Shown piece by piece: positions 1 to 64,000 of a stretch of DNA of 64,000 nucleotides. The stretch spans positions 2,568-66,567 of the forward strand of contig WHTK01000003.1 of the NCBI GenBank assembly GCA_009377745.1, given 5' to 3'. Source of the DNA: Dehalococcoidia bacterium. Lineage in GTDB: Bacteria > Chloroflexota > Dehalococcoidia > DSTF01 > WHTK01. Position 1 is the first letter of the stretch; every line of letters starts with the position of its first letter. The notes beneath the pieces were generated by a model. It was not told where the DNA came from. It searched no databases and saw nothing but the letters and a program-made list of their open reading frames with translations. The translations under genes and the position numbers were made by a program.

Positions 1-173
1 CCGGCGATGGAGGCCTCGCGGAGTAGGCCGAACCTTTTACGGCCCGTCCTCCGCGTATCACTTTGAGGCCAAGCCTTGCAGTTTCATCACATTCGGCATT
101 GCTCAGGTAAGGCTTGAATTCGAGATGGAGCCGCGGCGGATTACAGGCGCATCTACGGCGGTTAAGGTTCGGC

Positions 174-203
174 TTGTCATTCCTCTAGAGGCGGGCGCAT
201 AAT
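174..203 (+). promoter_or_regulatory. candidate sigma70-type promoter upstream of the CIS operon
   Basis: TTGTCA-18 nt-CATAAT inside a 390-bp non-coding, lower-GC stretch before the first CIS gene. No credible + strand ORF in 1-394. Confidence 0.2.
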
Positions 204-394
204 CGCAGCGCTCATGGACTGAGCCAACATACCCGCGCCCTGCGAAGCATGGATCGCTTTTGGGCGTGGTTCAGGAGCTGAGTGTCGATGCGTTGCTCGC
301 GCCAGTCCGCAGCCGGATATTTGACTCGCCCCACGATGACGAGATCAGTGCAGCCGCGCCGCTTTAAGTCTTTCGTAAGCGAGGTTGGGCTCTC

Positions 395-1111
395 GTGACC
401 GCCGCGAGAGAGCCGGGCTCGGTCGACCCGGGCGTCAAGATTGAGGACGCCGACCAGCGCCTCGCGGACTGGGTAGGCTCTGTGCTTACGGACGTCGCGG
501 TCTCCTTCGACCCACCCCAGGCTGAGGCAGAGGGCAGGGGCGTGAGCCTCTATCTCTATGAAGTGCGGCCGGAGGCGCCGCTGCGCAGCCGCACTCCGCC
601 ACTGCAGGCCTCGCTGCGCTACCTGGTCACGGCCTGGGCGCCGACTCAGCCCGAGGCGCATACGCTGCTGGGTGAGCTGATCTTCGCCGCCCTGGACCAC
701 CACGAGATGGAGCTGGAGGCGGAGTCCTTTCCGGCTGAGGCCTGGGCGACGTTCGGGGTTGCGGTGCGGCCGTCGTTCGTGCTGCGGGTGCCGTTGCGCC
801 GCGAGCGTCAGGAGCAGCCGTCGAAGCTGGTGCGCCAGCGACTCGTGGTGCAGACGGCGGCGCTCGTGCCGTTGCGGGGCGTCGTCCTGGGGCCGGAAGA
901 CATTCCGCTGGCCGGGGCACGCATCGAGATCGCGTCGCTCAACCTTTCGACCGCCACGGATGGACGGGGGAGATTCGTCTTCCCGTCCGTGCCGGGTGGA
1001 GCCAATCCAACGACCTTGAGAGTTATCGCCAAGGGCAAGGAGCTGACGCTGGCCGCGCGTGCGGCCTCGGACGAGCCTCTTGTCATCCGGTTCGGACCGC
1101 TGGAGGACTGA
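395..1111 (+). CDS. CIS cap/terminator protein, Pvc16/Afp16-like (DUF4255-type N-domain) with C-terminal carboxypeptidase-regulatory-like beta-sandwich
   Basis: GTG start after a GAGGT RBS. The N-terminal part resembles the Pvc16_N family found in eCIS loci. The C-terminal RIEIASLN..DGRGRFVF motif is CarboxypepD_reg-like. First gene of a coupled tail operon. Confidence 0.55.
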   Translation: MTAAREPGSVDPGVKIEDADQRLADWVGSVLTDVAVSFDPPQAEAEGRGVSLYLYEVRPEAPLRSRTPPLQASLRYLVTAWAPTQPEAHTLLGELIFAALDHHEMELEAESFPAEAWATFGVAVRPSFVLRVPLRRERQEQPSKLVRQRLVVQTAALVPLRGVVLGPEDIPLAGARIEIASLNLSTATDGRGRFVFPSVPGGANPTTLRVIAKGKELTLAARAASDEPLVIRFGPLED

Positions 1112-1112
1112 C

Positions 1113-2348
1113 ATGGTAATGACCTTTAACGCGCCGGGAATCTACGTTATAGAGGAATCCGGCGGCGCACGGCCAATCCAGGCCGTGGGCACCAGCACGG
1201 CAGGCTTCGTCGGGGTGGCGCCGAAGGCGGACGCGCATCTGAACGAGGCGTTCGCCTGCAACAACTGGACGCAGTTCCGGCGCGAATTCATCGTTGATGC
1301 GACCGAGAGCACACCGCTATCGCATGCCGTCTGGGGGTTCTTCCTCAACGGCGGCCGGCGCTGCTTCATCGTCAACGTGGGCCCCAGCGGACTGGTCGAT
1401 GGCGGCGGGCGAGGCAGGACGGGGCTGCAGCTGCTGGCCGCGATCGACGAGATCGCGATCGTGGCGGCGCCGGGCTACACCGATGCCGCTTCCTACGAAG
1501 CGATCCTGGCGCACTGCGAGCTGCTGAAAGACAGGGTGGCAATCCTGGACCCGCCGCTCGAAGTGCCGGACATCCTGGCGCTGACCCGGGCGGGCACGGC
1601 GGCAACGCGCCGCAGCCGTAGCGCGGAGGAGGCTTCCGGCGAGTCGACGGAGGGGGTAGGCGGGCCGGGTCTGCGGCCGAGGCAATCGGACGGCGGCTAC
1701 GGGACGTTCTACTTCCCCTGGATCACGGTGCGAGACCCGCTCAACAACGAGCTGGTGGAGATCGCCCCCTCGGGCCACCTGGCCGGTGTCTGGGCGCGCA
1801 CGGATGCCACCCGCGGCGTCCACAAGGCGCCGGCCAACGAGGCGGTCCGTGGCGCGCTCAACCTCAGCTATCGCGTCACGCGGGAGGAGCAGGCCGAGCT
1901 CAACGTGGTCGGCGTCAACTGCATCCGTCTCTTCACCAGGGAGGGCATTCGAGTCTGGGGGGCGCGCACGCTGGCCGATGGCAGCAGCGAGTGGCGCTAC
2001 CTGAGCGTGCGACGCCTGTTCAACATGATCGAGGAGTCGATTGGCGACAGCACGAGCTGGATCGTCTTTGAGCCAAACGACCGGACGCTGTGGCGGAACA
2101 TCCGCCGCGACATCGGCGCATTCCTGACGCGTCTGTGGCGGGACGGGGCACTGATGGGCCGCACGGCGGACGAGGCCTTCTTTGTCAAGTGCGATGAGGA
2201 GACCAACCCAACCGAGGTTATCGATGCCGGCCAGGTGGTGACGCTGATCGGCGTCGCGCCGGTAAAGCCGGCCGAGTTCATCATCTTCCGGATAACGCAG
2301 ACCTCTGCCGGCACTGAGGTGGAGCAGACGGGAGCAGGAAATGGCTGA
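1113..2348 (+). CDS. contractile tail sheath protein
   Basis: Starts MVMTFNAPGIYVIEES and has the C-terminal VNCIRLFTREGIRVWGARTL sheath motif. GGAGG RBS; its stop overlaps the next start. Confidence 0.8.
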   Translation: MVMTFNAPGIYVIEESGGARPIQAVGTSTAGFVGVAPKADAHLNEAFACNNWTQFRREFIVDATESTPLSHAVWGFFLNGGRRCFIVNVGPSGLVDGGGRGRTGLQLLAAIDEIAIVAAPGYTDAASYEAILAHCELLKDRVAILDPPLEVPDILALTRAGTAATRRSRSAEEASGESTEGVGGPGLRPRQSDGGYGTFYFPWITVRDPLNNELVEIAPSGHLAGVWARTDATRGVHKAPANEAVRGALNLSYRVTREEQAELNVVGVNCIRLFTREGIRVWGARTLADGSSEWRYLSVRRLFNMIEESIGDSTSWIVFEPNDRTLWRNIRRDIGAFLTRLWRDGALMGRTADEAFFVKCDEETNPTEVIDAGQVVTLIGVAPVKPAEFIIFRITQTSAGTEVEQTGAGNG

Positions 2349-2820
2349 AGTTGCCGACACCACACCCAACCCGCCATCAGGCGCGCAGCCCGGCGTCTTC
2401 AACGACCCGTACCGGGAATATATGTTCAAGCTCGAGATCATGGGCGTGACCGAGGGCCACTTCATCGAGTGCAAGGGCTTCGAGGTCGCGGTGCATCCGA
2501 TCCGCTATCGCGAGGGCGGCGAGCATGAGGTCGTCCATGCCATACCGGGGCGAGTCGAGTACAGCGACGTGACGCTGCGCTATGGGCTTACCGAGTCGCG
2601 ACAGCTGTGGGATTGGTTCTCCGGGGCGGTGAAGGGCGCCGTCGAGCGCAAAAACGTCTCAATCGCGATGGTGCCAAGCAACGGCGCCGGCGAGGGTCCG
2701 CGCTGGAATCTCTACAACGCCTGGCCCAGCCGTTGGAAGGCCGCGCCCCTGGACGCAATGGCCAAAGAGGTCGCCATCGAGAGCGTGACTATCGTCTTTG
2801 AGCGAATGGACAGGGCCTAG
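2341..2820 (+). CDS. phage-tail tube protein (T4 gp19 / Afp1-like)
   Basis: 159 aa with FKLEI..GF.EV..H.IRYREGGE.. typical of the tail-tube family. 8-nt overlap with the sheath stop. Confidence 0.8.
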   Translation: MAEVADTTPNPPSGAQPGVFNDPYREYMFKLEIMGVTEGHFIECKGFEVAVHPIRYREGGEHEVVHAIPGRVEYSDVTLRYGLTESRQLWDWFSGAVKGAVERKNVSIAMVPSNGAGEGPRWNLYNAWPSRWKAAPLDAMAKEVAIESVTIVFERMDRA

Positions 2821-2827
2821 AGCCGAG

Positions 2828-3901
2828 ATGGCATCGCCTCTGCGTAAGCGGCTGCTGCTGGTGGTCGCCGGGTCCCTGGAGCGCCTCGCGGTGGTCGCGC
2901 GCCGGACCGCCGGCGACGCGCCATCCCCGCGCGTCCCTCGGCCACCTGAGGACGATGCGGATCTGGCTGTCCGCGGGCAAAGCGCCGGCCCGCGGGCCCA
3001 CTGGCTCGCCAAGGTGCGGCAGCACGCGCCCTGGCTGCTGGACGCCGACGAGCAGGTCGCGGAGATGCAGCCAACGGCTCCTCAGCGAGCAACGCCGCCG
3101 AGCGCCGCGCCTCCGGCGAACGCACGGCCGGTGGTATCGCCGCCGCCGGATGAGACTGTACGAGCGCCATGGACGCCTTATGCGCCTGTACAAGTACCCG
3201 TACCGGAACATGATGAGCAGCGACCAGCCGAACTCGCCGTGGACGCTATGCCCGAGGCAGCGGCCGGAGCGCGGGGTGAGTCGCCACTGCCGGCTCAGTC
3301 AGCAGAGGCTCCGCCGGCCCGTCCTGCCGCGACGCCGCTCCCGGGCGGGGAGACGCCGCGCCGGCTGCGCCTTTATCCCGCGACCCGGCCAGAAACTATC
3401 GAGACGCCTCGTCCGGCTGAGGCTGAGTCCGAGCCGGAGAGGGCGATGCCTGAGCGTGTGGTACCCACGGCGCTGTCCGACCCGGCTTCGGCTTCCGCAT
3501 CCCAGGGCCGGGCCGTTGACGGACGATTGACGCCGGATGAGCTTGCCGGTCAGGCGCCCGCGCCGCCGCGGTGGGAGATAGACCCGGCAGCGCTCCGGTG
3601 GCAAGTCTATGAGGCTGCAACGCCAGAGCAGGCGACTTTCGCCCGTGCGCCGCAGCTCCCACGCGACCAGGGCGCCGCGACTTCGCCTCAGGCCGCGCCG
3701 GAGCTGCGATTGCCCACTGACGCGTGGCCATCGCGGTCCCGCCGCCGCTCCTCCACTGACGCACCTGCTTTGGCCGTGGCGGAGGAGGACCCGTGGCCGG
3801 ATTTGTCCTTCGCGGACGAAGCCGAGGATGACGAACTAATCGACATAACCAGCGAGATGGCGCATCTTCGCGCCCTCGATATTGAGCAGCAGGGCCGCTG
3901 A
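2828..3901 (+). CDS. hypothetical Pro/Ala-rich low-complexity protein with acidic C-terminus (CIS operon member)
   Basis: ORF exactly fills the tube-to-next-gene gap. Its stop overlaps the next ATG (TGATG). No recognisable domain; lower GC3 in the middle part. Confidence 0.4.
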   Translation: MASPLRKRLLLVVAGSLERLAVVARRTAGDAPSPRVPRPPEDDADLAVRGQSAGPRAHWLAKVRQHAPWLLDADEQVAEMQPTAPQRATPPSAAPPANARPVVSPPPDETVRAPWTPYAPVQVPVPEHDEQRPAELAVDAMPEAAAGARGESPLPAQSAEAPPARPAATPLPGGETPRRLRLYPATRPETIETPRPAEAESEPERAMPERVVPTALSDPASASASQGRAVDGRLTPDELAGQAPAPPRWEIDPAALRWQVYEAATPEQATFARAPQLPRDQGAATSPQAAPELRLPTDAWPSRSRRRSSTDAPALAVAEEDPWPDLSFADEAEDDELIDITSEMAHLRALDIEQQGR

Positions 3902-4455
3902 TGGAGCGCGTAGTCTTTCTGGTCGAAGAGAGCGGCGAGCGCATAGCGTGTCTGCTCAACCCGGAGACGTTCGTCGTCCGGCGGCGGGCCGGCGTCCGAA
4001 CGCGACGCGGCGCCGTGGGGCAACTCAGCGGCTCGGCGATGGCGGATGACCCCCTGATTTACACCGGCGGCGGTAGCACCGAGCTTGAGCTGGACCTGCT
4101 GTTCGACGTGAGCCTGATGCCGGCCGGCGCCAGTGTCACGACCGAGGATGTGCGCGACCTGACGGGGCCGCTGACCGGCCTGGCCGAGAACCTGGTCGAT
4201 AACGATGGCTACTGCAAGCCGCCGCTGGTTCGCTTCATCTGGAGCCGCTTCTGGAACCTGGCCGGCGTCATCACCGCCGTCGCCGAGCGGCTTGAGGACT
4301 TTACGCCCGAAGGCGCTCCGCGGCGCTCCTGGGTGCGGCTGCGGCTGGTACGGGTCGCGGATGGGCCGCCGGAGCCGGTGCCGGTGCTGCAGCCGGCGTT
4401 CCCGGATGACATGCCGGCGGTGCTGGAGCCCGTGGAGCCGGAGGCGCTGGCATGA
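3901..4455 (+). CDS. tube-like protein (Afp5 / tube-initiator-like)
   Basis: 184 aa; LNPETF...ELELDLLFD resembles tube-family proteins. Lies between tube and LysM genes as in eCIS loci. ATGATG overlap with the next gene. Confidence 0.45.
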   Translation: MERVVFLVEESGERIACLLNPETFVVRRRAGVRTRRGAVGQLSGSAMADDPLIYTGGGSTELELDLLFDVSLMPAGASVTTEDVRDLTGPLTGLAENLVDNDGYCKPPLVRFIWSRFWNLAGVITAVAERLEDFTPEGAPRRSWVRLRLVRVADGPPEPVPVLQPAFPDDMPAVLEPVEPEALA

Positions 4456-4637
4456 TGCCGGGCCGCGGCTACGAGGTCAGCGGCCAGGAGCGCCTGGATG
4501 AGATCGCCTACCGCTTTTACGGCGACCCCGGCCTCTGGCGCCTGATCGCCCGGGCCAACAATATCGCCGACCCGCTCCGGCTGCAGCCCGGTCAGGTCAT
4601 CTGGATACCGGCGGCTCCCGGACGGAGACAGCCATGA
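4452..4637 (+). CDS. LysM-domain baseplate protein (P2 gpX / Afp7-like)
   Basis: 61 aa; YEVSGQERLDEIAYRFYGDPGLWRLIARANNIADPLRLQPGQVIWIP is a LysM fold. Confidence 0.7.
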   Translation: MMPGRGYEVSGQERLDEIAYRFYGDPGLWRLIARANNIADPLRLQPGQVIWIPAAPGRRQP

Positions 4638-6154
4638 CGGCCATCATCCCCGTCCCGCGAGTCGTCATTGAAGCGGAAGGGGCGGCGCTGAGCGACTTCC
4701 TCTCGCGGACGCTCTCGGCCCTGAGAGTGCAGCAGCGGCTATCGCAGCCGGCGCTCTGCGAGCTGACGTTTACGGAGCTGCGCGGGCCGCTGGATGTCGC
4801 CGCCGAGCTGAAGCCGGGGACGGCGCTGCGGGTGCTCGTCAACGGCCAGGACGCGCCGCTGTTCGATGGGCAGGTAACGGCGCTCGAGTACCTCTACAGC
4901 GCCGACAACGAGCGTCTGCTGCGCGTGCGCGCCTACGACCTGCTGCACCAGCTGCGCAAACGCCAGACCGTGCGCGCCCACGTCCAGGTCACGGTCAGCG
5001 ACCTGGCGTCGGAGTTGGTCGCCGACACGGGCCTCAGCGTGAAGGCCGAGGTAGACGGGCCGATGTGGCCGCACCTGGTGCAGCACCGCCAATCGGATTT
5101 CGAGCTGCTCGTGGCCGCCACCGAGCGGTGCGGTCTTTTTCTGACCGTGCGCGAGGACAGCCTGCATCTGATAACGCTGGAGGGCATCGGTGATGCCGTA
5201 TCGCTGATGCTGGGGCAGAACCTGATCGAGGCGCGGGTTGAGGTCAACGGCGACTCCGCCTGCCGCGAGGTCAATGCATCCAGTTGGGACCCGGCGCTGG
5301 TGAAGCCGCACACGGGTAGCGCCGGATCGCCGCGCGTCGGCCGCGATATAGGCATCGAGGTTGCGCCGGACAGCGTCGGCGGCAGCGGTTCGCGCGAGCT
5401 GGTGGACGAGTCGGCGCCGGACGACTCGCACGCCGAAGCGCTGGCGCAGGCGGAGCTCGACCTGCGCGTGGCGCGGGAGGTGACCTTCCACGGCCTGGCC
5501 AACGGCAACACGGGGCTGCGGGCGGGCACGCCGGTGGAGGTTGAGGGGCTGGCGGACGAGCTCAACGGGACGTACGTCCTGACGTCCGTGACGCACACGT
5601 TTGACAGCCGCAGCGGCTTCGTCTCCCAGCTTTCGACCGAGCCGCCAGCGCCGGCGCCGCGCCCCCACGCTGCCGTCGCGACGATCGGCATCGTCACGCG
5701 GGTCGACGACCCGGAGGAGCTGGGCCGCGTGTGTGTTGCGCTGCCGACCTACGGCGATGTGGAGACGCCCTGGCTGGGGGTCGTCTTGCCGGCTGCCGGC
5801 CCGAGCAAGGGGCTGATCGCGTTGCCGGATGTCGATGACCAGGTGGTCGTGCTGTCGCTGGACGGCGACCCCGGTCGCGGCTTCGTGCTCGGCGGCGTTT
5901 ACGGCTCCACCACGCCACCAGACACCGGCGTCGAGGGCAGCGCCGTCAAGCGCTACACTTTCACGACGCCGGGCGGCCAGCTCCTGCGGCTGGATGACGA
6001 GGGCAACCTGCTGCGGCTGGAGACCAGCTCCGGCAACTTCCTGGAGTTCACGCCGCGCGGCATGCGGCTGCATGCGGCCAGCGCCCTTACCATCGAGGCG
6101 CCGGGGCAGCGCATCCGTATCCGCGGCCAGGCTATCGATTTTGAAAGGGCTTAG
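4634..6154 (+). CDS. spike / baseplate hub protein (gpD + gp5 OB-fold; VgrG/Afp8-like)
   Basis: Contains GTPVEVEGL..LNGTYVLTSVTHTF (gpD/VgrG core) and IGIVTRVDDPEELGRV...DQVVVLSLDGDP (baseplate V/gp5 OB). ATGA overlap with the LysM gene. Confidence 0.8.
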   Translation: MTAIIPVPRVVIEAEGAALSDFLSRTLSALRVQQRLSQPALCELTFTELRGPLDVAAELKPGTALRVLVNGQDAPLFDGQVTALEYLYSADNERLLRVRAYDLLHQLRKRQTVRAHVQVTVSDLASELVADTGLSVKAEVDGPMWPHLVQHRQSDFELLVAATERCGLFLTVREDSLHLITLEGIGDAVSLMLGQNLIEARVEVNGDSACREVNASSWDPALVKPHTGSAGSPRVGRDIGIEVAPDSVGGSGSRELVDESAPDDSHAEALAQAELDLRVAREVTFHGLANGNTGLRAGTPVEVEGLADELNGTYVLTSVTHTFDSRSGFVSQLSTEPPAPAPRPHAAVATIGIVTRVDDPEELGRVCVALPTYGDVETPWLGVVLPAAGPSKGLIALPDVDDQVVVLSLDGDPGRGFVLGGVYGSTTPPDTGVEGSAVKRYTFTTPGGQLLRLDDEGNLLRLETSSGNFLEFTPRGMRLHAASALTIEAPGQRIRIRGQAIDFERA

Positions 6155-6496
6155 ATGCAGCTTCTGACCGAAGACGCCGTGCTTCGTTGTCCCCACGCCG
6201 CGCGCGTCGGCATTGTGCCGACGCAGACGCTGGTGCGGATCAACGGTCGCCAGGTACTGGTGAACGACGACCCGGAGAACCGGCCGATCACGATGTGCCC
6301 AAACTTCACGCTGAGCGGCATCAAACCCTGCAACAAGAGCCTGCGCGTCGAGCAGGGCTATTCGATGCTGCTGCGGATCGATGGGCGGGCGATCTGCCTG
6401 GATAGCGTCACCGGGCTAACGGACGGCACGCCGCCGGCCACGCACAAGTACATCGTCCTCGGCTCCGGCCAGGACCTGGTGGCCTCGGCGCTATGA
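6155..6496 (+). CDS. PAAR-like spike tip protein (DUF4280-type)
   Basis: 113 aa; CPHAARVGIVPTQTLVRINGRQVLV...RIDGRAICLD. Position directly after the spike gene. Confidence 0.55.
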   Translation: MQLLTEDAVLRCPHAARVGIVPTQTLVRINGRQVLVNDDPENRPITMCPNFTLSGIKPCNKSLRVEQGYSMLLRIDGRAICLDSVTGLTDGTPPATHKYIVLGSGQDLVASAL

Positions 6497-6924
6497 ACGA
6501 CCGCTCTTACACCGGTTTCCGCTTCCTGCATCCCGATATCGATGCGCCCGGCCGCGAGGCGGGCTTGCAGATCACTTCGGCCGGGCAGATGGCGCTGATC
6601 GGTGGCGACCCGGCGGTGCGCCAGGCGATCCTGCTACTGCTCTCGACCGTGCCCGGCGAGCGTGTCATGCGGCCCGAGTACGGTTGCGACCTGCACAAGC
6701 TGATCTTCGCCCGCAACGACGATACGACGGCCGGCCTCGCGATCCACTACGTGCGTCAGGCGATCCAGCGCTGGGAGCCCCGCGTCGATATCGTCCGGGT
6801 GGACGCCCGGCGGGACCCGGAAGGCGACGCCGGGCGGCTGAACGTCAGCGTGGCCTACCGAGTACGCGCCACCGGGCGCGCCGACGCGCTGCAGGTCTCA
6901 GTCGACCTCCAGAGGGGCTTCTGA
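6493..6924 (+). CDS. baseplate wedge protein gp25 / GPW family
   Basis: 143 aa; MRPEYGCDLHKLIFARNDDTTAGLAIHYVRQAIQRWEPRV matches the GPW/gp25 signature. ATGA and TGATG overlaps on both sides. Confidence 0.75.
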   Translation: MNDRSYTGFRFLHPDIDAPGREAGLQITSAGQMALIGGDPAVRQAILLLLSTVPGERVMRPEYGCDLHKLIFARNDDTTAGLAIHYVRQAIQRWEPRVDIVRVDARRDPEGDAGRLNVSVAYRVRATGRADALQVSVDLQRGF

Positions 6925-9527
6925 TGCCGCTGCAGTCGCCGAACCTGGACGACCGGAACTTTGCGCAACTGGTCGAGGAGGCAAAGGCGCGTATTCGTGC
7001 CACGGCGCCGGAGTGGACGGACATGTCGGCCAGCGACCCCGGCATTGTCCTGCTGGAGCTGTTCGCCTACCTGACGGAGTCGCTGATCTACCGGCTCAAC
7101 CGGCTGCCGGACAAGGCCTACACGGAGTTCCTCAACCTGATCGGCGTGCAGCTCTATCCGCCGGCCGCATCACGCGTGACGCTGGTGTTCAGCCGCGCCC
7201 GCGCCGGTGAGGCCGTCGAGATCCCGCGCGGCACCCGCGTCACCGTCAGCCGCGCCGCCTCCGGCGAGGAGCCGCCCGTCTTCTCCACCGTGCAGGCCGC
7301 GACCCTGCCGGCCGGCGATACGAGCATCGAGGTTACGGCGTACAACTGCGACCTCGTCATCGCCGAGCAGGCGGACCAAGGCAGCGGCCGCCCCGGGCAG
7401 CAGATCGCCGCCAAGCGGCCACCGCTGATCGCGCCGACGGGCGATGAGCTCGACCTGGTGCTGGGGGTCGAGGCGGAAGCCGGCGAGCTGGGAGAGCGCG
7501 TACCGGCCATCCGTCACGAGACCAAGACCTACCGCGTCTGGCGGGAGGTCAGCCGCTTCGCCAACCTGGGCGACGACCGCCACGCTTACGTTGTCGACCG
7601 TGTGACCGGTACGATCAGCTTCGGACCGTCGGCCCATCCGGAGCCGGAGGGCACGGATTCAGAAGCTCTACCGTCCTCGCCGCTGGCAGAGGTACCCCTG
7701 GCCGGACGCGAGATACGGCTCTGGTACCGGCGCGGCGGCGGCGCTTCCGGCAACGTGCCGGCAGGCGCGCTGACGACGCTGAAGGACCCGATCGCGGGGC
7801 TGGAGGTCACAAACCCAGAGCCGGCCGTGGGCGGCCGCGAAGCCGAGACGCTGGAGAACGCGCTGGTGCGCGGGCCGCAGAGCCTCTTCCGCCTGGAGCG
7901 CGCGGTTACGGGCCGTGATTACGAGATGCTGGCCCTGGCGGCCTCCCGCGCAGTGATGCGGGCGCGGGCGTTCACGACGTCGGTGATCTGGGCGCACGCC
8001 AATCCCGGCACCGTGGAGCTGCTGCTGGTGCCGCACCTGCCGGAGAACCAGCGACCCGGCGGCCGGGTTACGGCCGAAGCGCTGAAGGAGCAGGAAGTCG
8101 AAGAGGTGCGGGCGCAGATCGAAAGCCTGCTCGATGTCAGGCATCCGCTGGGCGCTACGCTGCGGGTAAACTGGGCACGCTACAAGACCGTCCGCGTCGG
8201 CGCCCGCATCGTGGTGCGGCGCGAGGAGGACATCGCGGCGCTGCGGCAGCGCGTCGTCGAGCGGCTGCAGCTGACGATCAACCCGCTGCCGACGCGCTTC
8301 AACGCTGCGGGCTGGTCCTTCGGACAGGCTCTGCGCGCCTCCAACGTCTACGAGATCGCCCTCTGGGAGCCGGGCGTGCGCTGGGTCGATAACGTGCGGC
8401 TGCTGGTCGAAAAGGTGCCGGACAGCGGCGTCGAATCGATCGCGGCGGACGCCTTTCAGGCCGACACCTGGTTCGCTGGCAGCGCCGAGACGCTGTTCCG
8501 GTCGCTGAACGATGGCGCCGGCTGGGAGCCCGCGGGCGAGTTCCCCGGCGAGAAGATCGAAGTGGTGCGCACCCACCCGGACCGGGCCGGCTTCATCGCC
8601 GCTGTTACACGGCTGCCGGATGATGGCGGCACCCAGCTGCACATCTCGCGAGACTGCGGCGAAACCTGGGAGGCATCGTCTCGCGGTCTGGCCGTGTATG
8701 ACGTGGCCTGGGCGCTGCGTGACGGCAACCCGATCCTGTATATCGCCGCTGACAACGGCCTTTATGAGCTATCGATGACGCCGGAGAGCTCGCCGGTCCA
8801 GGCCCTGGTGGATGAGTCAGACCAGACGCGGGGTTTCTATGCCGTGACCGCGTTCAACGACTCCGAGGGCGACCTCACGGTCGCGGTGGCATCGACGGAG
8901 ACGGGCGGCGTTTATTTGTCGAGCTCCGGCGGACGCGTGCCTTATCGCAACATCGGCCTCAGCGGGCAGGACATCCGGGTGTTGGCCGTCCAGCACGATA
9001 ACGTGCGGCGCCATCTCTGGGCCGGCGCCGCCGCGCCCGGTGGCGACGCTCCCGGCAGCGGCTGCTTTCACATCGAAGTGACGCGGGCGCGGGAGGTGAC
9101 CAGCCAATCGAGCTGGAACGCGCGCGGGCAGGGCTGGTCAGGCGGCAGCTGTCGCGCCATCGGCTTCGTGGGGAGGATGCTCTACGCGGCCTCCCACCAC
9201 GCCGGAGTATTGCGACTCGATTCCAGCAGCGCCACGCCGGCCTGGGAGCCACCGGAGGTGACCTGCGGCCTGCCGCTGCGTGACCGCGCTCAGTTCCTCT
9301 TCCAGCCCGTCGATACCGTGGCGGCGACCGGTGATTTGATCATGGCGGGCGGCCTGGAGGGAGTCTTTACCAGCCGCAATGGCGGCGCCACTTATGAGCG
9401 CGCCTCCAGTAAGGAGTACCGCGAAGCCGTGACGCTGCCGAATACCTGGCTGTTCTGCTCCGGTGAGCACGAGATCAACGTCGTCAGTGAAGACGAGGTG
9501 CGGCAGGATGAAGAGCGCGGAAATTGA
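6924..9527 (+). CDS. baseplate J-like protein (gp6/Afp11-like) fused to C-terminal BNR/Asp-box repeat domain
   Basis: ATG at 6924 (MPLQSPNLDDRNFAQLVEEA...LELFAYLTESLIYRLNRLPDKAY) is typical of baseplate J. The C-terminal half carries SLNDGAGW, SRDCGETW and SRNGGATY Asp-box motifs. Confidence 0.75.
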   Translation: MPLQSPNLDDRNFAQLVEEAKARIRATAPEWTDMSASDPGIVLLELFAYLTESLIYRLNRLPDKAYTEFLNLIGVQLYPPAASRVTLVFSRARAGEAVEIPRGTRVTVSRAASGEEPPVFSTVQAATLPAGDTSIEVTAYNCDLVIAEQADQGSGRPGQQIAAKRPPLIAPTGDELDLVLGVEAEAGELGERVPAIRHETKTYRVWREVSRFANLGDDRHAYVVDRVTGTISFGPSAHPEPEGTDSEALPSSPLAEVPLAGREIRLWYRRGGGASGNVPAGALTTLKDPIAGLEVTNPEPAVGGREAETLENALVRGPQSLFRLERAVTGRDYEMLALAASRAVMRARAFTTSVIWAHANPGTVELLLVPHLPENQRPGGRVTAEALKEQEVEEVRAQIESLLDVRHPLGATLRVNWARYKTVRVGARIVVRREEDIAALRQRVVERLQLTINPLPTRFNAAGWSFGQALRASNVYEIALWEPGVRWVDNVRLLVEKVPDSGVESIAADAFQADTWFAGSAETLFRSLNDGAGWEPAGEFPGEKIEVVRTHPDRAGFIAAVTRLPDDGGTQLHISRDCGETWEASSRGLAVYDVAWALRDGNPILYIAADNGLYELSMTPESSPVQALVDESDQTRGFYAVTAFNDSEGDLTVAVASTETGGVYLSSSGGRVPYRNIGLSGQDIRVLAVQHDNVRRHLWAGAAAPGGDAPGSGCFHIEVTRAREVTSQSSWNARGQGWSGGSCRAIGFVGRMLYAASHHAGVLRLDSSSATPAWEPPEVTCGLPLRDRAQFLFQPVDTVAATGDLIMAGGLEGVFTSRNGGATYERASSKEYREAVTLPNTWLFCSGEHEINVVSEDEVRQDEERGN

Positions 9528-17929: not shown

Positions 17930-19378
17930 TCAGCCAACGGTGCCGTTGGCTTCCTGTCCCTGAGACTTGAAGTCGTCCCAGGTGCGCATACCGCGCCACT
18001 CCCAGCGTCGCGCCGCGCTATCGACGCCGCGGTAGATGTTGTGGTCGAAGCGGTTGTTGCCGCCCCACATCATCTCGGGTTGGAAGTCAGCGGCCGCGCC
18101 GCTCACGCCCTCACCAGTGAGGTAAGTAATCGTGTTGTGGTGGACGTGGTTGTTCTGGGTAAGGTGCGGTCCGAACTTGCCGTTACCCCGGTTCTGCTGG
18201 ATCAAGACGATGCCATCGCCGTTGCCGACCTCTACCGTGTTCTGGTATATCTCCACGTTGCTTGAGCCGGCGATCGTAATCTGGCCGCCCCAGAGCCAGG
18301 CGCTGAACCCGTAGCCGTTGCCCTTCACGACATTGTTGCGGATGACGGCGGCGTAGCTGATCTCGTGGAATATGCCCATCCGCTCGTTGTTGATGACCGT
18401 GTTGCCTTCGTAGAGGGTGTTGATGTTGTCAATGTCCGTCCAGAGACCGGGCCCTTTGTTGTCGTGGACGAAGTTGCCACGCACGACCAGACCATCGGTC
18501 AGGACAAACTTTGTGCCGCCCGCTTCCCAGCCAGCGACGACGTTGCGGGTGTTGTTAAAGGCGATCTCATTGTTCTCAATGAGGATGCCGGAGCCTTCGC
18601 CGCCGGTCAGGCCAATCTGCCCGTTGTGGTGGATGTTGTTTGAGACGACCTGCATCCCGGGAGCGAGCCTGATGCCGCCGCCGTAGTTGTTGCGGATCTC
18701 GTTGCCTTCGATGCGCCAGCCGGAGCTCAGGGCGCCGTTGGGCGCCGCCCTGCCGTGGATCGCACCTTGCTGCACCGGGTTCATATACCGCTCGACCACG
18801 AGCCCGCGGATCGTGACATCGCGAGCGCTGCCGTGGAAGGCGTAAAGGCTAACATTCTCGCCATCGAGAATTGCCCCCGGCTCGCCGATGAAGCTCTGGC
18901 CAGCCTTGGGGACAACCGACTGGCGGATGTGGACGCCGGCCCTGATGATGAACGTCGCTCCCTCCGGGTTCGCCGACACCGCCGCCTGGATGTTATCGCC
19001 AGGGTTGATTACTAGCTCGCTGCGTGCCTGCGCGGTGGTTGCCGGTGGGATCGTAGATGGTGGGGGTGTCGCGGACGGTCGCGCCGGAGGCCGTGGTGTC
19101 GCGGTGGGGCCGGGTGTTGCCGCTTGAGCCGACGGTGTGACGCTAGGCGCGACCGGCGGCTCGTCCAGCTGAGGTGTCCAGACCGGCAAAACGAAGGTGG
19201 GCGCGGAAGCAATTTCGTCGCGCAGCTCGTCCGGTGGGACGTCGGCGCCATTTGGCATCATGAAGATGATGGCCAGGACTACGAGAGCTGTACCACCGAT
19301 GGGCAGGAGGAGGCGCCGGATCCGCCCGTGAGCCATCCAACGCCAACACGAGCCAGGCAAGCTAAGAAGGTGCTTCAT
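17930..19378 (-). CDS. membrane-anchored right-handed parallel beta-helix protein (pectate-lyase-fold, PbH1 repeats)
   Basis: N-terminal TM helix, Pro-rich linker, then NPGDNIQAAVSANPEGATFIIRAGVH and NNIHHNGQIG/NNEIAFNN repeats. Paralog of the C-terminal half of the 26066-28096 protein. Confidence 0.6.
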   Translation of the reverse strand: MKHLLSLPGSCWRWMAHGRIRRLLLPIGGTALVVLAIIFMMPNGADVPPDELRDEIASAPTFVLPVWTPQLDEPPVAPSVTPSAQAATPGPTATPRPPARPSATPPPSTIPPATTAQARSELVINPGDNIQAAVSANPEGATFIIRAGVHIRQSVVPKAGQSFIGEPGAILDGENVSLYAFHGSARDVTIRGLVVERYMNPVQQGAIHGRAAPNGALSSGWRIEGNEIRNNYGGGIRLAPGMQVVSNNIHHNGQIGLTGGEGSGILIENNEIAFNNTRNVVAGWEAGGTKFVLTDGLVVRGNFVHDNKGPGLWTDIDNINTLYEGNTVINNERMGIFHEISYAAVIRNNVVKGNGYGFSAWLWGGQITIAGSSNVEIYQNTVEVGNGDGIVLIQQNRGNGKFGPHLTQNNHVHHNTITYLTGEGVSGAAADFQPEMMWGGNNRFDHNIYRGVDSAARRWEWRGMRTWDDFKSQGQEANGTVG

Positions 19379-19509
19379 GCAAGGACTTAAATATGATACC
19401 GGTCAAACCCGCGGGAAACGCGGTTCTGGTGACGATAGGCCGCGTTTGTAATGTCTCGCTAACGATTCCAGGACGACGCCGCCCCGCGCAGCCGTTACAC
19501 TAAGAGGCC

Positions 19510-20841
19510 ATGGGCGCAGTTGGTCAGCTGATCGCCAACCTCGACGTTGAGGACACGGGGCGTGCCCTTCATCAGCAAATCCGAGACCTCTACCCGCTCT
19601 GTCGCAGCATCACGGGCGAAGGCCTGCGCGAGACGCTGCGCTGGATCCAGCGGTCGATACCGCTCGAAGTCCGTGAGGTAGCGACGGGCACCCAGGTCCT
19701 CGATTGGACGGTGCCGCGCGAGTGGAGCATACGAGACGCATATATAGCGGATGCCGCCGGTAACCGCGTCGTCGATTTCAAGCGCCACAACCTCCACGTC
19801 GTCAACTACAGCGCCCCAATATCCGCGCGTATGAGCCTGGACGAGCTACGCCCCCATCTCTACACGCTACCGGACCGGCCCGGCTGGATCCCCTATCGCA
19901 CTTCTTACTACGACGAATCCTGGGGGTTCTGTCTGAGCCACAACCAACTCCTCGCCCTGCCCGACGGCGAATACGACGTCTGCATCGACTCCACTCTGGC
20001 CGACGGCCATCTTTCCTACGGCGAATACGTCATCGCGGGTGAGAGCGCGGAGGAGATCCTGGTCTCGACGCACGTCTGTCACCCGTCGCTTGCCAACGAC
20101 AACCTCTCCGGCACAGTCGTTGCCACTCGGCTGGCGGAGCTGCTGTCGCGAGATCGGCATCGATACACGTTCCGCTTTCTGTTCATCCCGGGGACGATCG
20201 GTTCGATAACCTGGCTGGCTCTCAACAAGCCGCTGCTGGGCAACATCAGGCACGGCCTGGTCCTGGCCGGCGCGGGCGATGCGGGACCGCTGAGCTACAA
20301 ACGCAGCCGCCGCGGAAACGCCGGGATTGACCGCGCCGTGGAGCATGTCCTCAGGCAGCGAGGTAACGAATACCTGATCCGCGACTTCGAGCCGTACGGC
20401 TACGATGAGCGTCAGTATTGCTCCCCCGGCTTCAACCTGCCCGTAGGTAACGTTTCGCGGACCCCGTTTGGCCAGTACCCCGAATACCACACCTCGGCGG
20501 ACGACCCAGACTTCGTCAAGGCCGACGCCCTGGCCGATTCGCTCGCCTTCTGCTTGGAGATACTCCACGTACTGGAGAGCAACGGTCGCCACTTCAACCT
20601 GATGCCGGAAGGGGAGCCGCAGCTCGGCCGGCGCGGGCTCTACGGCCCGATAGGCGGCGCGACCGAGGCCCGCACCTTCCAGATGGCAATGCTCTGGGCC
20701 CTGAATCTCTCCGACGGGTCGCACTCGCTGCTCGATATCGCGGAGCGCGCAGGCATGCCCTTCGGCGTGATCTATGACGCTGCCGAGGCACTCACAGAGC
20801 ATGGATTGCTGAAGCCGTTGCCGCCTGATCAGGATGCCTGA
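19510..20841 (+). CDS. DUF4910 / aminopeptidase-like (M28-fold, COG4310-type) polysaccharide-locus protein
   Basis: QQIRDLYPLCRSITGEGLRETL...VCHPSLANDNLSG matches the conserved DUF4910 pattern seen beside O-antigen/EPS genes. Confidence 0.55.
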   Translation: MGAVGQLIANLDVEDTGRALHQQIRDLYPLCRSITGEGLRETLRWIQRSIPLEVREVATGTQVLDWTVPREWSIRDAYIADAAGNRVVDFKRHNLHVVNYSAPISARMSLDELRPHLYTLPDRPGWIPYRTSYYDESWGFCLSHNQLLALPDGEYDVCIDSTLADGHLSYGEYVIAGESAEEILVSTHVCHPSLANDNLSGTVVATRLAELLSRDRHRYTFRFLFIPGTIGSITWLALNKPLLGNIRHGLVLAGAGDAGPLSYKRSRRGNAGIDRAVEHVLRQRGNEYLIRDFEPYGYDERQYCSPGFNLPVGNVSRTPFGQYPEYHTSADDPDFVKADALADSLAFCLEILHVLESNGRHFNLMPEGEPQLGRRGLYGPIGGATEARTFQMAMLWALNLSDGSHSLLDIAERAGMPFGVIYDAAEALTEHGLLKPLPPDQDA

Positions 20842-21656
20842 TGGGGCCGGGACGTCTCGAGGGCGAGGTCGCAATCATAACGGGAGGTGGGCGTGGCTTC
20901 GGCAAGGCGATTGCCGAGCGGTTTGCGACCGAGGGTGCGGCAGTAGCCATCACGCAGCGCTCCAGTGACCAGCTGGCGCAGACCGCCGCTGCCATAATCG
21001 CCAGCGGTGGCGAAGCCCTGGCGGTTGCTGGTGACGTGACCGACGTGGCGCGTGTTGAGGCTGTCATCGAGGAAGCAGAAAGCCGGTTCGGCCGCGTCAG
21101 CCTGCTGGTGAACGCCGCGGGTGTGGCCGGGCCCTTTGGCCCCTTGTGGGAAGTCGCTCCGGACGACTGGTGGCGCACGCAGGAGATCCATGTCCGGGGC
21201 ACATTCCTGTTCGCCGGCGCGGTCATGCGACGTATGGTGCGCGGAGGTGGCGGCCGGATAATCAGCCTCGTGAGTAACGCCGGGACGCGGGTAAGTACCA
21301 ACGACTCCGGTTACAGTCTGGCCAAGGCAAGCCAGATCCGGCTCATGGAGCTGGCGGCCCAGGAGGGTCGGCCGCATGGCGTAGTGACGTTCGCCGTGCA
21401 CCCGGGCACTGTCGCCACCGAGCTGACTGATTTGATCATTTCCTCGGGGGAGGCACAACAATGGCTGCCGAACCTCGTCGCGCACCTCGACCGGGTCCGG
21501 GAATCGTCCGACGCCGATGCAGGGCTCGCCCGCTGTGCCGCGATGTGTGTCGAGCTTGCTTCCGGGAACTACGATGCCCTGTCCGGGCGCTATCTCGAAG
21601 CGGGCTGGGACCTCGATGCGCTGGCGAAGGAAGCGAAGGGCTCTTCGGGTGCCTGA
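20841..21656 (+). CDS. short-chain dehydrogenase/reductase (SDR family)
   Basis: AIITGGGRGFGKAIA Rossmann motif; YSLAK active-site Tyr/Lys. 1-nt overlap with the upstream gene. Confidence 0.8.
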   Translation: MGPGRLEGEVAIITGGGRGFGKAIAERFATEGAAVAITQRSSDQLAQTAAAIIASGGEALAVAGDVTDVARVEAVIEEAESRFGRVSLLVNAAGVAGPFGPLWEVAPDDWWRTQEIHVRGTFLFAGAVMRRMVRGGGGRIISLVSNAGTRVSTNDSGYSLAKASQIRLMELAAQEGRPHGVVTFAVHPGTVATELTDLIISSGEAQQWLPNLVAHLDRVRESSDADAGLARCAAMCVELASGNYDALSGRYLEAGWDLDALAKEAKGSSGA

Positions 21657-21745
21657 GAGAGCGCAGGCCGGGCAGGTGACAGCTAAGAGCTGAGTTATGC
21701 CACCCCGGGGCTACGCGTCACCACCTTGTGGAGACTACGCCCGTG

Positions 21746-23680
21746 TCACTCCCGCGGTGCGCCGCTAAACACGATCTCGATCTCGCGGTCAATGCGCAGG
21801 TCGGTTTGGAGGCTCGCGCCCGAAGCCGGGTTGCCGTCGAGCGAGATCGAGGTTAGCCGGACGCCCTTGTCGAAGACGGCGTGGACGTCGAGCGGGACGG
21901 CGTCCGTGCCGGCCTGCTTCTGCACATACAGGTTGTAGTGATAGAGGCCGTCTTCGCCCTGCTGTGCGACGCCCGGCGTCTCGTAGAGGAACTGGACGCT
22001 CGCCGTTGCGCCCGGCAGGACCGGGAAGAAACGCCCGAAGACGCGTCTCCCGAGTTCGAGGTCGACCTGCTCCGGCCCGACGCTGCGGCCCTGGAGGCGC
22101 ACATCAAGCAGCCGCGCCTGCTCATGGACGTAGAGACGCAGATAGCAGCCGTAGACGCCGTCCAGCATCAGCGTCTGGACAAGCCGTGGATCGCGGCCGA
22201 TCCGCCACTCAGGAAGCGGGTTCATGATCGTGTAGGTAAGCAGAGAGCGGACGCTGCCGTCTGAGAAGAGCTGCAGGTCGAGCCGGGCGCGGGTCTGGAG
22301 GATCAGGTTTAGCTTTGTGCTGTTCACGCTCGAATCGGCGATTAGGAGGGCGTCGCCATCGGTCTTGGTAAGGGCGCCATCGAAGCTGTAGCCGCGGGCG
22401 AGCGACTGGAGATTGGCGTCATTGAAGTTGAGCTGCAAATGGCGTTCGCGGCCCATCCTGTCGAGCAGGCTCAGCAGGTCCACCCATTGGTCCTTGGGTG
22501 ACGTAAAGATAAGCGTCAAGACAGCGCGCGCCAGATGGGAGAGGAAGGCCTTGCGGGGTGTCCCCGGCACGTAGTCCTCATCCCGCGTCTGCTCCAGGGT
22601 GACCTCCTCCACGTTCTCCGCCGTGACGGTCACGCCGTAGTCTGGCACCGAGACGGGGCCGAGCAGCTCCAGGAGCGCCCGCACAAACTTGAGGTCGATA
22701 GCGATGATGCCATCCGTGGGCGGGGCGCCTCCCTTGGCTACAAAGCCGGCGGCTAGACGGGCGGTGGTTGGGAAGTCCGGGTACCAGCCTGCCTCGCCGA
22801 GGCCCCAGGAGTAGTCGTACTTGAGGTAGTTCTTGAGGGGCGCGGGCGGCTCGATGTACTCGTGGGTCTGGCTCTGCCAGCGGTCGAAGAGGGTGCCGAA
22901 ATACTCCAGGTCCATCGAGACCAGGCGGCCGCCATCGAAAGTTACAATGCCGTAGCTGGAGATTAGGCCGCCGGACGGGAACAGCTCCGTGTTGTTCTGG
23001 GGCAATACCAGATAGCGCCTGGGCCCAGCTTGACCGAGCAGCTCGGGCAGAAGCCCGATGGCGCGATTATAGCCATCGACGAGCGCCTCCAGTCTGGCGA
23101 GGGCGGTATCAAGGTCTGTCGTGGCGCGGTCGAGCGGACCGTAGAGGCCTCCCGGCACCTGCCGGCGAATCGACTGCAGCCTCTGCAACCCCGCCTCGAC
23201 TTCTGCCATGGCGGGTTCCTGGCCCTTCAGGAAGCCGATCGCTTCTTCGATGGAGGTGCGGCCCGGGTCGCGCTCGTAGCGGGCGAAGGCCAGAGCCACG
23301 TCTGTCGCCTGCACGCCGGTCCTGGCGGACTCCTCCGCTGCCGCGACGAGCAACTTCAAGCCATCGACCTGATCTCCGGCCACGGGCAACAGGGACCCAA
23401 GCGTGATTAGCGGATCGGTGCGGACGAAGGCGCGGGCGGCGCCGAGCCGTTCAGCGGCGCGGACGAGGCGCTCGCGCTTTACCAGGATGCCGTCCTCGGA
23501 GTCCTCCAGCTCTGTGATGTCCAGCTCGTCCCTTATCGAGAGCAGGATGTCCTTGCTTTCCGAGACGTCCCGATAAAAGCCGTACGCCCTGTAAGCCTCG
23601 ATCGCCAGCAGGACGAGCGCGAGCAGGATGAGGACGAACGCGACGTGGCTTTTGAGGAGACGCGGTTTTGGGTTCAGCAC
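21746..23680 (-). CDS. DUF4012-like large extracytoplasmic protein with N-terminal TM anchor
   Basis: 644 aa; one N-terminal TM helix (VAFVLILLALVLLAI). Architecture as in actinobacterial DUF4012 cell-envelope proteins; assignment from memory only. Confidence 0.45.
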   Translation of the reverse strand: MLNPKPRLLKSHVAFVLILLALVLLAIEAYRAYGFYRDVSESKDILLSIRDELDITELEDSEDGILVKRERLVRAAERLGAARAFVRTDPLITLGSLLPVAGDQVDGLKLLVAAAEESARTGVQATDVALAFARYERDPGRTSIEEAIGFLKGQEPAMAEVEAGLQRLQSIRRQVPGGLYGPLDRATTDLDTALARLEALVDGYNRAIGLLPELLGQAGPRRYLVLPQNNTELFPSGGLISSYGIVTFDGGRLVSMDLEYFGTLFDRWQSQTHEYIEPPAPLKNYLKYDYSWGLGEAGWYPDFPTTARLAAGFVAKGGAPPTDGIIAIDLKFVRALLELLGPVSVPDYGVTVTAENVEEVTLEQTRDEDYVPGTPRKAFLSHLARAVLTLIFTSPKDQWVDLLSLLDRMGRERHLQLNFNDANLQSLARGYSFDGALTKTDGDALLIADSSVNSTKLNLILQTRARLDLQLFSDGSVRSLLTYTIMNPLPEWRIGRDPRLVQTLMLDGVYGCYLRLYVHEQARLLDVRLQGRSVGPEQVDLELGRRVFGRFFPVLPGATASVQFLYETPGVAQQGEDGLYHYNLYVQKQAGTDAVPLDVHAVFDKGVRLTSISLDGNPASGASLQTDLRIDREIEIVFSGAPRE

Positions 23681-23714
23681 GGGCTACGGCCGCGCGCCGA
23701 TAGCGCATCGAGTG

Positions 23715-24365
23715 TCACAGTTGCTTTGCGAGATCCGGCTGAGCCTGCAACAGCAGCGCGCCGAGGCACTGGAGCAGGAATTCGCTGAGCAGTCCTTGCT
23801 CCGCCATAGCGCGAAGCTCGGGCAGAGTGGCGGCGTAGTAGCCGCCGGCGATCTCGGGTTGCCCCGTTAGCCGCACGGTCTGGATGCGATTCCTTTTCTC
23901 GAAGAACATGCCGGGGTCCTGAGCCACGCTGAAGGAGTCCTCACCTACAAGCGCCGCGTAGGGGATGTCTTCGCCGCGCAATCGTTCGACACCGGCCTGG
24001 ACGGTGGTGGTGACCAAGATGCGGCCGGGAGTGTCGCTACCCGGCTCCTCTTTGGCCTGGACGAGAAACTTCAGCTCGTGCTCGGCGTCCTGCCAGTAGA
24101 CGAGGGCGATCTCAGCGTGTGGTTTGGCGATGGGATGGATGAGGAAGAGAGACGGCCAGGACCGGCGAGGGCTCTTTGCCTGGACAAGGATGCCCTCGTG
24201 ACCGGCAGCGGGGTTCCAGAAGTGGGCGCTCTCCTGCCGCCAGCCGGTGCCATCGAGAGACTCCTGGCGTCTCAAGGACTCGATGCCCTTCTCGCGCCGT
24301 TGGGTCGCCAGCCACTGTTGCATCCCTGTCACCGCGCCGGACCTCCGGATTCCATGGACTGCCAT
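23715..24365 (-). CDS. hypothetical protein
   Basis: 216-aa ORF with coding-like composition; no recognisable motif. Confidence 0.3.
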   Translation of the reverse strand: MAVHGIRRSGAVTGMQQWLATQRREKGIESLRRQESLDGTGWRQESAHFWNPAAGHEGILVQAKSPRRSWPSLFLIHPIAKPHAEIALVYWQDAEHELKFLVQAKEEPGSDTPGRILVTTTVQAGVERLRGEDIPYAALVGEDSFSVAQDPGMFFEKRNRIQTVRLTGQPEIAGGYYAATLPELRAMAEQGLLSEFLLQCLGALLLQAQPDLAKQL

Positions 24366-24493
24366 GCCAGGCGTTTGTAATGCCGGTAACGTACTCGCAA
24401 GGCAGGATTGCCTGTATTATGAGCGATACAGCCTCGCCGTAACGTCTCTCAGGCAGGATTGCCGGGTAATATGAGAGAAACGGCTTCGAGCGC

Positions 24494-24982
24494 GTGGGAA
24501 AGGACTCCTTTGTGCGTCTCGCCTTTGTCTTGACCTTCGCCCTGATCAGCCTGAGCCTGAGCTATATTCCACAGGCGAACGCCCAGTACGGGCCTTCTCG
24601 CGGCCGCCTGGTCTGTGAGCTGAACGGCCAGGTTACGGGCAATAGTGTCCAGATAACTACGACGCTTCAGGACACGGACGGCGATGGGGTCTCCGGCCAG
24701 AACATCAACTTCACGGTGCTGGGCGGCTCCGGCGGCCAACTCGACCCGCCGTCCGACGTCACGGGCAATAACGGCGAGGCAAGCGTCACGCTGTTCACGG
24801 ATGGGCCCGGGCAACTCATTGTGCGTGCGACGACCAACAACCAGGTCGCCTGTGATATGACCGTCCTCACCCAGGAGGTCGCGGGCGTGGTCGAGGTTGC
24901 CCCGGTAGCCGAAGTTGCAGAGGTCTCCAACATATTCACGCCGCCGATCGTCGGCGATGCGGGTCTCAAGCCCTCCCAATAG
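24494..24982 (+). CDS. secreted Ig-like (Big/invasin-type) domain protein
   Basis: Signal peptide AFVLTFALISLSLSYIPQANA; ITTTLQDTDGDGVSGQNINFTV..GNNGEASVTLFTDGPG is typical of bacterial Ig-like domains. Confidence 0.45.
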   Translation: MGKDSFVRLAFVLTFALISLSLSYIPQANAQYGPSRGRLVCELNGQVTGNSVQITTTLQDTDGDGVSGQNINFTVLGGSGGQLDPPSDVTGNNGEASVTLFTDGPGQLIVRATTNNQVACDMTVLTQEVAGVVEVAPVAEVAEVSNIFTPPIVGDAGLKPSQ

Positions 24983-25059
24983 CCGAGCTGATTCAGCGAC
25001 AGCCGGAGCGTAAAGATCGTGGATCGGCGCGCTGCTGAGGTGCGCCCGCGGCTAAGATT

Positions 25060-25983
25060 CTATTTCGTCTGGAGATAGAGTGACGCTGGGAAGTGCCCCG
25101 GCGAATCGCGAAAGACGCGCCTGCCTTCCATCAAGCCGTCCCTATGGGGAGCCGGCTGGTACTCGGGGAACACCTCTTTCAGAGCCTCGGGCCGTTCGTA
25201 GTGAAGCTGGCTCATGCAGAAGAGGATGTCGACCTTCTCGTTGAAGGCCAGGTAGGCGCGGACCAGCGCCGGCTCGCTCCAGTGGTAGAGCGTTTGCAGG
25301 GTGTCCGGTTGGTAATCGAAAGGGAAGGCGATGTCATGGATGTGAATCGTTACCCCGGGTGGTAGGCGCGGCAGAACCTCCAGATAGAGGAAGTTGACGT
25401 CGCTGCCCGGCTTGACGATGTGCGAGGAGTCGATGAAGAGGAAATCGCCGGGACCGAGGCTGATGAAGGGGGCGAGGCCTACCTCCTGGACGGGGCTGGC
25501 GATCAACTCCACGGAGTCGAGGGCCCGCAGGGCGGCCGAAGGGTAGGGCTCAATCGAGGTGATCTTGCCGGCCCCGTTCCGCTCCAGCGCTTTGTGCATG
25601 CAGAAGGTTGAGACGCCGCTCCCCACCTCCACAATCCTGCCCGGCTTCAGGGCGCGGATCACGCCGTGCAGCGCCTGAGCCTCGATGTAGCCATATCCGG
25701 GGCCGAAGTGATGCTCGACTGCCTCTCGGAAGGCGGTGTTGCCGGCGTACTCGTCGCGGAATGGGGCGCAAAGGCTGGCCATCGCCTGCACCTGAGCGTC
25801 GAGATCGATGCGAAGGCCCGGCATTTCGGACTTTTGCGCCCAGACGGAGCGGGTCCGCTCCAGATCAGGCAGCTTAACGACGGGCGAGTAATAGTTGGAG
25901 GGTACGATATCGACGCCGATACGCTGAGCCAGCTTGTGAGCGCCGATAATCGCATGCTTCAGACGATCGGAGACGGATGGCAT
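25060..25983 (-). CDS. class I SAM-dependent methyltransferase (macrocin-O-MT / cephalosporin-hydroxylase-like fold)
   Basis: GRIVEVGSGVSTFCM glycine-rich SAM motif; LFIDSSH; in the glycan locus. Confidence 0.55.
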   Translation of the reverse strand: MPSVSDRLKHAIIGAHKLAQRIGVDIVPSNYYSPVVKLPDLERTRSVWAQKSEMPGLRIDLDAQVQAMASLCAPFRDEYAGNTAFREAVEHHFGPGYGYIEAQALHGVIRALKPGRIVEVGSGVSTFCMHKALERNGAGKITSIEPYPSAALRALDSVELIASPVQEVGLAPFISLGPGDFLFIDSSHIVKPGSDVNFLYLEVLPRLPPGVTIHIHDIAFPFDYQPDTLQTLYHWSEPALVRAYLAFNEKVDILFCMSQLHYERPEALKEVFPEYQPAPHRDGLMEGRRVFRDSPGHFPASLYLQTK

Positions 25984-26065
25984 GCCCGCGGATTATACCA
26001 GACCGGGTTCGAGTGTAATCCCCGGACGTGACCGTCCCTGGGTCACGTCCGGGGCGGGCCTCGGT

Positions 26066-28096
26066 TTAGTGCAGCGCAGCGCCGGCGATTTCTTGCCCCT
26101 GATTACGGAAGCCATCCCAATTGCGCATGCCCTTCCATTCCCAGTAGATGCGGGAGGGATCGGCCACCTTGTAGGTGTTGTGGTCGAAGCGGTTGCCGCC
26201 GTTGAACATGGCGTCCGCCTGGTAGTCCGCGGCCGCGCCACTCATGCCGCGCGTCCCCAGATACACGATCTGGTTGTGATGGACGTAGTTGCCGGTGGTC
26301 AGGTGCGGGCCGTGGGCGCCGGAGCCGCGGTTCTGCTGCACCAGACCGATGCCGTTACCGTAGCTGGCCGACACTTCGACCTTGTTGTTGTAGATCTCAA
26401 CATTGCGCGACCCGGCGACCAGGATCTGGGCGCCCCAGAGCCAGGCAGACTGATCTGACCCGTTCAGCCGCGACACGTTGTTCTTGATCACGGCGTCATA
26501 GCTGATCTCGTGGAAGATGCCTATGCCTTCATTGCTGAAGACCGTATTGTCGTCATACGTGGTGTGGATGTTGTCGATGTCCGTCCAGAGGCCCGGACCT
26601 TTGTTGTGATGGACGCTGTTGCCGCGGACGACGAGCCTTGTGGTGAGGACGAACTTTGTGCCACCGGCCTCCCAGCCGGAGTTGAAGCCGGCGGTGTTGT
26701 TGTAAGCGATCTCATTGCCTTCGATGAGGACGTCCGCGCCCTCACCGGCGATGCCGATCTGGCCGTTGTGGTGGATGTTGTTGTTGATGGCCTTCATCTG
26801 GGAGCCGGTGCGCAGGCCGGCGCCGTGATTGAAGCGGATATCGTTGTCCTGCACGACCCAGCCACTGCTTAGAGCGCCGTTTGTCCCGTCCTTGGCCTGA
26901 ATAGCGCCATGCTGAGCCGGGTTCGCGTATTTTTCGATGACGAGGCCACGGATCGTGACGTTCTTTGCCTTACCGACGAAGGCGTGGCGCGTGACGCTCG
27001 CCTCCACCTTGTGGCCCGTTGGGTTATCGGCCATGTAGATCCTGTCCTTGGCGTAATCGAAGTACCATTCTCCGGCGGAAAGGCCGCTCAGGCTCGTTAC
27101 CTGCCACAGCGGTTGATCATCGATGAAAAGGCCCTCCGGGTACATACAACCCGTGTAGCCGGAGACACAGGCGCCGTGCGTCTGGCCCTGCTGCGTCTGG
27201 CCGGTTGCCACCCAGTAGCTGCCCGACCTTGTAAACGAGACCAGCTTGGCGCCACTGAGGACCGCGCCGGACTCGCCCACAAAGCTCTGTCCGTCCTTGG
27301 GTGTCACCTGCTGCAGCCGATGGACGCCGGGCTTGAGGACAAATGTGGCGCCTGTAGGATTCGCGTTGACGGCCGACTGAATGTTAGCGCCAGGCTGAAT
27401 GACCACGCCGGACGTTGATGGCGGGGCGGGCGACGGAGATGGGGTGGGTGTTGGGCTGGGGCTCGGCTTGGGAGCCGGGCTGGGCGGCGGAGTGGGGGTC
27501 GGGCTTGGCTTAGGGGCGGGAGGTTGGACCGGTGGCGTCGTACCACCCACTCTGGTGCCATCGTCGATCGTCGAGAAATCGGCCACCCAGTAGTAGTCGT
27601 AGCGTGAAGGGCCGAAGTAGGCGCGCGCGATGCCGATCTGGCGGTAAGACTTGCTCAGCATTGCGCCCCTGGCGCTGCTGGAGCTCCCCCAGCTGTTAAA
27701 GACCTGCGTAGCGCTGCTCCAGCTTGTGCTTGCCCCGATAATCTCGGCGGTGAGCGCATTGGATGGCAGGCCGCAGTCCTGCATCCGTGTCCGCGAAGAT
27801 CGCTTCAGTGAGTCCTTATGGGAGAAGTAGTTCCTGCGGGACATATCGTTGGCCAGCCAGGATGCCGAGCGGTGGAGGTTGGCGGAGATGGTGAGCGCCG
27901 GGGCGCCAGTCTGTGCCCGATAGCTGTTGATGAGGCTGAGCAGCTCCTCCTCCTCGTCGTCGAAATTGAGGTATACATCGCAGTTGTTGAGGGCGTAGGC
28001 AGTATCAAAGCCGCCGCGACTAACGGTGCTTGAAGCGAGCATGATGATTGCGAGGCTGAGGGCACCGAGGGCACGGGGGAGCGCAGATCTGGGCAT
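26066..28096 (-). CDS. secreted CAP (SCP/PR-1) domain protein fused via Pro-rich linker to a right-handed beta-helix domain
   Basis: Signal peptide; CAP motifs LINSYRAQ...HRSASWLANDMS...YFSHKD...YWVADFS. PSPTPTPPPSPAPKPSP linker. The beta-helix half is highly similar to the 17930-19378 protein, including the C-terminal WEW.GMR.WD.F..QGQE. Confidence 0.65.
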   Translation of the reverse strand: MPRSALPRALGALSLAIIMLASSTVSRGGFDTAYALNNCDVYLNFDDEEEELLSLINSYRAQTGAPALTISANLHRSASWLANDMSRRNYFSHKDSLKRSSRTRMQDCGLPSNALTAEIIGASTSWSSATQVFNSWGSSSSARGAMLSKSYRQIGIARAYFGPSRYDYYWVADFSTIDDGTRVGGTTPPVQPPAPKPSPTPTPPPSPAPKPSPSPTPTPSPSPAPPSTSGVVIQPGANIQSAVNANPTGATFVLKPGVHRLQQVTPKDGQSFVGESGAVLSGAKLVSFTRSGSYWVATGQTQQGQTHGACVSGYTGCMYPEGLFIDDQPLWQVTSLSGLSAGEWYFDYAKDRIYMADNPTGHKVEASVTRHAFVGKAKNVTIRGLVIEKYANPAQHGAIQAKDGTNGALSSGWVVQDNDIRFNHGAGLRTGSQMKAINNNIHHNGQIGIAGEGADVLIEGNEIAYNNTAGFNSGWEAGGTKFVLTTRLVVRGNSVHHNKGPGLWTDIDNIHTTYDDNTVFSNEGIGIFHEISYDAVIKNNVSRLNGSDQSAWLWGAQILVAGSRNVEIYNNKVEVSASYGNGIGLVQQNRGSGAHGPHLTTGNYVHHNQIVYLGTRGMSGAAADYQADAMFNGGNRFDHNTYKVADPSRIYWEWKGMRNWDGFRNQGQEIAGAALH

Positions 28097-28400
28097 GAAT
28101 CACCTTTGTCCAGTGGTCTAGGGCGGGGTAAGCGGGTGAAATATTGGGGACAGGCTGTTCGCCTGGCAGGTTACATTTGAGACAGAGCCCCTTTGGCGAG
28201 GAGGCCGATCCGCAGCGATCCAGGCGAAAGCCGGCCAAAGGGCAAACCGTGACGAAAAACCTGAGCTAAGATTTGGCCCAATGAGATTACAATTCCCTGC
28301 ATTACAAATGAAGAGTCGTCATGGTAGACGGCACTCTTTAGGGTAAAAACATTACAGAATCAGGGTCTGCCCTGACCGTTACAAGGGGAACCGGGGATTC

Positions 28401-28443
28401 TCTTTGCAATATGAAGAGCGACAGCGCTATAGCGCTGTCGCTC
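28401..28443 (-). terminator. candidate intrinsic terminator downstream of the GME gene
   Basis: Perfect 12-bp palindrome GAGCGACAGCGC-TATA-GCGCTGTCGCTC followed on the minus strand by TTCATATTGC, about 25 nt after the GME stop. Confidence 0.35.
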
Positions 28444-28468
28444 TTCAAGCCTGCGAAGCGCCTCGGCG

Positions 28469-29455
28469 CTAGGTGTAAGACATGACTTTCTCTGTGCTCA
28501 ACACCTGCTGCTCGATCCACTCATAGGTGCGGCCCAACCCCTCCTCAAGCGAGATCTTAGGTTCCCAATTGAGGACCTCGCGCAGCAGCGTGTTGTCGGA
28601 GTTGCGGCCGCGGACCCCCTCCGGCCCGACGACGTGCTTCTTGGCGACTTCCAGGCCGGCGATTCCGCCGATGATGTCCGCGAGCTCGTTGATACTGATC
28701 ATCCGGTCCTGACCGAGATTGATCGGTTCTTGCCAGGCGGATTGCATCAGCAGCACGAGGCCCGTAATGCAGTCGTCGATGTAGCAGAAGGACCGCGTCT
28801 GCTCGCCATCGCCCCAGATCTCGATTTCGGAGTTGGCGGCTCGCTTTGCCACGGCGATCTTGCGGCAAAGGGCGGCCGGGGCCTTCTCGCGTCCACCATC
28901 CCAGGTGCCCAAGGGGCCGAAGATGTTGTGGAACCGGACGATGCGGGTGTCCATGCCGTAGTCCTGGCGGTAGTGCATACAGAGCCGCTCCGTGACCAGC
29001 TTCTCCCAGCCGTAGGCATCCTGCGGCTGGGCAGGGTAGGCGTCCGCTTCCTTGAGGGGCGCAACGTCTGTGCCTTCCTGGAGGTACTCCGGGTAAATAC
29101 AGGCTGACGACGTGTAGAGCAGCTTGCCCACGCCCTTCTGACGGGCGGCCTCCAGCGTGTGAAGATTGATCAAGGCGTTGTTGTGGAGAATTTCGGCATG
29201 GTGGGCGGAGATGAAGCCCATGCCGCCCATATCGGCCGCTAGCGCCCACACCTCGTCCATTCCGTCTGCCGCCGTCAGGTTGTTCTCCCAGACACGCAGG
29301 TCAAGCTGGAGGAACTCGTCGGCGCGGGTGTCTTGAAACTGCGGCAGCTTGATGTCCACACCGCGGACGAAGTAGCCGTCGTCTTTGAGACGGTTGACGA
29401 GATGGTGGCCGATGAAGCCACCGGCGCCCGTTACAAGTGCACGTCTTGCGGTCAT
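28469..29455 (-). CDS. GDP-mannose 3,5-epimerase-like NAD-dependent epimerase (GME family)
   Basis: Collinear motifs with plant/bacterial GME: GAGGFIGHH, LAADMGGMGFI, SSACIYPE, QDAYGWEKL, RFHNIFGP.GTW.GGREKAPAA.CRK, GPEGVRGRNSDN. Confidence 0.75.
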   Translation of the reverse strand: MTARRALVTGAGGFIGHHLVNRLKDDGYFVRGVDIKLPQFQDTRADEFLQLDLRVWENNLTAADGMDEVWALAADMGGMGFISAHHAEILHNNALINLHTLEAARQKGVGKLLYTSSACIYPEYLQEGTDVAPLKEADAYPAQPQDAYGWEKLVTERLCMHYRQDYGMDTRIVRFHNIFGPLGTWDGGREKAPAALCRKIAVAKRAANSEIEIWGDGEQTRSFCYIDDCITGLVLLMQSAWQEPINLGQDRMISINELADIIGGIAGLEVAKKHVVGPEGVRGRNSDNTLLREVLNWEPKISLEEGLGRTYEWIEQQVLSTEKVMSYT

Positions 29456-29503
29456 ATGGATTAGTCTCCTCGAAATTCTGTTTTGTTGGTTGCGGGGGTT
29501 TAT

Positions 29504-30163
29504 TTAGTAGGCGCCGTCACCTGTGAGGACAGCGGGGATGGTCTTGAGAAGAATCCTGGCGTCCATGAGGAATGAACGCTTCTCCGCGTACTCGAGATCG
29601 AGGCGGAGCATTTCTTCAAAGGAGAGGTTGCTGCGCCCGCTGACCTGCCACAGACCGGTAAGCCCGGGCCGGACGCTGGCGCGAAGCTCCATCTGTTCCT
29701 TCAGGCCTTCGATCTCCCAGCCGAGGAGAGGGCGCGGCCCAACGAGACTCATATCGCCCCGGACTACATTCATTAGTTGCGGCAGCTCATCCAGGCTGTA
29801 GCGGCGCAGGATGCGGCCGCTGCGCGTAATGCGCGGGTCGACGTTGCGCTTCTGGAGCGGGCCAAAGCCGGCCTCACGAAGCACCTCCGCCGGGATCTTG
29901 TCACTGCCTTCGCGCATGGTCCGGAACTTCAGCATCGTGAAGGGAGACATGTCTCTGCCGGGCCGCTGCTGGCGGAAGAGGATTGTGCCGGGCGAGTCAA
30001 GGCGGATAAATAGCGCGATAGCGGCCATGATCGGCGACAGGGCGGCGAGCAGGAAGCCGGCCCCGCAGATGTCCACGATCCTTTTCACGGCATCCTGCAG
30101 CGGCTTTGGACGGGTGGGTTGACGCAGGAGAATGATCTCTTCCATCGCTGTCTCGCTACTCAT
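29504..30163 (-). CDS. polyprenyl-phosphate sugar-1-phosphate transferase (bacterial sugar transferase family; priming glycosyltransferase)
   Basis: KRIVDI..A...L..SP.......IRLDSPG...FRQQR.G......MLKFRTM....D...........D.R.T..G..LR..SLDELPQL.NV..GDMSLVGPRP is the Bac_transf C-terminal catalytic core. One TM helix. Confidence 0.8.
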   Translation of the reverse strand: MSSETAMEEIILLRQPTRPKPLQDAVKRIVDICGAGFLLAALSPIMAAIALFIRLDSPGTILFRQQRPGRDMSPFTMLKFRTMREGSDKIPAEVLREAGFGPLQKRNVDPRITRSGRILRRYSLDELPQLMNVVRGDMSLVGPRPLLGWEIEGLKEQMELRASVRPGLTGLWQVSGRSNLSFEEMLRLDLEYAEKRSFLMDARILLKTIPAVLTGDGAY

Positions 30164-31085
30164 CTGAGAAAGCGCCTATCGTCTCTTCGAGACCGCTGCG
30201 AAGGCTTCTATGTGGTTCCCAGCCGAAACGCTCCCGCACGCGTGTGATGTCAGGACAGCGCCGGTATGGGTCGTCCACGGCTGCCGGTAGGAAGTCGTAC
30301 TTCGCCTCGACACCGAGCAGCGACGCGACGGTCTCCGCCAGCTCGATCATAGTAACCTCTTCCGGGTTGCCGAGGTTGAACACCTCCCCGTTAGCGCTGG
30401 AGTCCTGAGCGACCTTCAATAGACCATCGACAAGGTCCGAGACGAAGCAGAAGGAGCGCGTCTGCTGGCCCGTCCCCTGAATCGGGAACGGCTTGCCGCT
30501 CAACCCGGCGCCGATGAATGCCGGGATCACGCGGCCATCCAGCGGGTCCATGCGCGGGCCGTAGGTATTGAAAATCCGCACGATGCCGACGTTGGCCCCG
30601 CGCGTCCGCATCGCCATGGCGAGCGCCTCGCCGAAGCGCTTTCCCTCGTCATAGCAGGATCTCTCGCCGATTGGATTGACGTTGCCCCAGTACGACTCGG
30701 TTTGAGGGTGCTCCAGGGGATCGCCGTAGACCTCTGAGGTGGAGGCGAAGAGGAGCCGCGCATCGGCCTCGATGGCGCGTTCCAGCAGCCGTAATGTCCC
30801 CAATGAGTTGGCGAGGAGGGTTTCGACCGGCTTGGCCCTGTACTGAACGGGGCTGGCAGGCGACGCCAGGTGGAGCACGAAATCGGCCTCGAAGGGCGGC
30901 GGGGCCGTGACGTCTGCCTGGACGAATCGGAAGTTAGGCCGGCCGGTCAGGTGGGCAACGTTGCGCTCGCGGCCGGTCAGGAGGTTGTCAAGGCAAAGGA
31001 CCTCGTGCCCCTGCGCCACCAGCGTCGTGCAAACGTGGCTGCCGATGAAGCCGGCGCCACCGGCGACAACGAAACGCGTTGTCAC
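30156..31085 (-). CDS. UDP-glucuronate decarboxylase (UDP-xylose synthase)
   Basis: GGAGFIGSH, DNLLTGR..N, ASPASP, STSEVYGDP..HPQ.E.YWG.VNPIG.R.CYDEGKR, RIFNTYGPRM...DGRV match UXS. 4-nt overlap with ugd. Confidence 0.85.
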   Translation of the reverse strand: MTTRFVVAGGAGFIGSHVCTTLVAQGHEVLCLDNLLTGRERNVAHLTGRPNFRFVQADVTAPPPFEADFVLHLASPASPVQYRAKPVETLLANSLGTLRLLERAIEADARLLFASTSEVYGDPLEHPQTESYWGNVNPIGERSCYDEGKRFGEALAMAMRTRGANVGIVRIFNTYGPRMDPLDGRVIPAFIGAGLSGKPFPIQGTGQQTRSFCFVSDLVDGLLKVAQDSSANGEVFNLGNPEEVTMIELAETVASLLGVEAKYDFLPAAVDDPYRRCPDITRVRERFGWEPHRSLRSGLEETIGAFSDE

Positions 31086-32443
31086 GGCTGGCTGACGCTC
31101 GCGTGGAACTGGCCTTCGTGAGTGATCGGCCGGCCCATACCCTGATAGATGCCGCCGACGGCCTCGACATGCTCCCGCTTGAGAATGTTGCGGCCGTCAT
31201 AAACATAGCGTCCCGGCATGCTGGCGAGTACTTCGGCGAAGTCGACCTGAGTGAACTCGGGCCAATCCGTCAGGACAGCAAGGGCATCGGCGCCCTTGAC
31301 CGCATCAATGGCATCTTCGGAGAGCAGGACAGCGTCCTCCAGGTCACCGTCGGTGACCTGTGATGGGTCGTAGGCCTGAATCCGCGCGCCCTCGTTCTGG
31401 AGCAGCCGGATCACATCGAGCGCCGGTGACTCGCGCAGGTCCTCGCTGCCGCCCTTGAACGTGATGCCCCAAACGGCGATAGTCCGGCCCTCCAGGGTGC
31501 CCAACGCCTGGCGCAGGCACTGGACGGCGTGCCGGCGCTGGCCAAGGTTTATTTCCTGGACGGAGGAGAGCAAGCGCATTGAGATGCCGGCCGAATCGCC
31601 CGTGTAACAGAGCGCGGCGACGTCCTTCGGGAGGCAGCTGCCGCCATAGCCGATGCCGGGCTTGAAGAAGTGCTGGCCAATCCTGGGGTCCATGCCGGCC
31701 CCCGTCACGATGGGGTCGACGTCCAGATTGAGCGCCTCGCAGAGACGGGCGATCTCGTTGACGAACGAGACGCGCGTCGCCAGATAAGCGTTCGATACGT
31801 ACTTGATCATCTCGGCGGAGCGCAGGTCCGTCATGACCAGGGGAGCATCGATGCCCTCGTAGAGCTGGGCGACGGCCTGGGCGTTCACCTCGGAGTCGGC
31901 CCCAATCACGATCCGATCAGGGTGGAAGAAGTCGTAGACCGCGCTGCCTTCGCGGAGAAACTCGGGGTTGGCGACTATGCCGGAGTGGCCGTTGTCCTGG
32001 GTGATGAAGGTGCTGAGGATGGCATCGATCCTCTCCCCCGTACCGATGGGAGAGGTGCTCTTATTGATGATGATGGGCTGGCGGCCCCTCGTCGCAAGCT
32101 CTTCGCCCAGGGCGGCCGCGGCCATGCGGACGTAGCGAATGTCCGGCGCGCCGGTGGCAGTGGGCGGCGTGTTCACGCAAAGGAAGACGAACTTTGCCTC
32201 GCGCAGCGCGTCCGTGTAGGAAGTTGTGAAGGTCAGCCTGCCTTCAGCAAGCATCTGGGAGGTGAGTTCGGGAAGGCCGCGTTCGAGGAAGGGGACCGAG
32301 CCACGCGATAGCTGTTGGACGAGGTCAGGATTCTTATCGATACCGACGACCTGATGGCCAAGGCTCGCCATACCGGCGGCCGTGACCAGACCAACGTGGC
32401 CGCAGCCTACAACGGCAATGGAGGATGGAGGGCAAGCCTGCAT
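31082..32443 (-). CDS. ugd: UDP-glucose 6-dehydrogenase
   Basis: IAVVGCGHVGL N-terminal NAD motif; GGSCLPKD catalytic Cys motif. The start is placed at the second ATG, which has a GAGGAA RBS. Confidence 0.85.
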   Translation of the reverse strand: MQACPPSSIAVVGCGHVGLVTAAGMASLGHQVVGIDKNPDLVQQLSRGSVPFLERGLPELTSQMLAEGRLTFTTSYTDALREAKFVFLCVNTPPTATGAPDIRYVRMAAAALGEELATRGRQPIIINKSTSPIGTGERIDAILSTFITQDNGHSGIVANPEFLREGSAVYDFFHPDRIVIGADSEVNAQAVAQLYEGIDAPLVMTDLRSAEMIKYVSNAYLATRVSFVNEIARLCEALNLDVDPIVTGAGMDPRIGQHFFKPGIGYGGSCLPKDVAALCYTGDSAGISMRLLSSVQEINLGQRRHAVQCLRQALGTLEGRTIAVWGITFKGGSEDLRESPALDVIRLLQNEGARIQAYDPSQVTDGDLEDAVLLSEDAIDAVKGADALAVLTDWPEFTQVDFAEVLASMPGRYVYDGRNILKREHVEAVGGIYQGMGRPITHEGQFHASVSQP

Positions 32444-32784
32444 TTCCTCACGGTTCATGGATAGGATCAAGAACAGTGAACCGCGCAGGCAGAGTGGGGG
32501 AATAACCTACTTGAACAGCAAAGCTTCATCGGGGACCGCCTCCTTGCATCCGGACTGCCGATAGAAACGGACTTAACCCGGCTCCCAGCGCTTATAGTTC
32601 GTCAACTTTATCGATGTTCATCTGTCAAAATTGATGCAAGCCCTGTTTTGGCATTGCGAAGGTGTAACGGAACCGGCCGCAGGCGTGCCGGGACTCTCTA
32701 CGGGCGACGAGAATGTAACTTGTGACGGACACGGGCCTACCGGCTGGGCATGCCCTTGCGGGGCCCAACCGGCCCAGGGCATAT

Positions 32785-32840
32785 TTGACCTCCCAGGTAA
32801 CGATCCGTACAGTCAGAACGATCCTACAGTCAAGGAGAGA
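32785..32840 (+). promoter_or_regulatory. candidate promoter plus tandem 16-nt direct repeat immediately upstream of the wzz-like gene
   Basis: TTGACC-17-TACAGT, then AACGATCCGTACAGTCA / AACGATCC-TACAGTCA direct repeat, then AAGGAGAG RBS. Confidence 0.3.
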
Positions 32841-32842
32841 CG

Positions 32843-34270
32843 ATGGAGTTCAGAGATTACGTCGGCTTTCTTAGCCGCCGCTGGCTGCTTTTGCTGCTCA
32901 TCCCCGCGACCGCGCTCATCGTGACGTATCTGTGGTCGCGACAGCTGACGCCGATATATGAGTCCACGGCAACGGTGCTGCTGGTAAACCAGGTCCAACC
33001 GGATGCGGTGACGTCCCAGGTCAATGACCTGCTAATCGACGAACGGCTCATTCAGACTTACGTTGAGCTGATCGAGCGCCGTCCCGTCCTCGCTGCTGTG
33101 GTGCAGGAGCTTTCTTTGCCCATGACAGCAGAGGAGCTGGCAGAGCAAATATCGGTGGCGAATGACGTGCAAACGCAGATCATCCGCATTACTGCGCATG
33201 ACAGTAACGCCTCCCTGGCGGCGGACATGGCCAACACGACGACGGCTGTATTCATCGAGCAAACGGAGACTGACATTGGCCGGCCCGGGACCGTGCGCGT
33301 TGCCGAGCCGGCGGTGGCCGCAAGGACGCCCGTCGAGCCGAATCTGCCCTTGAATCTGATCCTTGCCGGCTTCGTCAGTTTGATTGTCAGTATCGGCCTG
33401 GGGCTTGTCCTGAACTACCTCGATAGCACAGCCAGAAGCCCGGAAGACGTCCAGGCCGCGTCCGGTCTACCTCTACTCGGCATGGTTTATCGCGTCCGCC
33501 TGCGGCCGCGGCAGGGGATGGAGGACTTCGGATTATGGGCGCTCGCGGAGGACTATCGCGGCCTGCGCGCGAAGCTCGATTCGGCGCGGCAGCACTCGGG
33601 CCTCAAGTCCTTACTGATCGTGAGCGAGAATGCAGGTGAGGGGCGCTCGATTACAGCGGCGAACCTGGCGTTGTCCCTCGCCCAGGCTGGCGAGAATGTG
33701 GTCCTGGTGGACGCTGATTTGAGACGGCCTCACCTGCACGAGCTCTTCCAGGTACCAAACGCGGCCGGGCTCGCCGCCGTACTCAATGGACTCACCGGCT
33801 TCACGGAAGCGCTGGAGACCACACGCTTTGAGAACCTGATGTTGTTGCCGGCGGGCACGCCGCAGCCGAACCAGGCGGAGAAGCTCTCCTCCAGAATGAT
33901 GGCGGAGCTGATAGAGCACCTGACGGGCTCGGGCGACATTATCATCTTTGATTCGCCGCCGATGTCCGCCTTCGCCGACGCGAGCATCCTCGCCGCAAAG
34001 GTGGACGCTTCAATTCTGGTCGTCGAATCGCGCCGGACCAGGGCGAGCGAGATCCGCCAGTCGGTCGAGAGATTGAGCGGGGCCAAGGGTGGCATTATCG
34101 GCGTTGTGGTCAACAAGGTACGCGGCCGTCGCGACGGGAGGCCCTATCAGCATTGGCGCCAGAGCAGCCGCGGCACGGACGCCCAGACGCCGGCGCGGGC
34201 GCCGGCCACGCGCCGTTTTCGAAGGAATGAATCACGCGCCGTTGGCTCCCCCCAGGAAGAGAAACTCTGA
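32843..34270 (+). CDS. polysaccharide co-polymerase (Wzz-like) fused to CpsD/BY-kinase-like P-loop ATPase domain; Walker A Lys replaced by Arg
   Basis: N-terminal TM helix plus periplasmic Wzz-like region, then a second TM helix. Walker A-like VSENAGEGRSI, Walker A' VVLVDADLRRP, Walker B DIIIFDSPP. No C-terminal Tyr cluster. Confidence 0.7.
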   Translation: MEFRDYVGFLSRRWLLLLLIPATALIVTYLWSRQLTPIYESTATVLLVNQVQPDAVTSQVNDLLIDERLIQTYVELIERRPVLAAVVQELSLPMTAEELAEQISVANDVQTQIIRITAHDSNASLAADMANTTTAVFIEQTETDIGRPGTVRVAEPAVAARTPVEPNLPLNLILAGFVSLIVSIGLGLVLNYLDSTARSPEDVQAASGLPLLGMVYRVRLRPRQGMEDFGLWALAEDYRGLRAKLDSARQHSGLKSLLIVSENAGEGRSITAANLALSLAQAGENVVLVDADLRRPHLHELFQVPNAAGLAAVLNGLTGFTEALETTRFENLMLLPAGTPQPNQAEKLSSRMMAELIEHLTGSGDIIIFDSPPMSAFADASILAAKVDASILVVESRRTRASEIRQSVERLSGAKGGIIGVVVNKVRGRRDGRPYQHWRQSSRGTDAQTPARAPATRRFRRNESRAVGSPQEEKL

Positions 34271-34636
34271 CGCGTCGCAAAGGGCGCGGCCGGCCTGCCA
34301 ATCTCTCGGGTCGAGGGGAATCTCGGCGTTACAAAGGCCGGCGCTACCCGTCAAACATATCGTTTCAAGGCCGCCACGCTCCTTAATCCCAGCCGAAGAG
34401 AGACGATAACTATTCATGGGCGAAAAGGAGCACAAGACGCTGACGCCACGAGAAGACGAGCTCCTAGCGATGGCGAGCAATCTGGTCCAGATGGCCCGCG
34501 CACTGGAGCGCGAAATTAAGGCCACGCTAGCAGGCGAACAGGAGACCCGGCCGGCGGCACCACGGCCCCGCACACCTTCCTAGGCCGGCATAAGTACCGA
34601 TTCGTGAATTAAGAGCTGGAAGCCGCCGAAGCCTCC

Positions 34637-35452
34637 CTAGCTCCGATGCTCGAACAAATACTGCGTCCGGCTGTAAATCCGCTCCTCCAGCTGGTTCACC
34701 ACCTCACCGACCACGGCGCCCGCCATCATCGTGGAGACCAGGTCACGTAGACCCCGCTTCGGGTGCAGCCACACCGGCTTGCGCGGCGCATCCCCCAGCT
34801 CGGCAGCCAGGTCGATGGCGCGCTCCAGGTCCCCAAGCTCATCGACCAGCCCCAGGCCGATAGCCTTACGCGCCGTGTACACCTCGCCGGTGGCCAGCGC
34901 CCGTACCTGCGCCCGGTCCATCTTGCGGCCGGCCGCCACCGAGTCGAGGAACTGGTCGTAGAGGTCCTCTACCAGCTCCAGCTCCTTCTTCTCTTCCTCC
35001 TCGGTCGGCTCGCGGAACATGCTGCCCATGTCCTTGAGCCGGTCAGACTTGGTCACGTGCATATTGACGCCGATCTTGCTCAGCGCTTCGTACACCAGCG
35101 GCCGCGAGGAGATCACGCCGATCGAACCGACCAGCGCACTCGGGATCGCGATGATCCGGTTGGCAGGGCAGCTCAGCAGGTACGCCCCGGAAGCGCCAAG
35201 TCCGCGGATGAACGCGACCACCGGCTTCCGCTTCGCCAGCGAGCTCACGGCGATGTGCAGATAATTCGACCCCGTCGCCGACCCGCCCGGCGAGTCGATA
35301 TCGAGCACCACGGCCCGGATCCGGTCGTTGTCCTCAATGCTCCGGAGCAGCTTCACGAATTCCGGCGGCTTCAATCGGGGGCCGATGGCCCCCTCCATCT
35401 CGATGACGGCGATCTGCTGTAGGGTGCGTGCCTTTAGTCCTGCTACCAACAT
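34637..35452 (-). CDS. sppA: signal peptide peptidase SppA (S49 family)
   Basis: VIEMEGAIG...DSPGGSATGS...GASGAYLLSCPANRIIA.P.ALVGSIGV match the S49/ClpP fold. Internal ATG with a GAGG RBS is preferred over the upstream TTG. Confidence 0.65.
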   Translation of the reverse strand: MLVAGLKARTLQQIAVIEMEGAIGPRLKPPEFVKLLRSIEDNDRIRAVVLDIDSPGGSATGSNYLHIAVSSLAKRKPVVAFIRGLGASGAYLLSCPANRIIAIPSALVGSIGVISSRPLVYEALSKIGVNMHVTKSDRLKDMGSMFREPTEEEEKKELELVEDLYDQFLDSVAAGRKMDRAQVRALATGEVYTARKAIGLGLVDELGDLERAIDLAAELGDAPRKPVWLHPKRGLRDLVSTMMAGAVVGEVVNQLEERIYSRTQYLFEHRS

Positions 35453-35951
35453 CTGAACCTCACTCGGATCGAGTGTACACGCCCCTTTTGCACTGACAAC
35501 ACTGCCGTCTTGCCACCTTGGCCTGTCGTTGCGAGGCAGGAAGGATCTCGCCCAGGCCATCCCGGGTCTCTTGGCCCAAACCTGGTTCAAAACTCTTAGG
35601 GCCCCTGTCGTTGCGAGTCATCGGCGTTAGCCTTTGATCGCCCCCGTACCGCGCACCACGTGTATCGAAGAGATAGTGCCGTACCGCAAAGCTGCGGGAA
35701 CTCTTGTTACTTGTTACCTGAAGCTTGTTACTCGCCACAAAAGGAGAAGCGCCCGGGGCCGAGGACGGGCGCTTCTCAATCTGGTGTGGCAGTCAGCGGG
35801 TGCATGTCTGGAACTCGTCCAGAGCGGCTGCCTTCCTCATGAGAATCGGCGTCTGGCCTGAAAATCCGTAGCCCGCAGTCTGAGGCCCACATTCGATGCC
35901 TGTGGTAAATTACGCTTGTCTCAGGAGTCCGCGGACGAAGGAGAAGCCCCT

Positions 35952-36905
35952 ATGGAAGCCCGCGTCTACAACGATCTGGCGATCTTCAGCGGACGCGCCC
36001 ACCCCGAGCTCGCCCGTAACATCGCCTCCCACCTCGAGATGCCCCTCGGCGCCTGCGATATCTTCGAGTTCAGCAACGAGAACGTCTTCGTCCAGATCAA
36101 AGAGAACGTGCGCAGCCGCGATGTTTTCTTGGTGCAGTCGCTCTGCTCGCCGGTCAATACCAGCGTCATGGAGCTATTGATCATGATCGACGCCTTCCGC
36201 CGCGCTTCTGCGGGCAGGATCACGGCGGTCATCCCCTACTACGCCTACGGCCGCAGCGACAAGAAGGACCAGCCGCGCATCCCGATCACCGCCCGTCTCC
36301 TTGCCAACCTGATCGAGACCGCGGGCGCCGACCGCGTCCTCACCATCGATCTGCACGCCGGCCAGATCCAGGGTTTCTTCAACATCCCCGTGGACGAAAT
36401 GACTGCGATCTACCATGTGGGGCGTTATTTTCAACAGCGCGATCTGACAAACATGACGCTTCTCGCGACAGATGTAGGCGACGCCAAGCGCGCCCGCAAT
36501 GTCTCCCGGCTTTTGAATTCCCCTCTAGCGATCGTCGACAAAGAACGCCTGGGTAACGAAGAGCGTGTGGTCGCGCAAGCCTTAATCGGTGAGGTCGAGG
36601 GCCGTGACGTTCTGATCATGGACGACGAGATTGACACGGGCGGCACGATTATGGCTTCTGCCAACATTGCTTTCGACCGAGGTGCCAAGAGTGTCACTGT
36701 CGCCTGTATCCACCCAATTCTTTCTGGCAAGGCGGTCCAGCGCATCTGCAACAGCGACATCGACGAGCTGGTGGTGACGGATACGATCCCGTTGCCGCCG
36801 GCCAAGCAGCACGAGAAGATCACCGTCCTTTCGGTGGCGCCGCTCCTCGGCGAGGCCATAACCCGCATCAACACCGGCCGCTCCGTCGGTGAGCTCTTCC
36901 AGTAG
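35952..36905 (+). CDS. prs: ribose-phosphate pyrophosphokinase
   Basis: LAIFSG..HPELA..IA..L, VFLVQS, DLHAGQIQGFF, VIMDDEIDTGGT match PRPP synthetase motifs. Confidence 0.9.
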   Translation: MEARVYNDLAIFSGRAHPELARNIASHLEMPLGACDIFEFSNENVFVQIKENVRSRDVFLVQSLCSPVNTSVMELLIMIDAFRRASAGRITAVIPYYAYGRSDKKDQPRIPITARLLANLIETAGADRVLTIDLHAGQIQGFFNIPVDEMTAIYHVGRYFQQRDLTNMTLLATDVGDAKRARNVSRLLNSPLAIVDKERLGNEERVVAQALIGEVEGRDVLIMDDEIDTGGTIMASANIAFDRGAKSVTVACIHPILSGKAVQRICNSDIDELVVTDTIPLPPAKQHEKITVLSVAPLLGEAITRINTGRSVGELFQ

Positions 36906-37133
36906 CAGGGCCGCATCGGGATTTAGTCCCGCCATCGCCACCAACGCCCTTAGCCTGTCAGCCGAGGCGGGATCTTGCCTCCGGGTCGAAGGGCGGATGC
37001 CTCTCGTGAGACGAAGCTCGTCCGTTTCCGCGCGCCTCAGCCCTAAACCCAACCCCATCGCAGCCGATAAAAATTCGTAGACCAGACAACGTCAAGGAGC
37101 TGCTCGCAGCGATCCCGGAAGGGGAGCCAGAGG

Positions 37134-37679
37134 ATGAATGAGTACATGACAGACCAGACCCCGGAAAGCGTGGCTCCCAGCGAGCCCGCGACCTACGCCG
37201 CCATTGCCGACCGCATCGCCGAGAACATGGCCATCGCCGCCCTTCGCGTCGGCGATGCGGCCCAGGACCTCGTTGCCCTCATGAACAGCCTCGTGGCTGC
37301 CGGCAAGGAGCTCGAGTCCGCGCTCTCGATCCAGCGCGAGCTCGGGGCCGCCTCCCTCAAGGCCGTCGAGCAGGCCCGCGAAGCCGCCCAGGCCGCCACG
37401 ACGGCTGCCACCGACGCCCATGAGTCGAAGAGCTCTGCCGGCGTCCTCCTCAACCAGATGGAAGTCGAATACGGCACCGTCTCCGGTCTTGTCGGCAACC
37501 TCCAGGAGCGCATCGCCGCCCTGTCCATCCTCGGCGCGCCCCTGCCCAACCGCAACGGCCACTCCGAGGCCGAGCCGTCCGGCCCCGCGACAAGCGAGGG
37601 CGCGGAGGCAGAGGCCCAACCTGACGCCGAAGCCGCGCCGGACCCGGACAACGTCACGGAGTTCCGCGCCGCTTCCTAG
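37134..37679 (+). CDS. hypothetical alpha-helical Ala-rich protein
   Basis: 181-aa ORF with plausible RBS and coding-like composition; no motif recognised. Confidence 0.35.
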   Translation: MNEYMTDQTPESVAPSEPATYAAIADRIAENMAIAALRVGDAAQDLVALMNSLVAAGKELESALSIQRELGAASLKAVEQAREAAQAATTAATDAHESKSSAGVLLNQMEVEYGTVSGLVGNLQERIAALSILGAPLPNRNGHSEAEPSGPATSEGAEAEAQPDAEAAPDPDNVTEFRAAS

Positions 37680-37817
37680 ACCCGCGTTCATGCCGCGGCG
37701 TTTGCCCGCGGTGCGCCAAGAAGCACGGCCGGTGGGAGAATCCCACCGGCCGCTCGCTATTCCCGACGCTCCGGGCTACTTTGTTACACGTTACCTGTTA
37801 CTTTTTACTCGCGGTGA

Positions 37818-38081
37818 CTACTGGCTGAAGGAGCGAGGACCGCCGCCGCCCCGTGCGCCTGAAGACGACTCACCGTTGGCGCCGTCCTCCTTCGGGCAAT
37901 CCTCCCGGTTGCGTTCCCCTTCCGAGTCGCCCCCCGGCGCCTGCTGGGGCGTAGCCGGCTCCGTCGCCGATGGCGTTGGTTCCACCGGCGGCGTCTGCGC
38001 GCTCACCATCGAGCTCGTGATCAAGAACGCCCCCAGGAGCAGCAGCGCTCCCACCATCGCCGAAACCGCGGCGAGCTTCAT
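37818..38081 (-). CDS. small secreted Pro/Thr/Gly-rich protein
   Basis: Signal-peptide-like MKLAAVSAMVGALLLLGAFLITSSMVSAQ; low complexity afterwards. Confidence 0.3.
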   Translation of the reverse strand: MKLAAVSAMVGALLLLGAFLITSSMVSAQTPPVEPTPSATEPATPQQAPGGDSEGERNREDCPKEDGANGESSSGARGGGGPRSFSQ

Positions 38082-38240
38082 AGTCCTGACTTGGTCATCC
38101 ACCCAACCTCCCATCAAATTTCATCGCGTCCAGGCCTGAACACCCCTGATGTTAGACATGCCCTCGCCCCGGCTGTGTTGTGAAAGCCCTAAATCTCCGT
38201 AAACCCCGCCGCTTTGTAACGCCCTTCCGCCTCTCGCACC

Positions 38241-38492
38241 CTGTCATTCCGAGGCACGAGGAATCTACCCTTCGCGTAAGGCGGGCCGCTCAGGCGGGAG
38301 GTACGCAGCACCCGAGCCTGGAATGCTGTGTCGCTGAGGCGGGAGGTAGGCGGCACCCCAGCCTGGAAGGCTGGGGCATAAGGGAGATGCTTCGCCGCAT
38401 TCACCTCAGAGCATGGTCGCTGCTATCGCCCTCGTCCCCATTCGTTGACCAAACCCCATCCCGGTCATTCCGAGGCACGAGGAATCTACCCC
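38241..38492 (+). repeat. composite intergenic repeat array
   Basis: Two copies of the GTCATTCCGAGGCACGAGGAATCTACCC module flank two tandem units of the palindromic CCCCAGCCTGGAAGGCTGGGGCAT (R1) element. Copies of both recur elsewhere in the window. Confidence 0.5.
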
Positions 38493-38898
38493 CTCGGCAA
38501 CCATCCGCCTTTGCCACCCGTCAATAGGCCCCACTCCCGGCTTCAACGGACACCTCCTATAGCATCCTGAGTCTGTCGAAGGACGGGCACTCTCTCAACC
38601 GCAACTTGGCGTAGGGCACCGGCCGTGGGCCCTGCGATGGCTCAGTTGGTGTAACCAGCGTGAGGGACGATGGATCATCGAGCATGCCGAGCGCAGTGTT
38701 GAGGAGAGTGGGTGCTCGATCGGTGAAAGCTAGCCCCGCCGCCCCAGATTGCCACGCCTCGCTATCGCGATGGCTCGCAATGACAGCGTGTCGCCATCCG
38801 CTTATCCGCTTCGATCCCCTGACGAACCTCCAACCTCTAACTCCCAGCCACCCCGTTTCTTGGCTCCGCCGCATCAGACGCGGCATAATGGAAGTGAC

Positions 38899-41538
38899 AT
38901 GACCTCCTTCCTCGGCAAGATCTTCACCAACGCCAACGACCGCGAGGTCAAAAAGCTCTATCCCATCGTCGATGAGGTCAACGAGTTCGAAGCCGAAACT
39001 CAGGCCCTAGACGACGATGCTCTTCGCGCCAAGACGGCCGAGTTCCGCGACCGCTACGAGGCCGGCGAGACGCTGGACGACCTCCTGCCCGAGGCCTTCG
39101 CCGTCGTCCGCGAAGCGATCCGCCGCCGCATCGACCAGCGCGCCTTCGATGTCCAGCTACTTGGCTCCGCCGTCCTCCATCAGGGCAAGATCGCCGAGCT
39201 CAAGACCGGTGAAGGTAAGACCCTCGTCGCTTCCGTCGCCATGTACCTCAACGCCCTCGATGGCCGCGGCGTCCACCTGATCACCGTCAACGATTACCTG
39301 GCCAAGCGCGACGCCCAGTGGTACGGCCGCGTCCTTGCCTGGCTCGGCCTCAGCGTGGGCGTGCTCCAGCACGACTCCTCGTTCCTGGTCTCTTACGAGC
39401 CCGTCAACGAAGAGGACGCCGGCTCTGAGTACATGACTCCCTGCACCCGTCGCGACGCCTACGCCGCCGGCATCACCTACGGTACCAACCACGAATTCGG
39501 CTTCGACTACCTGCGCGACAACATGGCCACCGACAAGCTCAACCAGGTCCAGCGCGAGCGTCACTTCGCCATCGTCGACGAGGTCGACAACATCCTCATC
39601 GACGAAGCCCGCACGCCCCTGATCATCAGCGGCCATGCCCAGGACGATGTCTCGATCTACCCTCGCTTCGCCGCCCTCGTCCCCCGGCTCCAGCGCGACT
39701 ACGACTTCACGGTCGATGAGAAGCTGCGCTCCGTCTCGCTTACCGAGAGCGGTGTCGACAAGATCGAGAAAGCCCTTAAGATCGACAACATCTACTCGGC
39801 GGAGAACTTTCGCCTCACCCGCTACATGGAGGCAGCCCTCAAGGCCAACATCCTCTACCACCGCGACCGTGAGTATGTGGTCAAGGATGGCGAGGTCGTG
39901 ATCGTCGATGACTTCACCGGCCGCCTCATGTTCGGCCGCCGCTGGTCGGACGGTCTCCACCAGGCCGTAGAGGCCAAGGAAGGCGTCAAGATTCAGCAGG
40001 AGTCGATCACCTACGCCACCATCACCCTGCAGAACTACTTCCGCATGTACGACAAGCTCGCCGGCATGACCGGTACCGCCGTCACCGAAGCCGAAGAGTT
40101 CGACAAGATTTACAAGCTGGACGTGGTCGTCATCCCGCCTAACCGCCCCACGATCCGCGAGGACGACGATGACTACGTCTACCGCAGCCTCAAGGGCAAG
40201 TTCGAATCCGTCGCCCGCGAAGTCGAGGAGATGCATGCGACCGGCCAACCCGTGCTCGTCGGCACCGTCTCCATCGAGAGCTCGGAGTACCTCTCGGACA
40301 TCCTCAAGCGCCGCGGCGTCAAGCATCAGGTCCTCAACGCCAAGTTCCACGAGCAAGAAGCCGGCATCGTCGCCGAGGCAGGCCGCAAGGCCGCCGTTAC
40401 TATCGCGACCAACATGGCCGGCCGTGGCACCGACATCATTCTCGGCGGCAACCCGGAGAACCGTGATCGCGCCGAGTGGGAGGCCGAGCACGCCGAAGTG
40501 GTCGAGCTGGGCGGCCTCCACATCATCGGCACCGAGCGCCACGAGTCCCGCCGCATCGATAACCAGCTGCGTGGCCGCTCCGGCCGTCAGGGCGACCCCG
40601 GCAGCTCCCGCTTCTTCGTCAGCTTTGAGGACGACCTCATGCGCCGGTTCGCGCCGGACTGGCTGCCCGGCATGCTCGCCAAGCTCGGCATGGACGAGGA
40701 CATGCCGATCGAGTCCGGCTGGGTGACCAAAGCCCTCGAAAACGCCCAGACCAAGGTCGAGGGCCACAACTTCGACATCCGCAAACACGTCGTCGATTAC
40801 GACGATGTCATGAACGTCCACCGCGACGTCATCTACACCGAGCGCACCAAGGTCCTCGAAGGCGCCGACATGCGCGACAACGTCTTCGGCATGGTCGAAG
40901 ATGAGCTGCGCAGCCTCATCGCCGCCCACCTTCCCGGCCGCAACGAAGAAGCCTGGGACCTCGAACTCCTGCTGGAGGAAGTGCAGGCCATCTGCCCGCT
41001 GCCCGAGGAGATCACCGCCGAGTCCCTCAGCCTCCGCTCCGCCGACGAGATCGAAGCCCTGATCCTCGATGAGGCCGAAGCCGCTTACGACCTCAAGGAA
41101 GAGCAGGCGAGCGCCGAGAACATGCGCCTGCTCGAGCGGCTGCTCCTGCTCCAGTTCATCGACCGTCTCTGGGTGGAGCACCTAACCGCCATGGACGAGA
41201 TGCGACAGGGCATCGGCCTCCAGGCCTACGGTCAGCAGGACCCCCTCGTCTCTTACAAACGCGAAGCCCACGACATGTGGGGTCAGTTGCTCGGCAACAT
41301 CCAGCAGTCCATAGCCCGCGCGATCTACCACGTCAGCCTGGCCGAGACGCCCCAGCGCCCCTCCCGCGAAGCAATGGCCGCCGCCCGCGCCGCTCAGACC
41401 CAGACCCTCCGCGAGAACCGCAGCGACCAGGCCGCCGTCCCGGCCGCCCGCGTCAACGGCCGCAAAGTCGGCCGCAACGACCCCTGCTGGTGCGGCTCGG
41501 GCAAGAAATTCAAACGCTGCCACGGCCTCGCCGCCTAG
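38899..41538 (+). CDS. secA: preprotein translocase ATPase SecA
   Basis: [19 protein letters not shown] start; DEAD-like motor motifs ([29 protein letters not shown]); C-terminal [14 protein letters not shown] zinc finger. Confidence 0.9.
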
Positions 41539-41653
41539 TCGCAGCTCACTACCAGCCTTAGCGCGAGCTGCTGTCGCTTCCCGCGTCTAACGTGCTCGCA
41601 ACCATCGAAAATCTGCCCTTGCTCGAAGGGGTGGCCATGAGATGCGCCGGCGA

Positions 41654-41686
41654 GACCCCAGCCTGAAGACTGGGGCATGAGGAATC
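41654..41686 (+). repeat. R1 palindromic repeat copy (REP-like)
   Basis: GACCCCAGCCTGAAGACTGGGGCATGAGGAATC in the secA-tlyA intergenic region. Confidence 0.5.
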
Positions 41687-41718
41687 CCTGGAGCTGCATT
41701 GTTTGGAATTAGGTTACG

Positions 41719-42540
41719 TTGACTTTGATGGGGGGCGTTTCTATTCTGGCTTGCGTGGCTAAGACGGCGGTACGAAGAAGAAATGGCTCTGCGCCGGGTC
41801 CGGGACGGAGCCGGATCGATGCGTTGCTGGTGGAGCGCGGGCTGGTCGAGAGCCGGCAGCAGGCGCAGGCGGTGCTGATGGCCGGGTCGATCCGGGTCGA
41901 TGGCGCGACGGTGACGAAGCCGGGCAGCCTGGTTGCGCCCTCGGCGGCGATTGAGGTGTTGCGGCGGCCGGCCTTCGTCAGCCGCGGCGGCGAGAAGCTG
42001 GAGCACGCGCTGACGGCGTTCGGTCTCGATGTCGAAGGGATGACCTGCGTGGACGCGGGCGCCTCGACCGGCGGGTTTACGGACTGCCTGCTGCAACGCG
42101 GCGCGCGGCGGGTCTACGCCGTCGATGTGGGCTACGGAGTGCTGGATTACAAGCTGAGGCAGGACGAGCGCGTGGTGGTGATGGAGCGCACGAACGCGCG
42201 CGACCTCTCGCCGTTGCCGGAGGCCTGCGACCTGGCGACCTTCGACGTGGCGTTCATCGGGGTTGAGAAGGTGATACCGGCCGTGACGAGGTCGCTGAGG
42301 CCGGGCGCGCACCTCGTCGTGCTGGTCAAGCCGCAGTTTCAGGGCCGGCGCGAAGAGGTGGGCAAGAAGGGCGTGGTCAAGGACCCGCTGACCCACGCGG
42401 CGGTCATCGGACGGCTGGTGGCGTGGACGGCAACGAACGGGCTGCGGCTGCAGGACCTGACGGCGTCGCCGATCCTGGGTCCGGCCGGCAACAAAGAGTT
42501 CTTCCTGCACCTGCGTCTGGAAAGCGCGCCCGGCGCGTGA
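41719..42540 (+). CDS. tlyA: TlyA-family 2'-O-ribose rRNA methyltransferase (hemolysin A-like)
   Basis: S4-like RIDALLVERGLVESRQQAQ, then FtsJ-like VDAGASTGGFTDCLLQRGARRVYAVDVG. Start codon uncertain. Confidence 0.7.
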   Translation: MTLMGGVSILACVAKTAVRRRNGSAPGPGRSRIDALLVERGLVESRQQAQAVLMAGSIRVDGATVTKPGSLVAPSAAIEVLRRPAFVSRGGEKLEHALTAFGLDVEGMTCVDAGASTGGFTDCLLQRGARRVYAVDVGYGVLDYKLRQDERVVVMERTNARDLSPLPEACDLATFDVAFIGVEKVIPAVTRSLRPGAHLVVLVKPQFQGRREEVGKKGVVKDPLTHAAVIGRLVAWTATNGLRLQDLTASPILGPAGNKEFFLHLRLESAPGA

Positions 42541-43163
42541 TCCGGGCGGTGCTGTTCGACGTGGATGGGGTACTGCTGGACTCGAAGCGGGCGAACGTGG
42601 CGTTCTATCGGGCGCTGATGCGCCGTTTCGGCTACGAGGGCTATTCCGACGCCGAGCTGGAGCGCGGCCACTCGCTGACGCTACTGGAAGCGATCGCGTC
42701 CCTGACGGGCGAGCCGGAGGAGCGAGTGCGGCAGATCTGGGAGGTGGCGCGACGGCTGGAAGACTACCCCTTCGACCTGCTGATCCTGCCCGCCGGATGT
42801 GAAGCAGCGCTGACTTCGCTGGCGCAGCAGTACCGGCTGGGCATCGTTACGGGGCGCATCCGTGACGGAGTCGAGCACTTCTTCGACTTCTCGGGGCTGC
42901 GGGACAGGTTCAGCGTGGCGGTGGCGTACGAGGACTATTCGAGGCCGAAGCCGGACGCTGAGCCGCTGCTGAAGGCCTGCGAGCGGCTGGGGGTGGCGGC
43001 GCGCGAGACGGTCTACGTTGGCGACGCGCCGGCCGACTACCTCTGCGCCCGGGCGGCAGGGACGGGGTTCATCGCCTACGGGGACGCGATTGAGGACGCG
43101 CCTCGGGTAGCGCGCAGCTTCGCCGAGATTGAGCCGCTGCTCAAGGCCCTCGACGATGACTGA
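42537..43163 (+). CDS. HAD-superfamily hydrolase
   Basis: IRAVLFDVDGVLLDS (motif I) and YVGDAPADYLCARAAG (motif IV). GTG start overlaps the tlyA stop (GTGA). Confidence 0.6.
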   Translation: MIRAVLFDVDGVLLDSKRANVAFYRALMRRFGYEGYSDAELERGHSLTLLEAIASLTGEPEERVRQIWEVARRLEDYPFDLLILPAGCEAALTSLAQQYRLGIVTGRIRDGVEHFFDFSGLRDRFSVAVAYEDYSRPKPDAEPLLKACERLGVAARETVYVGDAPADYLCARAAGTGFIAYGDAIEDAPRVARSFAEIEPLLKALDDD

Positions 43164-44076
43164 AACCAGGGCGCCGGTCGTGAAGCGCGTCGCGCTTAGC
43201 TACAACCCGCAGTCCGAGGGCGCGAGCGAGCTTGCGGGGGCGCTACGAGACGATATCCAGTCGCGCGGGCTGGAAGCGTGGATCACGGACGACGACGCTG
43301 AGGCTTCGGCGTTCATGCCCAGCGACCTCGTCATCTGCCTGGGCGGCGACGGCAGCGTGCTGCGCTGCGCCCGCCTCCTGATCGGCTGCGAGACGGTGAT
43401 CCTGGGCGTGAACATGGGGCGGCTTGGCTTCCTGACGGAGATGGACGGCTCGGAGGTGCGGCAGCGGCTGGATGAGGTGCTTAGCGGCAGCGGGCGCATC
43501 GAAGAGCGGACGATGCTACGGGCCTATCTGGCGCGGACGGGCGAGACGCTGCACGGCCTGAACGAAGCGGCGGTCGGCCGGGCGACGCTGAGCCGGGCGA
43601 TCCAGCTTGCAATCGACGTGGACGGGGCGCGGATCGCGGACTACCGCTGCGACGGCGTGATCGTGGCCTCGGCGACGGGCAGCACGGCCTACGCGCTGTC
43701 GGTGGGCGGGCCGATTTTGTATCCGGAGTCACGGGACCTGGTAATCGTGCCGGTGGCGCCTCATCTGGCGGCCCAGCACGCGGTGGTCCTGCCGGGAGAC
43801 GAGACGGTGCACATCACGCTGGAGCCGGGGCAGCAGGCCGTGCTGAGCGTCGATGGCGAGGCGGACTTGCAGTTGGAAGAAGGCGACTCGGTGGTGGTGG
43901 GACGCAGCGAGCACAAGGCGCGCTTCCTGCGACTGCAGCCGGGGACGGACTTTTACAAGCGGATGGCGGCACAGTTGGGCTGGCACCGGCCGGGCGGGAA
44001 TGCGCAGCCCCTCCCTACGACCCCACCCCGGGCATACGGGCATACTGGCATACAGGCAGGGGAGCCCGCCAAGTGA
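43156..44076 (+). CDS. nadK: NAD+ kinase
   Basis: DLVICLGGDGSVL (GGDG), NMGRLGFL, DGVIVASATGSTAYALSVGGPI. Confidence 0.85.
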   Translation: MTETRAPVVKRVALSYNPQSEGASELAGALRDDIQSRGLEAWITDDDAEASAFMPSDLVICLGGDGSVLRCARLLIGCETVILGVNMGRLGFLTEMDGSEVRQRLDEVLSGSGRIEERTMLRAYLARTGETLHGLNEAAVGRATLSRAIQLAIDVDGARIADYRCDGVIVASATGSTAYALSVGGPILYPESRDLVIVPVAPHLAAQHAVVLPGDETVHITLEPGQQAVLSVDGEADLQLEEGDSVVVGRSEHKARFLRLQPGTDFYKRMAAQLGWHRPGGNAQPLPTTPPRAYGHTGIQAGEPAK

Positions 44077-44555
44077 CGCGGACGCTTACGGTGGTGAAGG
44101 CGGAGATCGGCGATGCGCAGGCAATCCACGATCTGGTGAACCTCTATGCGCAGCGCGGCGACATGCTGCCGCGGACGATGGGCGAGGTGTACGAGAACCT
44201 GCGCGACTTCTACGTAGCCCGGGACCCTTCGACGAGCTCAGGACAAGGTGATTTTCTCGGTTGTGTGGCGCTGCACATCGTCTGGTCGGATTTGGCGGAG
44301 GTGAAGTCGCTGGCGGTGCCGGAAGTGGCGCAGTCGCGGGGGTTGGGGTCGCTGCTGGTGAATGCGTGTGTGGATGAGGCAAGGCGCATCGGCCTGGAGC
44401 GGGTGTTCGCGCTGACCTACCGGCCTGCGTTCTTCGAGCGGCTGGGCTTCGTGCAGGCGGACGTGATGACGCTGCCGCGCAAGGTCTGGAACGAGTGCTA
44501 TCGCTGCCCGAAGTTCCCGAGCTGCAACGAGATCGCGCTGGTGCGGGAGCTGTGA
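44073..44555 (+). CDS. GNAT-family N-acetyltransferase
   Basis: LAVPEVAQSRGLGSLLVNACVDEARRIGLERVFALT is an acetyl-CoA binding motif. Confidence 0.7.
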   Translation: MTRTLTVVKAEIGDAQAIHDLVNLYAQRGDMLPRTMGEVYENLRDFYVARDPSTSSGQGDFLGCVALHIVWSDLAEVKSLAVPEVAQSRGLGSLLVNACVDEARRIGLERVFALTYRPAFFERLGFVQADVMTLPRKVWNECYRCPKFPSCNEIALVREL

Positions 44556-44727
44556 CCTCGCGACCTCTCCCCCCAGCCCCCTCTCCGCTGGCGGCGAGGG
44601 GGAGTTTGCGGTTGGGAGGGCGTTCAGAGGATGAATGGTGGATCAGGAGTCGAATCTTAGCCGAGGTTGCTTCGCTTCGATCGCAAGGGCAGAGACGGGC
44701 GCCGGTTCTGAAAAAGATAGGTTTGGC

Positions 44728-44760
44728 GACACCCCAGCCTGGAAGGCTGGGGCATGAGGA
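44728..44760 (+). repeat. R1 palindromic repeat copy (REP-like)
   Basis: GACACCCCAGCCTGGAAGGCTGGGGCATGAGGA between the GNAT and NUDIX genes. Confidence 0.5.
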
Positions 44761-44806
44761 TCGAGACGGGGCTCCTGGACTTAGGCGGTCGATTAAGGGA
44801 GGATAA

Positions 44807-45346
44807 ATGACTTCGGAGAAGGTGTTTCCGGTTTTGATCAGCAGTCGTGATGTCTATGCGGGGCGGGTGATTAAGCTGCGCGTGGACGAGATTGAGGTCA
44901 AGCCGGGCCTGAACGTGCGGCGCGAGGTGATCGAGCATCCTGGGGCGGTGGTGATCGTGCCGGTGGACGACGAGGGCCGGGTGCTATGGATCAGGCAGCA
45001 TCGCTACGCGGCGGGGCGGGAGCTGCTGGAGCTGCCCGCCGGGACGCTGGAGCCGGATGAGGCGCCGGAAGCGACGGCGCGCAGGGAGCTGGTGGAGGAG
45101 ACGGGCTTCGCGGCGGCGGAATGGCAGAGGCTGGGCGGCTTCTACAGCGCGCCCGGATTCTGCGGCGAGTACCTGCACGCCTATCTGGCGATGGCCCTGA
45201 CGCCGGAGAGCGCCGACGGCGACGAGGACGAGGACATCACACTAGAGCCGCTGAGCGTCGAGGAGTCGCTGGCGCGGATCGACGCCGGGGAAGTCGAGGA
45301 CGCGAAGTCGCTGGCTTCGATCTTGCTGTTCCTGCGGCATCGATGA
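44807..45346 (+). CDS. NUDIX hydrolase (ADP-ribose pyrophosphatase-like)
   Basis: Nudix box LPAGTLEPDEAPEATARRELVEETG. Confidence 0.75.
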   Translation: MTSEKVFPVLISSRDVYAGRVIKLRVDEIEVKPGLNVRREVIEHPGAVVIVPVDDEGRVLWIRQHRYAAGRELLELPAGTLEPDEAPEATARRELVEETGFAAAEWQRLGGFYSAPGFCGEYLHAYLAMALTPESADGDEDEDITLEPLSVEESLARIDAGEVEDAKSLASILLFLRHR

Positions 45347-45771
45347 CCGAGGCGTGCCTCTTCTGCGAGATCTTGGCGGGGAAGAAGCCGGCCAGCGTCG
45401 TCTACGAAGACGAGGGCGTCCTCGCGTTCCTGGACCTGCGACAGGTGACGCGCGGCCACAGCCTGGTGATCCCGAAGCGCCACGTTCGCGACATCTTCGA
45501 GCTGGATGATGAGACCGGCTGCGCCCTGTTCGCGGCGCTGAGCCGGCTGGCGAAGGCAACGAACGCGGCGCTGAAGCCGGACGGCATGTCGATCTGGCAA
45601 TCGAACGTGCAGCCGTGGCAGGAGGTGCTGCACCTGCACTTCCACATCATGCCGCGCCACCACGGCGACAACATCCTGAGGATCTATCCCCAACTGCCGG
45701 GCACGACGTCACGAGCAGAGCTGGACGAGCAGGCGGCGCTTATCCGTGACGCGCTGTCTGGCGTAAGCTAG
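45343..45771 (+). CDS. HIT-family hydrolase
   Basis: CLFCEI and the histidine triad HLHFHIMPR; ATGA overlap with the NUDIX gene. Confidence 0.8.
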   Translation: MTEACLFCEILAGKKPASVVYEDEGVLAFLDLRQVTRGHSLVIPKRHVRDIFELDDETGCALFAALSRLAKATNAALKPDGMSIWQSNVQPWQEVLHLHFHIMPRHHGDNILRIYPQLPGTTSRAELDEQAALIRDALSGVS

Positions 45772-45777
45772 GGCGCG

Positions 45778-47379
45778 ATGACTACATATGCGGACGTGGT
45801 GGCGGCGGTGCTGGCTGAGGCCGGCGTCGAGTACATATTTGGCGTGCCGGGAAGTCTGAGCTCGGTGGAGCTGATCGAAGCGGCGCGTAAGCGGGACATC
45901 CGCTACGTGCTCTGCAGCAACGAATCGAGCGCGGCCGTGATGGCCGGCGTCTACGCGATCATGCGCAATCGGCCGGGCGTCGTCTCCACGGGCGTGGGGC
46001 CGGGGGCGGTGGCGGCGGTGCATGGCGTCGCGAGCTGCCACCTGGAGCGAGCGCCGATCCTTGTCCTGACGGACCGCTACGGCGACACCGAGTTCCGGCG
46101 GCTGCCACGCCAACGTCTGGACCATGACCAGCTTTATAAGCCAATAACCAAGGGCACTTTCAAGCTGGCGACGGACTCGGCGGCGGTGACGATGCAGAGG
46201 GCGATCGATCTGGCGATGTCGGGGCGGCCGGGGCCTGTGCACGTCGACCTGCCGTACGACGTGATGCTGGCGGAGCCGCCGGAGTCGGACTTTGCAGCCT
46301 CGAATGGCAGCCGGCGTTACGTCGCCAGCGCCGGGCTGGACCATCCCGGGTTGCGGGCGGCGGCCGAAGCTATCGACGCGGCGCAGAGACCGGCCGTGAT
46401 CGTCGGGTTGCAGGTGAACCGGGCCGGCTCGGGCGCGGAGAAGGCGTTCGTCGAGTTCGCCGAGAAGCTGGGCGCTCCGGTTTTCGGGGCGGTATCGGCG
46501 AAAGGGACGCTGCCGGAGCAGCACCCGCTCTCGGTGGGGACGTTCCGCGGCGCGCCGGCGGAGCGAGCGCTGCTGGACCAGTCGGACCTGATCGTCCTGG
46601 TCGGCTATGACGTGGTGGAGCTATTCGCTCCGGGGGTTTGGAACTACCCGCAGCCGGTGGTGATGCTGGACGAGGTGCCGCACCTGGACGGGATGATCCG
46701 GCCGCAGATCGAGGTTGTCGCCGGGCTGGAGGACAGCCTCAAGGCGCTGACGCAGATCGTGCCGGCGGCATCGAAGTGGAACAAAGAGGACATCGAGGCC
46801 TACAAGCAGCAGCGGGCGCGGGCGTTGCATCCCAAGGGCGAGGGCCTGATGCCGGGCGCGGTGATCCGGCTGGCGCGGGAGCGCCTGGAAGACAACGGCA
46901 TCATGACCGTCGACGCGGGGTCACATAAGGTGCTGGCGACCGACATCTGGGAGACGCGGCGGCCACGTGGCTACCTGAGCTCCAGCGGCCTGGGGACGAT
47001 GGCGGTGGCGCTGCCGGCGGCGATCGCGGCCAAGATTGTCGAGCCGGAGACGCAGGTCGTCTGCCTGACCGGCGATGGCGGCTTCCTGATGCGGGCGGGC
47101 GACCTGGAGACGGCGGTGCGCGAGGGCACACCGATCGTCGTGGTGGTGTTCAATGATCGCTACCTGAACTTGATCAAGATCCAGCAGGACCGTCGCGGCT
47201 TCCAGCGTGAGGGCACGGCGTTCGCGGACATCGACTTGTCGGCGGTGGCGCGCGGCTTCGGGTTCGAGGCGCTACGGGTCGATAGCGAGGCGGCGCTGGA
47301 TACGGCGCTGGAGCAGGCGTTTGCCTCGGGGCGGCCGTGGCTAATCGAGGCGATGATCAATCCCGAGGGGTACGTGTAG
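45778..47379 (+). CDS. thiamine-pyrophosphate-dependent enzyme (acetolactate-synthase-like, non-ilvB paralog)
   Basis: N-terminal TPP-pyrimidine binding domain, then CLTGDGGFLM and NDRYLNLI TPP/Mg binding motifs. Confidence 0.7.
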   Translation: MTTYADVVAAVLAEAGVEYIFGVPGSLSSVELIEAARKRDIRYVLCSNESSAAVMAGVYAIMRNRPGVVSTGVGPGAVAAVHGVASCHLERAPILVLTDRYGDTEFRRLPRQRLDHDQLYKPITKGTFKLATDSAAVTMQRAIDLAMSGRPGPVHVDLPYDVMLAEPPESDFAASNGSRRYVASAGLDHPGLRAAAEAIDAAQRPAVIVGLQVNRAGSGAEKAFVEFAEKLGAPVFGAVSAKGTLPEQHPLSVGTFRGAPAERALLDQSDLIVLVGYDVVELFAPGVWNYPQPVVMLDEVPHLDGMIRPQIEVVAGLEDSLKALTQIVPAASKWNKEDIEAYKQQRARALHPKGEGLMPGAVIRLARERLEDNGIMTVDAGSHKVLATDIWETRRPRGYLSSSGLGTMAVALPAAIAAKIVEPETQVVCLTGDGGFLMRAGDLETAVREGTPIVVVVFNDRYLNLIKIQQDRRGFQREGTAFADIDLSAVARGFGFEALRVDSEAALDTALEQAFASGRPWLIEAMINPEGYV

Positions 47380-47462
47380 CGGCCGAACCTCGGAAGGCGT
47401 CTGGGCCATCTCTCAGTGAGGCTGTGTATTGGATTTCGGGCGTGTGATCACCCTCACCCTAC

Positions 47463-47485
47463 CCTCTCCCTCCGAGGGAGAGGGA
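47463..47485 (+). terminator. GC-rich hairpin downstream of the TPP-enzyme gene (terminator-like, no U-tract)
   Basis: CCCTCTCCCTC-CGA-GGGAGAGGG palindrome about 85 nt after the stop. Confidence 0.25.
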
Positions 47486-47552
47486 CCGTTAGGCTCGTAT
47501 AAGAGCGTGTTGTGAGCGGATGCAAGCATGAGAGCGGCGTTTTAAGTGAATT

Positions 47553-47963
47553 GTGATGGATGAGATAACGACTTACATCGATTCGCTGGAGGAGCCGCGG
47601 CGGGGGCAAATGCGCCGCATGCACGAGGCGATCGTCAGGGCGGCGCCGCAGATCGACATGAAGCTGTGGGATTACAGCGGCAAGCTGATCGGTTACGGGA
47701 CTTATCACTACAAGAACAAGACGACCGAGGGGGATTGGTTCAGCCTGGGTCTAGCGAATCGGAAGAGCTACATCTCGCGCTACTCAATGGGGCTTCGGGA
47801 CGGCAAACACCTGGTCGAGGTGTACGCGCAGCGGCTGCCGGGCGTGAAGACGGGCAGCAGCTGCCTCAATATCACAAAGCCGGAGCAGGTCAGCGATGGG
47901 CTGATTGAAGAGCTGGCGCGCGAGACGTACGAGCTTTTCAAGGAGCAACTTGCGCCCAGGTAG
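47553..47963 (+). CDS. DUF1801 (YdhG-like) domain protein
   Basis: 136 aa; EEPRRGQMRRMHEAI......KLWDYSGKLIGYG pattern. Confidence 0.5.
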   Translation: MMDEITTYIDSLEEPRRGQMRRMHEAIVRAAPQIDMKLWDYSGKLIGYGTYHYKNKTTEGDWFSLGLANRKSYISRYSMGLRDGKHLVEVYAQRLPGVKTGSSCLNITKPEQVSDGLIEELARETYELFKEQLAPR

Positions 47964-48126
47964 GGCAGCGCCTCCCCTTGAGGCCACATGACGTTAATCA
48001 AAGACCGGGATACAGCTTAAGCAGCGTCAAAGGTTGCCACGCCCCGGCTGCGGGCCGATGGCTCGCAACGACGGTAGGAGCCTCGATCCTCTTTTCCCGG
48101 CTCTCGGTGGCTCGCAATGACAGGCG

Positions 48127-49423
48127 CTAGGCGAGGACGGGGACGGGCGCGCGGCGGCGAGGGGCTTTGAGCACGGCAAAGATGACGGCGCCGATGACCC
48201 ACATGACGGCGAAGATCCAGAGCACGATCGAGTAGCTGCCGGTCTGGTCCCAGATGATGCCGGCCAGCAGCGGCGTGGTCATCTGGCCCCAGCCGTAGAA
48301 GAAGCTCATCGAGCCGCGGATCGTGGCGAACTGACTGCGGCCGAAGTAATCGCCGATCATGGCCCAGTTGAGGGCCGGATTGCTCTCTACCCAGGCGAAG
48401 ACGATGAGGAAGACGAAGAGCGCCAGGTAGCCGTGGGTGTAGTTGAGAAAGACTAGGCTGACAGCGCCGACGCCGAGGGTGACTGAAAGCAGCGTCGCCT
48501 TGGAGTAGCGGTCGCCGATGCTGCCCATGAAGATGCGCAGCGGCACGCTGATCAGCGCGAAGACGCCAAGCAGGCCGGCGGCGGTAGTCTCGTTAACGTC
48601 TTTCCAGACCATGATGGCGACGAAGTGGACCGTGATGGCGCTGCCAATGGTGATGCGCATGGTCGTCGCCAGGAGGAACCACCAGAAGGTCGAGGTGCGC
48701 ATCGCCTCTTTGACCGTGAAGTCCTGGCCGGCGGCTGGACGGACGATGGTAGTCGCGCCGGCGTCTGTTGGCAACGGCGGTGGGGCGTCATCGCCGTCCG
48801 GGAGGAGTCCCACGGACTCGGGGGAGCGGCGGACGATGAGCAGGACGGGCGAGAGCAGGACGAGGATGCCGGCGCCGGCGAAGACAGCAGCCGTGCGCCA
48901 ACCGAGCAGGGCGACGGCGACGCCGAGGAGCGGCGCGATGATCGCGCCACCCAGCGGGAAAGCGGAGGTGGCGAGGGCCATGGCGACGCTGCGGCGGCGG
49001 ATGAACCAGCTGTTGACGAGCGCCAGGGTGGCGTGGCTGAAGCCGCAGTTGAAGCCGAGCGAGATGACGCAGAGGTAGATCAGCAAGACGGCGATATAGG
49101 AATCCGCCGTCGCGAGCAGGAAGTAGCCGGCGGCCATGACCGTGGCTCCGATAGCGATCATGCGCCGCGCCGCCGAAGCGGTCGATGAGGTAGCCGGCGA
49201 GGGGGCCTTCGATGGCGCCCTCGGCGCGGGAGAGGGAGAAGATCAGGGAGGCGGAGGCTGAGCTGATGCCGAGGGAATCACGCAGGGGCAGGAAGAAGAC
49301 GCTGAAGCCATAGGAGAAGATGCCGCCGCCGAGGGCGTTGACCATCATGGCGCCGGCGAGGACCTTCCAGCCGTAGAAGACGGTGGACCGGGCGCGCCAG
49401 GCGCGGGCCGGGCTGAACTCCAA
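48127..49423 (-). pseudogene. MFS transporter (oxalate/formate-antiporter-like) interrupted by a frameshift near 49165-49190
   Basis: N-terminal 211-aa ORF (WKVLAGAMMVNALGGGIFSYGFSVF...GYLIDRFGG) runs out of frame. A second overlapping ORF (MIAIGATVMAAGYFLLA...) continues the same MFS fold. Confidence 0.5.
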
Positions 49424-49518
49424 CTAGGCGTCCGCTCGCATGCTGGTCGGAGTATAGGAGGCGGTGGGGGTTGGGGCGAGGTGGGCCATAAGCTAGGGGA
49501 GGCATTGCGCCCGGCGGA

Positions 49519-49549
49519 TACAAGAAAGGGCCGGTCGCAAGACCGGCCC
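49519..49549 (-). terminator. intrinsic terminator after the minus-strand leu/methyltransferase operon
   Basis: GGGCCGGTC-GCAA-GACCGGCCC followed on the minus strand by TTTCTTGTAT, about 25 nt past the 49573 stop. Confidence 0.45.
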
Positions 49550-49572
49550 TTCGTGTTTCTGTGGCTACGGGG

Positions 49573-50415
49573 CTATTCAGCCCAGATGCAGAGGGTGTTG
49601 GCGTTGTAGACGACGCGGTTGCCGATATCGATCTTCTTTGCTTCTTCCAGGACGAGCTCTTTGACCTTGGCGCGATCGGCTTCACTCATGCTGTCCAGCC
49701 GCTTACGAAGGGGCGCGGCTACGTCTGTGACAAAGGACCAGTAGTGTTCGGGGCCATCGAACTCGTAGGGGAAGGCACGGCCTTCGATCTCCCATCTTTC
49801 GAAGCCGGCGCCCTGGAGGAGTTGAGCCAGCTCTGCCTGGTCGCAGAGGCGGAAGATGCCGGGCGCCTTGGGGTCAGGCGGCGGGCCGGGCGCGACCTGA
49901 TTCATGATGCCTATGACCTGCGAAAGCCACTTGTTCTCTTCGGGCTTGTCCCAGACCACAAAGGAAAGGCGGCCACCGCGCTTCAGCACCCGCTTGGCCT
50001 CTGAGAAGGCCTTTGGCAAATCCGGGCAGAACATGAAGCCAAAGCGGGAGGTAACGGCATCGTAGGTGCCGGGCTCGTAGTTGAGGTCTTCCATGTCGCC
50101 GAGGACGGGCTCGACGTTGTCGAGGCCGTTGCGCTTGGCCTTGCGGGCGACGACGGCGATCATGTCGGGGGCGATGTCGAGGGCGGTGACCATGCCGCCG
50201 GGCTTGATGTGCTTGGCGGCCGTGATTGCGGGCTGGCCGCTACCGGAGGCGAGATCGAGGACGGTCTTGCCCGGGGCGAGCTTGGCGCCCTGGCAGATCC
50301 ACTCGTTAATGTGCTGTGAGGAGTCGGAGAGGAATTGGTCCCATTTGTCCCAGGCGTCGGCGACTGAGTTCCAGTCGGCGCGCTGCATTTCCTTGATCTC
50401 GTCGTCGGTCGGCAC
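49573..50415 (-). CDS. class I SAM-dependent methyltransferase (UbiE/COQ5-like)
   Basis: VLDLASGSGQPAITAA glycine-rich motif I. Confidence 0.7.
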   Translation of the reverse strand: MPTDDEIKEMQRADWNSVADAWDKWDQFLSDSSQHINEWICQGAKLAPGKTVLDLASGSGQPAITAAKHIKPGGMVTALDIAPDMIAVVARKAKRNGLDNVEPVLGDMEDLNYEPGTYDAVTSRFGFMFCPDLPKAFSEAKRVLKRGGRLSFVVWDKPEENKWLSQVIGIMNQVAPGPPPDPKAPGIFRLCDQAELAQLLQGAGFERWEIEGRAFPYEFDGPEHYWSFVTDVAAPLRKRLDSMSEADRAKVKELVLEEAKKIDIGNRVVYNANTLCIWAE

Positions 50416-50448
50416 GCGATTCTCCTTTTCAGTCCAGGGCGGCGGGGT

Positions 50449-51051
50449 CTAGGCAGTGACCTTGGTGCGAGGCAGGAAGTCCGGGCGCTGCGCCTCGAAG
50501 GCGGAAATGTCGGCTTCGTGCTGAAGAGTGAGGCTGATATCGTCGAGGCCGTTGAGCAGGCAGTGCTTCACGAAGGGGTCGACATCAAAATTGAGCGACC
50601 AGGACTCACCGGCGACGGAGACGCTCTGGGACTCGAGGTCGACGATGACCTGAGTGTTGGGGTTGGCCTCGGCGCGCTTGAGGAGGATATCGACCTCGTC
50701 CTGAGGCAGGGGGACGAGGAGCAGGCCGATCTTGGCGCAGTTGTTGCGGAAGATATCGGCGAAGGAGGGGGCGATGACGGCGCGAAAGCCGTAGTCCTGC
50801 AGGGCCCAGGGCGCGTGCTCACGCGAGGAGCCGCAGCCGAAGTTGGGGCCTGAGATCAGGACCTGGGCGCCGGCATAGCGCGGGTCATTGAGGACAAACG
50901 ACTCGTCCTTGCGCCAGCTATCGAAGAGGAAGCGGCCGAAGCCGGTGCGCTCGACCAGCTTGAGGTACTTGGCCGGGATGATCTGGTCGGTATCGACGTC
51001 GGCGCGGTTGAGGGGGAGAGCCACTCCCTGGATGCGAGTTACGGGGTCCAT
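50449..51051 (-). CDS. leuD: 3-isopropylmalate dehydratase small subunit
   Basis: [29 protein letters not shown]. Confidence 0.9.
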
Positions 51052-52464
51052 CTAGTTGCGCCTCCAGCCGCGAATATCGACGAAGTGGCCGTTGATGGCG
51101 GCGGCGGCGGCCATCTGCGGGCTAACGAGATGGGTGCGGCCGCCGGGGCCCTGCCGGCCTTCGAAGTTGCGGTTCGAGGTCGAGGCGCAGCGCTCGCCGG
51201 CGAGGAGGAAGTCTGGGTTCATGCCGAGGCACATCGAGCAGCCGGCGTCGCGCCACTCAAAGCCGGCTTCGAGGAAGATCTGGTCGAGGCCTTCGGCTTC
51301 GGCCTGAGCCTTAACGAGGCCGGAGCCGGGTACGACCATGGCGCTAACCTTGGGCGAGACCTTGTAGCCGCGGACGACCGAGGCGGCGGAGCGCAGGTCT
51401 TCGATGCGGGAGTTGGTGCAGGAGCCGATGAAGACGCGGTCAAGGCTGATGTCCTCGATGGCCGTGTTGGGCTGGAGGTCCATGTAGCGCAGGGAGCGCC
51501 AGCCAAGCTCGCGGGCTCCGGGGTCGGCAAAGCTGTCCGGGTCCGGGACGTGGCCGGTGACGTTAACGCTCTGGGCAGGTGTGGTGCCCCAGGTAACGCT
51601 GGGCTCAATGTCCTCGGCGCGGAGGCTGACAGTCTTGTCGAATTTGGCCGCGTCATCGGTGGGAAGGGAGCGCCAGTAGTCGAGGGCGCGCTCCCAGTCC
51701 TGGCCCTTGGGGGCGAAGGGACGGCCTTCGAGGTAAGCAAAGGTCTTATCGTCCGGCGCGACCAGGCCGGCGCGGGCGCCACCCTCGATCGACATATTGC
51801 AGACCGTCATGCGGCCCTCCATCGAGAGGGAGCGGATGGTGTCGCCGCGGTACTCGATGACATGGCCGATGCCGCCGGAGACGCCGATGGTGCGGATGAT
51901 CGAGAGGATGACGTCCTTGGCGACCACGCCCTGAGCCAGCTCTCCGTTGACCTCGACGGCCATCGTCTTGGGGCGCGCCTGGGGCAGCGTCTGAGTGGCG
52001 AGGACGTGTTCGACCTCCGAGGTGCCGATGCCGATGGCGAGAGCGCCGAGAGCGCCGTGGGTCGCCGTGTGGCTATCGCCGCAGACGATGGTGAGGCCGG
52101 GCTGCGTCAAGCCCTGCTCCGGGCCGATGACGTGGACGATGCCCTGCCGGACATCGTTGACGCCGAAGTAGGTCAGGTCGAACTGACCGACGTTGGCATC
52201 GAGGACATCGACCTGCTGGATCGAAAGAGGGTCGGGCCAGGGCTTGTCGCGGTCAGCGGTGGGGACGTTGTGGTCGGCGGTCGCGATCGTGAGGTCGGGT
52301 CGGCGGACCTTGCGGCCGGCCATGCGTAGGGCCTCGAACGCCTGCGCGGAGGTCACCTCATGGACGAGGTGGAGATCGACATAGAGAAGATCGGGCTGGC
52401 CGGCCTCGCTATGGACGACATGGGCATCCCAGATCTTTTCAGATAGGGTTTTGGGGTCAGACAT
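51052..52464 (-). CDS. leuC: 3-isopropylmalate dehydratase large subunit
   Basis: Aconitase-family; [33 protein letters not shown]. Confidence 0.9.
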
Positions 52465-52503
52465 TAGTCCTGCTCTCCAGATAGTCGCGGGGCCTTCGGC
52501 AGC

Positions 52504-52929
52504 TTATACCGCGGCGGCAAGATCGTCCAGACAGACGAACCGAATATCGTTCAGTCTGCGCCATTCGCCGTCGTTGCCCACGATGGCCTCGCACTCAGTT
52601 TCGATGGCGGTCGCGATGATTATAGCGTCCGCCAGGGCTAGACGCTTGCCGTTGGTATAGGAGCCGGCGCGTAGCTGAGCCGCGCGTCGGCCAATACGGC
52701 GATCGACGCCGGCGACGTAGATACCGTTCTCAGACAGGAGATCACCGACACGCTCAACGGCCGCGGCATTGCCATCCCTGTAGGGACGGACAAGAAGCTC
52801 CGCCTCCGTAATCGCCGAGACGATGAAGGCAGCCTCTCCCTTCTGCACCCGCTGAAAAAGCGGCAGCAGGAGGGAGAAGTAAGGCTCCAAGGCAGAGAGA
52901 AAGTAGATGTAGGCGTTCGTGTCCAGCAG
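52504..52929 (-). CDS. vapC: PIN-domain ribonuclease toxin (VapC-like); start codon unclear
   Basis: LLLDTNAYIYFL...TEAEL...LADAIIIATAIE is a PIN fold. The N-terminal LLLDTNAY lies upstream of the tool's TTG start. No ATG/GTG/TTG occurs between the in-frame TAG at about 52983 and that motif. Confidence 0.55.
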   Translation of the reverse strand: MLDTNAYIYFLSALEPYFSLLLPLFQRVQKGEAAFIVSAITEAELLVRPYRDGNAAAVERVGDLLSENGIYVAGVDRRIGRRAAQLRAGSYTNGKRLALADAIIIATAIETECEAIVGNDGEWRRLNDIRFVCLDDLAAAV

Positions 52930-52939
52930 AAGCTGACGG

Positions 52940-53227
52940 CTACCGCTGAGGATCAGGTTTGTGACCAGCCCACGCCCCCTCTATGGCCTCGTCACGATCT
53001 GGATCATCACGCAGGTCACGGATACCAGCGTCAATCTCCTCACGCGTGGCGCCGTAAACGCCCACCAGACTACCAGCATGGTAGCTAACCCAATCCCGCG
53101 GACGAGCCCGCAGGACCAGACGCCCACCCTCACGAGTGATAGCCAGACGGTCCCCGGCGGTCAGACCCAGCTCACGCAGGAGGTGAGCCGGCAGCGTGAT
53201 TTGGTTTTTTGTGCTTATGGTAGTCAT
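52940..53227 (-). CDS. vapB: AbrB/MazE/SpoVT-type antitoxin (VapB-like)
   Basis: MTTISTKNQITLPAHLLRELGLTAGDRLAI swapped-hairpin motif. The end overlaps the vapC N-terminus in a different frame. Confidence 0.55.
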   Translation of the reverse strand: MTTISTKNQITLPAHLLRELGLTAGDRLAITREGGRLVLRARPRDWVSYHAGSLVGVYGATREEIDAGIRDLRDDPDRDEAIEGAWAGHKPDPQR

Positions 53228-53323
53228 GGCCACCTCATCCTGGCGGTCCGTGAAATAGAGCGCAGCCGCCTCTGATACTTTACGTTGAGGAGAATGCTTT
53301 GTCAAGTCAGTCATTGCTTTACC

Positions 53324-54871
<1,548 letters not shown>

Positions 54872-55042
54872 TTCAGACTCCTTGAATAGCGAATTACGTC
54901 CGTGCCGCCATCAGGGGCCGGCGGCGTGGGCTGGAGCGGCCCTCCCCCGAAACGAGTCGGGGAGGGCCGTAGGAGTCTGAGAAAGGCCTTTACTATCGTT
55001 GTCATAGTTATTTCATGTCACCTAGAAGGAATTGCGGCTCAT

Positions 55043-55612
55043 CTACTGAGTCCGGAACGTCTTCACCATTTCGAGGAAGACGGGCATGAAAGCATCCCTG
55101 TTGCCTTGAGGGACGGTCAGCGTGATGGCCCAGCCGCAGGCGCCCTTGCTGAGGAACACGGACGCGTGGTCGCGGACGCCGTTGGTGTAGGTGCCGCTAT
55201 AGAACACCAGGCGTCCTTCACCGGCAGCGGTTGTGGCGGCGCGTTCGGCCGTGATGGTGGCGCCCTGCATCTCCTGACGCACCAGGTCCTGGGTGGTGCC
55301 GCTGGGCGGCAGGGGCCGGCAGAGCAGCGTGACGTTGGGCGAGGCGCCATCAATCAGGTTGGGTGAATTGAAAGCGTCGAAGGTGACGCCAGGCTGGAAG
55401 ACCACGTCCTGGCTCACTGCCCAGGAGGTTGGGTAGCCGATGGCGTAGCCGCTCGTCATCGAGCAGAACTCGCTCAGGGCCTCAATCTGAGGCGTGGGAC
55501 TGGCAGCGGGCGTCGCGGTGGCGGCCGGCGAACCGGGGACAGTGTCTTCGCCGGAGCAGGCGAGAGTCAGGGCGGCAACTGCTACCGCGATCAGACGCCA
55601 AAACACGTTCAT
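55043..55612 (-). CDS. lipoprotein, unknown function
   Basis: Lipobox LTLACSG after the signal peptide. Confidence 0.5.
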   Translation of the reverse strand: MNVFWRLIAVAVAALTLACSGEDTVPGSPAATATPAASPTPQIEALSEFCSMTSGYAIGYPTSWAVSQDVVFQPGVTFDAFNSPNLIDGASPNVTLLCRPLPPSGTTQDLVRQEMQGATITAERAATTAAGEGRLVFYSGTYTNGVRDHASVFLSKGACGWAITLTVPQGNRDAFMPVFLEMVKTFRTQ

Positions 55613-55616
55613 CTGC

Positions 55617-56351
55617 CTACTCCCGGCTGGCCGGAATGACCTCCGGCACGCCGAGCGCGAGCCAGCAGAGACGCTGCTGCACCTCGCGGGTATGGAAGCG
55701 CTGGTGGTTGATGATGCGTCGCAGGACCTTGCGGGCCGACCAGCCGGCCTCGCCGCGGGGGCCCTGGCGGGTCACGACGTTGCCGCTGGCTGCCAGGTCT
55801 AGAGCGGCGAAGTGGGCCAGGCTGGCGGCGCGGGCGGCCACGAAGCCGGCTACGGCCGAAGGGCCTGAAGGCGCGGGCTCGATGATGTTGCGCAGGAAGT
55901 GGGTCTCGGCGCCGGCGGCGTGCTCCAGCATCTCGCGGATGGTGCGGGGGTCCGGCACGCGCTCGTCGGCTCTGACGGAAGTGCCGGGCGGCCGCCATTC
56001 GAGGAGGCGCTGAGGCAGGGGCTCCGAGATGGCGATGATGTCGGCCAGGCTGTAGCCCATGCGGCGGATGGCAGTATCGACCTCGTCGCGGGTTAGAGGC
56101 TCGGCGTCGGCGGCGAAGCAGAACTCACCGTTGGACTCGACCTCCTCGATAACTTCGAAGTCGAAGCTGTCAGGGTCGGGTACGGATTCGTCGTGGCCTT
56201 TGAGCCAGGCGAGATGTTCGGCGATGGCGACGGGCAGGAGGTCGACCGCCTCGGCGACGCTGAGGCCGATGGCGCGGCAGCCGGGCAGGTCGAAGACCCA
56301 GCCGTCGATGGCGCCGTCGCGGAGGGTGAGGCCGACGCGGTAGGTCGTCAT
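55617..56351 (-). CDS. HicB-like N-terminal fold fused to DinB/YfiT-like (DinB_2) domain protein
   Basis: N-terminal TYRVGLT...DGWVFDLPGCRAIGLSVAEAV (UPF0150/HicB-like). C-terminal H...HQRFHTREV metal-binding histidines. Confidence 0.45.
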   Translation of the reverse strand: MTTYRVGLTLRDGAIDGWVFDLPGCRAIGLSVAEAVDLLPVAIAEHLAWLKGHDESVPDPDSFDFEVIEEVESNGEFCFAADAEPLTRDEVDTAIRRMGYSLADIIAISEPLPQRLLEWRPPGTSVRADERVPDPRTIREMLEHAAGAETHFLRNIIEPAPSGPSAVAGFVAARAASLAHFAALDLAASGNVVTRQGPRGEAGWSARKVLRRIINHQRFHTREVQQRLCWLALGVPEVIPASRE

Positions 56352-56413
56352 GAGGTGGCTCTACCCTCTGTCGAGAGGACGGTCTGCGCGTCCTGCGCCC
56401 CGACGCGTCGGGG

Positions 56414-56500
56414 CTTGTGCGCTCCGCCCTTTTTAAAACTCGATTGACCTGAGGGGACACCCCTCATACTCGCGCATGGGCCGCGCCCCTGCGGACCCTG
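56414..56500 (+). repeat. R2 repeat copy 1 (about 90 bp, internal TGAGGGGACACCCCTCA palindrome)
   Basis: Near-identical to 61194-61286; lies between the ilvN stop and the DinB-like start. Confidence 0.45.
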
Positions 56501-56604
56501 CTTTGGCATCCGCGAAGCAATGGAGGCGTCGTCCCAGCGGCGGGCGAGGAAGACGCGCCGACGGGAGGAGTGGCGTTGTTGGATGGCGAGGCTGCTGCGT
56601 TGGG

Positions 56605-57180
56605 TCATAGGAGGCTGCCTACCTGGGCTTTGCCTTCGCCGGCGGAGCGGTAGCGGCGGTGGGTGATGTCGGCGTGGTCGGCGCCGACGCCGCCGCGGGT
56701 CATGGCGATGCGGCCGGTGCGGACGAGCTCGCGGACGCCGTAGGGCAGGAGCAGCTCGTAGATGGCCTCGATTTTGTCCTCGGTGCCGGTGAGCTCGAGG
56801 ATCAGGGAATCGATGGCGACATCGATGACGCTGGCGCGAAAGATCGAGGCGATCTCGAGGATGGCGCCGCGGGTCTCGGCGTTGGCGGTGACGCGGATCA
56901 ACGCCAGCTCACGCGCGACGACGTCTTCGCCGGTGATGTCTTCGATCTTGACCACCTCGATGACCTTGAAGACCTGCTTGGTCACCTGGTCGACGTCATG
57001 GGTGGCGCCGTCGACGGTGAAGGTCATGCGGGAGAGGCCGGCGATCTCAGAGTGGCCGACGGCGAGCGACTCGATGTTGAAGCCGCGCTGTCGCCACTTG
57101 GAGGCGATGCGGTTGAGGACGCCGGGCTTGTCTTCGACGAGGGCGACGATGGTGTGGTGCTGAGAACGAGATGCCACCAT
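56605..57180 (-). CDS. ilvN: acetolactate synthase small (regulatory) subunit
   Basis: ACT domain HTIVALVEDKPGVLNRIASKWRQRGFNIESL. Confidence 0.85.
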   Translation of the reverse strand: MVASRSQHHTIVALVEDKPGVLNRIASKWRQRGFNIESLAVGHSEIAGLSRMTFTVDGATHDVDQVTKQVFKVIEVVKIEDITGEDVVARELALIRVTANAETRGAILEIASIFRASVIDVAIDSLILELTGTEDKIEAIYELLLPYGVRELVRTGRIAMTRGGVGADHADITHRRYRSAGEGKAQVGSLL

Positions 57181-57182
57181 GA

Positions 57183-64000: not shown

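What the first reader, a model, noticed from the sequence alone, without database searches (positions are those of the whole stretch)
17930..28096. Two paralogous right-handed beta-helix proteins: one TM-anchored, one fused to a CAP domain
The 17930-19378 protein (TM anchor, Pro-rich linker, beta-helix) and the C-terminal half of the 26066-28096 protein (signal peptide, CAP/SCP domain, PT-rich linker, beta-helix) are clearly paralogous. They share N.GDNIQ.AV.ANP.GATF...G.H and the C-terminal WEW.GMR.WD.F..QGQE. They bracket a glycan-biosynthesis locus. The two likely act as glycan depolymerases or lyases, or as adhesins, for the polysaccharide made next door. A CAP + pectate-lyase-fold fusion is unusual.
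Basis: partly seen in the sequence, partly recalled or inferred. Interest (0 to 1): 0.5.

Follow-up and report, generated by a model that had tools for sequence, protein, structure and literature searches.

The report
Paired beta-helix glycanases in EPS locus
Two related surface-exposed beta-helix proteins in a Dehalococcoidia polysaccharide-synthesis locus belong to a large uncharacterised family that keeps an invariant acid/base cluster resembling that of GH120 glycoside hydrolases, so they are most likely enzymes that trim the cell's own exopolysaccharide; one of them carries a so-far unique CAP-domain fusion.

Summary
ORFs 17930-19378(-) (BH1, 482 aa) and 26066-28096(-) (BH2, 676 aa) are paralogs, 62% identical over 307 aa (E=3e-131). 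Both model as high-confidence right-handed beta-helices. BH2 has an N-terminal CAP domain and a PT-rich linker. BH1 has an N-terminal hydrophobic anchor and a Pro-rich linker, and lacks an 81-aa beta-rich insertion present in BH2 and in most relatives.

The family has more than 2,000 members across soil and sediment phyla, and none of the listed hits carries a functional name. Of 50 related loci of at least 15 kb, 36 carry core EPS genes within 10 kb and about 21 carry extra paralogs.

Candidate catalytic residues are essentially invariant in 211 members (E285, K290, W313, D315, E339). Their spacing reproduces the mutagenesis-validated Glu353/Lys358/Trp380/Asp382/Glu405 site of the GH120 xylosidase XylC. 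XylC also has a domain inserted at the same point in the helix. The AlgE/AlgG epimerase motif is absent.

Best reading: retaining, GH120-like glycanases processing the locus's polysaccharide, held at the surface by two different devices. GH120 membership is not established, because no sequence hit was found. The CAP fusion was found nowhere else, but it fits a modular CAP-linker-X template.

This is a new variant of a known kind and of moderate interest.

The parts
17930..19378 (-). BH1 gene (482 aa; GEU75_02330): N-terminal anchor, Pro-rich stalk, short-form beta-helix
   Evidence: ORF; 100% match to the MAG protein P0001; Pfam Beta_helix 82.4 bits; AF2 pLDDT above 95 for residues 121-482
19256..19312 (-). 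BH1 residues 23-41, hydrophobic segment (signal-anchor or signal peptide)
   Evidence: Kyte-Doolittle maximum 2.53 at residue 23, preceded by RIRR; modelled as a helix at 30-39 with low confidence
19019..19201 (-). BH1 residues 60-120, Pro/Thr/Ser-rich disordered linker
   Evidence: 29% Pro, 24% Ser+Thr; pLDDT below 50 to about 75
17933..19018 (-). BH1 residues 121-482, right-handed parallel beta-helix without the insertion
18362..18526 (-). BH1 catalytic-centre coils: W284-E285-x4-K290, W313-T-D315, H338-E339
   Evidence: Conserved in 199-211 of 211 members; same sheet register on consecutive coils; spacing equals XylC E353/K358/W380/D382/E405
26066..28096 (-). BH2 gene (676 aa; GEU75_02365): signal peptide, CAP, PT linker, long-form beta-helix
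   Evidence: ORF; P0121 100%; identical ORF in an independent Logan assembly
28016..28096 (-). BH2 residues 1-27, signal-peptide-like N-terminus
   Evidence: Sequence MPRSALPRALGALSLAIIMLASSTVSR, hydropathy; helix 6-22 in the model
27575..27958 (-). BH2 residues 47-174, CAP/SCP (YkwD-type) domain
   Evidence: Pfam CAP E=2.5e-13; TIGR02909 E=5.5e-16, below cutoff; 6413 relatives; conserved C39/C108, H93, E118; the His of the GHNxNML motif is lost
27407..27541 (-). BH2 residues 186-230, PT-rich linker
   Evidence: 39% Pro, 30% Ser+Thr; pLDDT below 50
27251..27406 (-). BH2 residues 231-282, N-terminal cap coils of the beta-helix
   Evidence: 47% identical to BH1 122-181 region; pLDDT about 98
26996..27250 (-). 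BH2 residues 283-367, beta-rich inserted subdomain, absent from BH1
26069..26995 (-). BH2 residues 368-676, main beta-helix body
   Evidence: 62% identical to BH1
26507..26671 (-). BH2 catalytic-centre coils: W475-E476-x4-K481, W504-T-D506, H529-E530
19510..20841 (+). DUF4910/DUF2172/HTH_47 (M28-like) protein, divergent from BH1
   Evidence: the same gene next to an SDR recurs in a Bryobacteraceae EPS locus
20841..21656 (+). short-chain dehydrogenase
21746..23680 (-). DUF4012 membrane-anchored protein
23715..24365 (-). 216-aa protein with a weak NDP-hexose 2,3-dehydratase-like match (below cutoff)
24494..24982 (+). secreted Big_1 (Ig-like) protein
25060..25983 (-). Methyltransf_24 methyltransferase, 82 bp downstream of BH2
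28469..29455 (-). NAD-dependent sugar epimerase/reductase (GDP-fucose-synthase-like, below cutoff)
29504..30163 (-). small polyprenyl-phosphate glycosyl-1-phosphate (priming) transferase
   Evidence: Bac_transf 211 bits; EPS_sugtrans
30156..31085 (-). extended-SDR nucleotide-sugar enzyme (decarboxylase/dehydratase-like; specificity not assigned)
31082..32506 (-). UDP-glucose/NDP-sugar 6-dehydrogenase
   Evidence: TIGR03026 433.8 bits, above the cutoff of 189.8
32801..34270 (+). Wzz-type co-polymerase fused to a BY tyrosine autokinase

Best explanation
BH1 and BH2 are extracytoplasmic, locus-encoded glycanases. They are most likely retaining glycoside hydrolases with a GH120-like active site, and they cut or trim the polysaccharide made by the surrounding Wzy-type EPS pathway.

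Proposed mechanism (inferred): the polymer lies along the sheet carrying R237/Q254/K290/W313/D315/E339/Y342/R397. D315 (BH2 D506) acts as nucleophile and is held charged by K290 (K481). E339 (E530), one coil further on, acts as general acid/base. E285 and W313 bind the -1 sugar. In BH2 and most relatives, an inserted beta-subdomain with conserved Trp residues walls off one side of the site, as the Trp113-bearing sandwich does in XylC. BH1 has lost this wall through a lineage-specific deletion and should present a more open cleft.

The two paralogs are kept at the surface of this probably monoderm cell in different ways. BH1 uses a membrane anchor and a Pro-rich stalk. BH2 uses an N-terminal CAP domain on a PT-rich linker that may bind the cell wall (weakly supported).

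Shown: paralogy, fold, residue conservation, locus association, rarity of the fusion. Inferred: hydrolase chemistry, residue roles, substrate identity, role of the CAP domain.
For: - Paralogy and domains.
- Confident beta-helix models.
- Near-invariance of E285/K290/W313/D315/E339 in 211 members. They lie in one sheet register on three consecutive coils.
- The XylC paper (PMC3507262) reports that E353A, K358A, W380A, D382A and E405A all abolish activity, that the Asp382 nucleophile is H-bonded by Lys358, that Glu405 is the acid/base 4.9 A away, and that a sandwich domain inserted after residue 75 supplies Trp113.
- Spacings match. E to K is 5 vs 5, K to D is 24 vs 25, and D to E is 23 vs 24. 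Offsets from the coil Asn are 15/20/10/12/12 in XylC vs 15/20/11/13/13 here. Coil lengths are 32-23-23 vs 32-24-23.
- Context: 36 of 50 loci of at least 15 kb have core EPS markers within 10 kb, 26 of 50 have two or more, and about 21 of 50 have additional paralogs. Individual loci in Nitrospirales, Gemmatimonadaceae and Bryobacteraceae show the same pattern.
- Fusions to ricin lectin, NPCBM, CBM6, LamG, Big_2 and SLH in relatives.
- Precedent for a locus-encoded beta-helix depolymerase: VexL.
Against: - There is no sequence-level hit to XylC/GH120 at E up to 10 with single sequences or three different profiles.
- The only PDB sequence hits are AlgE-type mannuronan C5-epimerases (E=1.6e-5).
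- BH1 lacks the insertion whose counterpart is essential in XylC.
- The window locus contains a UDP-sugar 6-dehydrogenase, so a uronate polymer and lyase chemistry remain possible.
- No GT, Wzx or Wzy lies in the window, and the baseline frequency of EPS genes near random genes was not measured.
Confidence: 0.5

Rival explanations
1. The proteins are polysaccharide lyases or C5-epimerases acting on a uronic-acid-containing EPS (AlgE/AlgG-, PL6- or RbmB-like). K290, H338 or Y342 would act as the catalytic base, and the acidic residues would bind or neutralise the substrate.
For: - The only significant PDB sequence hits are the AlgE4/AlgE6 and alginate epimerase/lyase A-modules (E=1.6e-5 to 7e-3).
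- AlgE4 catalytic D178 aligns with D315.
- The locus encodes an NDP-sugar 6-dehydrogenase, so a uronic acid is probably in the polymer.
Against: - The AlgE/AlgG catalytic YG(F/I)DPH(D/E) motif is absent. There is no DPH anywhere in either protein, and the aligned segment reads E-A-G-G-T-K-F, so the Tyr and His have no counterpart.
- E339 aligns to Val in AlgE4.
- The coil after K290 carries W-T-D rather than the Arg that partners the Lys in PL6 enzymes (the PL6 residues are from my own knowledge).
- A UGDH homolog lies within 10 kb in only 5 of 77 related loci.
Confidence: 0.22
2. The proteins are non-catalytic surface proteins, either adhesins or EPS-binding scaffolds like PfbA, and use the beta-helix groove only to bind glycan or host/matrix ligands.
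For: - Relatives carry Ig-like, SLH and lectin modules that are also typical of surface structural proteins.
- BH1 lacks the insertion whose XylC counterpart is needed for activity.
Against: Near-absolute conservation of a Lys/Asp/Glu/Glu/Trp cluster across phyla is typical of catalysis and not of binding alone. Both paralogs keep every one of these residues.
Confidence: 0.08
3. BH1 is a tailspike- or fibre-like depolymerase belonging to the adjacent contractile-injection or phage-tail-like cluster (window about 368-13500), not to the EPS locus.
For: - A tail-like cluster with sheath, tube, spike and baseplate J lies 4-17 kb upstream.
- An endolysin-like amidase/SpoIID/LysM gene abuts BH1.
Against: - BH1 has no PHROG match at E up to 1e-3.
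- It is on the opposite strand and has its own membrane anchor.
- Its closest relative is BH2, inside the EPS operon.
- Relatives sit in EPS loci, and no tail genes were called in the four neighbourhoods whose genes were read.
Confidence: 0.03

Closest known systems
GH120 beta-xylosidase XylC (Thermoanaerobacterium saccharolyticum, PDB 3vst)
   Different: No detectable sequence similarity by HMMER. The insertion is 81 aa against 125 aa, and BH1 has none. XylC is a cytoplasmic tetrameric exo-xylosidase for xylo-oligosaccharide catabolism, whereas these are secreted or anchored proteins in EPS biosynthesis loci with a long conserved groove that suggests polymer binding. The His360 and Arg450 equivalents are not evident.
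AlgE4/AlgE6 and AlgG mannuronan C5-epimerases (PDB 2pyg, 5lw3, 4nk8)
   Same: These are the closest solved structures by sequence profile (E=1.6e-5) and among the top fold hits. They are encoded with, or act on, the cell's own exopolysaccharide. The active site is on the same coils, and AlgE4 D178 aligns with D315.
   Different: The catalytic Tyr/Asp/His of the YGFDPHE motif is missing. The invariant Glu339 has no counterpart. There are no RTX R-modules here.
VexL (PL1 Vi-antigen endolyase in Burkholderiales capsule loci) and RbmB (Vibrio VPS lyase)
   Same: These are beta-helix depolymerases encoded within or for the organism's own surface-polysaccharide system. They are exported, and they process the polymer rather than serving catabolism.
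   Different: They belong to different families and use different chemistry (Arg/Lys-based beta-elimination). They are single-copy, have no CAP domain or membrane stalk, and come from diderm hosts.
Bacterial CAP/SCP (YkwD-type) proteins, including the peptidoglycan-binding lipoprotein DalA
   Same: The BH2 N-terminal domain is a bona fide CAP domain. Its nearest relatives share the layout of signal peptide, CAP, PT linker and variable C-terminal domain.
   Different: No relative found carries a beta-helix. BH2 has lost the near-invariant His of the GHNxNML motif. The match to the DalA model is far below its cutoff (34 vs 200 bits), so peptidoglycan binding is only a lead.

Membership tests
Pfam Beta_helix (PF13229) / pectin-lyase-like right-handed beta-helix fold | [quoted passage not shown] | tested here: met
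CAZy GH120 | Significant sequence similarity to characterised GH120 members (XylC/XylB) | tested here: not met
   3vst was not hit at E up to 10 by phmmer or by three family profiles
CAZy GH120 | Beta-helix core interrupted after the first coils by an inserted beta-sandwich that contributes to the active site | tested here: inconclusive
CAZy GH120 | Asp nucleophile and Glu acid/base on adjacent coils, with Lys, Glu and Trp essential for activity | tested here: inconclusive
   Residues with the same identity and spacing are 97-100% conserved. Equivalence is inferred from spacing and not from superposed coordinates.
CAZy GH120 | Retaining beta-xylosidase activity | not testable with these tools
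   Needs enzymology.
AlgE/AlgG mannuronan C5-epimerase (and epimerase/lyase) | Sequence similarity to the A-module | tested here: met
   Profile A3 vs 2pyg E=1.6e-5 (27.9 bits); 8ja4, 8xfq and 5lw3 about 6e-3; AlgG about 0.2. The match is weak and repeat-driven.
AlgE/AlgG mannuronan C5-epimerase (and epimerase/lyase) | Catalytic YG(F/I)DPH(D/E) / DPHD motif (Tyr, Asp, His) | tested here: not met
   No DPH in either protein. The aligned segment is EAGGTKF.
PL6 polysaccharide lyases | Catalytic Lys and Arg on adjacent coils plus a Ca2+ site (Asn/Glu/Glu) | tested here: inconclusive
NosD (nitrous-oxide reductase maturation) | Match to the NosD family model above cutoff and nos gene context | tested here: not met
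   TIGR04247 26.4 bits against a cutoff of 300. Pfam NosD passes only for BH1 (37.4 bits). There are no nosZ/F/Y/L genes nearby.
CAP/SCP superfamily (PF00188) | Profile match above the gathering score | tested here: met
   51.3 bits against a cutoff of 21.1, residues 53-174; 6413 relatives with E below 1e-3
CAP/SCP superfamily (PF00188) | Conserved His/Glu cavity residues of the subfamily | tested here: not met
   H93 and E118 are kept, but the near-invariant His of GHNxNML is Ala in BH2.
Phage tailspike / capsule depolymerase | Similarity to phage tailspike families and phage or tail-module context | tested here: not met
   No PHROG hit for the beta-helix of either protein. The genes are not in the tail-like cluster.

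The most novel reading that the evidence does not exclude
This family, with more than 2,000 members, is an unrecognised glycoside-hydrolase family distantly related to GH120 (clan level). It is dedicated to processing self-made Wzy-dependent exopolysaccharides in soil and sediment phyla. It is typically deployed as two or more paralogs per locus with different cleft architectures (walled long form vs open short form), giving complementary exo/endo or chain-length-setting activities. In BH2 a CAP domain has been recruited as a cell-wall-tethering module, which would give bacterial CAP domains a concrete envelope-anchoring role.
Probability: 0.3. Interest if true: 0.6.

Novelty: new variant of a known kind. 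Interest (0 to 1): 0.42.

Why it matters
Locus-encoded glycanases set the chain length, release and remodelling of bacterial exopolysaccharides. They are well studied only for a few synthase-dependent systems (alginate, Pel, Psl, cellulose, VPS) and for one ABC-dependent capsule (VexL).

If this widespread beta-helix family is a GH120-like hydrolase tied to Wzy-type EPS loci in Chloroflexota, Acidobacteriota, Gemmatimonadota, Nitrospirota, Actinomycetota and Alphaproteobacteria, three things would follow:
- It would add a new CAZy-type family.
- It would supply enzymes for dissecting uncharacterised soil EPS.
- It would give a handle on why such loci keep several paralogs.

The CAP fusion is a small additional clue to the poorly understood function of bacterial CAP/SCP domains.

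Tried and rejected
- Direct PDB sequence searches with BH1, BH2, the BH2 core and two full-length family profiles gave nothing relevant. Only a profile cut to the catalytic coils hit anything, and what it hit was AlgE-type epimerases.
- I could not obtain the XylC sequence or the model coordinates. No residue-level alignment or superposition with GH120 was therefore possible, and the equivalence rests on published residue numbers.
- The CAP part of BH2 did not fold in AF2 because the alignment has almost no CAP depth. The word-indexed search found only one close CAP relative.
- My attempt to type the paired copies in other loci as long or short by tblastn was unreliable, because HSPs split around the insertion. 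A known long form was mis-scored, so I discarded it.
- The UXS (UDP-xylose synthase) label for 30156-31085 could not be confirmed. The protein is below all NCBIfam cutoffs, so I dropped the tempting xylose-to-xylosidase link. The tblastn count for 'UXS' in 19 of 50 loci is not specific, because the query cross-hits other SDR epimerases.
- The Actinoplanes sporangium-matrix hydrolase paper contains no mention of beta-helix enzymes.
- The NosD and tailspike readings were rejected.
- An assembly chimera at the PT linker was considered. It is made unlikely by an identical ORF in a second assembly of run SRR10173838, although both assemblies probably derive from the same reads.


Full report
**1. 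The observation**

Two minus-strand ORFs lie at exactly the stated coordinates: BH1 at 17930-19378 (482 aa) and BH2 at 26066-28096 (676 aa). BLASTP aligns them at 62% identity over 307 residues (E=3e-131). A second segment aligns at 47% over the 88-residue N-terminal cap (E=4e-18). The two segments are separated in BH2 by about 80 residues with no counterpart in BH1.

Pfam finds Beta_helix (PF13229) in both proteins and CAP (PF00188, residues 53-174, E=2.5e-13) in BH2. NCBIfam adds a sub-threshold YkwD-type match.

BH1 begins with a basic stretch and a hydrophobic segment (residues 23-41), followed by a linker that is 29% Pro. BH2 begins with a signal-peptide-like segment, and its CAP domain is joined to the helix by a linker that is 39% Pro and 30% Ser/Thr.

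The window is a Dehalococcoidia MAG. The proteins are GEU75_02330 and GEU75_02365, on a 186-kb contig.

**2. Surroundings**

The minus-strand run reads as follows: NDP-sugar 6-dehydrogenase (31082-32506), extended SDR (30156-31085), small priming phosphoglycosyl transferase (29504-30163), epimerase/reductase (28469-29455), a 372-bp gap, BH2, then Methyltransf_24 (25060-25983).

A Wzz/BY-kinase gene lies divergently at 32801-34270. Between the paralogs are a Big_1 protein, a 216-aa protein, DUF4012, an SDR and a DUF4910/M28-like protein.

BH1 is a single gene. It is divergent from DUF4910 and convergent with an Amidase_2/SpoIID/LysM gene. No glycosyltransferase, Wzx or Wzy is present anywhere in the window, so this is a partial EPS locus. 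Upstream, at about 368-13500, lies a contractile-injection or phage-tail-like cluster.

**3. The family**

The BH1 core retrieves 2172 clusters with E below 1e-5, and none of the listed hits carries a functional name. They come from Gemmatimonadota, Nitrospirota, Acidobacteriota, Actinomycetota, Chloroflexota, Planctomycetota and Alphaproteobacteria, including cultured Methylobacterium, Humitalea, Hansschlegelia and Dankookia.

Relatives are fused to ricin-type lectins, NPCBM, CBM6, LamG, PKD, Big_2, SLH, CARDB and RTX modules. This is the typical decoration of extracellular carbohydrate-active enzymes.

In four neighbourhoods read in detail, three are EPS loci with a second paralog adjacent:
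- Nitrospirales: Wza, Wzz, two beta-helix genes, GT4, Wzy, sulfotransferase.
- Gemmatimonadaceae: two paralogs followed by GT4.
- Bryobacteraceae: GT4, nucleotidyltransferase, methyltransferases, SDR plus DUF4910, Wzy, FkbH and two paralogs.

Across 50 genome loci of at least 15 kb:

| Feature within 10 kb | Loci |
|---|---|
| At least one core EPS marker (tblastn) | 36 |
| Two or more core EPS markers | 26 |
| Two to four beta-helix copies | about 21 |
| Wzy homolog | 23 |

I did not measure a background rate, so this is an association and not a statistic.

**4. Structure**

AF2 gives pLDDT above 95 for BH1 residues 121-482 and BH2 residues 231-676. This includes the BH2 insertion (283-367), which is built of eight short strands. 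The CAP domain did not fold for lack of alignment depth.

**5. Candidate active site**

I laid the sequence out coil by coil, separating the structural Asn ladder from the other invariant residues. The latter line up on one sheet of consecutive coils: R237, Q254, W284-E285-x4-K290, W313-T-D315, H338-E339, S341-Y342 and R397.

Conservation in 211 members:

| Residue | Conserved |
|---|---|
| K290 | 211/211 |
| W313 | 211/211 |
| D315 | 210/211 |
| E339 | 209/211 |
| E285 | 204/211 |
| W284 | 199/211 |

Both window paralogs keep all of them.

**6. Which chemistry?**

- A nine-residue Asn ladder.
- An active site of Glu353, Lys358, Trp380, Asp382 (nucleophile, H-bonded by Lys358) and Glu405 (acid/base, 4.9 A away). 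Alanine mutants of all five are inactive.

The family here has the same residues with the same spacing:

| Interval | XylC | This family |
|---|---|---|
| E to K | 5 | 5 |
| K to D | 24 | 25 |
| D to E | 23 | 24 |
| Offsets from the first Asn of each coil | 15/20/10/12/12 | 15/20/11/13/13 |
| Lengths of the three coils | 32-23-23 | 32-24-23 |

On the other side, no HMMER search links the family to XylC. A profile of the catalytic coils instead hits AlgE4 (E=1.6e-5) and other mannuronan epimerases. In that alignment AlgE4 D178 equals D315, but the AlgE catalytic Tyr149/Asp152/His154 loop aligns with E-A-G-G-T-K-F, and E339 aligns with Val. Neither protein contains a DPH motif.

My conclusion is that the active site sits where it does in AlgE4 and XylC, but its residues are those of the GH120 hydrolase and not those of the epimerase/lyase. 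I rate a retaining glycoside hydrolase at about 0.5, a lyase or epimerase at about 0.2, and any glycan-cleaving activity at about 0.75-0.8.

**7. Relationship of the two paralogs**

Of 211 members, 163 carry the insertion, which has near-invariant W295, C310, C317, W344, D347 and E365. Forty-seven lack it. Parsimony on an NJ tree makes the long form ancestral, with about five losses.

BH1's nearest sequence by distance is BH2, and BH1 is the only short form in a 55-member clade. BH1 is therefore best read as an old duplicate of a BH2-like gene that lost the subdomain.

By analogy with XylC, where that domain walls the -1 subsite, the loss should open the cleft. An exo/endo or tight/loose division of labour between the paralogs is a reasonable but untested idea.

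**8. The CAP fusion**

No other CAP-carrying protein appears among the 120 best BH2 relatives. No CAP lies within 10 kb of 77 related loci. Exhaustive HMMER with the CAP domain finds 6413 relatives. The seven longer ones tested are fused to PKD, fn3, Big_1, DUF4082 or PPC domains or show no second domain, and none carries a beta-helix; the other long hits were not scanned.

The nearest CAP relatives (about 50% identity) share one template: signal peptide, CAP, a DDGT motif, a PT-rich linker and a variable C-terminal domain. BH2 is therefore a new cargo on a modular scaffold.

BH2's CAP keeps the conserved Cys pair, H93 and E118, but has lost the near-invariant His of GHNxNML.

The only characterised protein touched by the NCBIfam hits is DalA, which binds peptidoglycan (PMC10470522). 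The score is far below cutoff (34 vs 200 bits), so wall tethering is a lead only.

The identical 676-aa ORF is present in an independent Logan assembly of SRR10173838, which argues against an assembler-specific chimera.

**9. Comparison and verdict**

Functionally this resembles locus-encoded depolymerases such as VexL (PMC6003464), RbmB, AlgL and PslG. Mechanistically it most resembles GH120.

Membership in GH120 is not established, because sequence similarity was tested and not met. Membership in the AlgE/AlgG family fails on the catalytic motif. The NosD and tailspike readings fail.

I classify the finding as a new variant of a known kind. It is an uncharacterised, widespread, EPS-locus-associated beta-helix family with a GH120-like catalytic cluster, present here as a membrane-stalked short form and a uniquely CAP-fused long form.

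Interest is moderate. It is a solid lead for a new CAZy-type family and for EPS processing in poorly studied phyla, but it is not conceptually surprising.

Noticed in passing
window 368-13500 (+): A contractile-injection-system or phage-tail-like gene cluster: Pvc16_N protein (368-1111), tail sheath (1047-2348), gp19-type tube (2296-2820), GPD/Phage_base_V spike (4502-6154), a 1035-aa Baseplate_J protein (6420-9527) and a PG_binding_1 protein (11136-11990). Several ORFs have no Pfam or PHROG match. No capsid or terminase genes were seen, so it may be an eCIS rather than a prophage.
   Followed up: partly
window 16440-17888 (+): A single 482-aa protein combines Amidase_2, SpoIID and two LysM domains and has PHROG endolysin-type hits. 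This puts an amidase and a SpoIID-type lytic transglycosylase in one polypeptide, between the tail-like cluster and BH1.
   Followed up: partly
window 14318-15127 (-) and 15286-16356 (+): Two divergently transcribed ORFs with no family match share a 123-residue N-terminal domain (41% identity, E=2e-24), followed by hydrophobic segments. They form a second paralog pair of unknown function next to the tail-like cluster.
   Followed up: partly
window 19510-21656 (+); L005 4052-6083: The DUF4910/DUF2172/HTH_47 (M28 aminopeptidase-like) gene sits next to a short-chain dehydrogenase both here and in a Bryobacteraceae EPS locus that also holds two beta-helix paralogs. This may be a conserved sugar-modification gene pair.
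   Followed up: no
L001 7646-10489 (Nitrospirales); proteins P0122-P0124: Proteins of 947-989 aa contain two beta-helix modules of this family in tandem. They are encoded directly after a single-module paralog and flanked by Wza, Wzz, GT4, Wzy and a sulfotransferase.
   Followed up: no
loci L007-L083: A Wzy_C-type polymerase homologous to the one in L001 (27-47% identity) lies within 10 kb of the beta-helix gene in 23 of 50 loci of at least 15 kb, and within 1.3 kb in 7 of them. That degree of conservation is unusual for Wzy proteins and hints at a conserved Wzy/beta-helix partnership. The window itself has no Wzy homolog.
   Followed up: partly
window 17930-34270: The EPS locus has a priming transferase, nucleotide-sugar enzymes and a Wzz/BY-kinase. 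No glycosyltransferase, flippase or polymerase occurs anywhere in the 64-kb window, so the rest of the pathway must be encoded elsewhere.
   Followed up: partly
window 27575-27958 (BH2 CAP domain): The CAP domain keeps the subfamily's Cys pair (C39/C108), H93 and E118. It replaces the near-invariant His of the GHNxNML motif, reading ARGAML, which suggests an altered or lost cavity function.
   Followed up: partly
L003 19089-20027 (Dehalococcoidia Dino_bin15): In a related Dehalococcoidia MAG from the same sequencing run (SRR10173838), a stand-alone 312-aa CAP protein lies 7.4 kb downstream of a beta-helix family member that is next to a GGDEF/EAL gene. This shows the two modules as separate genes in a relative.
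   Followed up: no

Follow-up and report, generated by a model that had tools for sequence, protein, structure and literature searches.

The minus strand of a 64-kb stretch of DNA (hereafter, the window) from an uncultured Chloroflexota host, for which an exact match in protein sequence bears the label Dehalococcoidia, carries a block of four co-directional genes at positions 28469–32458, which probably constitutes a precursor-supply and priming module for a surface or extracellular polysaccharide. The genes follow the order UGD, UXS, PGT and GME, and their predicted products are a UDP-glucose 6-dehydrogenase, a UDP-glucuronate decarboxylase/UDP-xylose synthase, a small monotopic polyprenyl-phosphate phosphoglycosyl transferase and a GDP-mannose 3,5-epimerase orthologue (GME/GM35E). 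The operon is real but ordinary, being composed of enzymes of known kinds, and its sole unusual feature is the presence of UXS and GME in one operon, which among the relatives listed was found only in the locus designated L001.

Organization of the Operon and Its Flanking Elements

The first gene, ugd (31082–32458, minus strand), has two equally possible ATG start codons, at 32458 and 32443, besides an in-frame TTG at 32470. The uxs gene (30156–31085, minus strand) starts with a GTG, and the GTGA at this point shares 4 nt with the ugd stop, while the PGT gene (29504–30163, minus strand; 219 aa) starts with an ATG and overlaps the uxs stop by 8 nt, as seen in ATGAGTAG. The last gene, GME (28469–29455, minus strand), follows PGT after a spacer of 48 nt, and a ribosome-binding site (GGAG) precedes its ATG by 11 nt. 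The start codons called for the four genes were in all cases the first in their open frames. The preliminary description of this DNA had recognized a minus-strand operon of four genes with overlaps of 4 nt (ugd/uxs) and 8 nt (uxs/PGT), and its open reading frames, gene identities and both overlaps were borne out on reading the sequence. Considering the 48-nt gap and the lack of an intervening hairpin, GME is likely co-transcribed with the three coupled genes upstream.

A perfect 16-bp hairpin placed 3′ of the GME stop (28412–28447, minus strand) is the probable end of the transcription unit. The folding energy of the 74 nt containing it was –40.6 kcal/mol, against a mean of –22.4 for shuffled sequences (z = –6.25), and it was not called by a consensus terminator scan because its U-tract is weak. 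Further downstream, a gene at 26066–28096 (minus strand) encodes a protein with a CAP/SCP domain and a right-handed beta-helix (Pfam CAP, 51 bits; Beta_helix, 58 bits), and a homologue with 72% identity occupies the same place after GME in L001, the one close relative. This protein is possibly associated with the operon, perhaps as a polysaccharide-active enzyme. On the other side, the intergenic region of approximately 385 bp between ugd and a divergent tyrosine-kinase gene (32459–32842) is the presumed promoter region for both genes. It presented one weak σ70-like match on the plus strand (32785–32813), on par with shuffled sequence, and an Rfam search of this region matched no family.

The Adjacent Kinase and the Proposed Pathway

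The gene across this region (32843–34270, plus strand), divergent from the operon and on which the preliminary description had been silent, encodes a fused Wzz/GNVR co-polymerase and BY-type tyrosine autokinase. The protein contains Wzz, GNVR and ParA/CbiA/AAA_31 P-loop domains (Pfam) and two TM-like segments, and scored 162.6 bits against the tyrosine autokinase model TIGR01007 (cut-off 108.05), its N-terminal half reaching 97.5 bits against TIGR01006 (CpsC-type). Moreover, E. coli Wzc matched this gene by tblastn at 1e-24.

When some 60 candidate ORFs spread over the 64 kb were scanned with Pfam, no ManC, Wzx, Wzy or further glycosyltransferase emerged, and a tblastn search of the window that used ManB, ManC, Wzx, Wzy, GT2 and GT4 of E. 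coli as references found none, both in agreement with the absences of ManC, Wzx, Wzy and further glycosyltransferases reported earlier. The accompanying claim that the repeat-unit assembly genes lie elsewhere, unless the pathway is non-canonical, stood for glycosyltransferases, Wzx and Wzy but not for the co-polymerase/kinase, which is adjacent at 32843–34270. Among the components that characterize a Wzx/Wzy-dependent locus, the co-polymerase/BY-kinase was present, and flippase, polymerase and glycosyltransferases were absent within the window; therefore, the locus is at most a partial Wzx/Wzy module. As the GDP-mannose pyrophosphorylase is also absent from the window, along with the glycosyltransferases, flippase and polymerase, the complete pathway is not reconstructable from this stretch.

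In the pathway predicted from the sequence, UGD would oxidize UDP-glucose to UDP-glucuronate, the translationally coupled UXS would decarboxylate the latter to UDP-xylose, and the coupled PGT would transfer a sugar-1-phosphate to polyprenyl phosphate, generating a lipid-linked primer, while GME would supply GDP-L-galactose/L-gulose. The divergent co-polymerase/tyrosine autokinase points to assembly of the Wzx/Wzy type, whose glycosyltransferases, flippase and polymerase would have to sit beyond the 64-kb window. The predicted glycan would contain xylose and/or glucuronate in addition to an L-hexose, and the combination of xylose with an L-hexose is a reasonable prediction.

The lipid-linked glycan could alternatively end up on proteins (S-layer glycosylation) or in a wall-bound secondary polymer of the monoderm host, rather than in a secreted or capsular exopolysaccharide. 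Small PGTs of PglC size classically start protein glycosylation, and the PGT scored 136 bits against PglC; the 17.9–28.1 kb region holds secreted beta-helix, Big_1, DUF4012 and methyltransferase genes instead of export machinery, and peptidoglycan-related proteins are also encoded in the window. Nevertheless, such a destination appears unlikely, since the adjacent chain-length-determinant/BY-kinase gene is the signature of capsule or EPS systems that depend on Wzy and neither an oligosaccharyltransferase nor an LCP ligase was found within the window. The BY-kinase was also the commonest immediate upstream neighbour of GME in relatives, a homologous kinase being placed up to 1.5 kb from GME in 21 of the best 80 related loci. 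A surface or extracellular polysaccharide continues to be the preferred reading.

The Predicted UDP-Xylose Branch

Three UDPG_MGDP_dh domains were identified by Pfam in UGD (176, 124 and 100 bits), which scored 434 bits against TIGR03026 (cut-off 189.8) without reaching the equivalog models TuaD and AglM. Its nearest solved structures were UDP-glucose dehydrogenases (3vtf, 323.8 bits; 4a7p, 316.5 bits; family range 311–324), and its translation contains the catalytic-Cys motif GGSCLPKD. The assignments as GDP-mannose or UDP-ManNAc dehydrogenase were rejected, the scores against AlgD (1mfz) and UDP-ManNAcA dehydrogenase being 194 and 177 bits, respectively, versus 311–324.

UXS aligned over its full length with human UXS1 (4gll, 2b69) at 320 bits (E = 1e-94), the next-best family reaching 142 bits. 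UDP-apiose/xylose synthase (UAXS, 103 bits), ArnA (about 82 bits) and dTDP-glucose dehydratases (at most about 93 bits) were likewise discarded. The segments ASTSEVYGDP, CYDEGKR and DDPYRRCPD of UXS align with the Thr/Glu, Tyr/Lys and C-terminal Arg positions of UXS1, and we take the catalytic roles of Thr/Glu (STSE), Tyr-x3-Lys and the C-terminal Arg to be those described in the literature for the human enzyme. Bacterial UXS enzymes are known from Sinorhizobium and Bacteroides.

Identity of the Epimerase

The last gene of the operon is predicted by all comparisons to encode an orthologue of GDP-mannose 3,5-epimerase. Its product matched Arabidopsis GME (AtGME; 2c59) at 369.7 bits (E = 1.4e-109), with 52% identity over 309 aa, whereas GDP-fucose synthase reached 108 bits and GalE and UXS about 105 bits or less, so that other NDP-sugar SDR families were rejected. 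The preliminary description had proposed placing the epimerase relative to GME and GDP-fucose synthases, and in a neighbour-joining tree it fell in a clade with plant GME and not with UDP-sugar 4-epimerases, separate from GalE, Fcl, Gmd, RfbB and UXS. The Ser/Tyr/Lys triad is preserved, S117, Y148 and K152 aligning with AtGME S143, Y174 and K178, and C119, K191 and R284 align with the GME-specific acid-base pair C145 and K217 and with R306, according to the roles reported for Cys145/Lys217 and Arg306 (PMC6678494). E. coli Fcl presents His and Lys at the columns of AtGME Lys217 and Arg306. The NAD motif GxxGxxG is formed by G10, G13 and G16.

It was also considered that this enzyme might differ from plant GME in product profile or substrate, yielding mainly GDP-L-gulose/GDP-altrose or acting on another NDP-hexose, in which case the prediction of L-galactose would be wrong. 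In fact, GM35E enzymes yield mixtures of GDP-L-Gal, GDP-L-Gul and GDP-altrose (PMC6678494, PMC8787198), and the identity to characterized enzymes is only about 52%. However, six of six catalytic/mechanistic residues are kept, the characterized bacterial enzyme is equally far from AtGME and has the same activity (PMC6678494), and orthologues 70–88% identical across phyla suggest one conserved function, which together make a divergent specificity quite improbable.

Distribution and Context of GME in Related Genomes

Close relatives of this GME were found at no fewer than 578 loci in species-representative genomes, and the best 80 of these were 70–76% identical. The best 120 matches of a protein search were all at least 71% identical, many of them named GDP-D-mannose 3′,5′-epimerase by JGI, and the MAG labels of the relatives included Acidobacteria, Chloroflexota, Gemmatimonadota, delta-proteobacteria, Binataceae, NC10 and Chthoniobacterales. 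The rarity earlier ascribed to bacterial GME homologues is contradicted by these loci and by the biochemical characterization of a bacterial GME in 2019 (PMC6678494); soil bacteria in fact commonly carry this "plant-like" epimerase.

Of the best 80 loci, 64 had a polysaccharide-type gene no more than 1.5 kb away from GME, the neighbours at this distance comprising GT4 glycosyltransferases (26 loci), some of them of the WcaI family, tyrosine kinases (21), NDP-sugar dehydrogenases (18) and PGTs (15). ManC/ManB was found within 10 kb of GME in none of these 80 loci, and thus the missing ManC, which had been regarded as a possible sign of a non-canonical pathway, loses this meaning. None of the same 80 loci had a UXS orthologue near GME. 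The order observed here, UXS-PGT-GME followed by the beta-helix gene, was found among the relatives listed only in L001 (GME 88%, UXS 84% and PGT 80% identical). A PGT directly 5′ of GME was found in L001, L039, L055 and L070, and a PGT beside a UXS orthologue in 8 of 80 related PGT loci.

The Phosphoglycosyl Transferase

The PGT matched PF02397 (Bac_transf) at 211.5 bits over residues 27–213 of 219, which corresponds to the catalytic domain only, and reached 273.9 bits against TIGR03025, just below the cut-off of 295.55. Its scores against the catalytic domain of WbaP (144 bits) and against PglC (136 bits) were nearly equal and favour no particular sugar donor. Following the published motif definitions (re-entrant helix Ser-Pro, Asp-Glu dyad, PRP; PMC10186338), the translation presents a single N-terminal hydrophobic helix at about residue 28 with the Ser-Pro in LSPIM, the DE dyad in SLDELPQL and the PRP motif in GPRPLL, an architecture and set of motifs by which it is classified as a small monotopic phosphoglycosyl transferase (SmPGT). 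A diNAcBac-type GLLLP motif was not visible in this translation. Because the catalytic domain is WbaP/WcaJ-like, a common UDP-hexose is the likeliest candidate for the donor.

Priming with xylose-1-P from UDP-xylose or L-galactose-1-P from GDP-L-galactose, donors so far undescribed, would explain the position of PGT between UXS and GME, coupled to the former and followed by the latter, and would turn the recurrent PGT-UXS (8 of 80 related PGT loci) and PGT-GME (several GME loci) adjacencies in other phyla into marks of new PGT specificities, but it is highly improbable, as the donors listed for small monotopic PGTs are all UDP-hexose/UDP-HexNAc derivatives, with no UDP-Xyl or GDP sugar among them (PMC11626204), the catalytic domain, including the C-terminal ...DGAY, is similar to that of WbaP and WcaJ, which use UDP-Gal/UDP-Glc, and it is normal for polysaccharide loci to have a PGT beside precursor genes.

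Comparison with Known Systems

The locus shares with Wzx/Wzy BY-kinase loci, such as those of E. coli colanic acid (wza-wzb-wzc...wcaJ) and of the Gram-positive CpsC/CpsD-CpsE systems, a priming PGT of the WbaP/WcaJ/CpsE type, a chain-length determinant with tyrosine autokinase and nucleotide-sugar genes. With colanic acid it further shares an L-sugar branch derived from GDP-mannose, which in that case proceeds via the analogous Gmd/Fcl. It differs from these loci in that the window lacks glycosyltransferases, Wzx, Wzy, phosphatase and export protein, that its PGT is the minimal 219-aa form and that the kinase is one CpsC-CpsD-like fusion protein. As for UXS1-type UDP-xylose synthases, the pairing of uxs with ugd is the usual arrangement, whereas here uxs is translationally coupled to PGT at its 3′ side and shares an operon with GME.

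GME loci in MAGs (e.g., L017, L039, and L054) resemble the present one in that BY-kinase, PGT, WcaI-family GT4 or NDP-sugar dehydrogenase genes directly flank GME, but the partners of GME there are glycosyltransferases or Gmd/Fcl, never UXS. Compared with AtGME, the epimerase has GxxGxxG instead of GxxGxxA and is devoid of the plant N-terminal (about 25 residues) and C-terminal (about 35 residues) extensions, the alignment spanning chain positions 33–343 of 379. Its predicted role also departs from that of plant GME, being glycan instead of ascorbate synthesis. In this regard, it is similar to MfGM35E of Methylacidiphilum fumariolicum, which is equally bacterial and equally located among glycan-biosynthesis genes (PMC6678494).

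Structure of the operon

The four genes ugd-uxs-pgt-gme lie on the minus strand at 28469-32458. The first, coding for UDP-glucose 6-dehydrogenase (UGD), occupies 31082..32458 and starts at ATG 32458 (alternatives: ATG 32443 and TTG 32470), followed by the UDP-xylose synthase gene (UXS; 30156..31085), the first in-frame start of which is the GTG within the GTGA that ends ugd. The phosphoglycosyl transferase gene (PGT; 29504..30163) begins at an ATG within ATGAGTAG, which also holds the uxs stop; the overlaps of 4 nt (ugd/uxs) and 8 nt (uxs/pgt) reported in the preliminary description are therefore exact. The gene for GDP-mannose 3,5-epimerase (GME; 28469..29455) is set off from pgt by 48 nt, in which a GGAG box occurs, and is probably co-transcribed with the other three. 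A perfect 16-bp hairpin is found on the same strand at 28412..28447, about 20 nt past the gme stop; for the 74 nt around it, a folding energy of -40.6 kcal/mol was obtained (z = -6.25). The hairpin lacks an evident U-tract and went uncalled when consensus terminators were sought. Scanning for consensus promoters and terminators returned nothing exceeding shuffle expectation, and an Rfam search of the intergenic region between ugd and the divergent kinase gene gave no match. The GC content at 28-34 kb (0.60-0.64, versus 0.62-0.70 elsewhere) dropped too mildly to be informative on horizontal transfer.

Identity of the encoded enzymes

UGD carries three UDP-glucose/GDP-mannose dehydrogenase domains (Pfam) and passes TIGR03026 with 434 bits (cut-off 189.8). 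Among solved structures, it scored 311-324 bits with UDP-glucose 6-dehydrogenases, 194 with the GDP-mannose dehydrogenase AlgD and 177 with UDP-ManNAcA dehydrogenase, which ruled out a GDP-mannose dehydrogenase sharing the GME pool. UXS aligned over its full length with human UDP-xylose synthase (320 bits, E = 1e-94; next family, 142 bits), and this alignment revealed that STSE, YDEGK and DDPxxR, motifs with catalytic roles in UXS1, were preserved. ArnA-like proteins and UDP-apiose/xylose synthase scored far lower and were discarded.

The PGT, of 219 residues, is composed of the Bac_transf catalytic domain alone (211.5 bits), and presents a single N-terminal hydrophobic helix with Ser-Pro, an Asp-Glu dyad and a PRP motif, the defining features of small monotopic phosphoglycosyl transferases (PMC10186338). 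Its sugar donor is not assignable from sequence, since the scores with the WbaP catalytic domain (144 bits) and PglC (136 bits) were similar and that with TIGR03025 (273.9 bits) fell slightly under the cut-off.

The 328-aa epimerase matched Arabidopsis GME (AtGME) with 369.7 bits (E = 1.4e-109), against only 108 for GDP-fucose synthase and still less for GalE-type epimerases, and was 52% identical to AtGME across 309 aligned residues (MAFFT/NJ). In the NJ tree, which drew its SDR paralogues from related loci and was built without the characterised Methylacidiphilum fumariolicum enzyme MfGM35E (UniProt I0K0X9), BlmG (UniProt Q9FB21) and the A201A-pathway epimerase, one clade joined this protein, plant GME and bacterial orthologues, apart from Fcl, Gmd, RfbB, UXS and other SDR paralogues. 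Residues S117, C119, Y148, K152, K191 and R284 fell in the columns of AtGME S143, C145, Y174, K178, K217 and R306, while GDP-fucose synthase has His in the K217 column and Lys in that of R306. An ordinary UDP-sugar 4-epimerase or a GDP-fucose synthase was ruled out by the difference in bit scores, by the tree and by Lys instead of His at 217; the GME call of the preliminary description thus held in the comparison proposed there, that with UDP-sugar 4-epimerases. Because of these scores, clade and residue columns, the protein is a GME orthologue on every available sequence criterion, with the corresponding activity predicted. At NCBI it is annotated as a generic 'NAD-dependent epimerase/dehydratase', being 100% identical to a record labelled 'Dehalococcoidia bacterium', and its NCBIfam matches included no GME model, the best being GDP-fucose synthase (140 bits, cut-off 500). 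Taken together, the enzyme identities of the operon genes can be held with high confidence.

Distribution and genomic context of related genes

The best 120 database relatives of the epimerase were all at least 71% identical to it, many of them named GDP-D-mannose 3',5'-epimerase by JGI. A survey of one genome per prokaryotic species recovered at least 578 confirmed GME loci, and the best 80 of these, 70-76% identical to the window epimerase, came from MAGs labelled Acidobacteria, Chloroflexota, Gemmatimonadota, delta-proteobacteria, Binataceae, NC10 and Chthoniobacterales. The earlier statement that GME is rare in bacteria is outdated and reflects annotation, since UniProt held 18 GME entries in 2019 (PMC6678494); GMEs are frequent in bacteria, and bacterial ones have already been characterised. 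Their conservation was unusually high (70-78% across Chloroflexota, Acidobacteria and delta-proteobacteria; 52% to plants), which suggests that they are either strongly constrained or often transferred horizontally between soil bacteria.

The context of GME was evaluated in the same best 80 of at least 578 loci, with flanks of up to 10 kb on each side. A polysaccharide-type gene was placed within 1.5 kb of GME in 64 of them, the counts at this distance being 26 for GT4, 21 for tyrosine kinase, 18 for NDP-sugar dehydrogenase and 15 for PGT. ManC and ManB were found in none of the 80, so the missing GDP-mannose pyrophosphorylase is normal and no evidence of a non-canonical pathway.

Equally, no UXS orthologue occurred in the 80 GME loci. 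The gene arrangement of the window was matched only by L001, a 4-kb metagenomic contig with GME 88%, UXS 84% and PGT 80% identical and a beta-helix gene at the same place. In 80 metagenomic loci with PGTs 45-57% identical to that of the window, a UXS orthologue (49-52%) was directly downstream of PGT in eight, and none of the 80 has GME. Therefore, the operon is a shuffle, specific to one lineage, of modules that occur repeatedly in pairs elsewhere. The eight PGT-UXS pairs (L106, L109, L114, L121, L129, L132, L133, L147) have PGT catalytic domains about 50% identical to that of the window; the PGT ORFs of L109 and L132 reach 469-479 aa, and the L109 pair is located inside an exosortase (EpsH)/DUF3485/PEP-CTERM locus.

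Many genomes of delta-proteobacteria, NC10, Chloroflexota and Binataceae have a WcaI-like GT4 directly abutting GME. With the WcaI-family model (cut-off 276), two such GT4s scored 345 (locus L054) and 204 bits (L008), so that one passes. In L005, L046 and about 16 other GME loci, an NDP-sugar dehydrogenase 27-32% identical to the window UGD is joined to GME in operon order; those of the L005/L046 type scored 328-356 bits with TIGR03026, reached no equivalog model, and could have a GDP-sugar as substrate.

Other genes of the window

Directly upstream of the operon, and absent from the preliminary description, a divergent gene (32843..34270, plus strand) encodes a fused chain-length determinant and BY-type tyrosine autokinase with Wzz, GNVR and P-loop matches (Pfam), scoring 162.6 bits with TIGR01007 (cut-off 108.05). 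Pfam analysis of about 60 ORFs detected no GT, Wzx, Wzy, ManB or ManC in the 64-kb window, and tblastn with E. coli K-12 ManB, ManC, Wzx, Wzy, GT2 and GT4 gave no match, confirming the lack of GT, Wzx, Wzy and ManC noted previously. Hydrophobicity analysis of the Pfam-less ORFs at 12-16.4 kb as hidden Wzx/Wzy revealed two membrane proteins of 267 and 287 aa (open-frame lengths), below the typical size, which belong to a paralogous family adjoining the contractile-injection-system cluster. Three Pfam-less ORFs, at 12062-13021 (+), 14318-15181 (-) and 15175-16356 (+), share an N-terminal domain, SPFAITA..NSVRLD...TVTNASGRTLTGRA...PERxFP, followed by at least one TM-like segment, and near this trio the ORF at 13514-14317 (-) codes for a small polytopic membrane protein, its TM-like segments numbering about 8-9.

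Past the hairpin, a loose set of envelope/glycan-type accessory genes was observed at 17930-28096: CAP plus beta-helix, a second beta-helix, Methyltransf_24, Big_1, DUF4012, SDR, DUF4910/DUF2172/HTH_47 and a weak NDP-hexose 2,3-dehydratase-like ORF (Pfam). Several of these families are common in glycan loci; none of the genes matched an NCBIfam model and no glycosyltransferase was among them. A homologue of the DUF4910 protein, 59% identical, is encoded in the related locus L048, 8.5 kb from GME.

The contractile injection system/phage-tail-like cluster (1-11000, plus strand) comprises Pvc16_N, a tail sheath, a T4 gp19-type tube, CIS_tube, a VgrG-like hub (Phage_GPD and Phage_base_V) and a 1035-aa Baseplate_J, and its location beside housekeeping genes was unexpected in a Dehalococcoidia-labelled MAG. 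The presence of a cell-wall hydrolase gene with Amidase_2, SpoIID and two LysM domains (16398-17888, plus strand) and of a PG_binding_1 protein (11136-11990, plus strand) suggests that the organism has peptidoglycan, unlike cultivated Dehalococcoides, which are not known to have it. prs, secA and housekeeping genes are also present and, like the injection-system cluster, the cell-wall hydrolase genes and the branched-chain amino-acid operon, have no relation to the ugd-uxs-pgt-gme operon. On the minus strand, a T-box leader (RF00230; 59304-59573; 103 bits, gathering score 93) was identified upstream of the acetolactate synthase genes (57183-58937 and 56605-57195) of a branched-chain amino-acid operon, with leuA-like and leuCD-like genes in the same-strand run and a PIN-domain gene (52504-52980, minus strand) between the isopropylmalate-isomerase large subunit and a 2-isopropylmalate-synthase-like gene.

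Proposed pathway and significance

In the proposed scheme, UGD and UXS would produce UDP-glucuronate and UDP-xylose, and the small PGT would transfer the first sugar-phosphate onto polyprenyl phosphate. The divergent co-polymerase/kinase points to Wzy-type polymerisation with length control, and glycosyltransferases, flippase and polymerase would have to be encoded elsewhere, the absence of assembly genes reflecting a split locus. As a whole, this scheme, with its predicted activities, polymer class and composition, is probable, at lower confidence than the enzyme identities. Among the alternatives, the glycan might decorate proteins or the wall instead of forming an EPS, which is unlikely; an epimerase with a shifted product or substrate profile is less likely still. 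UDP-xylose or GDP-L-galactose as the PGT donor is very improbable: PGT-UXS and PGT-GME adjacencies do recur, but the WbaP/WcaJ-like catalytic domain points to an ordinary UDP-hexose, and the current small-PGT donor list includes neither (PMC11626204). In the literature, no relevant PGT using UDP-Xyl or a GDP-sugar and no relevant bacterial xylose/L-galactose EPS were found.

If the proposed scheme is true, a member of the non-dehalogenating Dehalococcoidia/Chloroflexota, a poorly known group, would display a surface glycan with L-galactose or L-gulose in addition to xylose and/or glucuronate. L-hexoses of this type are uncommon in described bacterial polysaccharides. GME orthologues (70-76%) occur widely across phyla of soil and sediment, within EPS loci and often beside WcaI-family glycosyltransferases, and since the E. 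coli K-12 record lists WcaI as a fucosyltransferase, these neighbours are candidate L-galactosyl/L-gulosyl transferases for glyco-engineering, where the need for such enzymes has been stated (PMC8787198).

The finding is genuine, with an essentially correct annotation, yet ordinary. Its sole unusual point is that UXS and GME share a tightly coupled operon that also includes a minimal PGT, a gene-order variant seen in one lineage; every component clearly belongs to a characterised family, and current understanding is unchanged.
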